From assembly GCA_010093815.1 (NCBI GenBank), contig ML996565.1: a stretch of DNA of 64,000 nt; one strand, written 5' to 3'. Source of the stretch: Pseudovirgaria hyperparasitica (taxonomy: Eukaryota). This document shows positions 1 through 64,000 of this stretch, piece after piece. Both the position numbers and the translations under genes were made by a program. A model generated the notes under the pieces. The model had not been told where the DNA came from, did no database searches, and worked only from the letters and a program-made list of their open reading frames with translations. Numbering within the stretch: the first letter of the stretch is position 1; every line of letters begins with the position of its first letter.

Positions 1-426
1 ACCTATATAAGAAGTTAAGATAGATAAAATCTAGTTTATTAGAAAAACGCTTATATAAATCTTAGATCGGTAAATATCGGTAAGTATCTAAGACGAAGCG
101 TAGAGAATAACTAAGGTCTTATAAGACTTAGAATAGGGATATAGAGATAGATAATAATCTAGGTCGCTAAGAGTAGCTTCCTAGAGGGAAGGGATAATTA
201 TTAGGACTTAGCCTTAGGTAGAACCTAATCTATATATACCTTAGCTAATAGGGTTAGGAGGTAACGTAAAGGGCGGTAAATAGTTACGTACTAGATAGAT
301 CGGCGTCTCTTTATATATATACTCTTAGATTCCTACCGAAAGGGTTCGGTAGTAATTCGTTCTATAATAGAATATACCCTATTATTCCATCTAACTACAC
401 TACTATCCAATAACCCTATTCTTATA
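1..426. mobile_element. RIP-degraded repeat, probably the end of a second LTR element inserted into the integrase of the Gypsy element to its right
   Basis: Very AT/TpA-rich. The minus-strand integrase reading of the neighbouring element (..KDITIDFIVNLPLS..SYNLI) stops being recognisable at ~427, exactly where TTCTTATA occurs (consistent with a RIP-mutated LTR end, TTCTTACA). Confidence 0.5.
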
Positions 427-3400
427 AATTAAATTATAACTTATCCTAAGTATCTCGCTTAGGGGTAAGTTAACTATAAAATCTATAGTAATATCTTTCT
501 ATATAAAGAGGGGGACTAGTAGAGACTATAAGTTCCTATATAGCTTATGCCTAGGTGCCTTTATTCTTTGATAAATCGGATAAGTAGCTATCCATTCTTC
601 GACGTACTTAGGTATATCTTTCTAAAAATAGTACTAACGAATCGAGCTTAGGGTATATATATACCCGAAATATCCTACTAGGTTAGCGTTATAGTATCGG
701 CTAACTATAGTAAATTATATATTATCTATTAGTATATAGTACTTTCTATTATAGTAGAGTAAGCCGTCTATAAAGGTCTACTTATAGTCTACTTTAGTCT
801 ATAATAACCTATCTTACTATATTTTATATAACTTTAAAACTATCGGGTCTATCTTTTATAGATCTATAATTAACTAGGTAAGGTCTACTTAATATATACG
901 CTAGGTACTATCGCCCTCTCTAATAGCGCCGATAAATGGCTCGCTAGAGACTTTAGTACCGTATCTTTAGTCACCGGCTTCGGTCTTATAAATTTAATTA
1001 CTATTATCGGTGTTAGTATCTTACTAATCGTTAGATAACTTATTATCTAACCTCGTCCTTAAGAGTTAGGCCTATAGCTACTCTAGGACCCTATAGCTAC
1101 TATAATCCTAGGCACCTTCTTTATAGTTAGGTCTTCTTAATATTCTATTAGCTAGGTTTATACTTCTAGGTTAATAGTAGATTATAAAGTAGAAATTTAT
1201 AAGCTACTTAGTCTATTAAACCTATCGACGATTTAAAACCGTCGTACTTATAAACTCTATTAAGTTATAGTAATTAGTTAGTAACTTAACATTATATATA
1301 GTACCTTTAAGATAATATCGCCACTACTTAAATGACTCTACTATTACTAGTAGCTCTTAGTTATAAATAATATATCTAGTCTTAATATTAGCTATCTTAC
1401 GTAAGAAGAACGTAACTAGATACTATTAGACCTTTTTAGACTCTATTAGTCTAGGCTAGAAGAGTATACCCAAGATTATAAATCCTAATATATTAGTTTT
1501 AACGTAAATAGGTTTAGTTAGATCGAAGTATACTAGTAATAGAGCGGTTATAAATGCTTCTTTAATCTTCTTAAAGGATATTCTTTCGACCTTAGTTAAT
1601 TTAATAGGTTATAATTTAATATTATACTATTTCTATCTACTATAGACCGTAATAGACGAGTTAGTAGTAGTAGTAGTACGCGTATTAAGTAGTGCGGCTA
1701 AACGGGAGAAGTATTTAATAAATTTTCGGTAGTAGTTAGCGAAGCTAATAAAGACACGTATATCTTAAACGGATTTTAGTTTAGGCTAGTCTATAATAGT
1801 AGTAACTCTATCTCTCTCTATGGTTATACCTTAATTAGTAATAACGAAGCTAAGAAAGTTAATATAGTTCTAATGGAACTCGCATTTAGATAGCTTAATA
1901 TATAGCTTATACTTTTCTAGTCTATCTAGAACTATACGTACGTGCTAGATATACTCCTCCTTATTATCTAAGAAGATAAGGATATTATCTAGGTACACGA
2001 TATATGTTATATTAAGTAGGCCTACTAGCGCGTTATTAATATACGCTTAGAAGGTGCCTAGCGCGTTAGTTAGTCTAAAAGGGACCATAGTATACTTAAA
2101 GTATCTATAACGGGTTCTAAAAGCCGTTTTCTATTCGTCGCCTTCCTTAATATAAAGGCGATAGTAGACGTTATATAGATTAAGCTTAGTAAAGATCTTT
2201 ATACGTTCTAGTCTATTAATAGACTTAGAGATAAGAGGTAGTAGATAACGATTCTTTCGCGTGATATTATTTAGACTATAGTAGTTAATATATAGATAGA
2301 GGCTTCTATCCTTCTTCTTTATAAAGAGAATTAGAGCTCCGGCTAGAGATATACTAGGTCTAATCTATTCTCGCGTAAGGTTCTTTTTAATATATTCTCG
2401 AAGGGCTTATAACTTAGGTTCTAAAAGAGGGTAGATAGGTCTATATAGAGGTTACTAGCCGTCTTCGAGATTAATAGTAAGGTCGGTAGATTAGTATTAA
2501 GGTAGTTTAGAGAAATCAATTGCTAACACGATATATTAGTATATTTTATACTAATATAGTAGGTTTTTGTCTACTTTAATACTAAGCTTACTATTTTATA
2601 TAAGTAAGAGTATATAGATAGTAGAGATTGTCTTCTTATAATCTTTCTAGAATTATTCGTCGTCGATAAGCTATACTAGTTTCTATTAAGGGGGGTTTAT
2701 ACGCTAGCTAGCTATCTTCTTAAGGAAGTCTAGTTTTAGGTTATATTTCTTAAGCTATAGTATACCTAGGATTATATTAAAGGGACTATCTACCACGATA
2801 AAGGTTAAGTAGTAGAGTTTCTATTTCCCTCCGCTATCCTAGATACCGTATTTAATAGTATAGATACCGTATAACTTAATAGAACCGTCGATACTATAGA
2901 ATATAGTATCTATTAGAGCTTAGATATTAGCGTTAAGTTCTCGTGCTTATTAGATTAATATAACGTTAGTAGCCGATCTACTATTAAGTATTATAGTCTA
3001 ATATTATCTATAAGGGACCTCGATAGGTCTAGCCTATAGTTTAATATATTATTTAGCGGATTACCTCTCTATTATAGTCGCGTCTATAAGTCGCGAGGGT
3101 TTCTCATAGGCTATTAGTTTTTTATATTCTATACTAGGTAGTTAGGCGCGATGTATCCTAGCTACTAGCACTTATAGTATATAACTAGTTAGTTAGTTAT
3201 ATTAGCACTCGGTAGCTTCCCTAAACGGTACTTAGATACTATATAGCCTATTCTACTATAGGTATAGTAAGTAACTTTAGGTCATTTATACGAGTCGGTA
3301 CTTATATCTTAATATATTAATTAATAGAGAGATCCACGATATAATCCGTATAGTTTTAAATTTAAGGTATAGTAGTAGCCTTATAACGTCCCGTGAGATC

Positions 3401-4740
3401 TATTACTAAATTGGTTTTAGTTAGATAATTTTACGTTAGATTAGATCATTAGAGATAGTTATATACTAGCGCGGCGTTAATTATTTATTATATACTAGTA
3501 TCGCTCCGCGAGGTTTATAAGAGCTTAGAGGTCTATAGAGATTATTATTATAAGATTAAGACGGTCCTTTATATTTAGAGCAAGAGACCGTTTAAAGTTG
3601 TTATACTATTAAATTATATAATCTTCTTCGGCTTCTCTCTAGAGGGGCCGAAGGTATTTAAGAAGTTATAATAGTAACTAATTATCTTATTATCGAGTCT
3701 TAAAGATATAGCCCTAGGCCTAGTCGCGTTATTTAGCCCTATCGCTAAAATATTAGAGGAGAAATTCGGTAAACATATCCTAGTTATAGATATCCTTAGA
3801 ATATTCGATTTAGTATACTATCTAACATTCTAAAGGCGTCGGGTTAAGGTAGTTCTAGGCGAATCTAATTTTATTACTATCGTTCGTGAATAGATAGAAG
3901 AATCAGCTATATTAGTAAGCCTATATATAGAAACTCTTTCTACTTTTACTATTAAAGTAAGGTGGTTTCTTAGATTAGGGTAATTAGGATAGTAGTAGAC
4001 TAGGATAGATTATTTTAGTTAGTATAGGTCTATATAAATATAGATTAGTTATTACTAGAACTAAAGCGTGTAATATAGCTTTAAGTCTCGTAGTACGTCC
4101 TTAAGCTTCATTAAGTTTACGTAGTTATTACTTAAGTTAAATCTATTATTACCTCTCTTCGTATAGTCTAGTATATATATTATTATAAGGTATAGTTAAC
4201 GTTAGGTAATTCTAACGGATTAACTTATTAACGTTAATAAGGTCTAGTCTTATATTAAGGTTAGGTCTAGTATAGTTCGAACTAGACTAAGTGTAAGAAG
4301 GCGGGCTCCACGCACTAACCAACTACACTAAAAGGACCGAATCTTGAAGCTACTACTTCAAGGGTAGAGCACACTACTTATATACGACTACTACACACAT
4401 ATATAATTAACTAGCAGGCCACGTGCTCCTTACGTGCCTAATATTATCCCCCTTTTTAAAGGCGCGTGTCCTTACGTGTTATGGGCATACTACCTTACGA
4501 AAGATAAACTAAACTAGCCGTAACGGGCCTAGTATAAACCATATATACATATAACTAATACTCGTAATACCGCCTCTAGTACTAGACACGCTAACTTACC
4601 GTAGTAACGTTACTACTATATTATCCGTTATATATATAAAGTACACGTAACGTGGCTAGCTAAACGGAATCGTACGAAATTCAATAACGGTTAACTAGAC
4701 CGAGAGTTAAACCCGTGACCCTATAGTAGCTTTAAGATTA
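427..4740 (-). mobile_element. RIP-inactivated Ty3/Gypsy LTR retrotransposon (gag-PR-RT-RH-IN), truncated or interrupted in the integrase
   Basis: Minus-strand degenerate motifs in Gypsy order: gag zinc knuckle YYKC**LGYIAPNY (~3135-3180, from CxxCxxxxHxxxxC); protease ILNSRSATNV (~2960-2995, from LDSG); RT KIFTKLNL..IKEGDE*KTAFRTRY..PFRLTNA (~2060-2200) and VYLDNIL (~1980-2000); integrase Zn domain GYFG..YYF*K..TYPIYQRIKAPRHK (~545-680). Stops are TAA/TAG derived from CAA/CAG/TGG, with TpA excess, i.e. the RIP signature. Confidence 0.92.
4292..4740 (-). repeat. Candidate 5' LTR of the RIPped Gypsy element
   Basis: Starts TGTAAGAAG just outside the gag-side internal region, is non-coding, and ends at the abrupt composition change at ~4740. 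No partner LTR is in the window, so the boundaries are unverified. Confidence 0.5.
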
Positions 4741-5623
4741 TCACCTGCAGATCGCACCTGATGATAGATGGAAGACAGCCTTCCGCCTCCCATGGGGTGT
4801 ATTTGAATTTAACGTCCTTCCATTCGGACTTAAGAACGCACCCGGAGAATTCCAACGATACATGGAAAACGTACTCTCGCCTGTAATTGGAGAGTCAGTC
4901 ACTGTCCACATCGACGACATACTAGTCCACGCCACCACTATGCGGAAATGCGCCGCCCTTGAAAGCAAGGTTCGACAGATCCTCCGTGACCATCAGATCC
5001 TGGTCAACGATGAAAAATCCACCCCTACTAGCTTGGAAGTAGACTATTGTGGTTTCCATTACAGACATGGAACGTGCACACCAATTGGCAAAACCGAGGC
5101 AATCGCGAGCTGGCCAACGCCCACCAATCAAACCTCCCTCCGGACGTTTTTGGGCCAGACGCTTATGTTCAGGGATAACATACCTAGGTACGCGCACATA
5201 GCGCAGCCGTTGTACAGCTCAACAGGAAAAAGTTGGAGATGGACTGCTCAACAAAACCGGGCCTTCCTGGAGCTAAAGAACGCCATGACCCACATTGTCT
5301 CAACAAACAGACACCGACCGAATGAAGACATGACACTTGTCACAGACGCTTCGCTTTTTGCCATCGGCGCTATCGCCTACCAGGATGGACGCGTCATAGC
5401 GGTCTGGTCACGCGCACTAAATCCCGCGGAACGCAACTACTCCGCCAATGAACGGGAACTACTCGCAGTAGTAGACGCGCTAGTCACTTGGCAATACATA
5501 TTTGAAACCTGCCCGACCATTCATGTGAAAACGGACAACATGATCAACGCCCACGAAATTAATCCCTCATCCAGGAACAGAAGGATCAACAGATGGATCC
5601 TAGATACTAGTGTCTGCAGATGA
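4739..5623 (+). mobile_element. Un-RIPped reverse transcriptase/RNase H fragment of a Ty3/Gypsy-like retroelement (5' truncated, no integrase)
   Basis: Open frame from 4739: YHLQIAPDDRWKTAFRLPWGVFEFNVLPFGLKNAPGEFQRYM..VHIDDILV..; RNase H motifs LVTDAS..IGA, AERNYSANERELLAVV, VKTDN, RRINRW. Ordinary GC content, no stops. Confidence 0.9.
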
Positions 5624-7030
5624 AGACCATGCACGCCACGCTTCATACCAGCCAGCAGAAATTCTACCGTGAAAAGGATGTCATCTCCACGGCTCAATAC
5701 GTTATAGACTCGTGAAGTTCTTGAAATCGTGAATTCATGAGCGAACTTACACTTGTTCCCATATCGACCAACCGTAGTCAATTCATTGGATGACGGATGC
5801 AGAATTTGGCCACAGCCTACTGCTAGGTGTCCGGAAGACTTGATCCATTCTCCACCCGTTGCCGGAGCCTCCGGAACACCACACCAGTATCCAGCCACCA
5901 AAATATGCCTGTACAATGTCGGAATTCGTATCCTCGTTTGTACTACGACATGCCTGAGATTGAGCACTCCTCGATATAGACGTTATTGAGCTTGTTGGAT
6001 GACAGAGGGCTGATCCGTCGATGAGAGACATAGAGTTCTGATTTTCGAATTCTATCCCATATACCAGTTTTCAATGCTTGGAGAGTTCGTCAATTGCTCC
6101 CTTGAATCCTGCCAATGACGGTTATTCGTAACCACTTTGGTCTCTTGCTCCTGATTTCTTGCTAAAAAAGAATCACCGAGCCAAGAGGTGTAGAACTTCC
6201 CGTTCCAATCATGTGGATGTCCGCTCAACCGCGCAACGGTCAAGATAGAGGGCGTTTCGATGATGCTCACTAGGTGCTTCTTCAAATGCCTCAATCTCCT
6301 TTGATCTCTTGCCGCCGGACCGCTCTCGCTGAAATTTAGTCGACCAACCAGCCCAACCAACGCCTAGAAGTTTCCCAGCATTGCGTTGATGCAGATTCAT
6401 TCAATACTCACCTGTCCTGTACCTTGACGACTAAAGTGTACACAGGCTTCATGCGAAACAGGTAACAACGTTCGAATTCCAAAGTGGCCAGCTTGGGATC
6501 CTCTGCGAATACGAGACGCAGGTACCCCTGCAAGCCCACCGGGAACAGCAGCGCACTGTTTGTCTCAGAGGACCCAGCCTCGACCCACCGGCCGATGGCG
6601 CAGGCTACGGCAGACTGGCGAATATGACGCTTGGATAAGATTTCCCAAAATGGATGCCCAATCAATATGCACCCCCGAGCACAAAGTATCAGGAAGGCTC
6701 CAGAAGAGCAACGATGGTGGGACCCAGAGCCTTTAGACTTCCATGATCTACAGGTACCATCATATTTTCCACGCTTCTATGCGGTGGTAGCTTCGCCACG
6801 TGCACTAGCATAGGCAAATATATTGAGATTCTTGGTTCTTTCTGGCTGCTCATGAGCAGGGATGAAGTCACTGATCACTTGCCGCAGTTCCTCGAAGCTA
6901 TCGATAATCTCATCCATTTTTGAGATGTGGTATAGGGATCCACATACCAGGTTCAGATGGTACGGTAGCTTGACTCTGGAGAAACCCCCAGGTGTACAAA
7001 TAGAGATGTATCCCAGCTCTCACATCATGC
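5620..7030 (-). pseudogene. Possible decayed gene of unknown family
   Basis: Chain of short protein-like minus-strand frames (MDEIIDSFEELRQVISDFIPAHE.., GHPFWEILSKRH..YLRLVFAEDPKLATLEFERCYL.., LRHLKKHLVSIIE..) broken by stops and frame changes, with a GTGAGT..TAG intron-like segment at ~6411-6364. Confidence 0.3.
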
Positions 7031-7112
7031 TTCTGCACTCAACTCATCAGACACATTCGCTAATCTATACCTCCTCTTAATACCAATTTCATACACTCGT
7101 TCATCAATCAAG

Positions 7113-7841
7113 ATGCAGTACTCTTTCTTCCTCTTCGCTGTTGGCGCTGCCGCTACCGCTGTGAATACTACCCTCAGCGCCGCTGCCCCAGCCTCCTCTA
7201 CCTCTGCCTGCGATGCCGTCTACAACGCCTGCATCCAGCGCTCCCTCCCAAGCCCCAACTTTGCTGTCTGCAACTCCGAGCGTGCCGCTTGCGAATCTGG
7301 TGCCGGTGTGTCGACCTCTATCCCAGGTGGCTGCAACCCAGCGCACGACCCCAAGTGCACTCCTACGCCAGCACCTCCAGCACCAACTGGCAACTTGACC
7401 GCGAAGTGCGACGAGGTGTACAACGCCTGCATCCAGCGCTCCCTCCCAAGCCCCAACTTCGCCGTCTGCAACTCTGAGCGTGCTGCCTGCGAGGGTGGTG
7501 CTGACACCGTCGTTACCACCGTCGTCACCGCTTTCACCACTGTGTGCCCAACCCCGACTACTATGACCTACAACGGTAAAACCTACACCGTTACTGCGTC
7601 CACGACTCTTACTATCACCAACTGCCCTTGCACTATCACCCACCCAGCTGGTCAGCCCGCACCAACCCCGCCTGCTGGCAAGCCAGCCCCTGCACCACCA
7701 GCTGGTACTCCTGCCAGCCATGCCGGTACTGCCACCAAGCCTGCTGGAACTCCTTCAGTGCCGTTCTTCACTGGTGCTGCTGCCCACCCGACTGCCGGTG
7801 CCATGGGTCTTGTTGCCCTCGGTGTTGCCGCTCTTTTGTAA
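7113..7841 (+). CDS. Secreted, probably GPI-anchored cell-wall protein with two Cys4 repeats and a Sed1/Ccw12/CCG-6-like Thr-rich module
   Basis: Signal peptide MQYSFFLFAVGAAATA; duplicated CD(A/E)VYNACIQRSLPSPNFAVCNSERAACE; motif TVVTAFTTVCPTPTTMTYNGKTYTVTASTTLTITNCPCTIT; Pro/Ala/Thr linker; C-terminal FTGAA..hydrophobic GPI signal; strong codon bias. Confidence 0.88.
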   Translation: MQYSFFLFAVGAAATAVNTTLSAAAPASSTSACDAVYNACIQRSLPSPNFAVCNSERAACESGAGVSTSIPGGCNPAHDPKCTPTPAPPAPTGNLTAKCDEVYNACIQRSLPSPNFAVCNSERAACEGGADTVVTTVVTAFTTVCPTPTTMTYNGKTYTVTASTTLTITNCPCTITHPAGQPAPTPPAGKPAPAPPAGTPASHAGTATKPAGTPSVPFFTGAAAHPTAGAMGLVALGVAALL

Positions 7842-9045
7842 ACAAGAGCGCAGTAATTTGAGATGGTAATTTGACGATGATTTATTGAAAGGGGAGAATA
7901 GACGTTGGTAATGCTGAGGAGATTTTGTACTATGCAGTGTCAGAAACGACGGTAGAATGGGGAGAAATGAAAAGACGAGTTACATCGCGATATGACCCTG
8001 CTCACTGCCAATCGTCAAAACGAAATGGCGCACACCATTGATGTGTTCACAACCCATGAATCTTCACAGCCTAATGCCTGATCTAGTTTGTTATCATTTC
8101 AAAACTCTGGCATGGCATTGATTGGATGCAATTTTAGGGCTGCTGTCATTAGCCCATCTGTATTCACGCTCAGAGTATATTTGCTGTGATGAGTGAATTT
8201 CGACTATGCTGAGGAATATGATGTAATACGGCTGTCCACGGCTGTTTGCCGAGACCTCGCCGCGAGTCTTCTTGGATAAGATCAGGAGCCTGATTCCGAA
8301 TACGTCCGATGAATCTTTCCAGACTAGGTGATGAGTATAGTTTCTAATAAGATGCAAATCAAGATTGGCTTCGGAAGCTCGGAAGCAGATACACTGTTTA
8401 ATATCTCTTTGTGCCAGATGGTAGAGTAATTTTGCGCCTCTCGTGTGGTTCGACAATATAGCCGCAGTCACAGGTCCAGCCCTTATTCGTTGGTCGGATC
8501 CATGAAGGGTGTTGCATATGGACAATTCTGCCTGATCCGTACATGTGCCGGGCTCTTATTATTTTCATCTTCGAGTTCACGAAAATTGCCAGCATACTGA
8601 AGGTTATTGGTGGCAAACCTGTTCTTCCTGAGTCGCATTTCCGTCTGGTCTGTGCGCCCTTCTGTCGATTAGATGGGCCAATGTGTGCTTGTTTGCGTGT
8701 CTTGAAATGTGATCTCTTCGTCGTTTTGTGTATCCCACAAGATCGCGTATCGAGGAATACCGTTTCCGAAGAACTTTCGAATACGTAGAATCTCTACATC
8801 GATAGGCCGCACTAAAAGATACGATATACCGGGTATGAAGGTTGCGCTGAGTGCGTTTAGGCTCATATTACTAATATCTCACCCTTGTGGTGGCTATACT
8901 AACTGGCGTATACATACGATATTTCTTGGCAAGTCTCCACTGAGTCAACGAAAGTCGACAAGCAGCGACATATATGAACGAACAGACAAATGCGATCTAG
9001 TAGTCTCAATTACACATACCGAGAATACTATAGGCTTGATTCTAT

Positions 9046-9795
9046 TTATTTCGCCTTTTGCTTCCCACGCATGATCCTTCGTCGCTGCTTCATCATATGT
9101 GTATATAGTATGTATGCGCCTAAAGCTCTAAGATCAGTACAACCTCACATTATCCAAGAGCAAGACGACTTACCGGGGATATAGATTACTAGTACTGCCC
9201 AAAGCGCGAATTCCAGCTTCTGATCAATCTTTTTCGCGGCGCCTCTCCTGATCACCTCGTATATACACCAGCACTCGCTTGTAATTCCGAGAGGGTATAG
9301 AATGAAGAAGGTGTTGTATCTCAACCACGTCAAGGCACCCGGAATGCTCCCAACGAGGTTGAATACGAAGTACGAATACCTTATGACTTCAGTCACAGAC
9401 CACGCAACCAGCATGGATGGATAAGTAGGACTTTGTGCGGTTGCTGACGGGAATGTATACGCGATGCCCCATACAAGAAGAAGTCTTGACGCGACTTGCA
9501 TTAGGGTCGTGAAGAGAGGTGCTCGAACGAGTCCTGTTTTCTATCAGTCCAGGTTCCTTTCGCTCTTTGTTCATGACCAGCTCTGAAGCTTGACAGAGTA
9601 CCTACCGACTAGACTGTGCACAACCTCCAGTAATGCCCCAGTCTGTACCAGTCGCACATATTCATCGAGCTCAGGGAAGACCTTGTCGGGACCAGCGGAG
9701 ATGGCTATTGTTGCGGTGCGTGCGAGGACCACGGTCCAAAGACCGGCGGAGACGAAATTGTACAGAATCAGGTAGGATTTCGTGATGGAGGCCAT
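9046..9795 (-). CDS. PHS1: Very-long-chain 3-hydroxyacyl-CoA dehydratase (PTPLA/HACD family), 3 exons
   Basis: YLILYN, QTGALLEVVHSLVG, MQVASR, AWSVTEVIRYSYF, WLRYNTFFILYPLGITSE, last exon GAYILYTHMMKQRRRIMRGKQKAK*; introns ~9603-9534 and ~9173-9120. Confidence 0.93.
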
Positions 9796-10130
9796 TATGG
9801 GATGTCTAGAAGCCAGACTGAGGCAAGAGAAACCTGATATATATTGTTGGGAGAATGTGAAGCTACAGGGGATGTCTGGCTAGCTTCTAGTAGCGCGGGT
9901 AGGGGTATTCGAGGGGCTTGGCATTATCGTATCAATACCTAGGTATATGCATAAGTGTTCTCTTCTACACCAATCGCCAACAGCTCCAACCAATTGACCT
10001 TGAGTGGACTATGACTCAACTTTAGTGAAACTGACGGCCTACATCGTGGAAAAAATTACATGCGATCGATGCTGTACGACGTCCAAAAATAGTTATCAAT
10101 AAACCGCTTAATCATTCGACACGTATAATA

Positions 10131-10901
10131 TCATCTTCCACCATGCGTCCATTCGTCATAAGTGTCATACCCTATTTTCAGCAAGTTAGAGTCGTCCCAG
10201 TAAGCAGGCACGTTCCTGCCAACGGGGCTCATCATTGCGCGTTCCAACCATCGTGCAAACTTCCTCTCGACACTCCCCGTTACATAAGCCTTCTTAACAG
10301 CTCTGACATTCGCGAACAGTTTCAGAACTGTGTAGTCACAGCTAGCATACTGAGCCTCCCAGACCTCGATGCATAATTCATCCATACCTGTAAATGCTTT
10401 TGTTACCTTTTCCTCGTCGAAGCGCGGCTCTATGTCCAAACGAAGGCAAATCCACCATCGACCAATCTTATCAGCTGCTGCCTTTTGGTATATGGGCCGG
10501 GACGGATCGAGGAGGTAGGGGCATTGTGTGAGGAGAGATTGGTGCGCTCCAAAGACGTGATTCGTGTATAAGATGTCGGTGGCCTCGTCACGGGCTTGTT
10601 TGCATGTCGCAAGTATGTTTGGATGAATATCAAGGCCAGGGAGGACATATGAGGATCGCCAACCGCGAGCGCGCTCCCGTCGATCGTCTTCGAGACGCTG
10701 GTGGGTGGTCGTGAGCAGATAAAAGTATATCTTATTGCGTAGCTCTGCGGGTAAAGTAAATAGTGGTGATCGGGTTTGATCAGCTAGGTGATAGACTTTG
10801 ACAGAAGAGGCTATCGGAGTTGAGAATGAATAAAACGGATGTGCCGGTCTACGGAGAGGCCAACCCGAGCTGGTCACAGTCTGGGTCATCGTAGCAGCCA
10901 T
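10131..10901 (-). CDS. Conserved fungal hypothetical protein with F-box-like N-terminal motif
   Basis: 256-aa ORF with SPLFTLPAELRNKIY and ILATCKQARDEATDILY motifs, typical of Pezizomycotina F-box-like proteins. Confidence 0.75.
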   Translation of the reverse strand: MAATMTQTVTSSGWPLRRPAHPFYSFSTPIASSVKVYHLADQTRSPLFTLPAELRNKIYFYLLTTTHQRLEDDRRERARGWRSSYVLPGLDIHPNILATCKQARDEATDILYTNHVFGAHQSLLTQCPYLLDPSRPIYQKAAADKIGRWWICLRLDIEPRFDEEKVTKAFTGMDELCIEVWEAQYASCDYTVLKLFANVRAVKKAYVTGSVERKFARWLERAMMSPVGRNVPAYWDDSNLLKIGYDTYDEWTHGGR

Positions 10902-11683
10902 AGTGTATTATTTGCAACCTTTGAGACCGCAGAACGCCCGACTGAATTTGACCTGGACGACCGATGTAGGAAGTGAGCAGTGCCAGCGCTTATCGTTCAT
11001 GTATCAAGTCCCGCACGTATTGACTTCATGTAGTGCATAGTCGCATAAAAGGCGTTAGGTACGAACCAAGAGTCTGAATGCTTACCCGTTTCATCCATCG
11101 CCCAATCGGGTGGTGATTGTGGATGTAAGCTAAGCTTCCAGCCTATGGAGCCTCGGAGCACTTATCGATGATCTTGCGACGGTGATACAGTTTCACTAGC
11201 ATCTATGATCTGAAGTATTTAGGGCAACAGCTATATCATCTATTATCAGGTCACACATGAGCGATGCTAGAGTCCATACTTCAGATATGAATCAACATTA
11301 TGGGCGTTTTCCTTGCTTAGACATCCTGTCATAACCTGAAATCTGTTCAGAAGTTGTCTACGGGTGGGTGTAACATAGACTTAGAGAGCCGTGTTGAGCA
11401 TTGGCTCTTGAGATACGAAAGACCAAAGATAACAAGCATGAAAACCTAGCATTCATAAAGAAGATAACATGTTGATGGCATGTCAAAATCATGTTCAAAA
11501 AATAACTTATAATGAATTAGATCGAGAGCTAATTAATGAGCATTGGAGTTGGCCCGCTTTAGGAAAAGTCTTGCGCTAGCTAGAAGCAGCTTCGGCGAAA
11601 TATTTCTCCGCAGAACTCGAGATTACCTAGTCGAGCTGCGCGTGTTAGAAGAGCGACAACCCAAAATAATCTCAGCAGTGATC

Positions 11684-13314
11684 ATGTTGTGCGCAAGTAA
11701 GTTTTAGATTGATATCGACAATCAAGTGCTAATCGTTGTCGTAGTATCAGGAGAAGCGCCCCAGGCGCCTGTTGTTTCGAGAAAGAGTGGTATGAACGCG
11801 TCCAATTGCTGTGAACATAGCAAACGAAGCTCATAATCGCATAGGACACCTGTTCGAGAAGCGCTTAATAGAGGCACATATCAAAGAACACCATACGGAC
11901 CCAGTAACCGGCGAGGATCTCGAGACTGATGACCTCTTGGAACTTAAGTCGGCGCGAACACTCAAGCCACGACCACCTACGCTTACCTCGATACCTTCGC
12001 TTCTTTCTGCTTTCCAGAACGAATGGGACGCAATCGCCCTAGAGACGTACAACCTTAGGAAAGAGCTTGCGCAAACCAGACAGGAACTCAGCACGGCCTT
12101 GTATCAACACGATGCTGCCACAAGAGTGATTGCAAGGCTGGTAAAAGAGAGAGATGATGCTAGGGAAGCTCTATCAAACGTGACTGTGAGTGCTGGCGCA
12201 GGTACGAATGGCGACGCTATGCAGGTCGATTCGACGGCAATGTCGGACGAGGTTGCCGAAATTATTACGTCGACACAAGCAGAGTATGTATACTCCAGTG
12301 TAGATACACAGGTTTCGGAGCGTTTGACTAATAATACTAGGCTCTCTGGGACAAGAAAGAAGCGACCAGTACCTCCAGACTGGGCAACCGCTGAGGACGT
12401 TCAGTCGCTGGACTCGACACAAGCAACAGAGCCCTTGTATCCTGGGGGTACCACCCTCGCCCTTGACTCTGCTGGGGAGCTTGCTATTATAGGAGGAAAC
12501 AATGGGGTTGCCGGTATCTACTCAACGACGAAACGAGAAATCGTCGAAACGATCGATGTGGGTGCACCTGTCACGGCAGCTGCTTGGTGGGGATCGCGAC
12601 CCGTGGTAGGTACCTCAACCGGTGCCATCGACGTGTTCGACGGCGGCAAATCTATTGGCAAACTTGGATCGCATGCAGGGAGGGTGACGTCTCTTTCACT
12701 TCATCCTAGTGGGAATATTATGGCTTCAACTGGTGTCGATAAGATTGTCGCTTTCTACGACCTGTCTAGCCTGAAGATCGCATCCCAAATATACACCGAT
12801 TCTGGTAAGTTACAGTATTCCTGGCGGGGGTCTTACTAATGAAACCGCAGAGGTCACGTTCGGCAGCTTTCACCCCGATGGCCATCTCTTTGGTGCAGGT
12901 GGGCGCGATGGACATATTAGACTTTATGATGTCGTATCTGGATCCATGGGCGCCGACTTTGCGGCCGAGGGTCCACTCAAAAGCTTGGCCTTCTCCGAGA
13001 ATGGCTATTGGCTCGCATCGGCATCGCAGGGCCAGAGCAGTGTCGCTATTTGGGATCTCCGAAAGATGAATACTATCAAGGTCCTCGACATTGGTAGTCC
13101 AGTTGAGAGCATGGCGTGGGATTACACAGGAGGCTTTCTCGCCGTCGCTGGCTCTGGTTGTGTTGCTGTACAGCACTATTCCAAGTCGAGCAAAAAATGG
13201 AGCGAACTCGTACGCAAGGCTGTTCCATCCAAAGGGGTAGAATGGGGTTCCAATGCAAAGTCACTAGTTGCACTGACCGCTGACGACCGAATCAATCTCT
13301 TCGCTGCGTCATGA
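11684..13314 (+). CDS. PRP19: Pre-mRNA processing factor 19 (U-box, coiled coil, WD40), 5 exons
   Basis: MLCA|ISGEAPQAPVVSRKSG|HLFEKRLIE..TDPVTGE (U-box), RPPTLTSIPSLL..FQNEWDA, TRQELSTALYQHDAATRVIARL, WD repeats (FHPDG, FSENGYWLA, WDLRK); introns ~11697-11744, 11790-11844, 12284-12340, 12805-12851. Confidence 0.96.
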
Positions 13315-14118
13315 TGGGCAGGTAATCTGTTTGCTATGTATTATTAGGGTCTCTGGTCTTGTAGGCGTCCATGGACTTGGAAGGGTCAAAATTGCGCTGA
13401 GTTTAAATAGCCGCAATACTGCATACAGCCCAGGCTTGCTATCCGTACGATACGGTCGTATCTCACGCTGCTTATGGTGATTTGATGGCAGAAACGTGAA
13501 GAGTGTCGGAAAATGGCAGAAATGCTTGGGCTGCGGAGCCGGACGGATTTGTCAATATGGAGGTCGCAGTGGTTAGAAAAGGAACCCTATTTTCTTGAAG
13601 AGCAGATGAGGTTAGATGTGCCGGACTGAAGTGAGCGAGGCACGTAAACAAGAAAGTCTCTCTGTCTTTCCGTTCACTTTTGTACTCTTCACTACGCAGT
13701 CGCGCAGTATGACTTTTTATATAGAGTACTATGGTGACCACTTGTTAGCGGTTGGCGGTTGCCACTACGCGAGGAAGCCCCGACAACAACTTTCACCCGG
13801 CCCGATACGGTAAGGGTCGGACATGCTGCCGACATCTCCAGGGCTATCACTACAACTTCAACCTTTCCACCTTCCGACAACTTCTCTCATTCTGTTTCAC
13901 CTTACCTCTGCATTTCTGTGCCACTCCCCCATAATCGACAGACTTGAGTGCGTCCCACGACCTCGCAAACAGCATGGACCAACAACGTGCGTTCGAGTGC
14001 CCGCACCACCGGCGTAGTAAGGTCAGCGCCACCTAACCCCGTCCCATTTGCACAGGAAGCCTTGGGAGGAGTATCTTTGATCTGACTGACCTTCTGAGTG
14101 TAGCGTACACACGATCAG

Positions 14119-15288
14119 ATGCACGAGAGTCGTATGTCGTATAGGGTTCACTCGCCTATACCTAGCCCAAGCCGCTCTGTCTCCGCCGGACCCAGCTCGA
14201 CTTCTCGACAACGAACGCCACAACCGCGTATAAGACCTAGGCATCACGGTGATGGAATGGACTTTCGGCGGCCTGCCCTTGGGACTGCTTGGAACCCGGG
14301 ACCGAGCAACCATCAAGATTTGGTAATTGATTTGACGGCCGAGGACGAGGACGAGGTCCGGCCTGAAAATGAGACGAGGGGTTCCATACGTGCGGCCGGG
14401 CCTCCACAATTCCCACATGGACGGGAGATCATAGATCTATCAGCAGACGCTTCCACAGTGGTAGAGTCAGATCCGGACACTGGGCCTAGAAGACCTCCTG
14501 CGGAAAGCCCAGACATAGAATTCCTGTCATCTCGGCCTCGAAGAGGACGGCCCAGTGCCCAATGGCAAGTACGCAGTCGAGAAAATGTATCTACACCGCT
14601 TTTCATGGGACATAACTTTGAAGAGATGTTGGCAGATATGGATGTGGATCCAGATGAAGACTTGGATGAGGATCTGGACCTCCAGTTTCTTCGTGAAGAG
14701 CCACGGCTGCAACCAAGACTCGCCCAAGATCTACCCCAACCACCTCATCGAACAGCAAGAATGACAGCGTTCATAGAGAACATCAGGGGCAACATGAACG
14801 AGATATTGGACATGGGACATGGACGTTTGGGACGCATTGCAGGCTTCCAACTTCCTGGATTACTAGATTTTGATGCCGTCGGATTCCATATAGCCCAACC
14901 AAGAGCACCCACGCCTCCAGCCCCAACCTACGAGGCGCCCTCACCAGCTCCACTAGGCTTCACGAGAAGCCCGGAAGAAGACGAAATTCTGATTTGTCCA
15001 AATTGCCAGGATGAGTTGTGCACGGGGAACGATGACACAAAACGTCAAGTGTGGATTATCAGGGCGTGTGGACATGTGAGTATTGAACCCTCAATTATGG
15101 TATTCACGATCAGCTATTGACACACAGTTAAGATCTATTGCGGAGAGTGCACGCAGAACCGGTCTATGAGTAAGCGCAAAGGCAAGAGTAAGGCGCTGTT
15201 CGAGGCTGCGCCGTTCTCAGCATGTGTAGTTGACGATTGTATGTCGAACGTCAAGCCGCCCAAGTCGATGATTCAAATTTTCCTTTGA
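14119..15288 (+). CDS. SIM-containing RING-finger protein, Slx5/Rfp1-like SUMO-targeted ubiquitin ligase subunit (5' end uncertain)
   Basis: SUMO-interaction-like motifs VIDLT, IIDLS, DIEFL flanked by acidic residues; C-terminal CPNC..CGH|IYCGEC..CVVDDC across intron ~15076-15132; ends MIQIFL*. Confidence 0.72.
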
Positions 15289-16225
15289 TGATACCACGTT
15301 TACCTCTCAGGTTTGCGGTGTCGGAGTCCCCCCTGGCTTGCATTGTTGATACCCCAACCCCTATCGGTCTGTATGGAGTTTGTCATCGTAATTCGGCCCT
15401 TTGAAGCCACTCAAAATAGCATTTGCGTTTCTCAAGCATAGGACTGAACTGATTCGGGCCTTGCATCATCTCACTTTCCCATCATTGCCTGTCCTTTTCG
15501 TCCCTATCCATCTCAAGCACCTTTTTGATCTTTGCATGTACATCTTTCATCATATCAGCGATCCTGTAGATATCTCAGACTCACGATTGTATGCAGCCTT
15601 TCAACAAACATAAAGTGCGGCCGTGTCTCATGACTTTTATATTTACAATACATAGAGGAGTATTCTGGGGACTGCGATCGGGGCTCTAGCGATTTTTTTT
15701 CTTTCTCTTTTTGCATCTTCATGGTACCTACATGTCATCGTCATGAATTCACTTAGTTCGTAATGCATGCATGCTGGCTCTATTTCTGCGTTTGCTCGTT
15801 CATGATGCAACTCTTTTCGGCGTTATCAAAAGTTTTTATCATTGGAGGGCGATGCTCCTTTTCCCAGTCAGCAACTATCGATTCGGGTATATATGATCAT
15901 CGTTTCATTACGTTTCGGGACGTTCTAGTCGTCGCCTGTGTGATCTAATTCTTCTACTCGAGGTCTAATTCTTTCCTGGCTATTTTCTCGTTCCTAGTCC
16001 CTCGTGGTACCTCACTGCTTAATTATGTACTCCTTTCTCGCATTATCTCTTTACGTTCGGGTGTCCAGCCACGAATATGTACATTGGTGGTATTTATGGG
16101 CGGTAGGAAGATGGTCGAGATATGTGTTGTGTGGTGTATCGGGTGCGCGTATGAGTGATAAATGCTGACTGGCTCATAGCATGGATGCACCCTCCTCCTT
16201 CTCCTCCTCATCCCCTTCATTATTC

Positions 16226-16821
16226 TCACCACAAAACCAACCCCATCCCAACGCCTACCATCCCAAGCACGAAACTCCCCAGCCCCCAAGCAGAGTCAGC
16301 ACCTCTCCCAACCCCACCAACCTGAACTCCACTCCCAGCTTTGATATCGTCACTCCCCCCGGTCGCCTGCGCCGGGTGCATTGTTCCCATACCAACCGCT
16401 CCAGACCCCGGTAAGGCACCTTGGTCAGGTACATCCGCAAATGTCTGCGTGTAAATTATCTCAACCCAAGTTGTTACGCCATTGGTCAGCACAGTCTGGA
16501 CCCATTGAGTGGTGATTGACGGGTATTGGGCTATCGCGCCGGCGGTGGGCTGGACTTCGGCGGGGGCGTTGACGACACCGCCTCGGGGTCTGCAGAGCGA
16601 AATTAGTCTGGTGGGTTGCCAACGGCTTGTAAGGGGAGAGGGGCGTACGAGAGTGCATCTCCTGGAAAGCTGGTGACGTGAGCAGCGGCCGGAGGCTCCG
16701 GCTGGTGTGCTGGGCGCGCGACGGCGATGTGACGGGCGTCAATGTGGTGGTTGAAGACGGGATGTAGAGCGGCGGTGGCAAGGGTGGGAAGTAGTAGTGT
16801 TGTGAGTTTCGATAGACGCAT
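16226..16821 (-). CDS. Small secreted GPI-type protein with Kre1-like motif (one probable intron near 16590-16680)
   Basis: Signal peptide MRLSKLTTLLLPTLATA; motif TTQWVQTVLTNGVTTWVEIIYTQTFADVPDQGALPGSGAVGMGT resembling the Kre1 beta-1,6-glucan family; hydrophobic C-terminus; acceptor CTAAT..TGCAG near 16590. Confidence 0.68.
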
Positions 16822-18216
16822 GATTTCGTATGTGGGTTGTCTCTTTCTAATTGAAGAAGAGCGAAACACTCTGGAGGTATGCGTGCCCGTGTGCGATATC
16901 GAGTATCTACACACGGCCGAGTCGGCTAAAGTTGACTCGATGGAAACGCCGCGTGTGTGCGCGAGGAACGTATGTGAATCGAAATAGGTCTCGATAGACT
17001 GGACGAGTAAGTTCTTTCAGCGGTATGTATTCAGTCGGATAGCGGCGTCGTATGTACAGATTGATGCCTCGTATGCTCGTAAGGTAGAGTTGCGATAATC
17101 CTGTTGTCTCACAGAACGGCGATAAGTTGAATGCTGGCTCTAGGGTTGTAAGGAGTGACTAGGAACTGTGAGATTGTTGTTGCTGCAGCTACTTGCTGCA
17201 GATTAAAGCTTCCGAAAGGGTATGACGCAAGCGGCGATCGGAGTGATTTCGATCGAGGACTGGGGTGCTGGAAAGAGCGATGGTGTGGTTGACAGGAAAA
17301 TGAACGAATGTGAAGAAGTATGAGCGGAGCGAGTGAAGGGCAAGCTGTTGACGTAAAGAAGTCAAAAAGGAGGCTATTCTCTTGTGTCGACGGTGCCTTG
17401 CATGGCCGATTCATCGTAATGGGGCCTATCCATGTCTGCAGGGTTTTCATGCACCTGATTGGCTTGTGGCGGTACATCCCCTGCAACAGACGCGCAACAG
17501 CTACCCAACGGTACACTATTCTAAACGCTACTCCCTCTCTGAAAGTCGGGTGTACAAGAGGTAAATAGAATAAATGAGAGACACTTAAGCCAAGCTACCC
17601 TGAACAGCTGCAGACATGATTTTTTTTCCTTTCTTTCTCCCAATTTTGAGACAAAAAAACGCGTTTGTGATGGAGAGATTATTATGCATTGGTAGCTAAG
17701 CAAGGGTGGGATGAATGGAAAATGCATAATACCCATACTAGGAAGGTATCAGCCTCTAGCGTCATGTTTATTTGTCTAATCTCGGTAGTGGCGTTCCGGC
17801 AATCCGGTGTCCGGGAGCTGTCGTGATCGGGTTTTGACTGGTCACGTGGCTGTAATCTAAATTACCTGTCACTACGCCTTCTTCTTCAGGCGCCTTGTGG
17901 CTTGTCTGTCCGCCACGGGGGGCTGGTGCTCTATTTTGACTTCATTATGTTCAGCATTTGTTGATCATGTTGAAGTGCCATCATCTATAGGCACGTGAAA
18001 TGTGTCGACCCTATCTTTGAGTGATTGCCGTCAGTCTTGTGGACTGAAGGCCAGTTAGCCTGCAAAGGTATACATATATACTATATGTATAACCTGCGCA
18101 TGTTCCCTCCCCGTCATCACTAATTGTACAAAGATCTCCTGCTATGATGCATCGACTACAGCCTCGCCAGCATCGTGTTTGGTCCTCTTCTTTTCCCACT
18201 TTTCATACCATCTCTC

Positions 18217-21200
18217 TCATGTCTTCGCGTTGTTATCCGCATGACCATATCGTACATCCCCACGGCCACGCAGTAGTCCCTTTTTGCCGACGGACGCTTT
18301 GCTCAGATCGTCCGCAGTCCTCTCCACACCGTCTTCCACAATCTTGAGTTCCACATCTCTGACCCATCTGTCATCTTTTGGTCCATAATCCTGCACATCG
18401 CCACCTAGGATACTCCACCACTCCTCTTGTAACACCCAGCAACTTGATTCTGGCATCTTCTTGATTACGCCGTTGGTTTCGAGCCATGCAAGCGCTACCT
18501 CTACTTCCGTCACGTCCAAATACCCATTCAGAATGCTGACAATATGTGATGATCGGATTGACGCACGCGTCGCGAGGATGTTCAATACGCAAGCCGTAAA
18601 ACGTGCCCACCAGTGCGGAATCATCTGGTCGTTGAGTGTGCGCCAGAGGGGGATGTGCTCTTTCTGCTGCAAGCGAGGGGACCGCTTCTGGAGATAATCT
18701 GCCCGAGCAACGCTCATGCAGTCTTTGGTCGACGGCGGCACAGGGACCTGCTTGATTCCCGTTTTGTATTGGTCTGTTGGTGTAACACTGAGTGGCCAAT
18801 GGAACGCTTCACGTGGGAGCTTGCGTGTGCTGTAATGCCCTTGTGCAAATCCCCATCTGCTGATGAAGATCCCTGGTCCTCGGTCGAATGGCATCTCATT
18901 TGAGAATCGAGGCAGTTCAGGCGAGATCCTAATGCGGTGGGAGGCAAGGAGATTGAGGTTGACGATCGCCACGTGTGTCTTCATCATTTGGCTGATAGGG
19001 AATGCTCGAGGTGCGACTGATCGTTCGCTAATCATGACAATATCGCCGTCTTGATCCTCTGCTGCTTCCTCGACAGTAGTATCTCCTAATCCAGTGAATG
19101 CTTCATCTAGTTCTAGCTTGTACCTGACTGCCGCAGTCAAAGCACCAGGTGCAACATCAGCGCGTAGAGCCTTCTCAAACTGGTTCGTGAAATGATAATT
19201 GCGCCCTGGAACCATAGTTCTACCCTTCGTGCGATGCGCAAATACCTTCTCACGAATCAGTGCGTTGACACTCATCTGTGCTAGAGCATCGCCAAGCTCC
19301 GATAGCTTGGTCATTGCACCGTATTTGTCGTACATTGCCATCGGTGTTGTTGTGTTTGCTCGAAGCCATGACTTGCCCAGTGCAACGTCTGCCTCATGTC
19401 GAACATGCTTCTCATTGATCTTGAGTTGTGTGGTTTCCAACAAAGCCGAGAATGGTAACGAGTGCACCGCCGCACGGCGATTACCCATCATCTCATCTGC
19501 CTTGAAGAACCTAGCTTTCTGCCGTGACAGATACTCTGCTGGAAGTTCTTCGACCTGGTACATCTCAATGAAGGCGTCCCGACTCTGTGGTAGATCCGGT
19601 GCGTTTTCCTGGACATGTAGATTATTCATGGCCCAATCTAGAATGAAATCCCAGTCGTAATGTTCAAGATCCTGGAAGTCCAGTTCAGGCACCTCACCCC
19701 TTTCGTACGCCGGAATGAAAGCTTCTCTAAAGTTGTCTTGCAGCTTTTGAAACAGGTCGCTGTAGTGATGGTCCATCCACAATAGTCGATTTTTGAGCAC
19801 CATGAGATCCAGATTCTCATGGAACCTGAACATATAATAAATGAGGTGCCATGGAACGGCCGCTCGGGTACCTCCTGCAATGACCTTCACCACGACTGCC
19901 GCATACAATAGCTTCTTCATATCCCTGGCATTCACGACAAATTGACTGTTCCTGGGGCCGAACTTCTTGCGTTTCTTCAACTCAGGAGCACGTTTTTTCC
20001 GTGCTTTAGCTGCTGGTGGCGCCTTTTCTTTCGTAAGGGCTTCTACTAAATTCGTGATATGCCTCTTGCGGCGCTTATATCTGCTTCTCTCGCGCTTCCT
20101 GGGCGGAGGCTTTGGTGGATACATTGCTGCGCTCAGCGCTTTCATCTCATTACTGAAGGCTTTCCACTCTGGACTCAAGTACTCGTCTGGAGGTTTGTCC
20201 GGGAAGACACACGTAAAGCTATCGTTGTGGTTCCAGTGCACGTTGCCATCCGTGTTGAGCTGTGGCGGACTGCCATCATTGCTCGGCCCTCCCCATTTGG
20301 GCTCTGTGTACGGTGCAAGCACTTGTGTGCCCGTAGGGATTGTATGGTTTATGAATCGAGGAGTTCGTAGGCGTGGAGTCAAAGGATTGTGTAGTAAGTC
20401 GTCTTCATCAGTGTAGAAAACATACTTGCTCGTGCGTACATCTCTGCACTCTCTGTTGCAGACACCATCAATTATTCTATTGAACCTTGCACGACTCGTT
20501 TCCTGCTCTTGTCCATGGTTTTTCTGTTGGTAGGTTTTTGACAACTGGATGTCTGACAGTTCTTGAGGCATACCAGCCTCCCAGAAAGCGTGCTCGGTTT
20601 CGTCCTTCAGGAATCGCATATCGTATGCGTATCGCCATGGTTCGTATGACGTGCCATACGTACCAGTCGACTCGTGACGCGAGATTTTCGGTAGAAGTAA
20701 GGACTTTGACAGGTCTGCTTGAGGCACATAACTGGCGAAATCAAACCCGCGGCTCCTATACACGAGTGGTAGAACAGTGCGCTCCACGGGGAGATCCCCC
20801 ACCCGAGTTTGAATATACTCCAAGCCTGCATCCTGAACCAGCGCTTGGCGGCTGGGATCGCCATCGAGCGAGCTATCATCATCTGATACCTCGTCCACGT
20901 CTCTTCGAAGCCTCTCAAATTCAGCTCGACTGTCTGGCATCCATATATGATCAACGTCTTCTGTTTGCAGAGTGATGCCCTGGTAGGTAAGCATCTGAGG
21001 CATCACAACATTGTGTGTTGGGCGCATGCGCGTATCCACTCCGTCCACATCGCTTCTGTGCCTACCGTCTATTGCTTTCACCTTCGAGGTCGATTTCGAA
21101 TTTCGATGACGTTTTCGTGCCTCTTTGGCCTGCTGCTTTTCTTCTTTCTTTCGGGCCTTTCTTTGAGCTGTCTCTTCCTTGCGCTTCTGGGTCTTCTCAA

Positions 21201-24200
21201 AAAGCTTCTCTTCGCGCAAAAGATCTTTCTTGAAAGGATGCTTTATTTCGACTGCAACGTCTTGATTAATAGGCAATACCTCTCTATAGTGTCCACGTGA
21301 GCCTCCTACAATTTTGCTAGGAGGTATGAGATGATGGATAGCAGGAGGAAAGTAGGTTTCAGGATACCGCTCGATGATCCTCATCTGCAGTTGACGGATC
21401 TCTGGCGAATTTGGTCGAAAATGTGGAAGAGCTACAATCCCGCGTTGTGCAGTGATCCCATTCTTTGTAAACGAAAACACCATCTTAACCAACTGTGAAT
21501 TGTGGACCAAGTCTTTAACGGCACGACCAATTGTCTTATGATCAGGCACCTTGGATATTTCGCTGGCCTTCTTCGCGAGCCTCTGTCGCCATAGTGTCTT
21601 GTAGGCAGTATTTAGAGCGCCGTGGCCAGGAAACAGACCGCCCGCTAGCTTTATGATCTCCATAACAAGCTGTGCCCGTGACACAAGAATGTTGCCCTCG
21701 CCGAGCCGGACCCCACGTTTCCGGTCTCTTCGATCTGTTGTCTGAGAAGCGTACTTCTTTCTGTTGCGATTGGGTTTAGACGACTCATCGTGGGTCGTCT
21801 GACGATCTGTAGATGGAGGGTGTGTTGCAGAGGCCTGCAGCAACTGTGTTGCCTCACCTTGTGTAGCTGCCATACTGTAAGGGCTCACGTAAGTCTTCGG
21901 CCGCTCGTGAATCTGCTCGATAGTAGAGATTGGGTTCGCTGTTTCCTCCACAAGTGTCTGCGAAGAAGTCTGCAACGCCAATGATGTAAAATTCGAAGCT
22001 GAGCCAACATTGGCAACGATCTGTTGTTGCTTGGTCTTTGCGGCCGCTGTCGAGTTTCCCGTTGACTCGCATGATTCTGTGCAGTCAACACCAATCAGTC
22101 TAAGGATGTCCGCAGGCAAGTCGTGCTGGGTGTGCTGATGCTTGGCCTTTGACGATGCATCACCAGTACTCGTGAACCACTCAAAGTCCGCAAGCTTAGA
22201 GAATTTGAAAACCAGAATGAGACCTTTACTAGGGCGGCCTTGCTTTGAGTATGTTCTCTCGGAACCAGGTGGGTTGATATACAGTCCTGGTCCTTCTTTG
22301 CGTAGAAGTTTGCGAAACATCGACTCCACCTGACCTTCAGTCACCAGCTTCTTGTAAATTTCTGCTTCAATTTCCTCGAATGTCATTTGGCTCCTCGATA
22401 TAACATCATTTGACTGTATCTCGTGGGACACGTCCGCGGCGTTCGCTGTGACATGTTGATCCAGACCTACAATCTGTGCTGGACAACCTTGAGCCTGGGT
22501 AGGTAAATCTGCATCCACGTCATACACTGCTTGAGGCTTTTCATTTTCCCCGATTTTTCTTCGTTTCGTAACCGGATTGATTACTGGATTTGCGGCACCA
22601 GGTGCTGAGTCTTCAGCTGCGACTTCAGCTACGACTTCATTGTCGAGCTTTCGCTTTCGTCCGCCGCGTGATTTACCGTTGATTTTGGGAGCCTTTTTAT
22701 TTTCGGACGGCTGGTGACTCGCTGGTTTGCTTCTTTCATTTGGCAATTGAGGGAGTTCGGGTATGATGTCCGGATGTGCTCTGTATCTTTGCAAAGTACG
22801 ATGTCGAACCAGGTTGCGCGCTTGCTCTCTGACAACCTCTAGGTAGTCCCTCAGTTGTTTCTCCTCTTTTAATTCCCGCCGAGACTTCTCAGCCTTAGGA
22901 GGCCGCCCGATTCGTGGACCACCGCATTGCATGCGTTGGCCAATCTTGCTGCCATCGAAGCGAAACTTCGCTTTTAGATTGATTATCGACGTCCCTTCCG
23001 CGAGACTAGCAACACCAGTTTTGGAAATGAAGCCTTCTTCAAATTGTTGTGGGAAGCCCCATGCATCAAGCGTTGTGTTTCTCTTGGGTTTTTTGACCTT
23101 TTTTGCTTTAATGTCGGAGGCCCTGGTGACAGCATCCCAGTTCACTAGACCTTCGTCTACCAAGGAGGCGTAGTGGCCATATGACCGATAGAGAAAATGT
23201 GCACCTCTCTGATCTATACTCTGTTCCGTGTCCCGGATAATGGCGAGGTGCTGAAGATGAGGAGGCTGATTAATTTGCCAATCGTTAGTGAGATTACTCA
23301 GCACGCTCTCCATGGGCCTTTTCCAGAATTGCCCGAATATCAAAGCTCTCGTCATCTGTTAGGTCTCCGTCAGTATGAAGCCATGATCATAGCCGATTCA
23401 GTAACTTACAATAGCTGTTAAGCCCAACGATCCGCCAGACTCTATGCCTCTGAATAACTGATTGGCAATTGAGAAATTTGGAGACCAAGTTGCTACTCTT
23501 TCAACTTCAAAGACATCTTCTTCAATGAGCTCATCGCCTTCCTCGTCACCGGCATAGAATTCTTTTTCAAGTTGCGTATCAACATCCTCATCGTTTTCGT
23601 CCTCGTTATCCTCTTCGTCAGCGCCGTCGCCTTCGTCTTGGAACCGTGTTGTACGAGTCGGCTTGCTGACGAAGGTACTGAATGCTTCACGATCTGCTTG
23701 AGTTGGATCTCTGAGCATTCTCAAGGACCTGTGGTATCTTTTCGGAAATCTGGTGTCTTTTGCGCGTAATCTGTCAGCGAGGCCAATGGCGCATAGTCGT
23801 TTCAGTGCACGAGATACAACTTTGCGTTTCCATCTTTGCACATTGCCATAGGCGTCCTAAGAGAGTTAGATCTATGCCGATTCTGCCGTATGAACTAGGG
23901 GACTTACTAAATCACGGTACAAGTCTGACAGGGCGATAACTTTGCCATGTTGACGAACCTCATGCATTATAAAATCGAGGAATTTGAGGTAGTCAAGACT
24001 TCCATTCTCCATAAAGGGTCGCTTGGGATCATCGTGAGGGGTATCATCATCACTCTTGGTTTTGACGAGACATTTCAAGGTCAGTAGACTGGTTCGTGCT
24101 TTGCGGTCGCTAGAGAGCACGCCTCGTTTCTCGATGTAGCCCTTTGCGTGAAGTTGATCAGTTCGTTTTGGCACAGATCGCTTATCTTGTCCGCTTTCAA

Positions 24201-25004
24201 TGACTAGCACTGGTTGCAATATACCATCCGAACCGGCGAAGCCAATTCGGGACAGCAGCTGGAACTCATAGAGCGGAACTCGCCTCAAGTCTTTCTCATG
24301 TCCTGTAAGAGCCTTCCATATCCTCTCTTCACTAACATGAATTCTGGGAGCGCCTGGACTCGATGTCTTGTTTGGGGATTCAAAAGTGACCGACTTTGCT
24401 TTACTGGTTTTTTTCGTCTTGCGTCCGGTGTCAGAAGGCTGTGCAGTTGTCTTCGCCATCGACTCGCGTGCTTCGAGCTCTTCAACTGCTCTTAGGCTAA
24501 GAGACGTAGGAATGTCACCCTCACCAATAAAGACCCCAGGTTGAGCAATGAGCCAGTTCCATACATGTTCCTGTAGATGGCGGTCGACTTGAGTCTTCGG
24601 ATGCGTCGTCGACACAATATCGAGCTCATCGGAAACTGGATTCTCCTTCGATCTGTAGAAATCATCGATGAACCGTTTCACGTCGGTTGTGTTTGCTCCT
24701 ATCCAGGAGTCAGCTCACCTCGTAGCCGCACGACTTTTCAAGGACATGCTCAAATCATGCAAGCAGTCACAGCAGTGGAGATTGCTGGCAAGATCGAGCT
24801 CTGATACAATAGCAACGAAGCGAAGTTTCTTCGACTTGGCTTGCTGCCAAAGTAGAGCTGCGGAGTGATGGTAGACAATTAAATGCGATGTAGGCCACGA
24901 ATGACTCTGTGACGGTTTGCAGAAGCTAACTTACCATCTGTACCACAATATGTAACTTGATCTAAAAGATACTCAAGTAGCTTGTCAAACCCTTGCGCCG
25001 CCAT
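18217..25004 (-). CDS. TFC3: RNA polymerase III transcription factor TFIIIC large B-block-binding subunit (Tfc3/Sfc3, tau138), 4 exons
   Basis: First exon MAAQGFDKLLEYLLDQVTYCGTDG then GTAAGT; B-block domain IWKALTGH..EFQLLSRIG..GILQ..SGQDKRSVPKRTDQLHAKGYIEKR; 1712-aa terminal exon ending in PLW..W..EWW, as in the Sfc3 C-terminus; introns ~24934-24699, ~23900-23857, ~23406-23359. Confidence 0.88.
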
Positions 25005-25454
25005 TTTCTCTACTTCTTCCGCCGCAGTGACCGACGCGAAGCTTAGAACTTACGACCATGCCCGTTTTTAGACAACGAGGGCAAGTAATGGCCTTCGGAT
25101 CGGATTAATCTGCACCAACGATTCACAGCGTAATAAAGTAAGATGAAGAAATGACAAGGCTGATGCGAGAGAGAAAAGGAAATGCAGGACTTGGGAATCG
25201 AACTGGCGTCGGGTTTTGCGACGAAGAGTCAGCTCAGCAAGCGAGTGTGGGTGGGTCCTATGAAAATGTGCAGCCAAACGTTAGCTCGTGCGTCGCTGCA
25301 CGTGATTCCGACACAGAGAGACACGTGACTTATTACGACGATTAAGGAGAAAGGCCAATTAAAAGAAGAAAGCCCATTCACAGAACAGTAAGGTATTCTG
25401 CCCTCATAGATATGAAATACGACTCTGGATTGTATAGACTCATCAGGCCATGAC

Positions 25455-26453
25455 CTACCGTAGGCACAGCAGTGCTCGCTCACCGAACTCTCTCTCCACA
25501 GTACCTTCTGCTTTGAACATCGCATAAAGCCATCTTCTGGCACCTTCCACCTCTTTCGCTCCGAACTTGACCAAAACGCTTCCCCGAACTTTCGCAGATG
25601 TCCAAAGCAATCCATCCGTCTTCTCTCGTCCTTGGCGTGATAGTCTTGCTGCCTGTATAGGGTCGGTGACCACCTGCTCTACATGGTCGTCCCACTTACG
25701 ATTGCCCATCCTAGGTAAGTGCTCAAACTCGTTCATGAAATGGTTGCCGAGTTGTTCAAACATGGAGCCATGGATGATTAAAGTGCCAAAAATGCCCTGA
25801 CCATCAACGCGCTCACGAAGGCCGGTACTGAAGCTTCCGTTGTCGTCCATGATTAGGTTGTCACGGATCAGCAATCGCTTCTTCTGCGGAGCCTCCAATT
25901 CCCCACTGCCAGTAAGCCAGACTTCGTTTTTCGAGGTGTAAGAGTAGAAGCTCCAAGTCTCATTTCTAGCTGGTCGACCCTCGCAAACCCAGTCGCAGAC
26001 GCAGATGCTGCTGTTAGTGCGAGATTGCAGATTATAGACTTGAGTTTGCGAAAATGCACTCCTTGCGAACGGCTGGACCGGATCTGGTAGATAACAAAGG
26101 GCACTACCGTCCGCTATAGATGCGACCGTATATTGTTGAGTGAGCTTCTTCCGATCTGGTGTATTGTAGATTTTCGTACTGCCTTGGGTGAGGAGTGTCA
26201 ACCGTGTCAATGGCGCAAGAGTAACGTCCAGCAAGATGGTATCGCCAGCGACTAGACCTCCTCCATATGTCAGAATGAAGACAGTGTACACTAGACGGTC
26301 ATTGGCCGTGATTGGATTCGGCGCGATCAGTTTCAATGGGTACTGATAAGATAAAGTCTGCAAGACTGGTGTTGATGGAGGAAGGAGAGAGACAAGAATG
26401 TTACCGTTGCCTGGACGAGACGAGGATAAGGAGAAGGGGTTAGAGAACGACAT
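25455..26453 (-). CDS. ureD: Urease accessory protein UreD
   Basis: YQYPLKLIAP, TYGGGLVAGD, LLTQGSTKIY, LPDPVQPF, DWVCEGR, C-terminal FGERALLCLR; single exon; first ATG at 26453. Confidence 0.95.
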   Translation of the reverse strand: MSFSNPFSLSSSRPGNGNILVSLLPPSTPVLQTLSYQYPLKLIAPNPITANDRLVYTVFILTYGGGLVAGDTILLDVTLAPLTRLTLLTQGSTKIYNTPDRKKLTQQYTVASIADGSALCYLPDPVQPFARSAFSQTQVYNLQSRTNSSICVCDWVCEGRPARNETWSFYSYTSKNEVWLTGSGELEAPQKKRLLIRDNLIMDDNGSFSTGLRERVDGQGIFGTLIIHGSMFEQLGNHFMNEFEHLPRMGNRKWDDHVEQVVTDPIQAARLSRQGREKTDGLLWTSAKVRGSVLVKFGAKEVEGARRWLYAMFKAEGTVEREFGERALLCLR

Positions 26454-26773
26454 TGATTCCTGCCTGACGAAATCGTCCAAACATTGTCAGACGATGTTTG
26501 CGGGTGTTCTGGCGGGATTTAATGGCTAGATATGTATGTCGAGTGTCAATGTCGAAGGCTCTACAGTGCAAGCTTGCAACAGGACAGTAGTTTGAGAACA
26601 CGCAACTGTTTGAAGTACAACCTATATCAAATAGAATAGAACGTGTTTCCAGAGGATGGTTTGTAGAAAACGATGCGCAAGGTGGATGGATATGCTTTTT
26701 CTTGCAGAGCTCTTACTAAGAAGTCTGATTAGCTTGAACTAGGCTAGCCGCCCCTCGTTTCCAGCACTCCGAA

Positions 26774-26840
26774 TCGCGCGCGTCTCCGTCACACCTCAGC
26801 AACACGACCTAGACCGCGTGCGATTCGCGACGCGACGCCG
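26774..26840. promoter_or_regulatory. Cluster of CGCG (MCB-like) elements in the ureD/SCC3 divergent promoter
   Basis: TCGCGCGCGTC, ACCGCGTG and TCGCGACGCGACG within ~100 bp of the SCC3 ATG. MCB/MBF control of cohesin genes is established in yeasts; function here is inferred. Confidence 0.45.
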
Positions 26841-26868
26841 TTCTATTCCTCGACAGCTGTTCGCTTCA

Positions 26869-29800
26869 ATGCCCGCTCGAGATTCCAGCATGGAGGTCAA
26901 CTCACCAGACCCTGACGCGCAAACCAGGAGTACGCGACGTAAATCTGGACGCGTTGTCAAGAAGCCATCTCTATACGCCGACTCGAGCCCGGTGGGCAGT
27001 GTCAAGCGGAAGCGGACAATAAATGTCGAAGACGACGATGAGGAGGATGTGTCAGACGAAGATGAAGACGAAGACGATCCTGAAGACGAGCCTGACGAAG
27101 AAGAGTTAAGGGAGAAACGACGACGCAAGAGCGCTACGAAGACACCCACGCTCAAGAAACCCGCCAAAAAGAAGTCCAAGACAAATGGAAAATCAAACGG
27201 TGAGACAATAGACTTGGCCATTCGTCCTGTATCGGTACCGAAGCCAAAGGCAAAGGCAAAAAGACCACGTAAAGCCGTTGCTCAGGACGTAGGTGAAGCC
27301 GATGGCATCTACGGTAAACATCCACCCAACACACTCTGTTCGGTATTGACTAACGTCGTCATAGCGGATGTTTTTGGTGGCGACAAGTCATTGCAGGAGG
27401 TGGCCGACGAATGGGTTGCAAGGTTTACTGCTGGAGAGGAAGCAGCCTCGGTGGCAGATCTCATAAATTTCGTATTCAAATGCGCCGGCTGCGATTCAAG
27501 AGTCGACCACCACAATATAGAGGATACTGATGGGGCGCCAAGCACTTTGATGAGCATTCAAGAGGAGTTCCAAGCGGTACGTAGTCATTGACCTTGATAT
27601 GACGCAGTTCTGACACGAGAACAGCAAGGAGTTGTTGAATACCCCTTAGTATCACGGAGCAAAGGTACTTCGGCATTCAAGAAGGCCTTCGAAGGCTTCT
27701 TCATCGCTCTGATCGATGCCTTGCACCGTGCCGAACTGCTATTTACGCGAAATGAGCTTAACGACAGCATCTTAACCTGGCTCGGTACCCTCTCGTCAGC
27801 TTCCTTCGGTCCCTTTCGTCACACTGCCACTGTCGCATGTCTCGCTGTCACGACTGCGTACTGTGACATCAGCAAGGAAGTGCTGGATGAAGTGGCGCAA
27901 ACACTGCGTCAGCGCGAGAACGAGAAGAAAAAGTCACGGCCTAATAAAGATAGAGTCAAGATGTTGGAGCAAAACATGCAACAAGCAACCGGCAAGCAAG
28001 AAATTCTTGATGGGTACATAAAGGAATGGTTCGAGGCCGTGTTTCTCCACCGCTATCGTGATGTTGATCACAGAGTGCGAGTCGATTGCGTACAAGCTAT
28101 CGGGGAATGGATCGTTACGTATCCGGATCATTTCTTCGATGGCACACATCTGCGCTATGTGGGGTGGCTGCTATCAGACAACAATTCTGTAGTGAGGCAG
28201 GAGGTCGTGAGGCAGCTGCATAAACTGTTCATTGACGAGAACAAGATTGGTGGGCTGAGAACCTTTACCGAGCGCTTCCGACCCCGAATGGTTGAGATGG
28301 CAACTGGAGACAGTGAGCCTACCGTGCGAGCCTTGACTGTGGACTTACTTGATGTGCTCAGAGAAGCTGGACTCCTTGAACCTGACGATGTCGACGCTGT
28401 TGGTAAACTCATTTTTGATGCGGAGCCTAAGGTTCGAAAAGCTGTAGTGAAATTCTTCGCTCAGAACATCAATGATATGTACGAGTCCAAGATTGACGAT
28501 CTGGGCGGACAACAGGCTATCGACGAGAGCCTAAATCAAGAAGATCTCGAGCTCGACTTTGACAGGCCACGTGTGGCATGGCTGAAGCTGAAATGTCTGG
28601 CCGAGGTCTTGAATGCTTATGATGCAGAAGAGGACCTACCATCTGCACCAGAAGAACAGTCATTACGAGCTGGATATCTCATTGTGGGAGCTGGGCTTGA
28701 CTCAAGGTTCTCTCTCGCTGCACAAGCGTTGTTTGAGACAATTGACGAAGTCAAAGACTGGCGAATCCTAGCTGGTTATCTTCTCTTTGATCATTCTGCG
28801 AATGCTTCAAATGGCACGTCTGATACCGTCGAATTGGCCTTACGTCGGGAAAGTAAAATAGAGGAGAGAGAAGAGCAAATACTTCTTGAGGTCCTGAACG
28901 CGGCCGTGAAGCTCGACTTTGCTCAAACAGACGAGTCGCATCGAGCTCAGAGGTCCAAGTTAACCAAAGCTCAGAAGCAACAACATCAAGAAAGACTCGA
29001 AGAGTCTACACGACATCTGTCAATCATCATTCCCCGTTTGCTGAGAAAGTTCGGCGCCGATGCGACTACTGCTTCTGCTGTATTACGTCTCGAGCCTGTC
29101 CTCAACTTGGAGATCTTTCAAGACTTGCGACAAGAGACCAACGACTTCGCTGCACATTTGGATGAGATTAACAAGCAGCTGCTGATGCACGGAAGCGAAG
29201 CAGTAGCTGCCGAGGCAAGTGCTGCTCTCCTTCATGCACGTAGGCACGAAGAGCTAGGTGAAATTACAGAGAGTAAAGTCTCAGCCTCTTGGGAGGAAAC
29301 TATAAAGGCTCTACACCACCTTAATAAGAACAACGAACTCTCTGTCCGGGGTTCGCTCAGTGTAGATGAACTAACAGCTCTATCCAACACTGTCCTCCGA
29401 TTAGACAGGCTCTCAACGATATCGAATTGCGTTGAATACCTCGACAGAATACCAAAACCCGCGGGCTCCAACAAGCGGTCCAAAGCAACCTCTCAAACAG
29501 AGCAGATTGATGCGTGGGCTATTCTCCTCAACATAATCAATCGTGGAGTACCGTCAGACGCTATAGCTGAAGGAGTTGACGAACAGGAAGACTCGCTAGT
29601 AATGCATGCCGCCAATATCTTCACATTCTACTTCCTTTGGCAGATCAACGCGTGGAAGGCTCAATTGACCGCTGGGCGCAACATGTCTCCCGCTAATGTC
29701 ACCTATCTCACGGAAAAGCGTGATGCTCTTGTGACGACATTTGAATACGTCATGCAGAACAGGGCTGGTGGCGACGCTCTCCGTATTCATATCGCTAGTG

Positions 29801-30531
29801 CGCTACTCGACATATTCACAGTGCTCACCACCCTGCGAACCGTCAAAGCCAAGACCGCGCTTAGCACAGAAGCGTCAAGTGCGCACCTGGATTTCGTCAT
29901 TGCAGTGCCGCCGAAGACCCAGGAGATCCTCCAACATATCCTTATCGCTGCTGAGAAATCTTTGGCCAAGAAGACGAATCGGAAGCTTGAACTAGCAGAC
30001 GATGACGATCCGATCGACCCTGATGATGAACCGGACTCGTCGGATGACGAAGAAGATACGACAGAGGGCGAGGCTCGACGGCTAGGCATACTTTCTGCTG
30101 AACACCAATTGTGTGCCTTTGCCTCAAAACTTGTCCTTGGGCTTGTTGGAGGGATTCTAGACGAGGAGCAGAAGGGCAAAGGGCCGATCCGCAAAGCTCT
30201 AGAAAAGAACCGAAATAAGCTCGGCAAGAACTACGCCGAAGTAATTGCATTCCTAGACTTTAAGCCAGCCGGTAAGAAGACTACAGCGACTGGGCGTGCA
30301 CGGACAAAGACCCCCGCCCCTAGCAAAGGAAAGGGACCTGCGAAGAGCAAGGAGGTTGTGGTCGAGAGTGAGGCCGAGGACGAGGAAGAAGCACCGAGGG
30401 ACGACCGCGAGGCTGACGAGGAGGCCCTCGCCCAAGAACAGGAGGAAGCTGAAGCCGAAGCCCGCGAGAGGGAAGGTCCTGATGAAGATATGCATGACGT
30501 TGCAGATGCCGAGAGTGTGCTCGGCGATTGA
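26869..30531 (+). CDS. SCC3: Cohesin subunit Scc3/Psc3/STAG, 3 exons
   Basis: STAG/SCD motifs PFRHTATV, FLHRYRDVDHRVRVDC, YPDHFFDGTHLRYVGWLLSD, FTERFRPRMVEMA; acidic/basic N- and C-terminal tails; introns ~27313-27365 and ~27576-27624. Confidence 0.96.
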
Positions 30532-31192
30532 TCCAGGGGTTATGTATGGCTCCCACGTGGGCCATGTTGTGGATGTCTGCCTCTTCTTACCCTGATCCTG
30601 TTGGGACATTCCAACGTTCTGTTCGATTAATCACGCATCTCAGTCGCCGCAACCCCAGCTTTTTCCCAATTTACCCTTCTGGCCTGAGGAAGGTTTGGTG
30701 GCCGGCAAATCATGCAATGGTTCGTCGCTATACATTCCCTCTTGTTCATGGCGGTTGTTCCATGCTTAGCGGTCAACGGAGGCATGGGTGATCCTGTTAA
30801 GAGTTGGATTCCTTCTCCACCGGTACGTGGTACCCCATGATACCCTTGTAAGATAGGTTTTACGTCGCGTCCAGTCCAGTAGCATTGTACAGTACACAGT
30901 ACGGCAAGCTATCTTATACCTGACGCAACCGCGCGGCGTTGTTATTACGAGTCAAAATACCAATGATGCCAAACCGTTGCGATGATCAAAATAATTTATT
31001 ATCCATCGTAGATGAGTTTTTGACACTCCACGCAACCCCCTAGTTACCCTACATTGATATTGTGTGTATCACTTCCAGTGAGCTTCAATTTTACATCTCC
31101 TCACTCACACCCCCAGACCCACAACATTTCCGCGTCCCCGATGCCGTACCACCGGAGCGAACCTAAACGCATTTTCCCCACACGCCCGCACG

Positions 31193-31260
31193 CACTCACT
31201 CACTCACTCACTCACTCACTCACTCACTCACTCACTCACTCACTCACTCACTCACTCACT
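31193..31260 (+). repeat. (CACT)17 microsatellite
   Basis: Perfect tetranucleotide run just downstream of the first SDR gene. Confidence 0.97.
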
Positions 31261-31337
31261 TTCACCCCTCAATAGCACATTCCACACACACCACACACAC
31301 CACACACGCGCCCACACGTTCACACGCACAAACCCAC

Positions 31338-32469
31338 TCACCACGCCCCCACAACCCCAGCAACAGGAATATCAATACCCGTCGTATACCCCGCCCCATC
31401 ACACAACAAATACACATACGCACCCCCAACCTCCACCGGCCAAGCCAGCCTGCCCATCCCGCCATAATACCGCATCTTGACCTCCCAATCCGGCGTCCGG
31501 TCCACAAAATACGTCATGCCCGTGCGCACAAACCCGGGTGACACGCTGTTGACCCGGATGCCGTAGGGCGCCCATTCCATGGCTAGCGTGTGCGTCATGT
31601 TGCGGATCGCGGCTTTGGTGCTTCCGTAGGGCGCGGATGGGGCCGCGCGGTTGGGCCGGTAGGAGGTCATGCTTGCGGTGAAGACTATGCTGCCTGTTGT
31701 GTGGAGGCGCTGGAATGTTTGGGCGGCTGCGCGCGCGGTGTGGAAGGCGCCGAAGACCTGTGCGTGCGGGTTAGTGGGTTGGTTGGGGGAGCGCGGTGGG
31801 TTGCGGGGAGGTAAGTAGGGAGGGAAAGAGGAGTTGTAGTCGTCGTGGTTGTCGTCGTCGTCGTCGTCGTCGTCGTCATTGCGGGGTGATGATATCATCT
31901 TGCTACGATATGTCTCGGGAGGAGGAGGGGGGTGGCTTTGGCACGGTGTCCTGATAGAAGTGCGAAACCAAAAAAAAGGGGGGGGATAGAAGAGCACAAC
32001 GCACATTAAGATCAAACATCTCCCTAATCTGCTCCTCCGTAAACTCAAACGCAGGCTGATGCCTCGTCATACCCGCATTCGCCACAACGCCATTCAGCGT
32101 GCCCTCGCGCGCGACAATCTCGTCCATCGCAGCCTGCACGCTGGCTTCCTTTGTCACGTCCGTGTGGATGAATTTGAGTCGTCCGTCGTGCTTCCTGGCT
32201 AGGGCGAGGAAGTCGGCGTAGTCTGCGTTGTCGTCCGGGTTGGTTCCGTTGTCGTTGTCTGGGAAGGGCGAGACGAGATCGAGCGAGTAGACGGCTGCGG
32301 CGTCGTTTTCGAGCGCGACTTGGGCGATGCCGAGGCCGATGCCGCGGTTTGCGCCGGTGATGGCGATGACTTTGGTGGAGAGGGTGATGCGCCAGGAGCT
32401 GTCGAGGGGGCGCTCGGTGGAGAGGTAAGGGGAGACGGCTGAGGAGTCGTCGGGTTGGTGGTCTGCCAT
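31338..32469 (-). CDS. Short-chain dehydrogenase/reductase (polyol/ketose oxidoreductase-like), SDR-A, 2 exons
   Basis: ITGANRGIG, YSLD (Asp after beta-2 suggests NAD), VANAG, VFTASM, catalytic YGSTK, IRVNSVSPG, YTTGIDIPVAG; intron 32004-31758. Confidence 0.92.
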
Positions 32470-33679
32470 GGCGGCACAAAGAGTCTGTTGAAATGGATGA
32501 AGGAATATGATATTATGAAGCTGTGTTGGACGTCTTCTTGTTTGCACGGCTTTGTGGTATGGTATATAGCTGGCTGGCACGTGGACGTGTAGGTCTGATG
32601 TTTTGGATGGAAGAAGGCTTCTTTTACGTGGCAAGCATCGAATTATGTATCTGATAATACCGCAACAGGATGGCAAAGGGAATGCAAACAGACGAAAAGC
32701 ATTACTATCGAGACCATCCGGCTCTCTTTATGCGTCGTCGCTCCAGTTCCGGCAGTCAAATCATTGACAATCGCGCCAGCTTCCGCTCACTGTCACCTCC
32801 GTCACTTCCGCCACTAATATCTACTGGGAGCTCACATCCGAGGCCAACATCTGCCTCTTTCTCCAGACGAATCAAGGTATACCTTGGACAGACGCCCGTG
32901 GAGTCTCGCCCTGTTGTTGACCGAAAAAAAATAAAACTCCACTGTTTAGCAATGGGGTTGTATTGATTCTCACCATCACTTATTATCTCATTTGCCCTGG
33001 CAATGAAGCCTACTTGCGACACATTGTTCCCGATCTCAAGGCTCACGATTCCCGTTGCACGCGCTCTGCAGCTACGCATCAATAGCTGCGGGAGCCTCGA
33101 GACGGGGGCTGCGGAAGCTCCCGCAAGCGAGCCGCTGATTGGGTGGGGCCATGTGGGACCCAGCCGTAGCACGCTAGGATGAGCGGTTCCCCGAGTCGAG
33201 GTCACAATGCTATGCTAGCTTGCTGACTTGTTGTCCTGTCGCGGAGTACTTCGTGTTCATGCACGGTGTGTGATCGCACGGCATGCACGCCGACGCTATA
33301 TCGAGTCAGGAAGAGTAGGTAATCTGGAGTTTCATTTGGCCCCAGGTATCGTACGTTGCGGGGAAGCGGGCTGAGAACCCGGAGGAGTCGTCCTCGATGC
33401 CGTAGAGCTTACTACGGAACGATGTCCGGGGGATGTATTCATCCAAAGGGTGTTGTAAAGGGCTCGTTGCGTAACTTGATTTGCTGGATTGAGTACCGGT
33501 GTACAGAGGGTGTGCCAGACATGCTCGGAAATGAGTCTCATTGAGCTTTGCAATGCTGTATTTCCCGGGCGTCCAGCCTTATGCCGTTTCTGCTGTTATT
33601 CAAACGCGTCGCTCATCTCTTCATCGACTGAATTCCAAATTTCAACCAGACTTCTGTGTTAGATGTCCGTCGTTGCAGT

Positions 33680-35240
33680 ATGGCGACTAATAAAATGACA
33701 TCGAGCAGTTTTGAACATGTCGAAGTAGCGCCGCCAGACGGCAAGCTAAATGCTTCCGAGATTTGCGTAGAGCGTATAGAAGAGGAGAGACGGCTTGTGA
33801 GGAAGGTCGATCTGTATCTGCTACCAACGATTTGGCTGATGTATCTATTGTCGTATATGGATCGAACAAAGTAAGAAACAGCGGGGCCCCTAACGGCATG
33901 TATGCTAACAGCTCCAGCATTGGCAACGCCAAGATTGCGGGCATGGAAGCAGATCTGAGGCTTTCTTCCAGCCAGTATTCGATAATGTTGGTAGTCTTCT
34001 TCGTCACGTACGTCTGTTTCGAAATTCCCTCAAACCTTGTCCTGGCCAAGACACGGCCGTCCGTATTCCTGCCGGTCACTATGATTCTCTGGGGCATCGT
34101 GACTTGTTGTATGGCAGCTGCTACATCTTACAAGCATCTCATCGCTTTGCGCCTGATCGTCGGTTTACTGGAAGCTGGTTTTGCACCCGGAGTACTGATG
34201 ATCTTATCGTCATGGTACAAGAAGAACGAAATGTCGAAGCGATTTGCGGCCTATATCTCTGCAGCTGTATTATCCGGAGCCTTTGGTGGTCTTCTGGGTG
34301 GTGCCATAACACAGGGTCTCGACGGTGCGCATGGGATAGAAGGGTGGCGCTGGTTATTCGTAAGTATCATCTTCGAGGCGGATGATTATTCGACATGGAC
34401 TGATTGACTTTAAAAGATTGTTGAAGGAGCTGCGACTATCAGCTGGGCCATTATCGCACACTTCATTCTTCTCGACTTTCCCAGTACCACAAAGAAGTTC
34501 TCTGCGCGTGAAAGACTTCTGGCGACCGAGAGATTACAGAGGGACAACGTAACGGCTACGACCGGAAATAGCAGCCCAAAGGTTAGCTCAATGCAAGCAA
34601 CCGTCATATCGTTGAAGAATTGGAGAACTTGGGTCCTCACCTTAGGCTACATGGTACATCTTCCAAATGGTTTGGTTCCAGACATAATGCTAATGCCATA
34701 GAGGTCATCGTTGGGTCCTCGACTCTTTCATACTTTTACCCAACCTTGGTTGAAGGCCTGGGATATACGTCGCATATGGCGCAGTATATGACGGTTCCCA
34801 TCTATGCGGTAGCATTCGTCGCAGTCGGTTTCACAGGATACTTTGGGGACCGGATTACAGAATACCGAGGAGTAGTAATCGCGAGCTGGCTTGCCCTTAG
34901 CATGGTGTGTAGCATCGTTGTATGTGTTGTCTATGACTTCACAGCTCGGTATGCACTGCTGGTAATCATGGCTGCTGGGCTCTGGGCGTCAAATGGATTG
35001 GCGCTGTCCTACGCGGGCAGCACGTTTGGCCCACTGCAGCAAGAAGTCCGCGCAGTCAGCTTGGCCTTCGTCAATGCCATGGGAAATCTGGCTCAAATCT
35101 ATGGCGCGTACTTGTTTCCATCGGACGACAAGCCGAAATACCTGATGGGGTTTGGGGTGATCAGCGGTATGTGTGGGTTTGGAGTTGTTGTGTACACGGT
35201 CGCGCACGTATCATTCAAGCGATGGCCCACGACATCGTAG
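33680..35240 (+). CDS. MFS transporter, anion:cation symporter (Dal5/Tna1/tartrate-like) family, 4 exons
   Basis: LVRKVDLYLLP..YLLSYMDRTN|IGNAKIAG, FEIPSN, EAGFAPG..SWY, GAFGGL, EGWRWLF|IVEG, LDFP; introns ~33871-33917, 34360-34415, 34654-34701. Confidence 0.93.
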
Positions 35241-36737
35241 ACATCTTTGCCGCGTTCGTATGCCGAGATCTCGCACGACTCAAGGAATACGATTGTGGTA
35301 AGACTTCGTTATGGTGTTGTGGCGTATGATGGCGGCTGCTGCGAGAGATCTCCGGGGACATTTAGGTTCGGCCGGTAAGCCGTCGCATGAGTTTCGGGTG
35401 AGAATGTGCTGGCCATCATTGGACGAAAGCAGTGAGATTGACAGGAGGGTGTTTTCTATGTCGAGACTAATTAGAGTTCATGAAGAAACTCGATCGACGT
35501 GGTGGTGGAGTGGATGCAAAGAGGCGCAGGCAGACGCCACCGATCCTTAGTCTAGGGGTGCACATCCGAAGTTTATCCGCAGCTCGCGCTAGCAGCGAGT
35601 CAGTGCGATTAGACTTCTGCATCCTATTCAAAACAAGCTCCAACTCGTCAATCTCTCGACGGTGAACACTCCTGTCCTCCTATCGCTGGGAAGACCGGTC
35701 TGACGCGGCACCTGTTCCTCTCCTCAGTTCGCCATCGCAAGATCGGATTTTAGGATCCGCGTCATGTAAGCCATCGTGATGGCGTGGGATGCTAATGTCC
35801 GTCTCTCACGCGTTGCTGTCTTTGCTCGCAATACATACACCATAGTACACAGTAATACCACGGCAATGCTCACTTGCATTCACCGTTTCTAGTAGCAACT
35901 GAATTCGCATATACAAGCCGTGTCTTTTTGAGCTTCTCCGCTTCCGAGAAGCATTTCGAATGCCCCCAAATTCGCCGTTGACCAACTTGTTCATGGGATT
36001 CATCCTACGACGCATCGGCGCATCACCGCATACGATCCTGTTTGGCAATACTCGCGTGGCGGCGAAGAGCTTCGAGCGGTCGCTAGCCTTATGGAGTTTG
36101 CGGAGCTAACTGCCGTGGACTTCGCGGTATAATACATAATTATGGTTGAGGTGTGGCTGGAAAAGGGCCGAATCAGGGCGGAAACAACGTTGGTTTCATC
36201 CAGCTCGGAACGGGCTCCGTGCCAGCACTCGCATACCTGTCCTTGCAGGTTTGGAAAGTCATGCGAAAGCTCCAGTTGACCGAACACCGGCTCCATAATG
36301 CATGCGACCGTTTTGCTGGTACGAAGCTTGAAGAGAAGCTGTCCATTTACCTTCAGACCGTGTACAGTTATGTACAATCCATCATTTATTTTTCGGGTAC
36401 TAGGAACAAGGGTTCTTCGACAAGAGATTATTCCGGCACGCTGCGGAATCCAGAGTAATAAGCCATGGATCCTTCTGACAATTATCAAACATGGTGGACA
36501 AGAGGACACGTGAAAACCGTACGACACTGACGTCGTTGATCTTCGCTCGTGGGTGATACTATGAATGCACAGCTAATTAATGGTGGGCTAACAAGGCGTA
36601 CACCGAAGCGGGAGCGCCGCAAGTTGGCGCCGATCATGAACGCTTTGAATGAATAGCAGGAACCGCGGCGACGACGATCCAATGTCTTTTAATGTCAGAC
36701 CCACGCACAGCGTTAATATTGCATCATACGGCATTGT

Positions 36738-38722
36738 CTATTGCAAGAGAGCTGCAGAGAGGCCCCCCAGGAAGACAGCGGCAGCATAAGCCCCTGGGTC
36801 AGGCGGTATGTCTGACTGGGATTCAAGCTTTTCATCGCCGACGTAGGTAGCACGGCCAAATTTCGCACGCATACCCTTGGTCGTGTCAGCACCACGTTGC
36901 GCAGCCTGTACCGACTTGGCGAGTTCTCCAGACTGTTGCAGGGTCTCACAGAAGGGGATCAGGGCGTCCATCACAGTTCTATCCCCCACTCTAGCGGAGG
37001 TGTACTGCTTCAGCACATCAAGAGCGGGGCCGATGGTTTTCGAGACTGTGGTGATGGAAACGTCAGACGAGCTTCTATATGCTTGGCGCAATTGACTGGA
37101 GAAGGCGGTGAGGAAGATGCTCAAGATTGCACCCAGTGAGCCCCCCATGTCCTCGACACAGTCCCCCACCTGTTCAAGAAAGGAAAATAGCGGCGAGTTC
37201 GGGGACAGGTCCGAGTGCAGCTTTGTGAGTATGGAATTGCAAACCATGTCAACAGCTTCACCACAATCGCCATCACCCATCAGAATGTCATATTTTGTAA
37301 TGTCTGGTTCAGCAGCACGGGCGCGCTTGCAGGCCTCTGTTAGAGCTCGAATGATTTTAGCAGTCACAGGAGGGCCCTGGTCTTGGCTGGCGGCAGCTTG
37401 CGCGTCAGCTTTGGCTTTCTCCCGCAAACGTGCACATTCCTCGGACGGCTTGGCAGAGAGATAGCTGTTCTTGGGCCAGGCGGGAGCGGTAGTCGGGGCG
37501 TCGAGCAATTGAAGAATGTCAGACACAGTCAGTTCCATTGCTTGTGCAATACCTGTCAGGTTTCCCACGGTGATGGAAAAGCCAGGCCCATTTAGTGAGG
37601 ATTCAAAGGTACCGGCGTAGATGCGGATCGGCAACAGATCCCAGTCGGCCTCTGCAGATTGGGGTCAGTGCACGGCAATAATTGGCGAGACGCGCAAGCA
37701 GGAGCGAGCGCACCTAGTTGTAACCCTGCAATGTTGGCGAGAGCCTCCAATTCGAGGTTGGAAAGGCCACCGAAATTATTGATGAGCATGACGACTTCAT
37801 CCTTGGGATTGAAGGTGACAAAGGCACGGTCTGGATCGGACGGGTCGAGAAGATGGGCATACATCTGCTTGACCAAGGAATCAGCGCTAGGAATAGGGGA
37901 GATTGTTTGAAGTCCCTGGGCAAGATCAGTACAGGTATGAGATGCATGTAGATGGATTGCCAAAGCTTATTACTGGCTCGTTGTGGATACCCATGCCCAG
38001 CACGCAGGCGTTTGCGGGGACGGCCTCGTGGTGAGACCTCCCTGGAACGTGACAATGATCAAGGCTTGTGCCGATGGTGACGAGGTGGGAGTTGCCCAAG
38101 TTGCCCAGTTTCAAGACAGAATCAAAAGACCAGGCTTGGTGATTGGCAGCACCAATAAGTTTCAGGACTGTGGATATCTCAGCAATGGTCAGCTGGTGTG
38201 CAAGGAGGGGGAAAAAGGATGATAGAGGCAGATGATTGTGCGGTCAGTACCTAGAAGATTGCCAGCGAGGCCTCGTCGACCGACAAGACCGGCCTTTTCC
38301 TTGCCCAAGGCAGCATCCTCCGACATGTTGACAACGTCGACACGATGACCGAGGGCGAGACCCTTTTCGCGGGCCAGGCCAAAGTGCAGCTTGTCCCCTG
38401 TGTAGTTTGTTATGCAGAGAATGATGCCCACATTTGACGGGACGCTTCGGATACCGGCCATGATTTGCTTTGTGGAAGGGCTGGCGAAGATATCACCGCA
38501 CACGGCAGCGGCCAACATGCCATCGCCAACGTAGCCGGACCAGGCTGGTTCATGGCCACTGCCCCCGCCAGAAATGATGGCAATCTGGGAGGGCTGATGG
38601 GATTTTGAAAAGACGACTCTGTTGACAGGATCTAAGTCCAGATTGGGATGCCTCTGGACGAAAGATTGCAGAGCCAGTGGCACGAGGGCTCTGGGTTCGG
38701 CAAAGAAATGCTTGGTCGACAT
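36738..38722 (-). CDS. Dihydroxyacetone/triokinase-family kinase (fused DhaK-DhaL), 4 exons
   Basis: ISGGGSGHEPA, GDIFASP, NYTGDKLHFG, VGRRGLAG, SLDHCHVPG, GMGIHNEP, NNFGG, DhaL motifs GDGDCG, MGGSLG, ARVGDRTVMDAL, GRATYV, PDPGA; introns ~38250-38153, 37973-37919, 37712-37653. Confidence 0.95.
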
Positions 38723-39149
38723 TGTCGGATAAGAGTGAGTGGCTCGCGGTGAGAACAGTGAGGTGCGCTCTCTCTCTCAATGGCCAATCGAACCGGATTA
38801 GGGTTCGTGCCAGGGCGAAACAGACAGCTTTACGAGCTGCAGGAACGATAAAGGGCTAGTCGGGCGGGCGACGAGTGACAGAGAAGGAGACTTTACTCGG
38901 AATGGCAAATTCGCGATCGGAGTGTTCGACTCGCGAGCCGTGTCGGGGGACGACAAGAAGCAGCAGATGGAAAGGAAGAAGATGTAAGGAGAGACGGGCG
39001 GGATAATAGGAGGAGAACGAGGAGGAGAGAGAAAGCAGGCGAAAAGATCAGAAAGTGAAAGTTCGATGATGGCGGGGTACTGTTCTACTACTGTGTAGGA
39101 TGAGGATGGTTGGGTGATGCACAAGGAACTTGAAGGTATCAGGAGGAGA

Positions 39150-40610
39150 CTCTCTCTCTCTCTCTCCCTCTATCTCTCTCTCTGTGTGTGAATGTGTGTG
39201 TGAATGAGTGTGTGCTGCTCTTGATGGACGCAAATTTGAAAGGACTTCTTTCAGTCAGTGTGTGTGTGACGAAAACACAGCATTGATGCGTGGGCAGTCC
39301 ATGCACCATGTATGTTGTGTGTATAATTATACCGTGTATTTTCTGCCGAAAGAGAACAATGATAATAATGACGCAAAGGCGGAGGCAGAACCTTGGACAG
39401 TGCAGGAGATGGCTCCGAGCTGTGATTATGACAGGACAGCCAAACAACACTGTGGATTACTTACTGCTGCAATGATGTCGATACTAATTACTGCTGCTAT
39501 GGTAGTACTGACAGCCTTTATTATATCCTTTTGACGGAGTAATTGCAGTCGTAACAGTAGCTTTAGACGTTAGCTAGACAGTAGCTATAGACTCTCGTAC
39601 TTCTATACTAATTACATACTGTGTTTATAAGACACACACAGTAGTAGTAATGAGTAGGTAGGTAGGTAGGTAGGTATAATAGCTACAGTAGCTGCTGCAA
39701 CCCCCCCGAGACAGGGCGGCAGTACAGGACACAAAGTACTGCTATGTGCCTGTATATACTTGGGTGAGAGCCAAGAATACGGGGGGTGCAGTCTTGTCAC
39801 GAAGCGGGCATCGCGGCTACCGTCGGGGCTGTCAGCTGCTGCTTTTTCCGGGGGGGAAGAATTTGGGGGGGATTTAGGAGGGGGGGGGGGAGGGAGGTGA
39901 GCAAAAGGGAGGAATCCCATCACATTCACTCCACCTCGTGATCCATACACCTAAACATTCAACACCACAAAACACCACCAAAACCACCACAACCACCACG
40001 TCCACCACATCCACCACCAAAAGTAGGCGCATTGCTCTTTCTGGCGGCCCGAGAACGGCATATATCATTACTACATGGCAATTTATCCTTGAGAGCCGTC
40101 GTGGTAATAAGCATCTAGGTATATGTATACATAGTGCTAGCACACATCAACAACCTTAACGCCGCCGCTGCTGCTGCTGCTGCTGCTGCTTCTTCTTCTT
40201 CTTCCCCACAATAATCATCATGGCACTGACAAGAACGACAACACACTGGACAATGCATCATTCCACGGCCTTGTGGCCCTCAGACCAGCCAATCGCACCA
40301 CCTGCTCTGAACGTTCTCCTTGTCTCCTTCAGCCTGGGCCAATCACTATCATCGTTACCTTCTTTACCCTGGGAGGATCCGACAAAGTCAGAGAGGCGAA
40401 GCAGCATGCATTTCATCCTTTCCTCATCTCGCCCGCTCGTCCTGCCATCCATGCCATGATCAATCACTACACATCACACATCACCCGTCTCCCTTCTCCC
40501 GTCACCCACCTCCCGCTACTGGCCGAAGGAAAGAGAGAGAAAAAAATAAGCAACAAAAGACCAGCGTTAAAAAGTCGATATAACCTTGATGCTGCTGCTG
40601 CTGCTGCTGC
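39150..40610. repeat. Microsatellite-rich intergenic region: (CT)n, (TG)n, (TAGG)n, G-runs, (ACC)n, (GCT)n/(TCT)n
   Basis: Directly visible simple repeats between the kinase and regulator genes. Confidence 0.9.
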
Positions 40611-41001
40611 GCCCAAAACCGCCTAGTCCGCCCGGCTTTTCCAGACTGGTTGGCTCTATACCTTTCTGGGACTTCTGCCATGTATGCAGCCCATGTCATA
40701 ACGTATATCTGCGGCGAACCATCCGTCCAAATAATCACTTAATTACTATAGGATGCTACTTAGTGCGCACCAAGAACGGCAACCGAAGAACCGGCCTCGG
40801 GCGAGCGACCGGGTTCAGGGTGCACAGATATGGTCCTGCGTCGTGGACAAACCCCCAAATAGGTCGTAAAAGAAGCCTTGGCCACTACGCACGAGTGTAT
40901 GCAGGTGCATAACTTTCTACTGCGTGCTGCATGTTGTAATACTATCATGCACATAATAAGGTAGTACGCCCCATGTCCCTGGTCTTTCTCTCTTTCTCTC
41001 T

Positions 41002-41071
41002 NNNNNNNNNNNNNNNNNNNNNNNNNNNNNNNNNNNNNNNNNNNNNNNNNNNNNNNNNNNNNNNNNNNNNN
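41002..41071. other. Assembly gap (70 N) in a CT-rich tract
   Basis: Run of N flanked by (CT)n and a C-run; true size unknown. Confidence 0.99.
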
Positions 41072-41528
41072 CCCCCCCTCTCCTCCTTTCCCCCACTCAG
41101 CCAAAACAAGCTCCATCCACGCAACTATGCATCCACTATGCCGCCTCCATTGACGAACGTTCAAAATGTTTGCCATTAAAAACTATGACTCGCTCGCCTT
41201 CGCGAACTTCAGTATGGATCCGCTCTCCTCTACTGCTCTTCAAGCCTGTAGCGTCCAACCTTTTGATTCATTCATTCTTCCACCCTCTGAATCGCCTTTG
41301 TCGACTCGTCCTGATTCTTCTCCTCCTCCAAACGCCCTGTTCACCGACTACTCATTCTCTTCAACCTCGCCTTTTCCCTCGTAACGGTAACGAGCTGCTT
41401 CTGTTCCTTCACCTCACTCACGCACACTACTCACACACATACACACATACACACATACTCATACACAATATCTCACTCTCCCACCCTCTCTCTCACACTC
41501 TCACGTGCTCCACCTACCCCTCGACACG

Positions 41529-43942
41529 ATGATTCTCACACCCACTCAAGAAGAGTCTCACAAATCTGGGCTGAATGGGCAACGGAAGCCCCGTAAACCA
41601 AGAGGTCGGGGACTTCGTACCACAACAGGCTGGTAAGCATTGCTCAGTACCGTACCTTGCAACAGCATCATGCGCGCTCCAGCTTTTTTTTTCTTGCGCC
41701 CCCTCGAAAACTGGAGATGACATGACTCCCGTATAAACTCTTCCGGTGCGCGTGCTTGCTTGCTCAGGTGGCTCACATATGACGACTCAGTGCGGTATGT
41801 AGACGCAGGCATATGAAATGCGACGAAGTCAAGCCTGTGTGCGGGCCCTGTGCAAAAGGTAACCGCGACTGTGTATACGGACATGCAAAAGTACGTGGGA
41901 TAAACACTTCCTTTCTTTCCTTCTCCATTCAGTGCAAGGACCTGGAGCTTGAGCTTGTTGAACCCCCCCAAAGCCATAAAACAATCCATCTGCACGACAT
42001 CAATCTGTAAGCAAGCAAGCAAACAAGCAAGCTTTGCGGTTGTGAACGGATGAGCCCTGAGACAAGGCAGGCCTCTCTGACTGGGGGGGCATCAGGCCTC
42101 TCTCGAATCGGGTGGCATATAAAGCGGTGATATTGACCTTTCCGTACAGTCTCCGTGTAGCACTGCGGGCTCAGGCACAAGTGACGTTGAACCACCCTCC
42201 CGAACTCAATCTGGACGTCTGCCTCCCTCCACAACCTGGCAACAACCACTTCCGTTAAGATCGTCAGCTCCCTCAAACAACACTCCATATCCACAGTCCG
42301 CTCTCGATGCACGTCTACAAACTATTCCTGCCCTGTCCACCCTTCCAACACAGCACTGGGCCCAGAACAAGCAACGTCATAGTCCAGGCAGTGAGCCCGA
42401 CCTAGGACAGCTCCCGTGGAATCAAACAACAACAGCAGCAGCAACAAGCTATGGCGACTCCCAAGATTCGACTCCTGTCTCCAGCGTCCTCGAGCCGCAT
42501 CGCTGGTTTGGCCTGCTGGCCGAGGACTGTCCATTCGATGACAACGACTATTTCACGGCTAGACGGAATGAGATGATGCGGCTACAGGCTCAAAGTGCCA
42601 GCAACAGCCCAACCGCCAGAGCAAGTTTGCCAGATACCGACAGTGGATATCCCACGCCCCAGATGTCACACTTGAACTCGCCACACCTTGGCCTGCCGCC
42701 GTCGTTGATGCCCTCGATGGCTCCTCGAAGCTCAGTGCCGAATGGCGACGAACGTGAGCTGTGGCAGGCCCCCATCACCCTCACTGATCATCAGATCTGC
42801 CTCTTCAGCACATTCGTCAACCATCTAAGCTTGTGGCTTGACCTCTACGATCCCTTGAAGCATTTCTCGACCATGGTACCCCAGCTTGCCCTGTCCAATG
42901 AAGGTCTCATGAAAGCCATTCTGGCCCTTGCTGCCCGCCATCTCTCTATCAAGCCTCAGGACTGCAACGTTAGGCCCGATCGCACCGAGGCTGTGCAGTA
43001 TTATTCCGAGACTCTGCAGTATCTCCAGCGTGCCATGAAGTACGAGTCCTACACGCGCAGCCCCGACATCATCGCTACTGCCCTCATTGTTTCGGCGTAC
43101 GAGATGATTGACGGCGCCGGCAAGTCCTGGGAGCGCCATCTTAAGGGCGTCTTTTGGATCCAGCGATCGCAGGAGAACCATGGTGAGTCAGGTGGGTTGC
43201 GACAGGCCGTCTGGTGGGCGTGGTTGCGTCAGGATATCTGGGCGGCCTTCCGCGAGCGGAGAAAGTGCTTCTCTTTCTGGAGGCCCAAGAAGTCTTACTC
43301 CATGATGAACCAATACGAGATTGCGAATCGTGTCGTGTACCTCGCTGCCCAAGCTGTGAATTACGCCTCTGAGGAGGAGCGCAAGGCTGGCGAGGCCAAT
43401 GTGCAACAACGCATGGACAATGCTGACACCCTGTTGAATATGCTGGATGACTGGAAGAGGCACTTGTCCATCCACTTCCAAGAGCTGCCCATCCCGAAGA
43501 GTTCCAACAGTGACGCGGCCTTCCAGATCCACTGGATCAACCCATCTCCATTTGGTAGCTTTCCCAAACCCTCCAGTCATATCTTCCATGCTCTTTACTG
43601 ACCGCACCCTCAGCTTGCGCCATGCAATACTACCATTTTGCTCGTATCCTCCTCATGATCCACCGCCCTGCACCAGGTGGTTATCTGGAATACTCGAATC
43701 GCAACAGTACCATTGCAGAGTCAATCGACGTTATCGGCGGCATCGCCATGACGATCAAGGACCACGCTGCCACCATCCTCTCCACGCAAGCTTTATACTG
43801 CGCCGCTCTCTACACCTCCGACCCGTCCAAGCAGGCTGCCCTCTGCAAGATGATTGAGGAACACCAAGATCGCACCGGGTGGCCGGTCATCCAGCTCAAC
43901 GAGGAGCTGCGCATGGAGTGGTCATGTCAGGGTCCTTTGTAA
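41529..43942 (+). CDS. Zn(II)2Cys6 transcription factor with C-terminal fungal-specific TF domain, 4 exons
   Basis: Spliced KPRGRGLRTTTG-C|AVCRRRHMKCDEVKPVCGPCAKGNRDCVY; RWFGLLAED; WLDLYDP..HFS..VPQLA..LMKAILALAARH, YEMIDG..WERHLKGVFWIQ; introns 41633-41790, 41891-42149, ~43555-43613. Start codon is a best guess. Confidence 0.92.
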
Positions 43943-45395
43943 GTAGTAGTCTTGTACTCCTTCTGGGTTTGTTGTTCTTGCAAGATGTGGTTTGCGGGCT
44001 CTGTTCGGACTTTGACCGTTCGTTAGCGCTCGTTGGCTGACCTTGCAATGCCAGCATGTTTCCGACTCCCCCTGACGAGAGCGATATCCTGCCTGACAGA
44101 TACTTTGACATGAGCATGGTGTCGTCGGGCCCGTTGCAAGATGCGAAGATGGCCATGCACTGACATGGCTCTGCCCAACCGGACAACTTCTCTATACAAC
44201 AAACGTTTCTCCCGTTCCCTGTCCCTTACTCAGCCTTTCGAAGCGACGTCAGCAAGGAAGATACGTACATATTGCCTTCTCTTCTTTTCCTATGTTGAGA
44301 TGTGGGCGGGTCTCACTTTTTGGCGTTTCGGGATGTCCACAAGAAAACGATGCATCTTCATTCTGATTGGCGAATGTCGTCCTCCATCGATCTTTGTTAC
44401 AAGGTCTTTGCATGTCACGGTCGTGACAAGACATGTGCGGGGCGCCAAAGGCGTTTTTCACATGATGCTCCGTATACCACTTCTCTCCGGCACATGTCAT
44501 GGTGGGTGCGTGTAGTCATTGGCGTCTTTTTTTTCTTTCTTCTCCTTGCCGGATGCTTACCATAGGCCGAATATGCGGGCCAGTGTAGCGCTGGGGTTTT
44601 GGTTTTGAGGTATGAATACATGATGGGGCATGACTGTGAGAGAAACGACTCCAGGAGACGACTACTTGAGAGATGACTGGTGAAAACGACTTGAGAGATG
44701 ACTGAGAAAACGACTGTAGGAACACACTGTAGGATATATACGTATATATGGCTTGTTGAGAGCTAGGCAAGTTGCAACCTACCGATCGACCGTCCCGGGG
44801 TCTATGTTTTCATGTATTTTCCTTTCTCTTTTCTTTTGCACTTTCCCTGCGAATATAGAACATCTTTGGGCGGGTTGTTTTTGGGGGATGGGGAAGCGGG
44901 AGTTTTTTGGGGGTTTTTTCGTGATTCTCCATTCGTTATCGTTCGAACCGTACACGAAAAAAGTCTGATCTTTCACGAGACTTGGGATGAGGGGAGTGGA
45001 AAGGCAAAAATTGAGGGAGGAGGAGGATGAGGATGAGGAAAAAGAAGAAGCTGGATCTTTCGTTCTTCTTGTCAAGTGCCGATGCGTTCTGCTGTGTCAA
45101 CAAGCGAGAACAACAACAAAGGCAACATGGGAGAGAGAGGGAGCACTCGCTGCGCTGCTTGCTGTTCTGTATGCATGTATGTATGTATGTACGACATTCT
45201 TTTCTTCTTACCTATACAACGCAATATCGTCAGTAGTCTTCTTTTCCTCATTTCGTGTCTTGCGTGCCAAGGATAAACAGGGGAGGGGGTAGGGGGGGCA
45301 AGGAAGCATTCCATCGGTGCTCACTGCTGCATGCTCACATAGTCATCGATCCACCCCCTTCCCCCCTCCCCCTTCTCTACTCCCCTCTGTCCCCT

Positions 45396-46321
45396 CTACA
45401 TCTGTCCCCATTGTCCGCCTCCCAACAAATCCCCCCCCACAACCCCAATCCCAATACAAAACAAAATCAAAAAATCAACAAATCCCAATCCCCCCATTAA
45501 CCTGCACATCCACACCCGTCACATACCCGGCCGCCCCGCTGAGCAGGTACACATACGCACTCCCGACCTCCTCGACGCTGGCCAGTCGCGGCAGGCCGCC
45601 GTAGTAGTGCAGCTGGGTGGCCCAGTCGGGTTGGCGGGAGACCCAGGATGTCATTGCTGTTTTTACGAGGCTTTTTTTTTTCGGTTAGATTTTTGGGGAG
45701 AGGAGGGGAGAGGAGGGGAGGATAGGGGGAGATAAAAAGGAGAGGGGAAAAGGGAGAGGGGGAGGATAATGGGGGAACAACGTACCCTGGTGAGACGGAG
45801 TTGACGCGGATGTTGTACTGGGACCATTCGAGCGCGAGGGTTTTGGTCATGTTGCGGATTCCTGTGGTGGGTTAGGGGAGGAGATTGAGGGGGAAGGAAG
45901 TAGAGTAGAGTAGAGTAGAGTAGAGTAGAGTAGAGTAGAGTAGAGTAGAGTAGAGTAGAGTAGAGGCCACACGTACCCGCTTTCGACGCACCGTAGGGCG
46001 CAGATGGGACGCGCTGTCGTACGGAGGAGGAGGTTAGCATCAGTTGCTGAACTCTTGGTACTGATGGTGACGGGTAGGTAGGTAGGTAGGTAGGTAGGTA
46101 GGTAGGTAGTGTAGTCTCAGTGCCAACGGTCTATCCATCACAAAACGCACAAAAGACCCACCTTATTCGGCCTATGCGACGCCATAGACGCCGTAAAGAC
46201 CACAGACCCAGCAATACCAAGCCTGATAAACGCGCGAGCCGCGACGCGCGCAGCATAGAACGAGCCGTAAAGCTAACACGTGTTTGATTACATGTCAGTA
46301 TGACGCGCGACAAAAAAAGAC

Positions 46322-46362
<41 letters not shown>

Positions 46363-46629
46363 AAGGACTGAGATGATGAAAGAATTGACACAAAGGGAAG
46401 GCCCCCTACATTTACCCCCCACAACCCCTCGATATCCGCCGCCGTGAATTCGAGCGCAGGCTTGTGCATCGTCCGGCCGGCATTCGCGACCACGCCGTCG
46501 ATGCGGCCCTCGCGCGCGATGATCTCGTCGATTGCGCGCGTGAGTTCGTCTTCGCGCGTTACGTCTGCTGTTAGGGCGTGGAGCTGGCCTGGGTAGCGCG
46601 CCGCTACGGCTTCGAAGTCGTTGTTGGTT

Positions 46630-46661
<32 letters not shown>

Positions 46662-47087
46662 GCTGTTGTTGCCCGTGTCTGGCACGACGCCGCTGATGTC
46701 GAGCGAGTATACGGCTGTGGCGCCGTTGGCGAGACAGCAGTCTGCGATGCCGAGGCCGATGCCTCTGTTTGCGCCGGTGACTGTGGGGTGGGGGGTTTGG
46801 TGGTTAGGAGGGGGGCTTGGTGGGGTGGGAGATCTGTGTGGTGTTTTTTCTTGTGGTGGTGATGCGAGGTCGGTGTGGTAAAGGGTTGGGGGGATGATGA
46901 ATGATGACGATCATGATGATGATGATGGATGGACGGCAGACGTACTGGCGATGATTTTCCCGTCGAGCGAGATTTTCTTCTGTGGGTTGGTTGGGATGAC
47001 GGTGAGATCTGTTGTTGTCGGTGTTGTTGTTGATGTTGCGGTTGATGAGGCGGCTGGAGGCGCGTCAGGAAGTGATGAGGATGCCAT
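45396..47087 (-). CDS. Short-chain dehydrogenase/reductase SDR-B, paralogue of SDR-A, ~6 exons (C-terminus uncertain)
   Basis: Manual splicing gives KISLDGKIIA|ITGANRGIGLGIA..YSLDI..VANAG..HKPALEFT..GVN|LYGSFYAAR..VFTASMASHRPNK|RVPSAPYGASKA|GIRNMTKTLALEW..IRVNSVSPG|LVKTAMTSWV..QLHYYGGLPRLA..YVTGVDVQVNG; introns are filled with microsatellites. Confidence 0.87.
45901..45965 (+). repeat. (TAGAG)13 microsatellite in an SDR-B intron; (TAGG)n at ~46074-46108 and (AG)n at ~46327-46359 lie in other introns
   Basis: Perfect repeats seen directly. Confidence 0.97.
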
Positions 47088-47607
47088 CTTGACGGGTTTT
47101 TTCGCTCGAGGAATAGGGGATGGTGGATGGTGGACGGTGGAGGACAACACTGTCGCTGCTGCATGGCGGCATATATAACCAGCGACTCCGGCCGCCTATA
47201 TCAATAGTACAGGCGTCTTCATGCAGGCCTCCCGATGCGTCGGTACGGCCCAGTACCAATGAAGCATCTAAACCCGGAACTTGGGTACAGTGTTTGATGC
47301 CTCGAGACGAGGAGGCTTTTTGTGGGTGGATCAGATAGATGTCCGACCTCAAAGGTCGTCGAGTCTTACTTTCCCCCCATTTAACCTGAATTATCCGGAA
47401 GAACTCTTCCAGCAGCTGGTCCCAATGGTGTTTGATTTGAAATCAACCTCGAGACTTGCATATGTTGTTGTGCTGTGGATGGTGGGAGTGATCATTTGAC
47501 AAGACGTCGAATTGAAGTTATTATTTTACAACTATTCCTGGTTTAGCTAAGCTAGGAGCTGTGTGGTCGTAACGCCTACGCACCTCATTGGACACCCACT
47601 ATCCGAT

Positions 47608-48649
47608 ATGTCACCTCAATCGCCGACGTTGAAGGGAAACAAGACCGTGAAGATCCTGCGCGATGCAGAGGACGGCGGTTATGGCATCGTTGCGCCTATT
47701 GTGTATGCCTTGCTCTTTCAACCCCTTCCCCCTACCATACAACTAGACGCCTTCGAGCATGGTACTGATTCCAATGCACAAGCTACAACATAGGGCACAT
47801 CATAGCGTGCATCCAAGCCGCCGAGCGCAAACGGTCGCCGTTGATCATACAGATGTTCCCATGGGCAATCACAGTCTCAGATGGCCTGATCGTCCACGCT
47901 GCCGCTCTCGCAGCATCCAAGGCTTCGGTCCCCATATCGATTCATCTGGATCACGCGCAAGATGAAGCACTGATCCGGTACGCTGCTGACACGCTGCCGT
48001 TTGACAGTATCATGGTCGACATGTCCCACTACGAAAAAGAAGAGAACCTTGCAAAGACCAAGGAGCTGGTGAGGTATTGCAAGGAGCGCGGCATCGCAAC
48101 CGAAGCGGAGCCTGGGAGGATAGAGGGCGGGGAAGACGGGATTGCGGACACTGCAGACTTGGAGGGCATGTTGACGACGCTTGACGAAGTTGACGAGTTC
48201 ATCGGTACGGGCGTCGACTTTCTTGCGCCGGCGTTTGGAAATGTGCACGGCGAGTATGGGCCGAAGGGACCGCAATTGGAGTTCGATAGGTACGGCAGTC
48301 CATCCATCTGTTGGCGCCTGTCAGCAGCTCCTTTTCTCAATCTCGTCTCTAACGTCATCATGACAGACTCGACGCCCTTCGCAAGCATGCCGCCGGTCGT
48401 GTTCGGATCGTGCTACACGGGACGAACAGCTTCTCCGAGGAAACCATGCGCGAGTGTATACGGCACGGCGTGACGAAAGTCAACGTCAACAAGCTAGTTC
48501 TGGACGACTACCATTCGCATCTGCAATTGAACGCTAGCAAGCTGAGTCTAACCCAGCTGATAGAGGAAGGTATCAAGGAAACGGTGAAGCTGCTCGAGTG
48601 GCAGATGGACGTCTGCTGGTCGACAGGCAAAGCTAGCGCGACGAAGTAG
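47608..48649 (+). CDS. Class II (Zn-dependent) ketose-bisphosphate aldolase, non-glycolytic short type, 3 exons
   Basis: SPLIIQ, IHLDH, MVDMSH, EAEPGRIEGGEDG, LAPAFGNVHGEY, VLHGT, KVNVN; introns ~47703-47782 and 48290-48367; ~290 aa, shorter than and unlike glycolytic Fba1. Confidence 0.92.
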
Positions 48650-48808
48650 GCGAGGCTCCAGAAATGCTAAGCAGACGTTTGTTTGTGGTGAGCCACCTGC
48701 GTGAATGTCACAATCTTCGTCTTGAAGGATGACCGTAGGCCGATGGTAGTCTCGCTCCCAGAACGCCAACACAGAATGACACAAGCCCACGCTCGAAATG
48801 ATGCGGTT

Positions 48809-49603
48809 TCATCCAAAAACACCAGCCCTTCTCATGACTCCCACGAACTCATCTCTCTTTACTCCCTTTTTGACCCCGTTGTTTCCCTGGTCCCCATTCG
48901 CGACCAGAATCATATCCTTCAACACCTCATCGGGAACCTCCTCCTTCAGCTCCCTCGCCACAAGCTTCAGATGCGCCATCGTGATTGGCCCGTCGTGCCC
49001 ATGGGTGAATAATTGCCAAGCATGCTCGATTTCCTCGTCCTGTGCCTCTTCTTGTTCGGCGTCTGACCCGTCATCTGGCCGGTTATTCAGCAGTAGAGCT
49101 GCGTACGCAAGGAAAGGCCCGAAAGTGATGTATCCCGTCTCGGTGGGATCAAGTGTTTCGAAGAGCTCTGGCAGTTCGCGCGAGGATACGCTCAGGTTGA
49201 GTGCTCTGGCAACCGTCAGTTTTCTTGCATCAATCTTTCGTCCTGGCTGGAGTGTGCGCACATCAGACACCGTCGTACATCTTCTCTTCGGAGCGCTTCC
49301 TCGGCTTCTACTTCTTTCGCCTTGCCCTTCCCTTTCCTCCGCCGCCGTCCAGTCCCGAGCACCTCGTCTGCGTCCTCTTCATCATGGTCATGCTCGGCCT
49401 GTTCGATTGGCGCTCTTGTCGCAAAGAGATTGAAGGCCTCTGTGATCTCGTGGACCTGTGCGTCTGTGATGTTGTTCTCCTTTGCGAGTTTGGAGCGTGC
49501 TGGCTTGGGCGCAGCGGCGGCTGGTGGAGGAGCGCGGCGTTTGGGCGGCTGATCATAGTAAGCTTGGGAAGTAGAAATCGAGATCTTGCTCGAAACATAC
49601 CAT
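48809..49603 (-). CDS. EF-hand calmodulin/centrin-like protein, 3 exons
   Basis: ATG|GTATGT microexon, PPKRR..RSKLAKENNIT..EITEAFNLF, DVRRCL, LDPTETGYITFGPF, AWQLFT..GPITMAHLKLVARELKEEV..LKDMILVANG..DEFVGVMRRAGVF; introns 49600-49549 and ~49260-49205. Confidence 0.82.
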
Positions 49604-50033
49604 GCTGGGACCGGGTATGGCAAATGAGTTTGGACGCGTACTTGCAAAAGAGTGGTCGCCTGTCTGGCGGATGATGCTGACGATGATGATCAACCCCGCC
49701 TTGCGTACATTACAGCCTGCAGGGTATGCAATGATCACGCCCAGCATTACGTCGTTACTGTCATGGCGGCGACGAAACTTGAAACATCAATTCACGCATG
49801 CAGGTTTTATACTTCGTGCACCTAAATTTAGCTCTACTTGATATATGAGCGAAATGACTTGGTTGTCGACTACCGGATAGCTTGTCAACAACAACACGAG
49901 TTCTGTTTCCTAACGTCACATTGCAACTACTCATACTACTCCTGCTCCTGTACCGGATCACTGTCCAGGCAGCACGACAATCTTTCTTGCTGCTTGGTCT
50001 ACTATTCCTTCTCTCACTTCCCGACCAGTCACA

Positions 50034-51845
50034 ATGTCTATCACGATCCTCCCGGTTGAGATACTTGATATCATCACTAAAGACCTTACCGTCAGGGACT
50101 TCTTAGCTCTCTGCAGCACTTGCAAGGCTCTACATGACCCAAACATACGCCTGGACGCTGGATACTGGAGCCACGTGACGCATGAACAGTTTCGTCTGCC
50201 CAATCGACCTGCAGTCGAAGGCGACGGCAGGAAATGGCAGAAGCTGTACCGCAGACTACAGACGCAGACCAGCGTCTTCACCTGGGGCAAGTCAAATCGG
50301 GGCTGTCTAGGCCGACAAGGACATGCACGCTGCAACCCAGTACCACTGCCCATGAACAACATCAAGGAGCTTGGGATCATTGCTGACATGCAGTGTGGTG
50401 GATGGTCGACCAGCTTTCTTACCTCTCGAGGATTACTTTACGTGGCAGGGGTGCTGGATGGGATGACGGCGGAATATGCAGTGGATGGAGTTGTTGCTAG
50501 ACTCAAGTATCCTGCGTCCGTGCCAGATCCGCTGAGAAGAGAAAATCCGAACAACTCTCTCGTAGCCATCCGGCAGTTCTCGTCAGGCAGGAATCATATT
50601 CTAGGGCTTTCAGACTCGGGTCGGATCTGGACGTGGAAGTCTCATGCAGAGCCAGCACTTCAAGTGAAGTTTCTTCACGCAGACACATATGAACATCGAA
50701 AGGTCACGGCGCCTGGAGCTGTCAAACAGGTCATGGCGGGCTGGAACTTCAGCTCAGCGTACGTGACCGGAGCCGGTATCCTCTTGTGGGGGGTACATCG
50801 TGGACATACGGACCCGGAGGTTGATACTGTAGTGCTCGATGCTACGGCCGTCCCATGGACGAGTTATGAGTCAGCTAGGAAAAGCGATCGCCAGACGGCG
50901 TGGAAGACGGAGGATGAAGAGGAAATTGTCGGCTCTGTCGTGACATGGGTATGCCTAGAGAACTACGTCGTGTTTCTCACGGATATAGGTCGTATCTTTG
51001 CCTCCAGGGTCGAATGGGACAACATTTCTATTGTTGTCGGCAACAGCTTCGAACTCAGGCCGCTCCGAAGCACGAACCCCTATCCGACGTCCTGCGACGT
51101 CCAAGGCTCATTCCGCTCCTTTGGAGTCTTCATGAACGGCTCCGTCGCTGTGCTCCACCAAGATTGGCTCGACTCGTACTCCCACGCACAGTGCGCCGTC
51201 CCTCCCAGTGCCCTCATCCCCGCCCTCCAACAGTCGGGCGTACAACAGCTCGCATTTGGCGACTACCATTTCCACGCCCTCCACAGCGACGGCACAATCA
51301 CGTCGTACGGGAAGGAGCCATCGGCATGCGGTGCTCTCGGACTGGGAGGTGGGTGGAACAAGCCGTCTCGCACTATCCGCGGCGTGCTGAACAACCACGA
51401 CGCAGAGCTCATCCCTGAAGCGCGCCAGACGGGCCGTCGGGTCTGGTTCGAGCCGGAGAAGCAGAAGTGGCTTGAATTCCTGAGTCGCGGCGGGGCAGAT
51501 CCGGATGAGTCGAAGGAGCGGCGGGAGGTGTTGAAGACGCGAGGAAAGGGGCTTGTGGAGCTGAGTGAGTGGGTTGAGCGGCGGGGCAGGAACTGGGATT
51601 GGTTTGCACGGGGTGATGACGGTGATGGTGATGGCGAGGATGAGGATGGGCTTGGGGCGTACTTTGCGCTCAGTGTGAGTGCGGCGGGGTGGTCGAGCGG
51701 GGCGTTGGTGCTGGTGAATTCAGCGTTGACGGAGAAGATGGCGGGGCGAGGGAGCTTTTGGGAAAGCGAGAGGTTTCCCAGACTGAGGCTGAGGGACGGC
51801 ACGGAGATGGCGGGGACGATTGAGGTGAGCGAGTGGACGGCGTGA
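50034..51845 (+). CDS. F-box plus RCC1-repeat protein (Saf1/Pof9-like SCF-associated factor)
   Basis: N-terminal F-box LPVEILDII..LCSTCKAL; RCC1-like motifs VFTWG..GCLG, DMQCGGWS, FSSGRNHILGL, AFGDYHFHALH..G.LGLG, SAAGWSSGALVL. Confidence 0.85.
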   Translation: MSITILPVEILDIITKDLTVRDFLALCSTCKALHDPNIRLDAGYWSHVTHEQFRLPNRPAVEGDGRKWQKLYRRLQTQTSVFTWGKSNRGCLGRQGHARCNPVPLPMNNIKELGIIADMQCGGWSTSFLTSRGLLYVAGVLDGMTAEYAVDGVVARLKYPASVPDPLRRENPNNSLVAIRQFSSGRNHILGLSDSGRIWTWKSHAEPALQVKFLHADTYEHRKVTAPGAVKQVMAGWNFSSAYVTGAGILLWGVHRGHTDPEVDTVVLDATAVPWTSYESARKSDRQTAWKTEDEEEIVGSVVTWVCLENYVVFLTDIGRIFASRVEWDNISIVVGNSFELRPLRSTNPYPTSCDVQGSFRSFGVFMNGSVAVLHQDWLDSYSHAQCAVPPSALIPALQQSGVQQLAFGDYHFHALHSDGTITSYGKEPSACGALGLGGGWNKPSRTIRGVLNNHDAELIPEARQTGRRVWFEPEKQKWLEFLSRGGADPDESKERREVLKTRGKGLVELSEWVERRGRNWDWFARGDDGDGDGEDEDGLGAYFALSVSAAGWSSGALVLVNSALTEKMAGRGSFWESERFPRLRLRDGTEMAGTIEVSEWTA

Positions 51846-54027
51846 GGTTGGATGGAGAGTGACTGTTATGCAGAGTAGTGAATAGAGAGAAGAATATACG
51901 ATACACGTGACATGCAAATGCTTATATAAGCAAGCCAAGCAGTATCTACTTAGCTAAGCAGCGGCAGGTGTAAAGACACCTAAGGCACCAACAGCAAGCA
52001 AGCAGGCACGTGAGCACTTACTACGTACACCCTAATACTCACTGGCACTCCCTATCTCACTATCCCTAATCATTACCTCAAGGCTCAATCTTAACACAAC
52101 AAAAGAAGGTCTAGAACAGTCTCTCTTCTTCTTCTAGCGTCTTAGGCAGTAAGCAAGCTATAAATTCAATGAAGCAAGCGTTAATTACAAGACAATTAGC
52201 CCTCTGATGCGAGATTGCACATCGACATTGGGGACACCAGCAATTATGATTTGGAAAAGGTATAATGGACGGAGTAGTACAGTATGGGTATGAGTAGCGG
52301 GCACGGGCACGTAGTGTAGTGTAGCGTAGCGTAGAGGCGTACTTGTGTAGCGTAGTATGGAGAACGGCGACGGCGACGGAGAGCGGGTTTTGGATCGGGT
52401 TGTGGGATTGTGGATGATCGGGGGGATGGCAGGTCTGACCAGCAGTGCAGCCTTGCGCAAAGGCTGGGAAAGTGAGCTTAGTAAGGCTGTAAGATTGGGC
52501 GATCCGGTTTGTGGGTTCCAAGTTGGCACCTACTGTAATTACTTACTTGGCAGACTGGACGGGATGATGACGGATTTACCTTGCCTAGATGGGCGCTAGT
52601 GGGGACTAGTGGGGGCTACTTAAGGCCTACTGAGGTCTACTGAACGCTGACGAGGCGGGGGAGGATTTGGCGGTGGTGGTGTGGTGTGGTGTGTGTGTGT
52701 CGCGTGCCCATGGTCTTTCTTGCGTCTTCTCTCCGCCTTTGTGAAGAAAGTGACGGTGAGCGAGAGAACGGGCGTCAAAAAGCAGACAAGAAGAAGAAGA
52801 TACGAATACGACCATGTTTAATGGTCAGATGTTTGCTGACAGGACCGTGTTGAGCATTCCTCGCGTCGTGACAATCAGTAATGCGCGTATAGAGGGTTAG
52901 CTATACGTTCGGTCTACGGAAGAGAGGCCGATCCGTGATCCGTGGTCCGTGGGGCGTTGTGGATGATGGTGTGGAGCGTAAATTGTGGACTGTGGAGCGT
53001 ACACTGGAGACTCTCCACACACGGTAGGAATGCGAGAGACTGCGGGTGAATGCGAGAGACGATGGCACGGATCACGGATCATGGATACGATCTCTATACG
53101 ATTGCTCTCTTCCATACGCTGCAACACCACTTGTTGCCTGTCCACGGGTATATATACGCGGACGGCTTGAGGAAGACTCGGACTTGTTGTTCGTCCGGAT
53201 ACGGTTGATGGATGTTATTTTAGATGATATGTTTGTTGGTGATGGATGAATGGCGCAGGTCCGCGGATCTCGACGGCTGCACCATTGGTCGCGTGCCTCT
53301 TCTCTCCAAGCACTGCCAACTTCACACACTTGACGCTTAACCTTACCACCACCACGCAACATGCCGTCACCACTAATCCTCTCTATGACTCGACTGCTAG
53401 CTATCCTCTAATTACTGCTGCTGACGACTGTCTGTAATTTGCTTTGCTGTCATCGCTCCTTGCGTTACCGCTTTTGTTGGTTTTTGACTGGACTGTAATT
53501 ACCTATTATCCATCATTACTTGCTTGCTTGGTATTCGTTAGCTTCAACGTCAATAAATCCTACGCGACTGCCTGTCCAACACGAAACCTTCCCTCTCACT
53601 CCTCTTCCTCTCTCCCTTCTCCTCTCGCTCTCTCACTCTGCCCAACCTTCTCCTCACAAACATCTCACTCCCTCTCTTCCACCAAACGGCAAAACACAAC
53701 ACACACTTGCCATCTACCTCTCACTCATATCAGCTACAGCTATCATCCCCACGCCCTCTTTCTTCCTGCACCCACCCCTGGCCCATCCTTAGCGCCCGCT
53801 ATATCCTTGTCTCCATATATCTACCATCATCGCTCATCACTCCCATCGTTTTGTTCCACCTTTGGTCCGTCCCACCACCCTTGTCTGCTCATTCACCGTG
53901 ACACCCGGTACGCAGTTACTGCTCAAGTCCTCCGACGCCCCGATCCTGTCCATCATATATCCTCTTCGCCCATACATACCTCCATCGCCTCCAGCTCTTA
54001 CTCGTCCACTCTACTCTTCCATCCACT

Positions 54028-55371
54028 ATGGGCGTCGGTGCTTTTGTCGAGCCACTCGTCGTGGTCACGCTTCTCTTTGGCGGTGCCTGGGTGAACCGCA
54101 ATACTTCTGTCCGATTCAGTCTGAAGGCGCCATCTTCTCGCCGCAACTCCTCTGACAACCTCGAATCCGGCCTGCGGAGCCCAAACTCTGAAGATGGTCT
54201 TCTCGAAGACCCGCAGAATCGCCCCATCTCACCTTCTTTGCTGCCATCACAAGAGTCCAGGTATCGCACAAGGAAGCTGAGGCTGTTTTCGTGGCAGAAA
54301 GAGGTCACTTCGCCAAATACTCGCCTACACAAAAACACTTTCTTGAGCAGAGTGCTGCAGAAGCTTCCATTCCTGGTTGAAGTTTGGTACTGGGCCTTGA
54401 TATACTGGGTTTACCAGGTCGGCCGAGCCATCACCGCTTTGACGCTCGTCGAAGGGACCGTCGATGTGGCTCGTAAACATGCCCTGCAAATCATCCATTT
54501 GGAGAAGAAGCTGCACATCTTCTGGGAGCTGCCGGTCCAGCATTGGTTTCTGAAACATCCACTGCTTATGATCTGGACCAACAGAATCTACTCCTTCATC
54601 CACATCCCAGGCACCATTCTCTTCCTCGTATTCTTGTTCTATTACACCACTACTTCTAACCGGATCGACAGCCGACGGGAGCATCGTGATGGAAACAGGA
54701 TCAACGGCAGTCCCGCAGGCCCTCTCCTCTACGAAGCTCGGCGACGCACCATGGCCGTCTGCAACCTGATCGCCTTCATCGTCTTTACTCTGTGGCCCTG
54801 CATGCCGCCCCGTCTGCTGTCCGACAAGGATGTCAAGGGACCGATCGGCAAGGAAGCACGCAGCTACGGTTTCGTCGACACTGTGCATGGTGAAGGTGGC
54901 GAAAGCAGTGTTTGGACACAGAACAAGTTCTGCAACCAATACGCCGCCATGCCTTCTCTCCACTTTGGCTACTCTCTGCTCATTGGTCTGACCGTCATGA
55001 CCATCCCTCTGGCGCCCCAGCATCAACAATCGCGGCACTTTAACTTTTCTGTCAGATCGTACCCTCTGTCGACCAGCGTGCCGTCTGTTCGCCGAGTACT
55101 CTGCGTTCTAGTTGGCCTCGCATATCCTCTGACCATTCTTCTCGCCATCGTCGCCACGGCTAATCACTTTGTGCTCGACGCCGTTGCCGGGGCCATGGTC
55201 TGCGGCATCGCCTGGTACTCGAATGGCATTCTCCTGAATCTCGTACCGCTTGAGGATTACTTCCTGTCGCTACTACGCATTCACAAGCCAGAAAACGTGC
55301 CAGTGACAGCAGTCGATGGTCTTGACGATGAAGACGATTACGCCGTTGGCAAGGGTGTTGTCGAGAGGTAG
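54028..55371 (+). CDS. PAP2_3-family integral membrane phosphotransferase (AUR1/IPT1-like inositol-phosphotransferase superfamily)
   Basis: Multiple TM segments; PCMPPRLL, NQYAAMPSLHFG and ATANHFVLDAVAG catalytic motifs of the PAP2/IPC-synthase-like family. Confidence 0.85.
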   Translation: MGVGAFVEPLVVVTLLFGGAWVNRNTSVRFSLKAPSSRRNSSDNLESGLRSPNSEDGLLEDPQNRPISPSLLPSQESRYRTRKLRLFSWQKEVTSPNTRLHKNTFLSRVLQKLPFLVEVWYWALIYWVYQVGRAITALTLVEGTVDVARKHALQIIHLEKKLHIFWELPVQHWFLKHPLLMIWTNRIYSFIHIPGTILFLVFLFYYTTTSNRIDSRREHRDGNRINGSPAGPLLYEARRRTMAVCNLIAFIVFTLWPCMPPRLLSDKDVKGPIGKEARSYGFVDTVHGEGGESSVWTQNKFCNQYAAMPSLHFGYSLLIGLTVMTIPLAPQHQQSRHFNFSVRSYPLSTSVPSVRRVLCVLVGLAYPLTILLAIVATANHFVLDAVAGAMVCGIAWYSNGILLNLVPLEDYFLSLLRIHKPENVPVTAVDGLDDEDDYAVGKGVVER

Positions 55372-55450
55372 TAGTAGCAGCCCTGGCACAGGACTACTAT
55401 TATTATCATTCTTGGTTTTTCGCCGACACGCAGTATGCTAATTCATGAAG

Positions 55451-55964
55451 CCGTGTCGTCGAGGTCAGTTCGGACGTGGAGAGTATAGCAGATCCTCCTG
55501 CGAACCGACCGAGGTTGAGGAAGGCGAGGAGCGCGAGGAGTTACAAGCCGCATCTAATATTCGATTCTGAAGCCGGCACCGCACGCGGCCGCCGCGAGCA
55601 TCTTGAACGCACAAATTCACCCTTGACCCAGCTGCGTCCCCGCAAAAGCTTCAACTACGACGATCTGTTGGAGGAGCACGGCGACGACGATACCGGCCAC
55701 GCTCTGTCTCCCTCAGATACATTCAGCAGGGGCCGTCTTCCGAAGTATGGATCGACAGGCACGGGATCGGCCACAGCGACCAAGGCGGCGCCGGCTGTTG
55801 AGCCTAAATCTCGTGGTTCAGCCCGCTCGAAGCTGTCGGACCGTCCTGCACGAGCGTCACAGCCAGCACCGCCCCGCTCACGCGCCACACGTCCTGCCCC
55901 TACTACCCACAGCTGGGAGGATACGGATGACCCTGATGAGGACATGCTGCTTGCGAGAGACTAG
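55451..55964 (+). CDS. Ser/Arg/Pro-rich disordered ORF; probable alternative last exon of the PAP2_3 gene
   Basis: ~170-codon open frame with no ATG near its start. An 83-nt GT..GCTAAT..AAG intron (55368-55450) would join it in frame to the upstream ORF. Confidence 0.5.
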
Positions 55965-55982
55965 ATCCAGGCGGGGCCTCCT

Positions 55983-56060
55983 TGAGGTGGATCATGCATC
56001 ATGGCTTGATGAGATGGAGCATACGTCATGGCTTGTTGATATGGAGCATGCATCATGGTT
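55983..56060 (+). repeat. 27-bp minisatellite, ~3 imperfect copies
   Basis: TGGA(T/G)CAT(G/A)C(A/G)TCATGG(C/T)T recurs at 55988, 56015 and 56042. Confidence 0.8.
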
Positions 56061-56345
56061 GGGTGTGTGGCTATGGGGTTATGATTTATGAAGTTATGCA
56101 TTAATATCGCTACACGCCTGTGTGTTGAAGACTACTATAATATTACCCGCTTCACGGCCTAATCACTTAATACTTTCTGGCAATCATCTTCTACCGTACG
56201 TGGCTTGATGTGTGTGACCTGACATGACGTGCTTGTGGAGATTCTACTTTGATAAGACAAAGATGAATTTATTGATCTATGTATCTACTACGTACTATTT
56301 ATTGTTGACAGACAAGAAACAAAAAGAAAAAAAGAAAAAGAATAA

Positions 56346-56450
56346 TGACAAGAGTGGGACTTGAACCCACGCCCCTTTCGAGACCAGGAAATAATGCGTT
56401 AAGGTGAGTAAGCCTTAACCTGGCGCCATAACCAACTCGGCCATCTTGCC
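56346..56450 (-). tRNA. tRNA-Leu(AAG) with canonical intron
   Basis: Minus strand GGCAAGATGGCCGAGTTGGTTATGGCGCCAGGTTAAGG-[~22-nt intron]-TCCTGGTCTCGAAAGGGGCGTGGGTTCAAGTCCCACTCTTGTCA: acceptor stem, A and B boxes, long variable arm, downstream oligo-T terminator. Confidence 0.95.
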
Positions 56451-56683
56451 TGATGATGGAGAGATCTGTGGTGTAGGGTGTCTATGTTCTTGGAATGCAG
56501 TGTGCTAATGAGTCACTGAGGATTGTGGATGTGTGGGGATCGATTGGGGTTAGTGCGGTTTCTTTTTTTTAAAGGCTTGGGGTTTTCTTAGGGTTGGGTG
56601 GGTCTACGCTTGCGGACTGCGATACTTCGAGCTTGACTACTACTTGAACTTCATTCTGCGTATGGGATCAGGTTTCTTTATCT

Positions 56684-56720
<37 letters not shown>

Positions 56721-56900
56721 AGCTGTATTACGCGACTTGACAACGCTACGATACGGTACGATACGGTACGACAGGGATATATGATGACTTGGTTCTTCTG
56801 TGTCGTTGATTGATTGATTGATTCTGGGTTGATTTGACCTGTGGATTGACCTGTCGAATTGATCTGATCATTTCATCTTAATCTTAAGTCTGATTCGACG

Positions 56901-58317
56901 ATGACGGATCAAGCAGGTGCTGGTGGTGGTGCTGGTAGTCCTGATGGTGGTGCTGGTCGTCAAGAAGAACAACAACAGCGACAACGAACAGCAGACGACG
57001 ACGACGACGTGCGAATCCGACGAGTGGCTGATATCGTCACGTCGTCGCCGTTTCCGCAGGTGGTGATTGGGTCTGGTATGTGGTTTTTCTTTCTTCTCTT
57101 CGCTTTCTTCTCTTCGCTTTCTCGCTTCTTTTCCTGAGTAGTTTGTTGTTTTTATTTGCTAAGAGGAGGGAGAGGGAGAGTTTGTCATGTGGGATTGGGA
57201 TGGATAGGTGGATGTGGTGTTGAGACTTCTCGAACTGTAATCTTTTCATTGCGTTATGGTCGAGTCTGCACTGCACTTCTACCATCTGTCATCTCTCATC
57301 TCTCATCTCTCTTCTATTCGTTCATTCATTCGTCCCCCATCCCATCCCATCCCTTCTCCCCCACCCCCCCTTTCTATTCTCCCCTCCACCCTCCCCTCTC
57401 TCACACAAACAAACAACCAACAAACCCCCTAACCAAAACCAGCCCTAACAGGCACCCTCACCGGCGCAACCCTCGGCGTCCTCACCTCCGCCCACCCAGC
57501 CCTCTTCGCCGCCCTCACCGGCCTCCAATGGTCCCTCCTCTCAAGCACATTCCTCTTCACCCGCACCGCGTACCTGCATCGTGGTGTTATCTTCTCCTCT
57601 CCCTTCTCCTCTCCCTCATCCCCATCTCCATCCCCATCTACATCTACACACCCATCCACATACCCATCCGCATCCCCAACGCAGCATTCAACAGCCCAGC
57701 AGATGCATCCCCCACCAAAAACCAGCACCGCCGAAGCAGCAAAAGCAAGCTCCCTCGCCGGCGCAGCAGCAGGGGGTCTGACTGCCGCTTCAACGCGTGG
57801 CCCGCGCAATGTGCTGCCTGGCATGCTTGTCTTTGGCGCGTTGGGGTTGGTTGGGCAGAGCGTCGTTGATTTTCGGAGGAGCGGGCGGGGTACTACTTCT
57901 TCTTCTACTGCGCCTACTACGAACAACACTACAAGCAACACCACCACCACCACCACCACCACAAACAACACCACAAACAACACTACTAGCAGTAATAGAA
58001 CGACTACAACGACTACCCCGCCCAGCACGACGAACGGCACGACAGCCACGCCAGGCACGACAGCCACGAAAGGAACAGACTCGACAACGAACAAAGAACG
58101 GAATATCCTCCAACAAATCGCCGACTCGCGCTGGACGCCCGGCCTGCGCACGCTGTCGGATGGGGAGTATGTGGCGATGATGGAGGAGAAGATGCTGCGG
58201 CTGGATGCAGAGATTGCGATTGTTGATGAGCGGATTGCGAGGGTGAAGGTCAAGGGGGGCGGGGAGAGGGGGGTGGAGAGAGGAGTGGAGAAGAAGGGTG
58301 GGGAGGACAAAAAGTAA
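56901..58317 (+). CDS. Conserved fungal membrane protein, Tim17/22/23-like glycine-rich TM helices, 2 exons
   Basis: Intron ~57076-57442 joins VVIGS|ALTGTLTGATLGVL..LFAALTGLQW..SSLAGAAAGGL..RGPRNVLPGMLVFGALGLVGQ..SRWTPGLRTLSDGEY..MEEKMLRLDAEIAIVDERI; contains low-complexity insertions. Confidence 0.7.
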
Positions 58318-58474
58318 GATAGGGAGGAAGGGGTAGATGGTGGTGTATTATATATCGTATTTTATACGGGCCCAGGTCATGTCACGTTTGGCATTGACGG
58401 AATTCATGCATGGCAAGTTACTTGTATTGCATCAATGAGCGTGTATAGTTGGTTACAGCGTGCGTCCTCAATCC

Positions 58475-58545
58475 ACCCCATGTCTTGTCACCACAGCACC
58501 TACATGCCCATCTACCCCATGTCTCGTCACCGCAGCACATGCCCC
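58475..58545 (+). repeat. Imperfect ~39-bp direct repeat just after the INO1 stop codon
   Basis: ACCCCATGTCT(T/C)GTCACC(A/G)CAGCAC..ATGCCC at 58475 and 58514. Confidence 0.75.
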
Positions 58546-58553
58546 CGCCCAGC

Positions 58554-60219
58554 TCAGAAGAGCTTGTGCTCGAGCGTCATGTCGCTCTCCGGCTCCAGCC
58601 CAACGCAGGCACGGAAGATGTTGGTCAAGGCAGAGCGCTGCTTCGCCAGGGCATTGACCACAGGCGTGCCAGGAGGCGTGAGAGGCGCCTTGAGCATGTA
58701 GCTCAGCACACTCAGCACAGAGTGGAAGCCGGCGTAGTCCTTGCCCTCTTCCTTCCACTGGATACGCGTCATCATCTCGGCAACAATGACAAGATCGATA
58801 ATCAGAGGCGAGGCGAGGAGCGAGTCCTCGCACACGTTGAACATGCTGATCGTCTGGTGGCCGCCCATGAAGATCTCGGCGTAGTACTCGTCGAGCGCAC
58901 GCTTGTTGTCACCGACCGCGGGCATGTACTTGATGACGACCGTGTGGTCGGGATGCTCGCCTTCCTTGTACAGGACGGTGTTGGCTGCGACCATGTCGTC
59001 GACGACGTTGGACTTGGAAATCTCCTTGGAGCGGAACTGCTTGTGGGAGCTCAGGTTCATGCCGTCGTTGTTTCCGAGGTGGTTGTAGCTGGCAATCGAC
59101 GTGAGCTTGATGCCGGCGTTGATGAGGAAGTCGACCAGTGCAGACTTCATCTTGGTCTGGCCAGACTTGAAGTCGTCTCCACCGACAAAGGCACCGTGCT
59201 TCTCAGCAAGTGCGATGGCGCCAGGCACGAACGTGTTCTGGGGCGATCCGTTGATGAACGGGACCTTGTCAAGGATACATGCGACCGCGAACACGGTCGA
59301 AGGAGACACCTCCTCGTGACCCTGCTCGATGGCCTTGAGCAGATTGTCCGCAGTGTCGTTGACACCGGGAATAATCTCGGCGTAACGTTCGGTGTTGGCA
59401 GTCCACTGGACGATGACCTTGTCGAGGTTATTGGCAGCCTTGAAGTCACTGGAAGAGGATTAGCATGTCTGATGTCCTACTACTAAGTTTGGCTTAAACC
59501 TACCGGATGTCCTTGCGGATCTGCTCGACATGTGCATTGCAGGCCTTGGTGCCAGAAAGGACATTGTCGGCACGCTCTTCCTGGTTGGCCGCAATAAAGT
59601 CCGGGTAGTAGACACTGGGGAGGGGCTTCATCTGGGCCATCTCCTTCTTGACAAGGCTCTTGAGGGACGGCTCGAGGACCTGAGCGCGATCCATAGCATC
59701 AGAGAGGTTCATGCCGCTAATGTCCCAGCCGCCAATGGCAAGATCATTGGGGTGGACCATGGGCAGAAGATCATGAAAGGGAATGTTGATCTCCTTGCCG
59801 GACTTGGAGTCTGTGCCTAGCTTGATTGTGGAGCCCATGATGACGGAGCCATAGTAGTTGGCAGATTGCTGTCCCTCACGAGTGTCCCAGACAAGCCCAC
59901 GGCGATTGGCAATGATACCGGCGGTGACCGTTGTCCCGTTGTTGCCGCCCCACCCGACCAACATCATGCCGACCTTGGGGACCTTGCGTTCGGTCTTGAA
60001 GTCGTACTTTGTCTCCTTTGGAGTAGCGACAAATTTGCCATCCGCTCCAGTGCTGATGGCCGTGGTCCGGTAGGTGTACTTGCTGGTGATCTCCGTTTCG
60101 GTGTAGGTGACATTGGGAGAGTTGACGACGAAGATATCGTTGGTCGTGGGAGAAGGTACAGGTACGATGGATCCATTCCCGTTCGCGTGGCCGTTAGCAG
60201 CTTCGGCGTGAGGTGCCAT
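58554..60219 (-). CDS. INO1: myo-Inositol-1-phosphate synthase, 2 exons
   Basis: [82 protein letters not shown]; intron ~59502-59449. Confidence 0.98.
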
Positions 60220-63200
60220 ATTGAGATAGTTCGAGTGTAGTAAACTTTGTACTCGAAAGTGGTTTACTTGGATATGGGTAAATCCGACGAACTCCCCGCA
60301 GGAGAGGTGCGTCGGCCGGCGAACGGGTGATGGACGCTGTGGACACGATGAGCATCGACTTTGATGTTTAAGTCGTCACGTAATTCCCAAAGGGGAACGA
60401 GTGTGTAGACCATATTTGATAGGGAGGTACTCACGAGTTAAGGAGGTTGGAAAACGTCTTGACAGCGGGCCTGTGGTTGGCCCTGAGACTAGACGGGCGG
60501 GTATTATGGTCGATGAAGGAGTCTGATGGACGATACTGTGTATGTGTCTATTCGCGGACTTTCAATTCTATTTCAGTGTTAAGGGAAAAGGAGGAAGAGG
60601 TCGGGCGACAGTCTTTTATAAACAGACAAAGCGAACCCCACCAACCCTGCCCCGCGATCCTTGGATCCGCCAAGACCAAGGGACTCTGGCGCCATCCAAT
60701 AAAGCACCCCACGGCTGCTGGCTTCCAACTAGTACTACACACCGCCAGTTTATATACGATTAGTGTCTATAATATTAGTATTCTAGCCTCTAAGAAGCGA
60801 GCCTTATATCGCCGGAGGCATAACACGTTACATAAGAGTCTAATCATAGAACGTTCCATAAATAATAACGCATCCATTCCTCGGTACGTTTACCTCGATA
60901 TGGTCGGACTTGAGGATAGCGTTAGTAGAGAGCGGTGCGCTTGCACTTGAATGATTAGATAGAGCCATTGGCCATTGTACCCCGCGACCTATCACTCACT
61001 TACGCCGCGTAGTCTCCGCCGGACACTGCAAATCATTGTCTTGTGATAAACCAGCTGTGTATCCGGGGTAGATCACATGCCATAGCACTCGAATCTCGAA
61101 TCACTGTTGTGAAGCCCGACGTAGCATATGATATATATCCTGCGTGAAATTGAAAACCGCGCTGCCGAGAGACGGCGAAAAGTACAAAAGTGCATTTTCT
61201 CTATAATCATCAAGCATGCTTGCACATGCCCAGGGGCTGTTGAGAAAGAAGCAGGATAAGCACCAGACCGGGTTGACCACAGCAACCCCTAAAAGACAGA
61301 TGGTTGGGTTTAGGTCGTTGGTAGCGTATGAGCTTCCTGTGAGAAATGAGGGGAACGAACGCTACAGCACTACTAGCTAAAGTCCCTGCATGTCGAGTTG
61401 AGAAGAATTGATGGTACAGTACCAAGTGGCTAGTTGTCATTTCGAGAGTTGGATGAGCGGTCGATCTCCAGCTGCCGGAATGTTTTCGAGATGAGAGGTA
61501 AAGTTTGCAGACTCTTGCGTCGGGAGATTCGGGAGATGTGGAAGTCTCGGCACGGTAATCAATCAAGTCTAGTGTACCAGACGAGAGCAAAAGTCTATCT
61601 TGTTCTCCCAATGATGATTTCGGCAAGAAGTGGGAAAAGTTGATGAGATATATGCGTATGATGATCGGCTATACCCGGCGGTCTTCAAGTCTTGCATGAC
61701 CAGAGGACGGAAATGGATCTTCCATAGGTTGTTGATCCATTCAATTGTTGCTGCAGGGACGGAAGACACGACGGCGCGATCAGAGTAACGCTGGTCGAAC
61801 ATGACTAGCAACGTGACCATGACAAGTGCGATCCCTTGTAAGACGAATCACCTGCCATCTACTGTAATCATATGTCAATGGTACCTACTGGTTGTTCCTC
61901 AGGAGCAGCGACTGTGTGAGTTCTGAGTCTGTAATTGTATCGAGCCTAGAACAATGAGACAGACAGTGAGGGCAGTTCCGGGACCGGGGACCGTCGGAGG
62001 CTGAATGCACGCAGGCAAGGCACGCACGGACTGGGTTGACGGATATATAGACCATGTAAACGGCCATGCATAAGGTGCTCATAATACCATGCATATCTAT
62101 CCATGCGAGTTATTACGGTCATAATAAGCAGCAAATTTGAAGGTCGTGGGTGATAAGATACGGCTTATTGCTCAATTTTGTATGTTAGAGTGACGAATTT
62201 CGGGATTATCCTGGGGTTGTTGAGGTCCATGGAGGAGTTGATGGGCAGGCCGGCAGCGTGCAGTCTGACTCTGACAGAAAGAGTCGCAAGTGGTGTTGCG
62301 AGTGTCGGATCGGATCCCTTACGAACAAAGAGGTCACGTGTGATGCATACGATGATTGACGTGGACGAGCATACCGATACCGATGGCAGAGATGATCGAT
62401 CGTAGTGTAGCAGTCATCAAGTCGATTTTCAGATGAAGATGATGACGATGACGATGCAGATGACGATGTGGTGAGATGAAGAATGTATATCATCATCAAG
62501 CTAGATGCTAGCTATTGTGACTATATGTCGCTACAACAAAGGCTTGTGAGGGTGGAGTGAATGCAGTTGCAGCCTAAGGTGGAAGGAATCAGCGCAAAAG
62601 GTGGAAGGAGCGAACAGGAACGGGGACAAGGACAGGGACAGAAAGGGGCAGGTGCAGGTGGCGCCATTGCAAGCTGCAGCCGGGGCGCCATGCCTATTCG
62701 GGGATGGGTCCAGGGGTTGAGGGTACGGGATTGGCTAAGGGTCTAGCGCCCCGCAGCTCTCAATCTCAATTTTAGCGTGTGGGTCTTGTTTTGTGCACAA
62801 TTCACCTTGGCACCTGCACTCTTCTTTACACTTCTCTGGCAGGCACACACACACACACACACACAAACAGGCAGGCACTCAGCACACACACACACACACA
62901 CACATGATGCACCATCGCACCTTCCCTACTTTCTCGTGGTCATGTCACCAATTACACCAATCCAGAGGCAGCCATGACCATCTTCATCTCTCAGCCCGTC
63001 CGGCCACATGCACCAACCACACTGCACATGTCTACTGTCCACCTTTTTGTGATAATTAGTTAGTATCGTAATTATATGGTGGAGAGGAACAGGTACACTG
63101 ACTCGATGATGTTATAATATACACTTCTGTCATGGATGTCAAGCAAGGAGTGCAACAGATAGATACCTAAGGGGTCAGAGAGAGAGAGACAAGACAGACA

Positions 63201-63884
63201 AGACAGGCAAAACGACCTGAATCGTTGTGCCAAATCCGGATAGCTCTCCATCGGCCGTCAAGCTCGTTTAAGCACGAGACACCCCCACTTTGTCCCCTCA
63301 GGCACCCAATCACGTCCGTTGAAGCTGTCTACTACTGCTTTAGCTATACTTGTACTGTTGCTATACACTCATGCGCACCTTGCACACCTTGCGCCCGTCA
63401 TGTAGTAGTCTAATACTAAGCTGCTGCATTCACTCTTCTTGCGACCGCCTACTTTTCCTTCTCTTCAACTCCGACTTCTAATCATCCTGCCATCTACTAC
63501 TCCTCTCGAATCTTACATCAATTCGCCGACACGTTGTCGTCACTGTTCATCATTTGCCAGCGCGCGTGCCGGTAATACCTCTAGCCCTATCATCCTATTC
63601 TCCATCACGGCGGCAATCTGGTTGATCTACTCCAAATTTCCTCCTCAACCCAATCTGATTGGATACTGGCCTGTTCAATTTAGCTGCGAGCCCATTTCTC
63701 CCCACTGGCCAGCCCTGTCCACGCCACCGCCATCGACCAAACAAACATCTAATACCTACTGGGATCCTCCTTACACATCCTGTCCTAAGCTCTTTCTTCA
63801 ACTGCTCTCGCCACGCTCGTTCTCGGATGCTTCATACTGCAACAACTTTCTTTTCTTGTGTGCGCGACACCAGAGCAATCAAAT

Positions 63885-64000
63885 ATGCTGGGCTTAGGAA
63901 GATGGAGGAACGCGGCACCGCCTACGCCTACTGCTGCTACTCATGAAGAAAGGTCGTCGAGCACGTTACCGACTATCAAGTGCTCTGATTGCGGCATCGA
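63885..64000 (+). CDS. 5' end of a probable paxillin-like LIM-domain protein (runs off the window)
   Basis: MLGLGRWRNAAPPTPTAATHEERSSSTLPTIKCSDCGI..; LPTIKCSxC resembles the N-terminal motif I recall from Pezizomycotina paxillin-like proteins. Preceded by a pyrimidine-rich leader. Only 38 codons are visible. Confidence 0.45.
   Translation, partial: MLGLGRWRNAAPPTPTAATHEERSSSTLPTIKCSDCGI

Follow-up and report, generated by a model that had tools for sequence, protein, structure and literature searches.

The six-gene cluster at positions 31,338–48,649 of the 64,000-nucleotide stretch of Pseudovirgaria hyperparasitica DNA analysed here (the window) is best explained as a transcription factor (TF)-controlled regulon that catabolises a short (C4–C5) aldonic acid and ends in DHAP. 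Both the substrate and the enzymatic activities are predictions, and we put the probability of this reading at about 0.5. The original prediction had left the substrate as a polyol, rare sugar or sugar acid. A sugar acid is now favoured over a polyol because the transporter appears to be of the anion:cation symporter (ACS) type, the substrate loops of the SDRs carry basic residues, and acid-pathway partners (aldose 1-dehydrogenase, lactonase and D-erythronate-dehydrogenase-like genes) are found in other fungi. The proposed aldonate route has not yet been described in fungi. If true, it would show fungal use of plant C4–C5 sugar acids and could yield an inducible promoter system, though it would still be one carbon-catabolic cluster among others, made of known enzyme families. 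Since the enzyme set is defined and both a candidate regulator and an element of nine bases are available, the substrate should be findable by TF knockout or a reporter screen on a small panel of sugar acids.

Gene content and support for the models

The gene set is bounded by an SCC3 gene (STAG/SCD domains, ORF end 30531) and an EF-hand gene (48809–49378, minus strand). All six cluster genes are open and intact, their models contain no internal stops, and no additional gene was recognised between them, which confirms the six-gene set originally proposed. An N gap of 70 bases lies at 41002–41071. The models for the DAK1-DAK2 kinase (P0121) and the class II aldolase-like protein (P0001) are identical to database proteins at every letter. 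Of the 17 modelled introns, 12 are skipped, with junctions where the models place them, in contigs of two runs (a single sample with no library on record): three of three in the kinase gene, three of three in the TF gene, both in the aldolase gene and four of five in the SDR2 gene. In contigs of the same two runs none of the three MFS introns was skipped and the SDR1 intron was not covered.

The class II aldolase-like protein

The putative class II aldolase-fold lyase (294 aa; 47608–48649, plus strand; exons 47608–47702, 47783–48289 and 48367–48649) retains D88, H89, E149, H187, H218 and N240. They correspond to D109, H110, E182, H226, H264 and N286 of E. coli FbaA, which we take to be the Zn ligands and catalytic Asp/Glu of class II aldolases. 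At FbaA columns N35, S61, T289 and R331 the family has I (84/87), F (87/87), K (86/87) and T (87/87), with I, V or L at the N35 column in all 87 members. Neither N35/S61 nor R331 of the DPR motif, presumably the distal-phosphate arginine, is retained in the family, and the predicted acceptor pocket is filled with I/F/W. NCBIfam aldolase cut-offs were not reached (best scores 175 bits against 343 and 169.6 against 215.6), and identity to the bisphosphate aldolases Fba1/FbaA and GatY/KbaY is 24–26%.

Among 1.84 billion proteins, the nearest non-fungal ones are LtnD-OtnK-aldolase fusions (P0394, E 2e-58, and P0407). A tree joins the fungal family with the aldolase domains of these fusions in a 38-row clade (support 100/99), and GatY, YdjI, IolJ-like and DPR-bearing aldolases fall outside it. 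The alternative of a clade with GatY/FBA, a group named after the tree was seen, was rejected (p-AU 0.017). The Atlas structure match (TM 0.90) is to a plant SBD/NBD/aldolase cluster. We assign the protein, from its sequence, to the LTD / 2-OtnC lineage and not to Fba1 or GatY. The original class II aldolase reading, for which a phylogeny against Fba1 and GatY had been proposed, stands as regards fold, Zn ligands and a non-housekeeping role and is revised as regards the lineage.

A bioRxiv preprint (10.1101/2025.05.18.654769) presents the F_bP_aldolase domain of LTD/2-OtnC as a decarboxylase of oxo-tetronate phosphates, and the window enzyme may be a decarboxylase of the oxo-tetronate 4-phosphate type. 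The fungal family differs from LTD and the cyanobacterial proteins at the N35, S61 and T289 columns, so decarboxylase function is not simply transferable. LtnD or OtnK was found within 8 kb in none of eight regions around cyanobacterial relatives, and the enzyme has no LtnD/DenD and OtnK partners in the window. The database names of these proteins are tagatose- or fructose-bisphosphate aldolase, and the extra class II "aldolases" of ascomycetes carry glycolytic or tagatose annotations; genomic context, residues and tree say otherwise. Such a re-reading would affect genome-scale metabolic models and the interpretation of structure 3PM6.

Kinase, dehydrogenases and transporter

The kinase (593 aa; 36738–38722, minus strand; exons 38722–38251, 38167–37974, 37915–37714 and 37651–36738) is a DAK1+DAK2 fusion whose catalytic His/Asp/His residues, H57, D110 and H219, align with E. 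coli DhaK. It scores 620.8 bits against TIGR02361 (cut-off 574.95) and is, by family, predicted to be an ATP-dependent DAK (glycerone kinase). DAK-family kinases are known for C3–C4 ketoses. The subfamily is marked by HEPAW (101/120) and CITNYTGD (117/120), at positions that also vary in the other two DAKs of the genome. With three Dak1-domain genes and three class II aldolase genes in this genome, the cluster enzymes are not simply the sole housekeeping Dak1 and Fba1.

SDR1 (294 aa; 31338–32469, minus strand; exons 32469–32005 and 31757–31338) and SDR2 (310 aa; 45475–47087, minus strand; exons 47087–46946, 46780–46410, 46272–46162, 46013–45977, 45861–45786 and 45670–45475) are 54% identical. 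Both have TGxxxGxG, the catalytic S-YxxxK and an acidic residue ending beta2 (Asp64 and Asp75, respectively), as in classical NAD+-dependent SDRs, and basic loops (SYRPNR and SHRPNKR). Among SDR2 orthologues the acidic residue is found in 115/120 and the loop [YH]RPNKR in 112/120. The nearest structures are mannitol 2-dehydrogenase and gluconate 5-dehydrogenase, and polyol dehydrogenases rank first among the SDR matches.

The MFS transporter (468 aa, probably of the ACS family, TC 2.A.1.14; 33680–35240, plus strand; exons 33680–33870, 33918–34359, 34417–34653 and 34704–35240) gave, with the one exon scanned (exon 2), the D-galactonate transporter model TIGR00893 as best NCBIfam match (E 2.6e-31, below cut-off). 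The transporter class is no proof of an acid substrate, since both erythritol and Euf1 induce transporters of the ACS-like kind in Yarrowia (PMC10935855).

Conservation of the cluster

Of 21 metagenome loci at least 4 kb long that carry the orthologous aldolase, 19 have at least one partner gene next to it, compared with 0 of 36 loci with paralogous aldolases (Fisher p = 3e-13, overstated because the loci are not independent). The prediction of a coherent catabolic cluster with synteny across fungi is supported. Judged from consecutive accession or locus numbers, aldolase, SDR2 and DAK lie at most five genes apart in Glonium, Lophium, two Coniosporium apollinis assemblies and one Zasmidium assembly; aldolase and DAK are adjacent in Meristemomyces, and aldolase and SDR2 are at most three genes apart in Elasticomyces and Malbranchea. 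DAK is linked to the aldolase repeatedly, in Mytilinidiales, Coniosporium, Mycosphaerellales-type genomes and the distant branch of locus L058. In 7/7 comparable Pleosporales pairs, however, DAK is unlinked from SDR2. DAK occurs in 3/31 clade loci, a count limited by short contigs, and is the loosest member of the cluster. None of the fetched loci has all six genes together.

Other partners in the 31 clade loci are Lra1-like (8), DenD-like (3) and lactonase (2) genes; LtnD and OtnK occur in none. The ACS-type MFS accompanies SDR1 in 6/6 SDR1-bearing loci. Sister fungal clades adjoin DenD-like genes in 11/49 loci and LtnD-like genes in 10/49. RpiB and TIM-like isomerases are absent from the window, as originally noted, but RpiB is present in the same genome, 550 kb away, and adjacent in 3/31 related loci. 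In these three it stands beside DAK, an arrangement that fits erythrulose phosphate better than oxo-acids.

A conserved promoter element

A new element, CTCGA[GC]ACG, was found upstream of the aldolase in 20/21 clade loci of at least 4 kb, compared with 3/41 paralogues, and was recovered de novo in 16/18 aldolase upstream regions. Its density is 47 sites per 272 kb in clade loci and 7 per 501 kb in others. It is present in 15/25 other cluster promoters (exact G form in 11), against a shuffle mean of 0.41 and maximum of 3. An element lies upstream in at least one locus each for the Lra1-like and DenD-like partners and in none for the lactonase.

Both divergent promoters of the window contain the element: CTCGAGACG at 33096–33104 (plus strand) between SDR1 and MFS, and CTCGAGACG(AG) at 47301–47309 (plus strand) between SDR2 and the aldolase. 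A variant, CTCGACACG (41520–41528, plus strand), immediately precedes the start codon of the TF (645 aa, Zn2Cys6 and Fungal_trans_2, PF11951; 41529–43942, plus strand; exons 41529–41632, 41791–41890, 42150–43554 and 43614–43942). The DAK promoter in the window has no element even with one mismatch allowed, and the exact form is absent before DAK in L058; the divergent promoter of DAK and aldolase in L020 holds it. Conserved linkage together with a common upstream element was found for four of the five target genes in the window, so the proposed co-regulation is supported except for DAK. The Zn2Cys6 factor would act through the conserved CTCGA[GC]ACG, and the cluster may, as proposed, be self-regulated.

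Predicted pathway and alternatives

The predicted order of oxidation, phosphorylation and cleavage to DHAP is supported. The putative ACS-type transporter would take up the aldonate anion; in other fungi, the acid could also be formed internally from an aldose by the Lra1-like 1-dehydrogenase and SMP-30 lactonase. The two SDRs, which probably act on different stereoisomers, would oxidise the carbon adjoining the terminal CH2OH and leave a dihydroxyacetone-like end for phosphorylation by DAK. Alternatively, DAK might act on DHA freed by spontaneous decarboxylation of 3-oxo-tetronate. The Zn-dependent class II enzyme, with the DHAP/metal site kept and the distal-phosphate site lost, would leave DHAP, the other end departing as CO2 from 3-oxo-tetronate 4-phosphate (C4) or as glyoxylate from 4-oxo-pentonate 5-phosphate (C5). 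C4 and C5 have about equal odds. Candidate substrates are threonate or erythronate for C4 and, for C5, L-xylonate/D-arabinonate or L-lyxonate/D-ribonate, which we derived by mapping their stereochemistry onto the fructose/tagatose aldolase rule. More tentatively, the cluster would represent a so far undescribed pathway, widespread among ascomycetes, that degrades tetronic or pentonic acids (e.g. ascorbate breakdown products) and in which DAK phosphorylates an oxo-acid, the "aldolase" is a decarboxylase/lyase, the Fungal_trans_2 regulator reads a non-CGG site, CTCGA[GC]ACG, and the paralogous fungal "aldolases" are fungal 2-OtnC.

The three-step tetronate route (LtnD/DenD, 2-OtnK, 2-OtnC; plant LTD, AT1G18270; bioRxiv 10.1101/2025.05.18.654769) likewise oxidises, phosphorylates and takes off one end with an F_bP_aldolase-fold enzyme of the same lineage, also lacking the distal Arg, to give DHAP. 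The window differs in having SDRs for LtnD/DenD, DAK for the DUF1537 kinase, stand-alone genes, a Zn2Cys6 regulator and other pocket residues at the N35, S61 and T289 columns. Bacterial precedents exist for an SDR that turns a sugar acid into an oxo-acid and for a DAK-family kinase in a sugar-acid pathway: the Ltn3D bypass, with an L-threonate 3-dehydrogenase that has an Arg carboxylate clamp (PMC12994016), and the D-ribonate route Rib2D-OrnI-DerK (PMC13753588). Ltn3D prefers NADP+ and feeds OtnK/OtnC. E. coli YdjI and Bacillus IolJ are class II aldolases that form DHAP from keto-acid monophosphates (ydjI annotation, iol context), but they fall outside the clade and their substrates are longer; their partners YdjH and IolC are PfkB-type kinases. 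Fba1/FbaA and GatY/KbaY share fold, Zn ligands and catalytic Asp/Glu with the window enzyme, but not its lack of the DPR motif and N35/S61.

The fungal erythritol cluster of Yarrowia (EUF1-EYK1-EYD1-EYI1-EYI2; PMC5992420, PMC5624910) also combines a Zn2Cys6 TF, a DAK-family kinase and a dehydrogenase, but it ends in TIM- and RpiB-type isomerases, neither of them in the window, has no reported aldolase-fold gene and serves a polyol. An aldolase-ended variant of it is a minority possibility: the SDRs would convert erythritol or threitol to erythrulose (or free erythrulose would enter), DAK would give L-erythrulose 1-phosphate, and the class II enzyme would yield DHAP and formaldehyde (or RpiB would yield erythrose 4-phosphate). 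The nearness of the SDRs to polyol 2-dehydrogenases, a closed acceptor pocket suited to a one-carbon leaving group, RpiB beside DAK (L047, L058 and L079), the Euf1-induced ACS-like transporters and the DHAP-plus-formaldehyde fate proposed for erythritol use by yeast in a passage of a lichen preprint all agree with it. Yet this leaves no role for the Lra1-like, lactonase and DenD-like genes, although the Lra1-like and DenD-like ones carry the element, and the basic SDR loop speaks against it; a scan of 113 ORFs of clade loci gave no TIM-family match, the element is unlike the Euf1 promoter motifs A and B, and Euf1 has 951 aa compared with 645 for the window TF. It is improbable that two modules merely adjoin, a TF–aldolase–SDR–transporter regulon served by another kinase, such as the OtnK-domain gene at G000:C15, and a sometimes-linked DAK(-RpiB) of another pathway. 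DAK lacks the element in the window and in L058 and is unlinked in the seven Pleosporales, but its recurrent linkage to the aldolase, the shared promoter of L020 and the absence of adjoining OtnK in 80 loci speak against separate modules.

Longer substrates are less probable again. Phosphorylation of 5-keto-hexonates (5-keto-D-gluconate, fructuronate, tagaturonate) at C6 and cleavage to DHAP and tartronate semialdehyde, as by IolC/IolJ or YdjH/YdjI on related keto-acids, would suit the gluconate 5-dehydrogenase likeness and the best plasmid match, an iol-cluster class II aldolase. It conflicts with the tree position of YdjI and the IolJ-like protein, the I/F/W in the acceptor pocket, the C3–C4 ketose range of DAK kinases and the lack of a visible tartronate-semialdehyde reductase in clade loci. 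The least likely is the Hers-type alternative of the original prediction, in which a ketohexose (sorbose, tagatose or fructose), as its 1-phosphate or bisphosphate, is cut by the aldolase and DAK salvages glyceraldehyde. The database labels agree with it and loss of the distal Arg would fit a 1-phosphate, but neither the window nor the scanned ORFs of clade loci include a hexose kinase, all NCBIfam aldolase models score below cut-off, and the aldolase lineage and pocket residues are against it.

Returning to the aldonate reading, the genome has its own separate candidate tetronate set, comprising an LtnD-like gene with a paralogous aldolase, an LtnD-OtnK fusion and a DenD-like gene, which would make a further C4 route redundant in part.

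Gene models, neighbours and spliced contigs of the cluster

The six cluster genes lie contiguously between SCC3 and an EF-hand gene, as the original prediction had described, and none of their models contains an internal stop. The models of the DAK-family kinase and the class II aldolase-fold enzyme are identical to database proteins P0121 and P0001, respectively. SDR1 (minus strand) and the MFS transporter gene (plus) share a divergent promoter of 1.2 kb, the DAK gene (minus) and the gene for the Zn2Cys6/Fungal_trans_2 factor (TF, plus) share one of 2.8 kb with a 70-base gap inside, and the divergent promoter between SDR2 (minus) and the class II gene (plus) is 520 bases long. Contigs were taken from two runs of one sample, the library of which is not on record and the depth of which is unsuited to ranking genes. 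Of the 17 modelled introns, 12 were skipped in these contigs, with canonical ends; the contigs also set the second TF intron to 41891-42149.

Other joints were seen in the same material. One, at 34555-34641 in the MFS gene, had CT..AC ends, i.e., those of a minus-strand intron; the MFS introns were covered unspliced, and a single contig bridged the DAK and MFS genes. An antisense transcript over the transporter gene is possible. A joint with plus-strand ends just beyond the TF stop (43938-44055) and one with minus-strand ends about 1.2 kb beyond the SDR2 stop (44217-44268) are read as introns of 3' untranslated or overlapping transcripts. UreD (25455-26486), an RCC1-like repeat protein (49914-51845), a PAP2-family protein (53902-55371) and inositol-1-phosphate synthase (59500-60375) are ordinary neighbours. 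In positions 1-5620, AT-rich sequence (GC about 0.31 over 1-4000) adjoins a fragment of reverse transcriptase/RNase H (4736-5620); the region is read as a decayed retrotransposon.

Lineage of the class II enzyme

The class II gene product retains the metal and catalytic residues. In 87 full-length relatives, the columns of E. coli FbaA N35, S61, T289 and R331, which we take to be contacts to the glyceraldehyde-phosphate half, are occupied by I/V/L, F, K/R and T, respectively. None of the NCBIfam aldolase models reached its cut-off with this protein. A profile search of 1.84 billion proteins revealed LtnD-OtnK-aldolase fusions as the nearest non-fungal proteins. In a 61-row tree the fungal family, these fusions and a cyanobacterial group, also without DPR, formed one clade of 38 rows (100/99), with GatY, YdjI, an IolJ-like protein and DPR-bearing aldolases outside it. 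A constraint joining the fungi to GatY/FBA, a group named only after the tree had been seen, was rejected (p-AU 0.017). The phylogeny separated the enzyme from both Fba1 and GatY, and the plain aldolase label of the original prediction gave way to the lineage of the fusions. Judged from the sequence, the cluster gene probably does not encode a bisphosphate aldolase.

According to excerpts of the LTD preprint (bioRxiv 10.1101/2025.05.18.654769), the F_bP_aldolase domain of Arabidopsis LTD matches bacterial 2-OtnC, the 2-oxo-tetronate 4-phosphate decarboxylase; the string 'fung' is absent from its text. Among the best 80 of 240 loci from a metagenome scan with the aldolase, the sister fungal clades had a DenD-like neighbour in 11 and an LtnD-like one in 10 of 49 cases. 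The host genome has an LtnD-like gene adjoining a paralogous class II gene (contig C7, 236k-238k), an LtnD-OtnK fusion (C15, 504k-507k) and a DenD-like gene (C4, 1847k); taken together, these appear to be the fungal equivalent of the three-step tetronate route and of plant LTD. These neighbours and the host set agree with the 2-OtnC assignment. The assignment has its limits: the fungal proteins differ from the LTD type at three pocket columns, the size of the pocket being judged from the alignment, and the surroundings of the cyanobacterial relatives lend it no clear support. No LtnD or OtnK gene was found within 8 kb of these relatives in any of eight regions; OtnK was present in 15/15 cyanobacterial genomes with a relative versus 14/20 other genomes.

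Besides the cluster copy, the host genome has two more class II aldolase genes, one long and Fba1-type (C1:179k) and the other the 56% paralogue (C7:237k), and it has three Dak1-domain genes in all. This rules out that the cluster kinase and aldolase are the sole housekeeping Dak1 and Fba1, a case which the original prediction had raised against itself. In the third DAK-family gene (L001:1489-2418, C1:1766869) the ORF ends past the Dak1 domain, and DAK2 is apparently missing. PDB 3PM6, labelled a putative FBP aldolase, looks like the paralogous type found beside the LtnD-like gene, and excerpts of PMC2375020 give A. niger three or four genes, all named FBP aldolase. In one branch (loci L054, L056 and L057; the first two scanned) a paralogous aldolase adjoins an FMN-dependent 2-hydroxy-acid dehydrogenase of cytochrome b2 type, possibly another aldonate 2-oxidising partner.

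Conservation and linkage of the cluster genes

The aldolase exon has at least 120 relatives of 75-83% identity in several ascomycete classes, its own record excluded. Among the best 80 of 240 loci, 31 share a clade with the window aldolase (41 rows, support 100/99). Orthologues of the TF, MFS and DAK genes were found in 12, 8 and 3 of these 31 loci, respectively, and each in 0/49 others; SDR1-type genes occurred in six clade loci, SDR2-type in eight and both in two. When loci of at least 4 kb were considered, a partner gene was present in 19/21 clade loci versus 0/36 others, several loci being near-duplicates, so that the 21 do not equal 21 independent events. Five of the six genes were present in L067 and L074, and all six in none of the fetched loci.

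By accession numbers, the aldolase, SDR2 and DAK genes lie at most five genes apart in Glonium, Lophium, two Coniosporium apollinis assemblies and one Zasmidium assembly. In Meristemomyces DAK is the neighbour of the aldolase gene; in Arthrobotrys the distance between these two is 15 accessions. In a second Zasmidium assembly the DAK and SDR2 matches are on separate contigs, but SDR2 paralogues exist and the pair is possibly a non-cluster one. DAK was far from SDR2 in all seven Pleosporales pairs compared (by locus tag in Neocucurbitaria, Plenodomus, Ascochyta, Neodidymelliopsis and Boeremia; also in Aaosphaeria and Trematosphaeria). The expected linkage in related genomes was borne out by the partner genes and not by the DAK-SDR2 pair in Pleosporales.

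In database protein P0377 an SDR1/2-type N-terminal part is joined to the aldolase; whether two genes were merged in the model or the fusion is genuine, this is a sign of gene adjacency. A scan of prokaryote genomes for close bacterial relatives with context returned a single, fungal-type locus (L122), an intron-bearing contig of 78% identity within a cyanobacterial genome bin, likely a contamination.

A promoter element shared by cluster loci

An unguided k-mer count revealed CTCGAGACG in 16 of 18 aldolase upstream regions, that of the window included. It has 47 sites across the clade loci (272 kb) and 7 across the others (501 kb). With the variant CTCGACACG, included only after four such sites had been seen, either form was found upstream of the aldolase in 20/21 clade loci versus 3/41 others. 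In 25 non-discovery promoter regions, picked after the 47-versus-7 count was known, 15 contained an element, which was exact in 11; shuffles gave a mean of 0.41 and at most 3.

In the window, exact elements are located at 33096 (SDR1/MFS) and 47301 (SDR2/aldolase), one per enzyme/transporter divergent promoter; a variant (41520) precedes the start codon of the TF gene. The two exact sites are among only 12 matches of the 12-mer CCTCGAGACGRG in the whole host genome (control 5); an 11-mer of the element has 27 matches versus 19 for its control. The element alone is not rare: the window has three exact sites versus 0.64 expected, one of them within SCC3, and 17 with one mismatch versus 15.5 expected. 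After 12 of the 26 non-cluster 11-mer matches, located in long ORFs, had been dropped, no sugar-catabolic genes were found among ORFs around the remaining 14; a match at serine hydroxymethyltransferase falls within coding sequence. None of 16 host stretches, taken around the remaining DAK genes and both remaining aldolase genes as well as around Lra1, DenD-like, RpiB and LtnD-OtnK genes, had the exact element. The DAK promoter is without the element in the window and in L058, and in L020 the element is in a promoter common to DAK and aldolase.

CGG-type spaced motifs gave only a weak signal, and tandem elements at most 30 bases apart were found in 0/181 loci. The element is a sequence other than a CGG repeat, consistent with the known sites of Upc2-like Fungal_trans_2 factors, and we infer that the resident TF binds it. 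On sequence evidence, we consider the cluster to be real, conserved and co-regulated.

Predicted pathway and its alternatives

The best model for MFS exon 2 was ACS (TIGR00893, E 2.6e-31, below cut-off). SDR1 and SDR2 are 54% identical. In their family β2 ends in an acidic residue in 115/120 members, which is the NAD+ signature given in PMC12994016, and a basic loop [YH]RPNKR lies between the catalytic Ser and Tyr (112/120), where an Arg of Ltn3D binds carboxylate (excerpts of PMC12994016). The nearest SDR structures, fungal mannitol 2-dehydrogenases, are without the basic loop. Mannitol 2- and gluconate 5-dehydrogenases act on the carbon adjoining a terminal CH2OH, and its oxidation yields a dihydroxyacetone-like end, as bound by DAKs. 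The cluster DAK scored above the glycerone kinase cut-off and retains H57, D110 and H219; its motif changes were considered as a specificity marker and are not diagnostic.

Extra partners among the 31 clade loci (of the best 80 of 240), of whose ORFs a part, 113, was scanned, were, by NCBIfam scores of single exons below cut-off, an Lra1-like aldose 1-dehydrogenase (8), DenD-like, RpiB, sugar porter and another SDR (3 each) and an SMP-30 lactonase (2, near-identical). An ACS-type MFS accompanies SDR1 in 6/6 SDR1 loci, and the Lra1-like gene is mostly found with SDR2 (5/8). Aldose dehydrogenase and lactonase together produce an aldonate, and mainly for this reason an acid substrate is preferred.

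We propose, with a probability of about 0.5, catabolism of a C4-C5 aldonate ending in DHAP plus CO2 or glyoxylate. The aldonate would be imported or made inside the cell, its penultimate carbon would be oxidised and the terminal CH2OH phosphorylated, and cleavage would yield DHAP with CO2 (C4 substrate) or glyoxylate (C5 substrate). Gene families, residues, lineage, linkage and the element are the direct basis of this scheme, every substrate and reaction being inferred. The tetronate routes follow the same logic (oxidation, phosphorylation, lyase reaction to DHAP), but the cluster is not a member of them, since the LtnD/OtnK partners are missing. As the original prediction had supposed, no description of this gene combination in fungi was found in the open literature, in parts of texts including PMC9781776 and preprint 10.64898/2026.07.28.741190, and passages of the fitness-screen papers PMC13534542 and PMC7873862 do not mention the cluster genes; as far as searched, the cluster is uncharacterised.

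A tetritol/erythrulose route with release of formaldehyde is unlikely, though it would fit the RpiB linkage, the polyol type of the SDR relatives and the erythritol-induced ACS-like transporters of Yarrowia (excerpt of PMC10935855); the Yarrowia erythritol cluster is similar in make-up, but its isomerases are missing here (excerpts of PMC5992420, PMC5624910 and PMC11394100). That the DAK is a separate module, a reading favoured by its distance from SDR2 in Pleosporales and opposed by the promoter shared with the aldolase in L020, appears improbable. We give still less credence to a 5-keto-hexonate route, and least to a Hers-type ketohexose route. Between the aldonate and tetritol readings lies a mixed case, in which a pentonate is converted to erythrulose by oxidative decarboxylation, as described for D-ribonate in an excerpt of PMC13753588.
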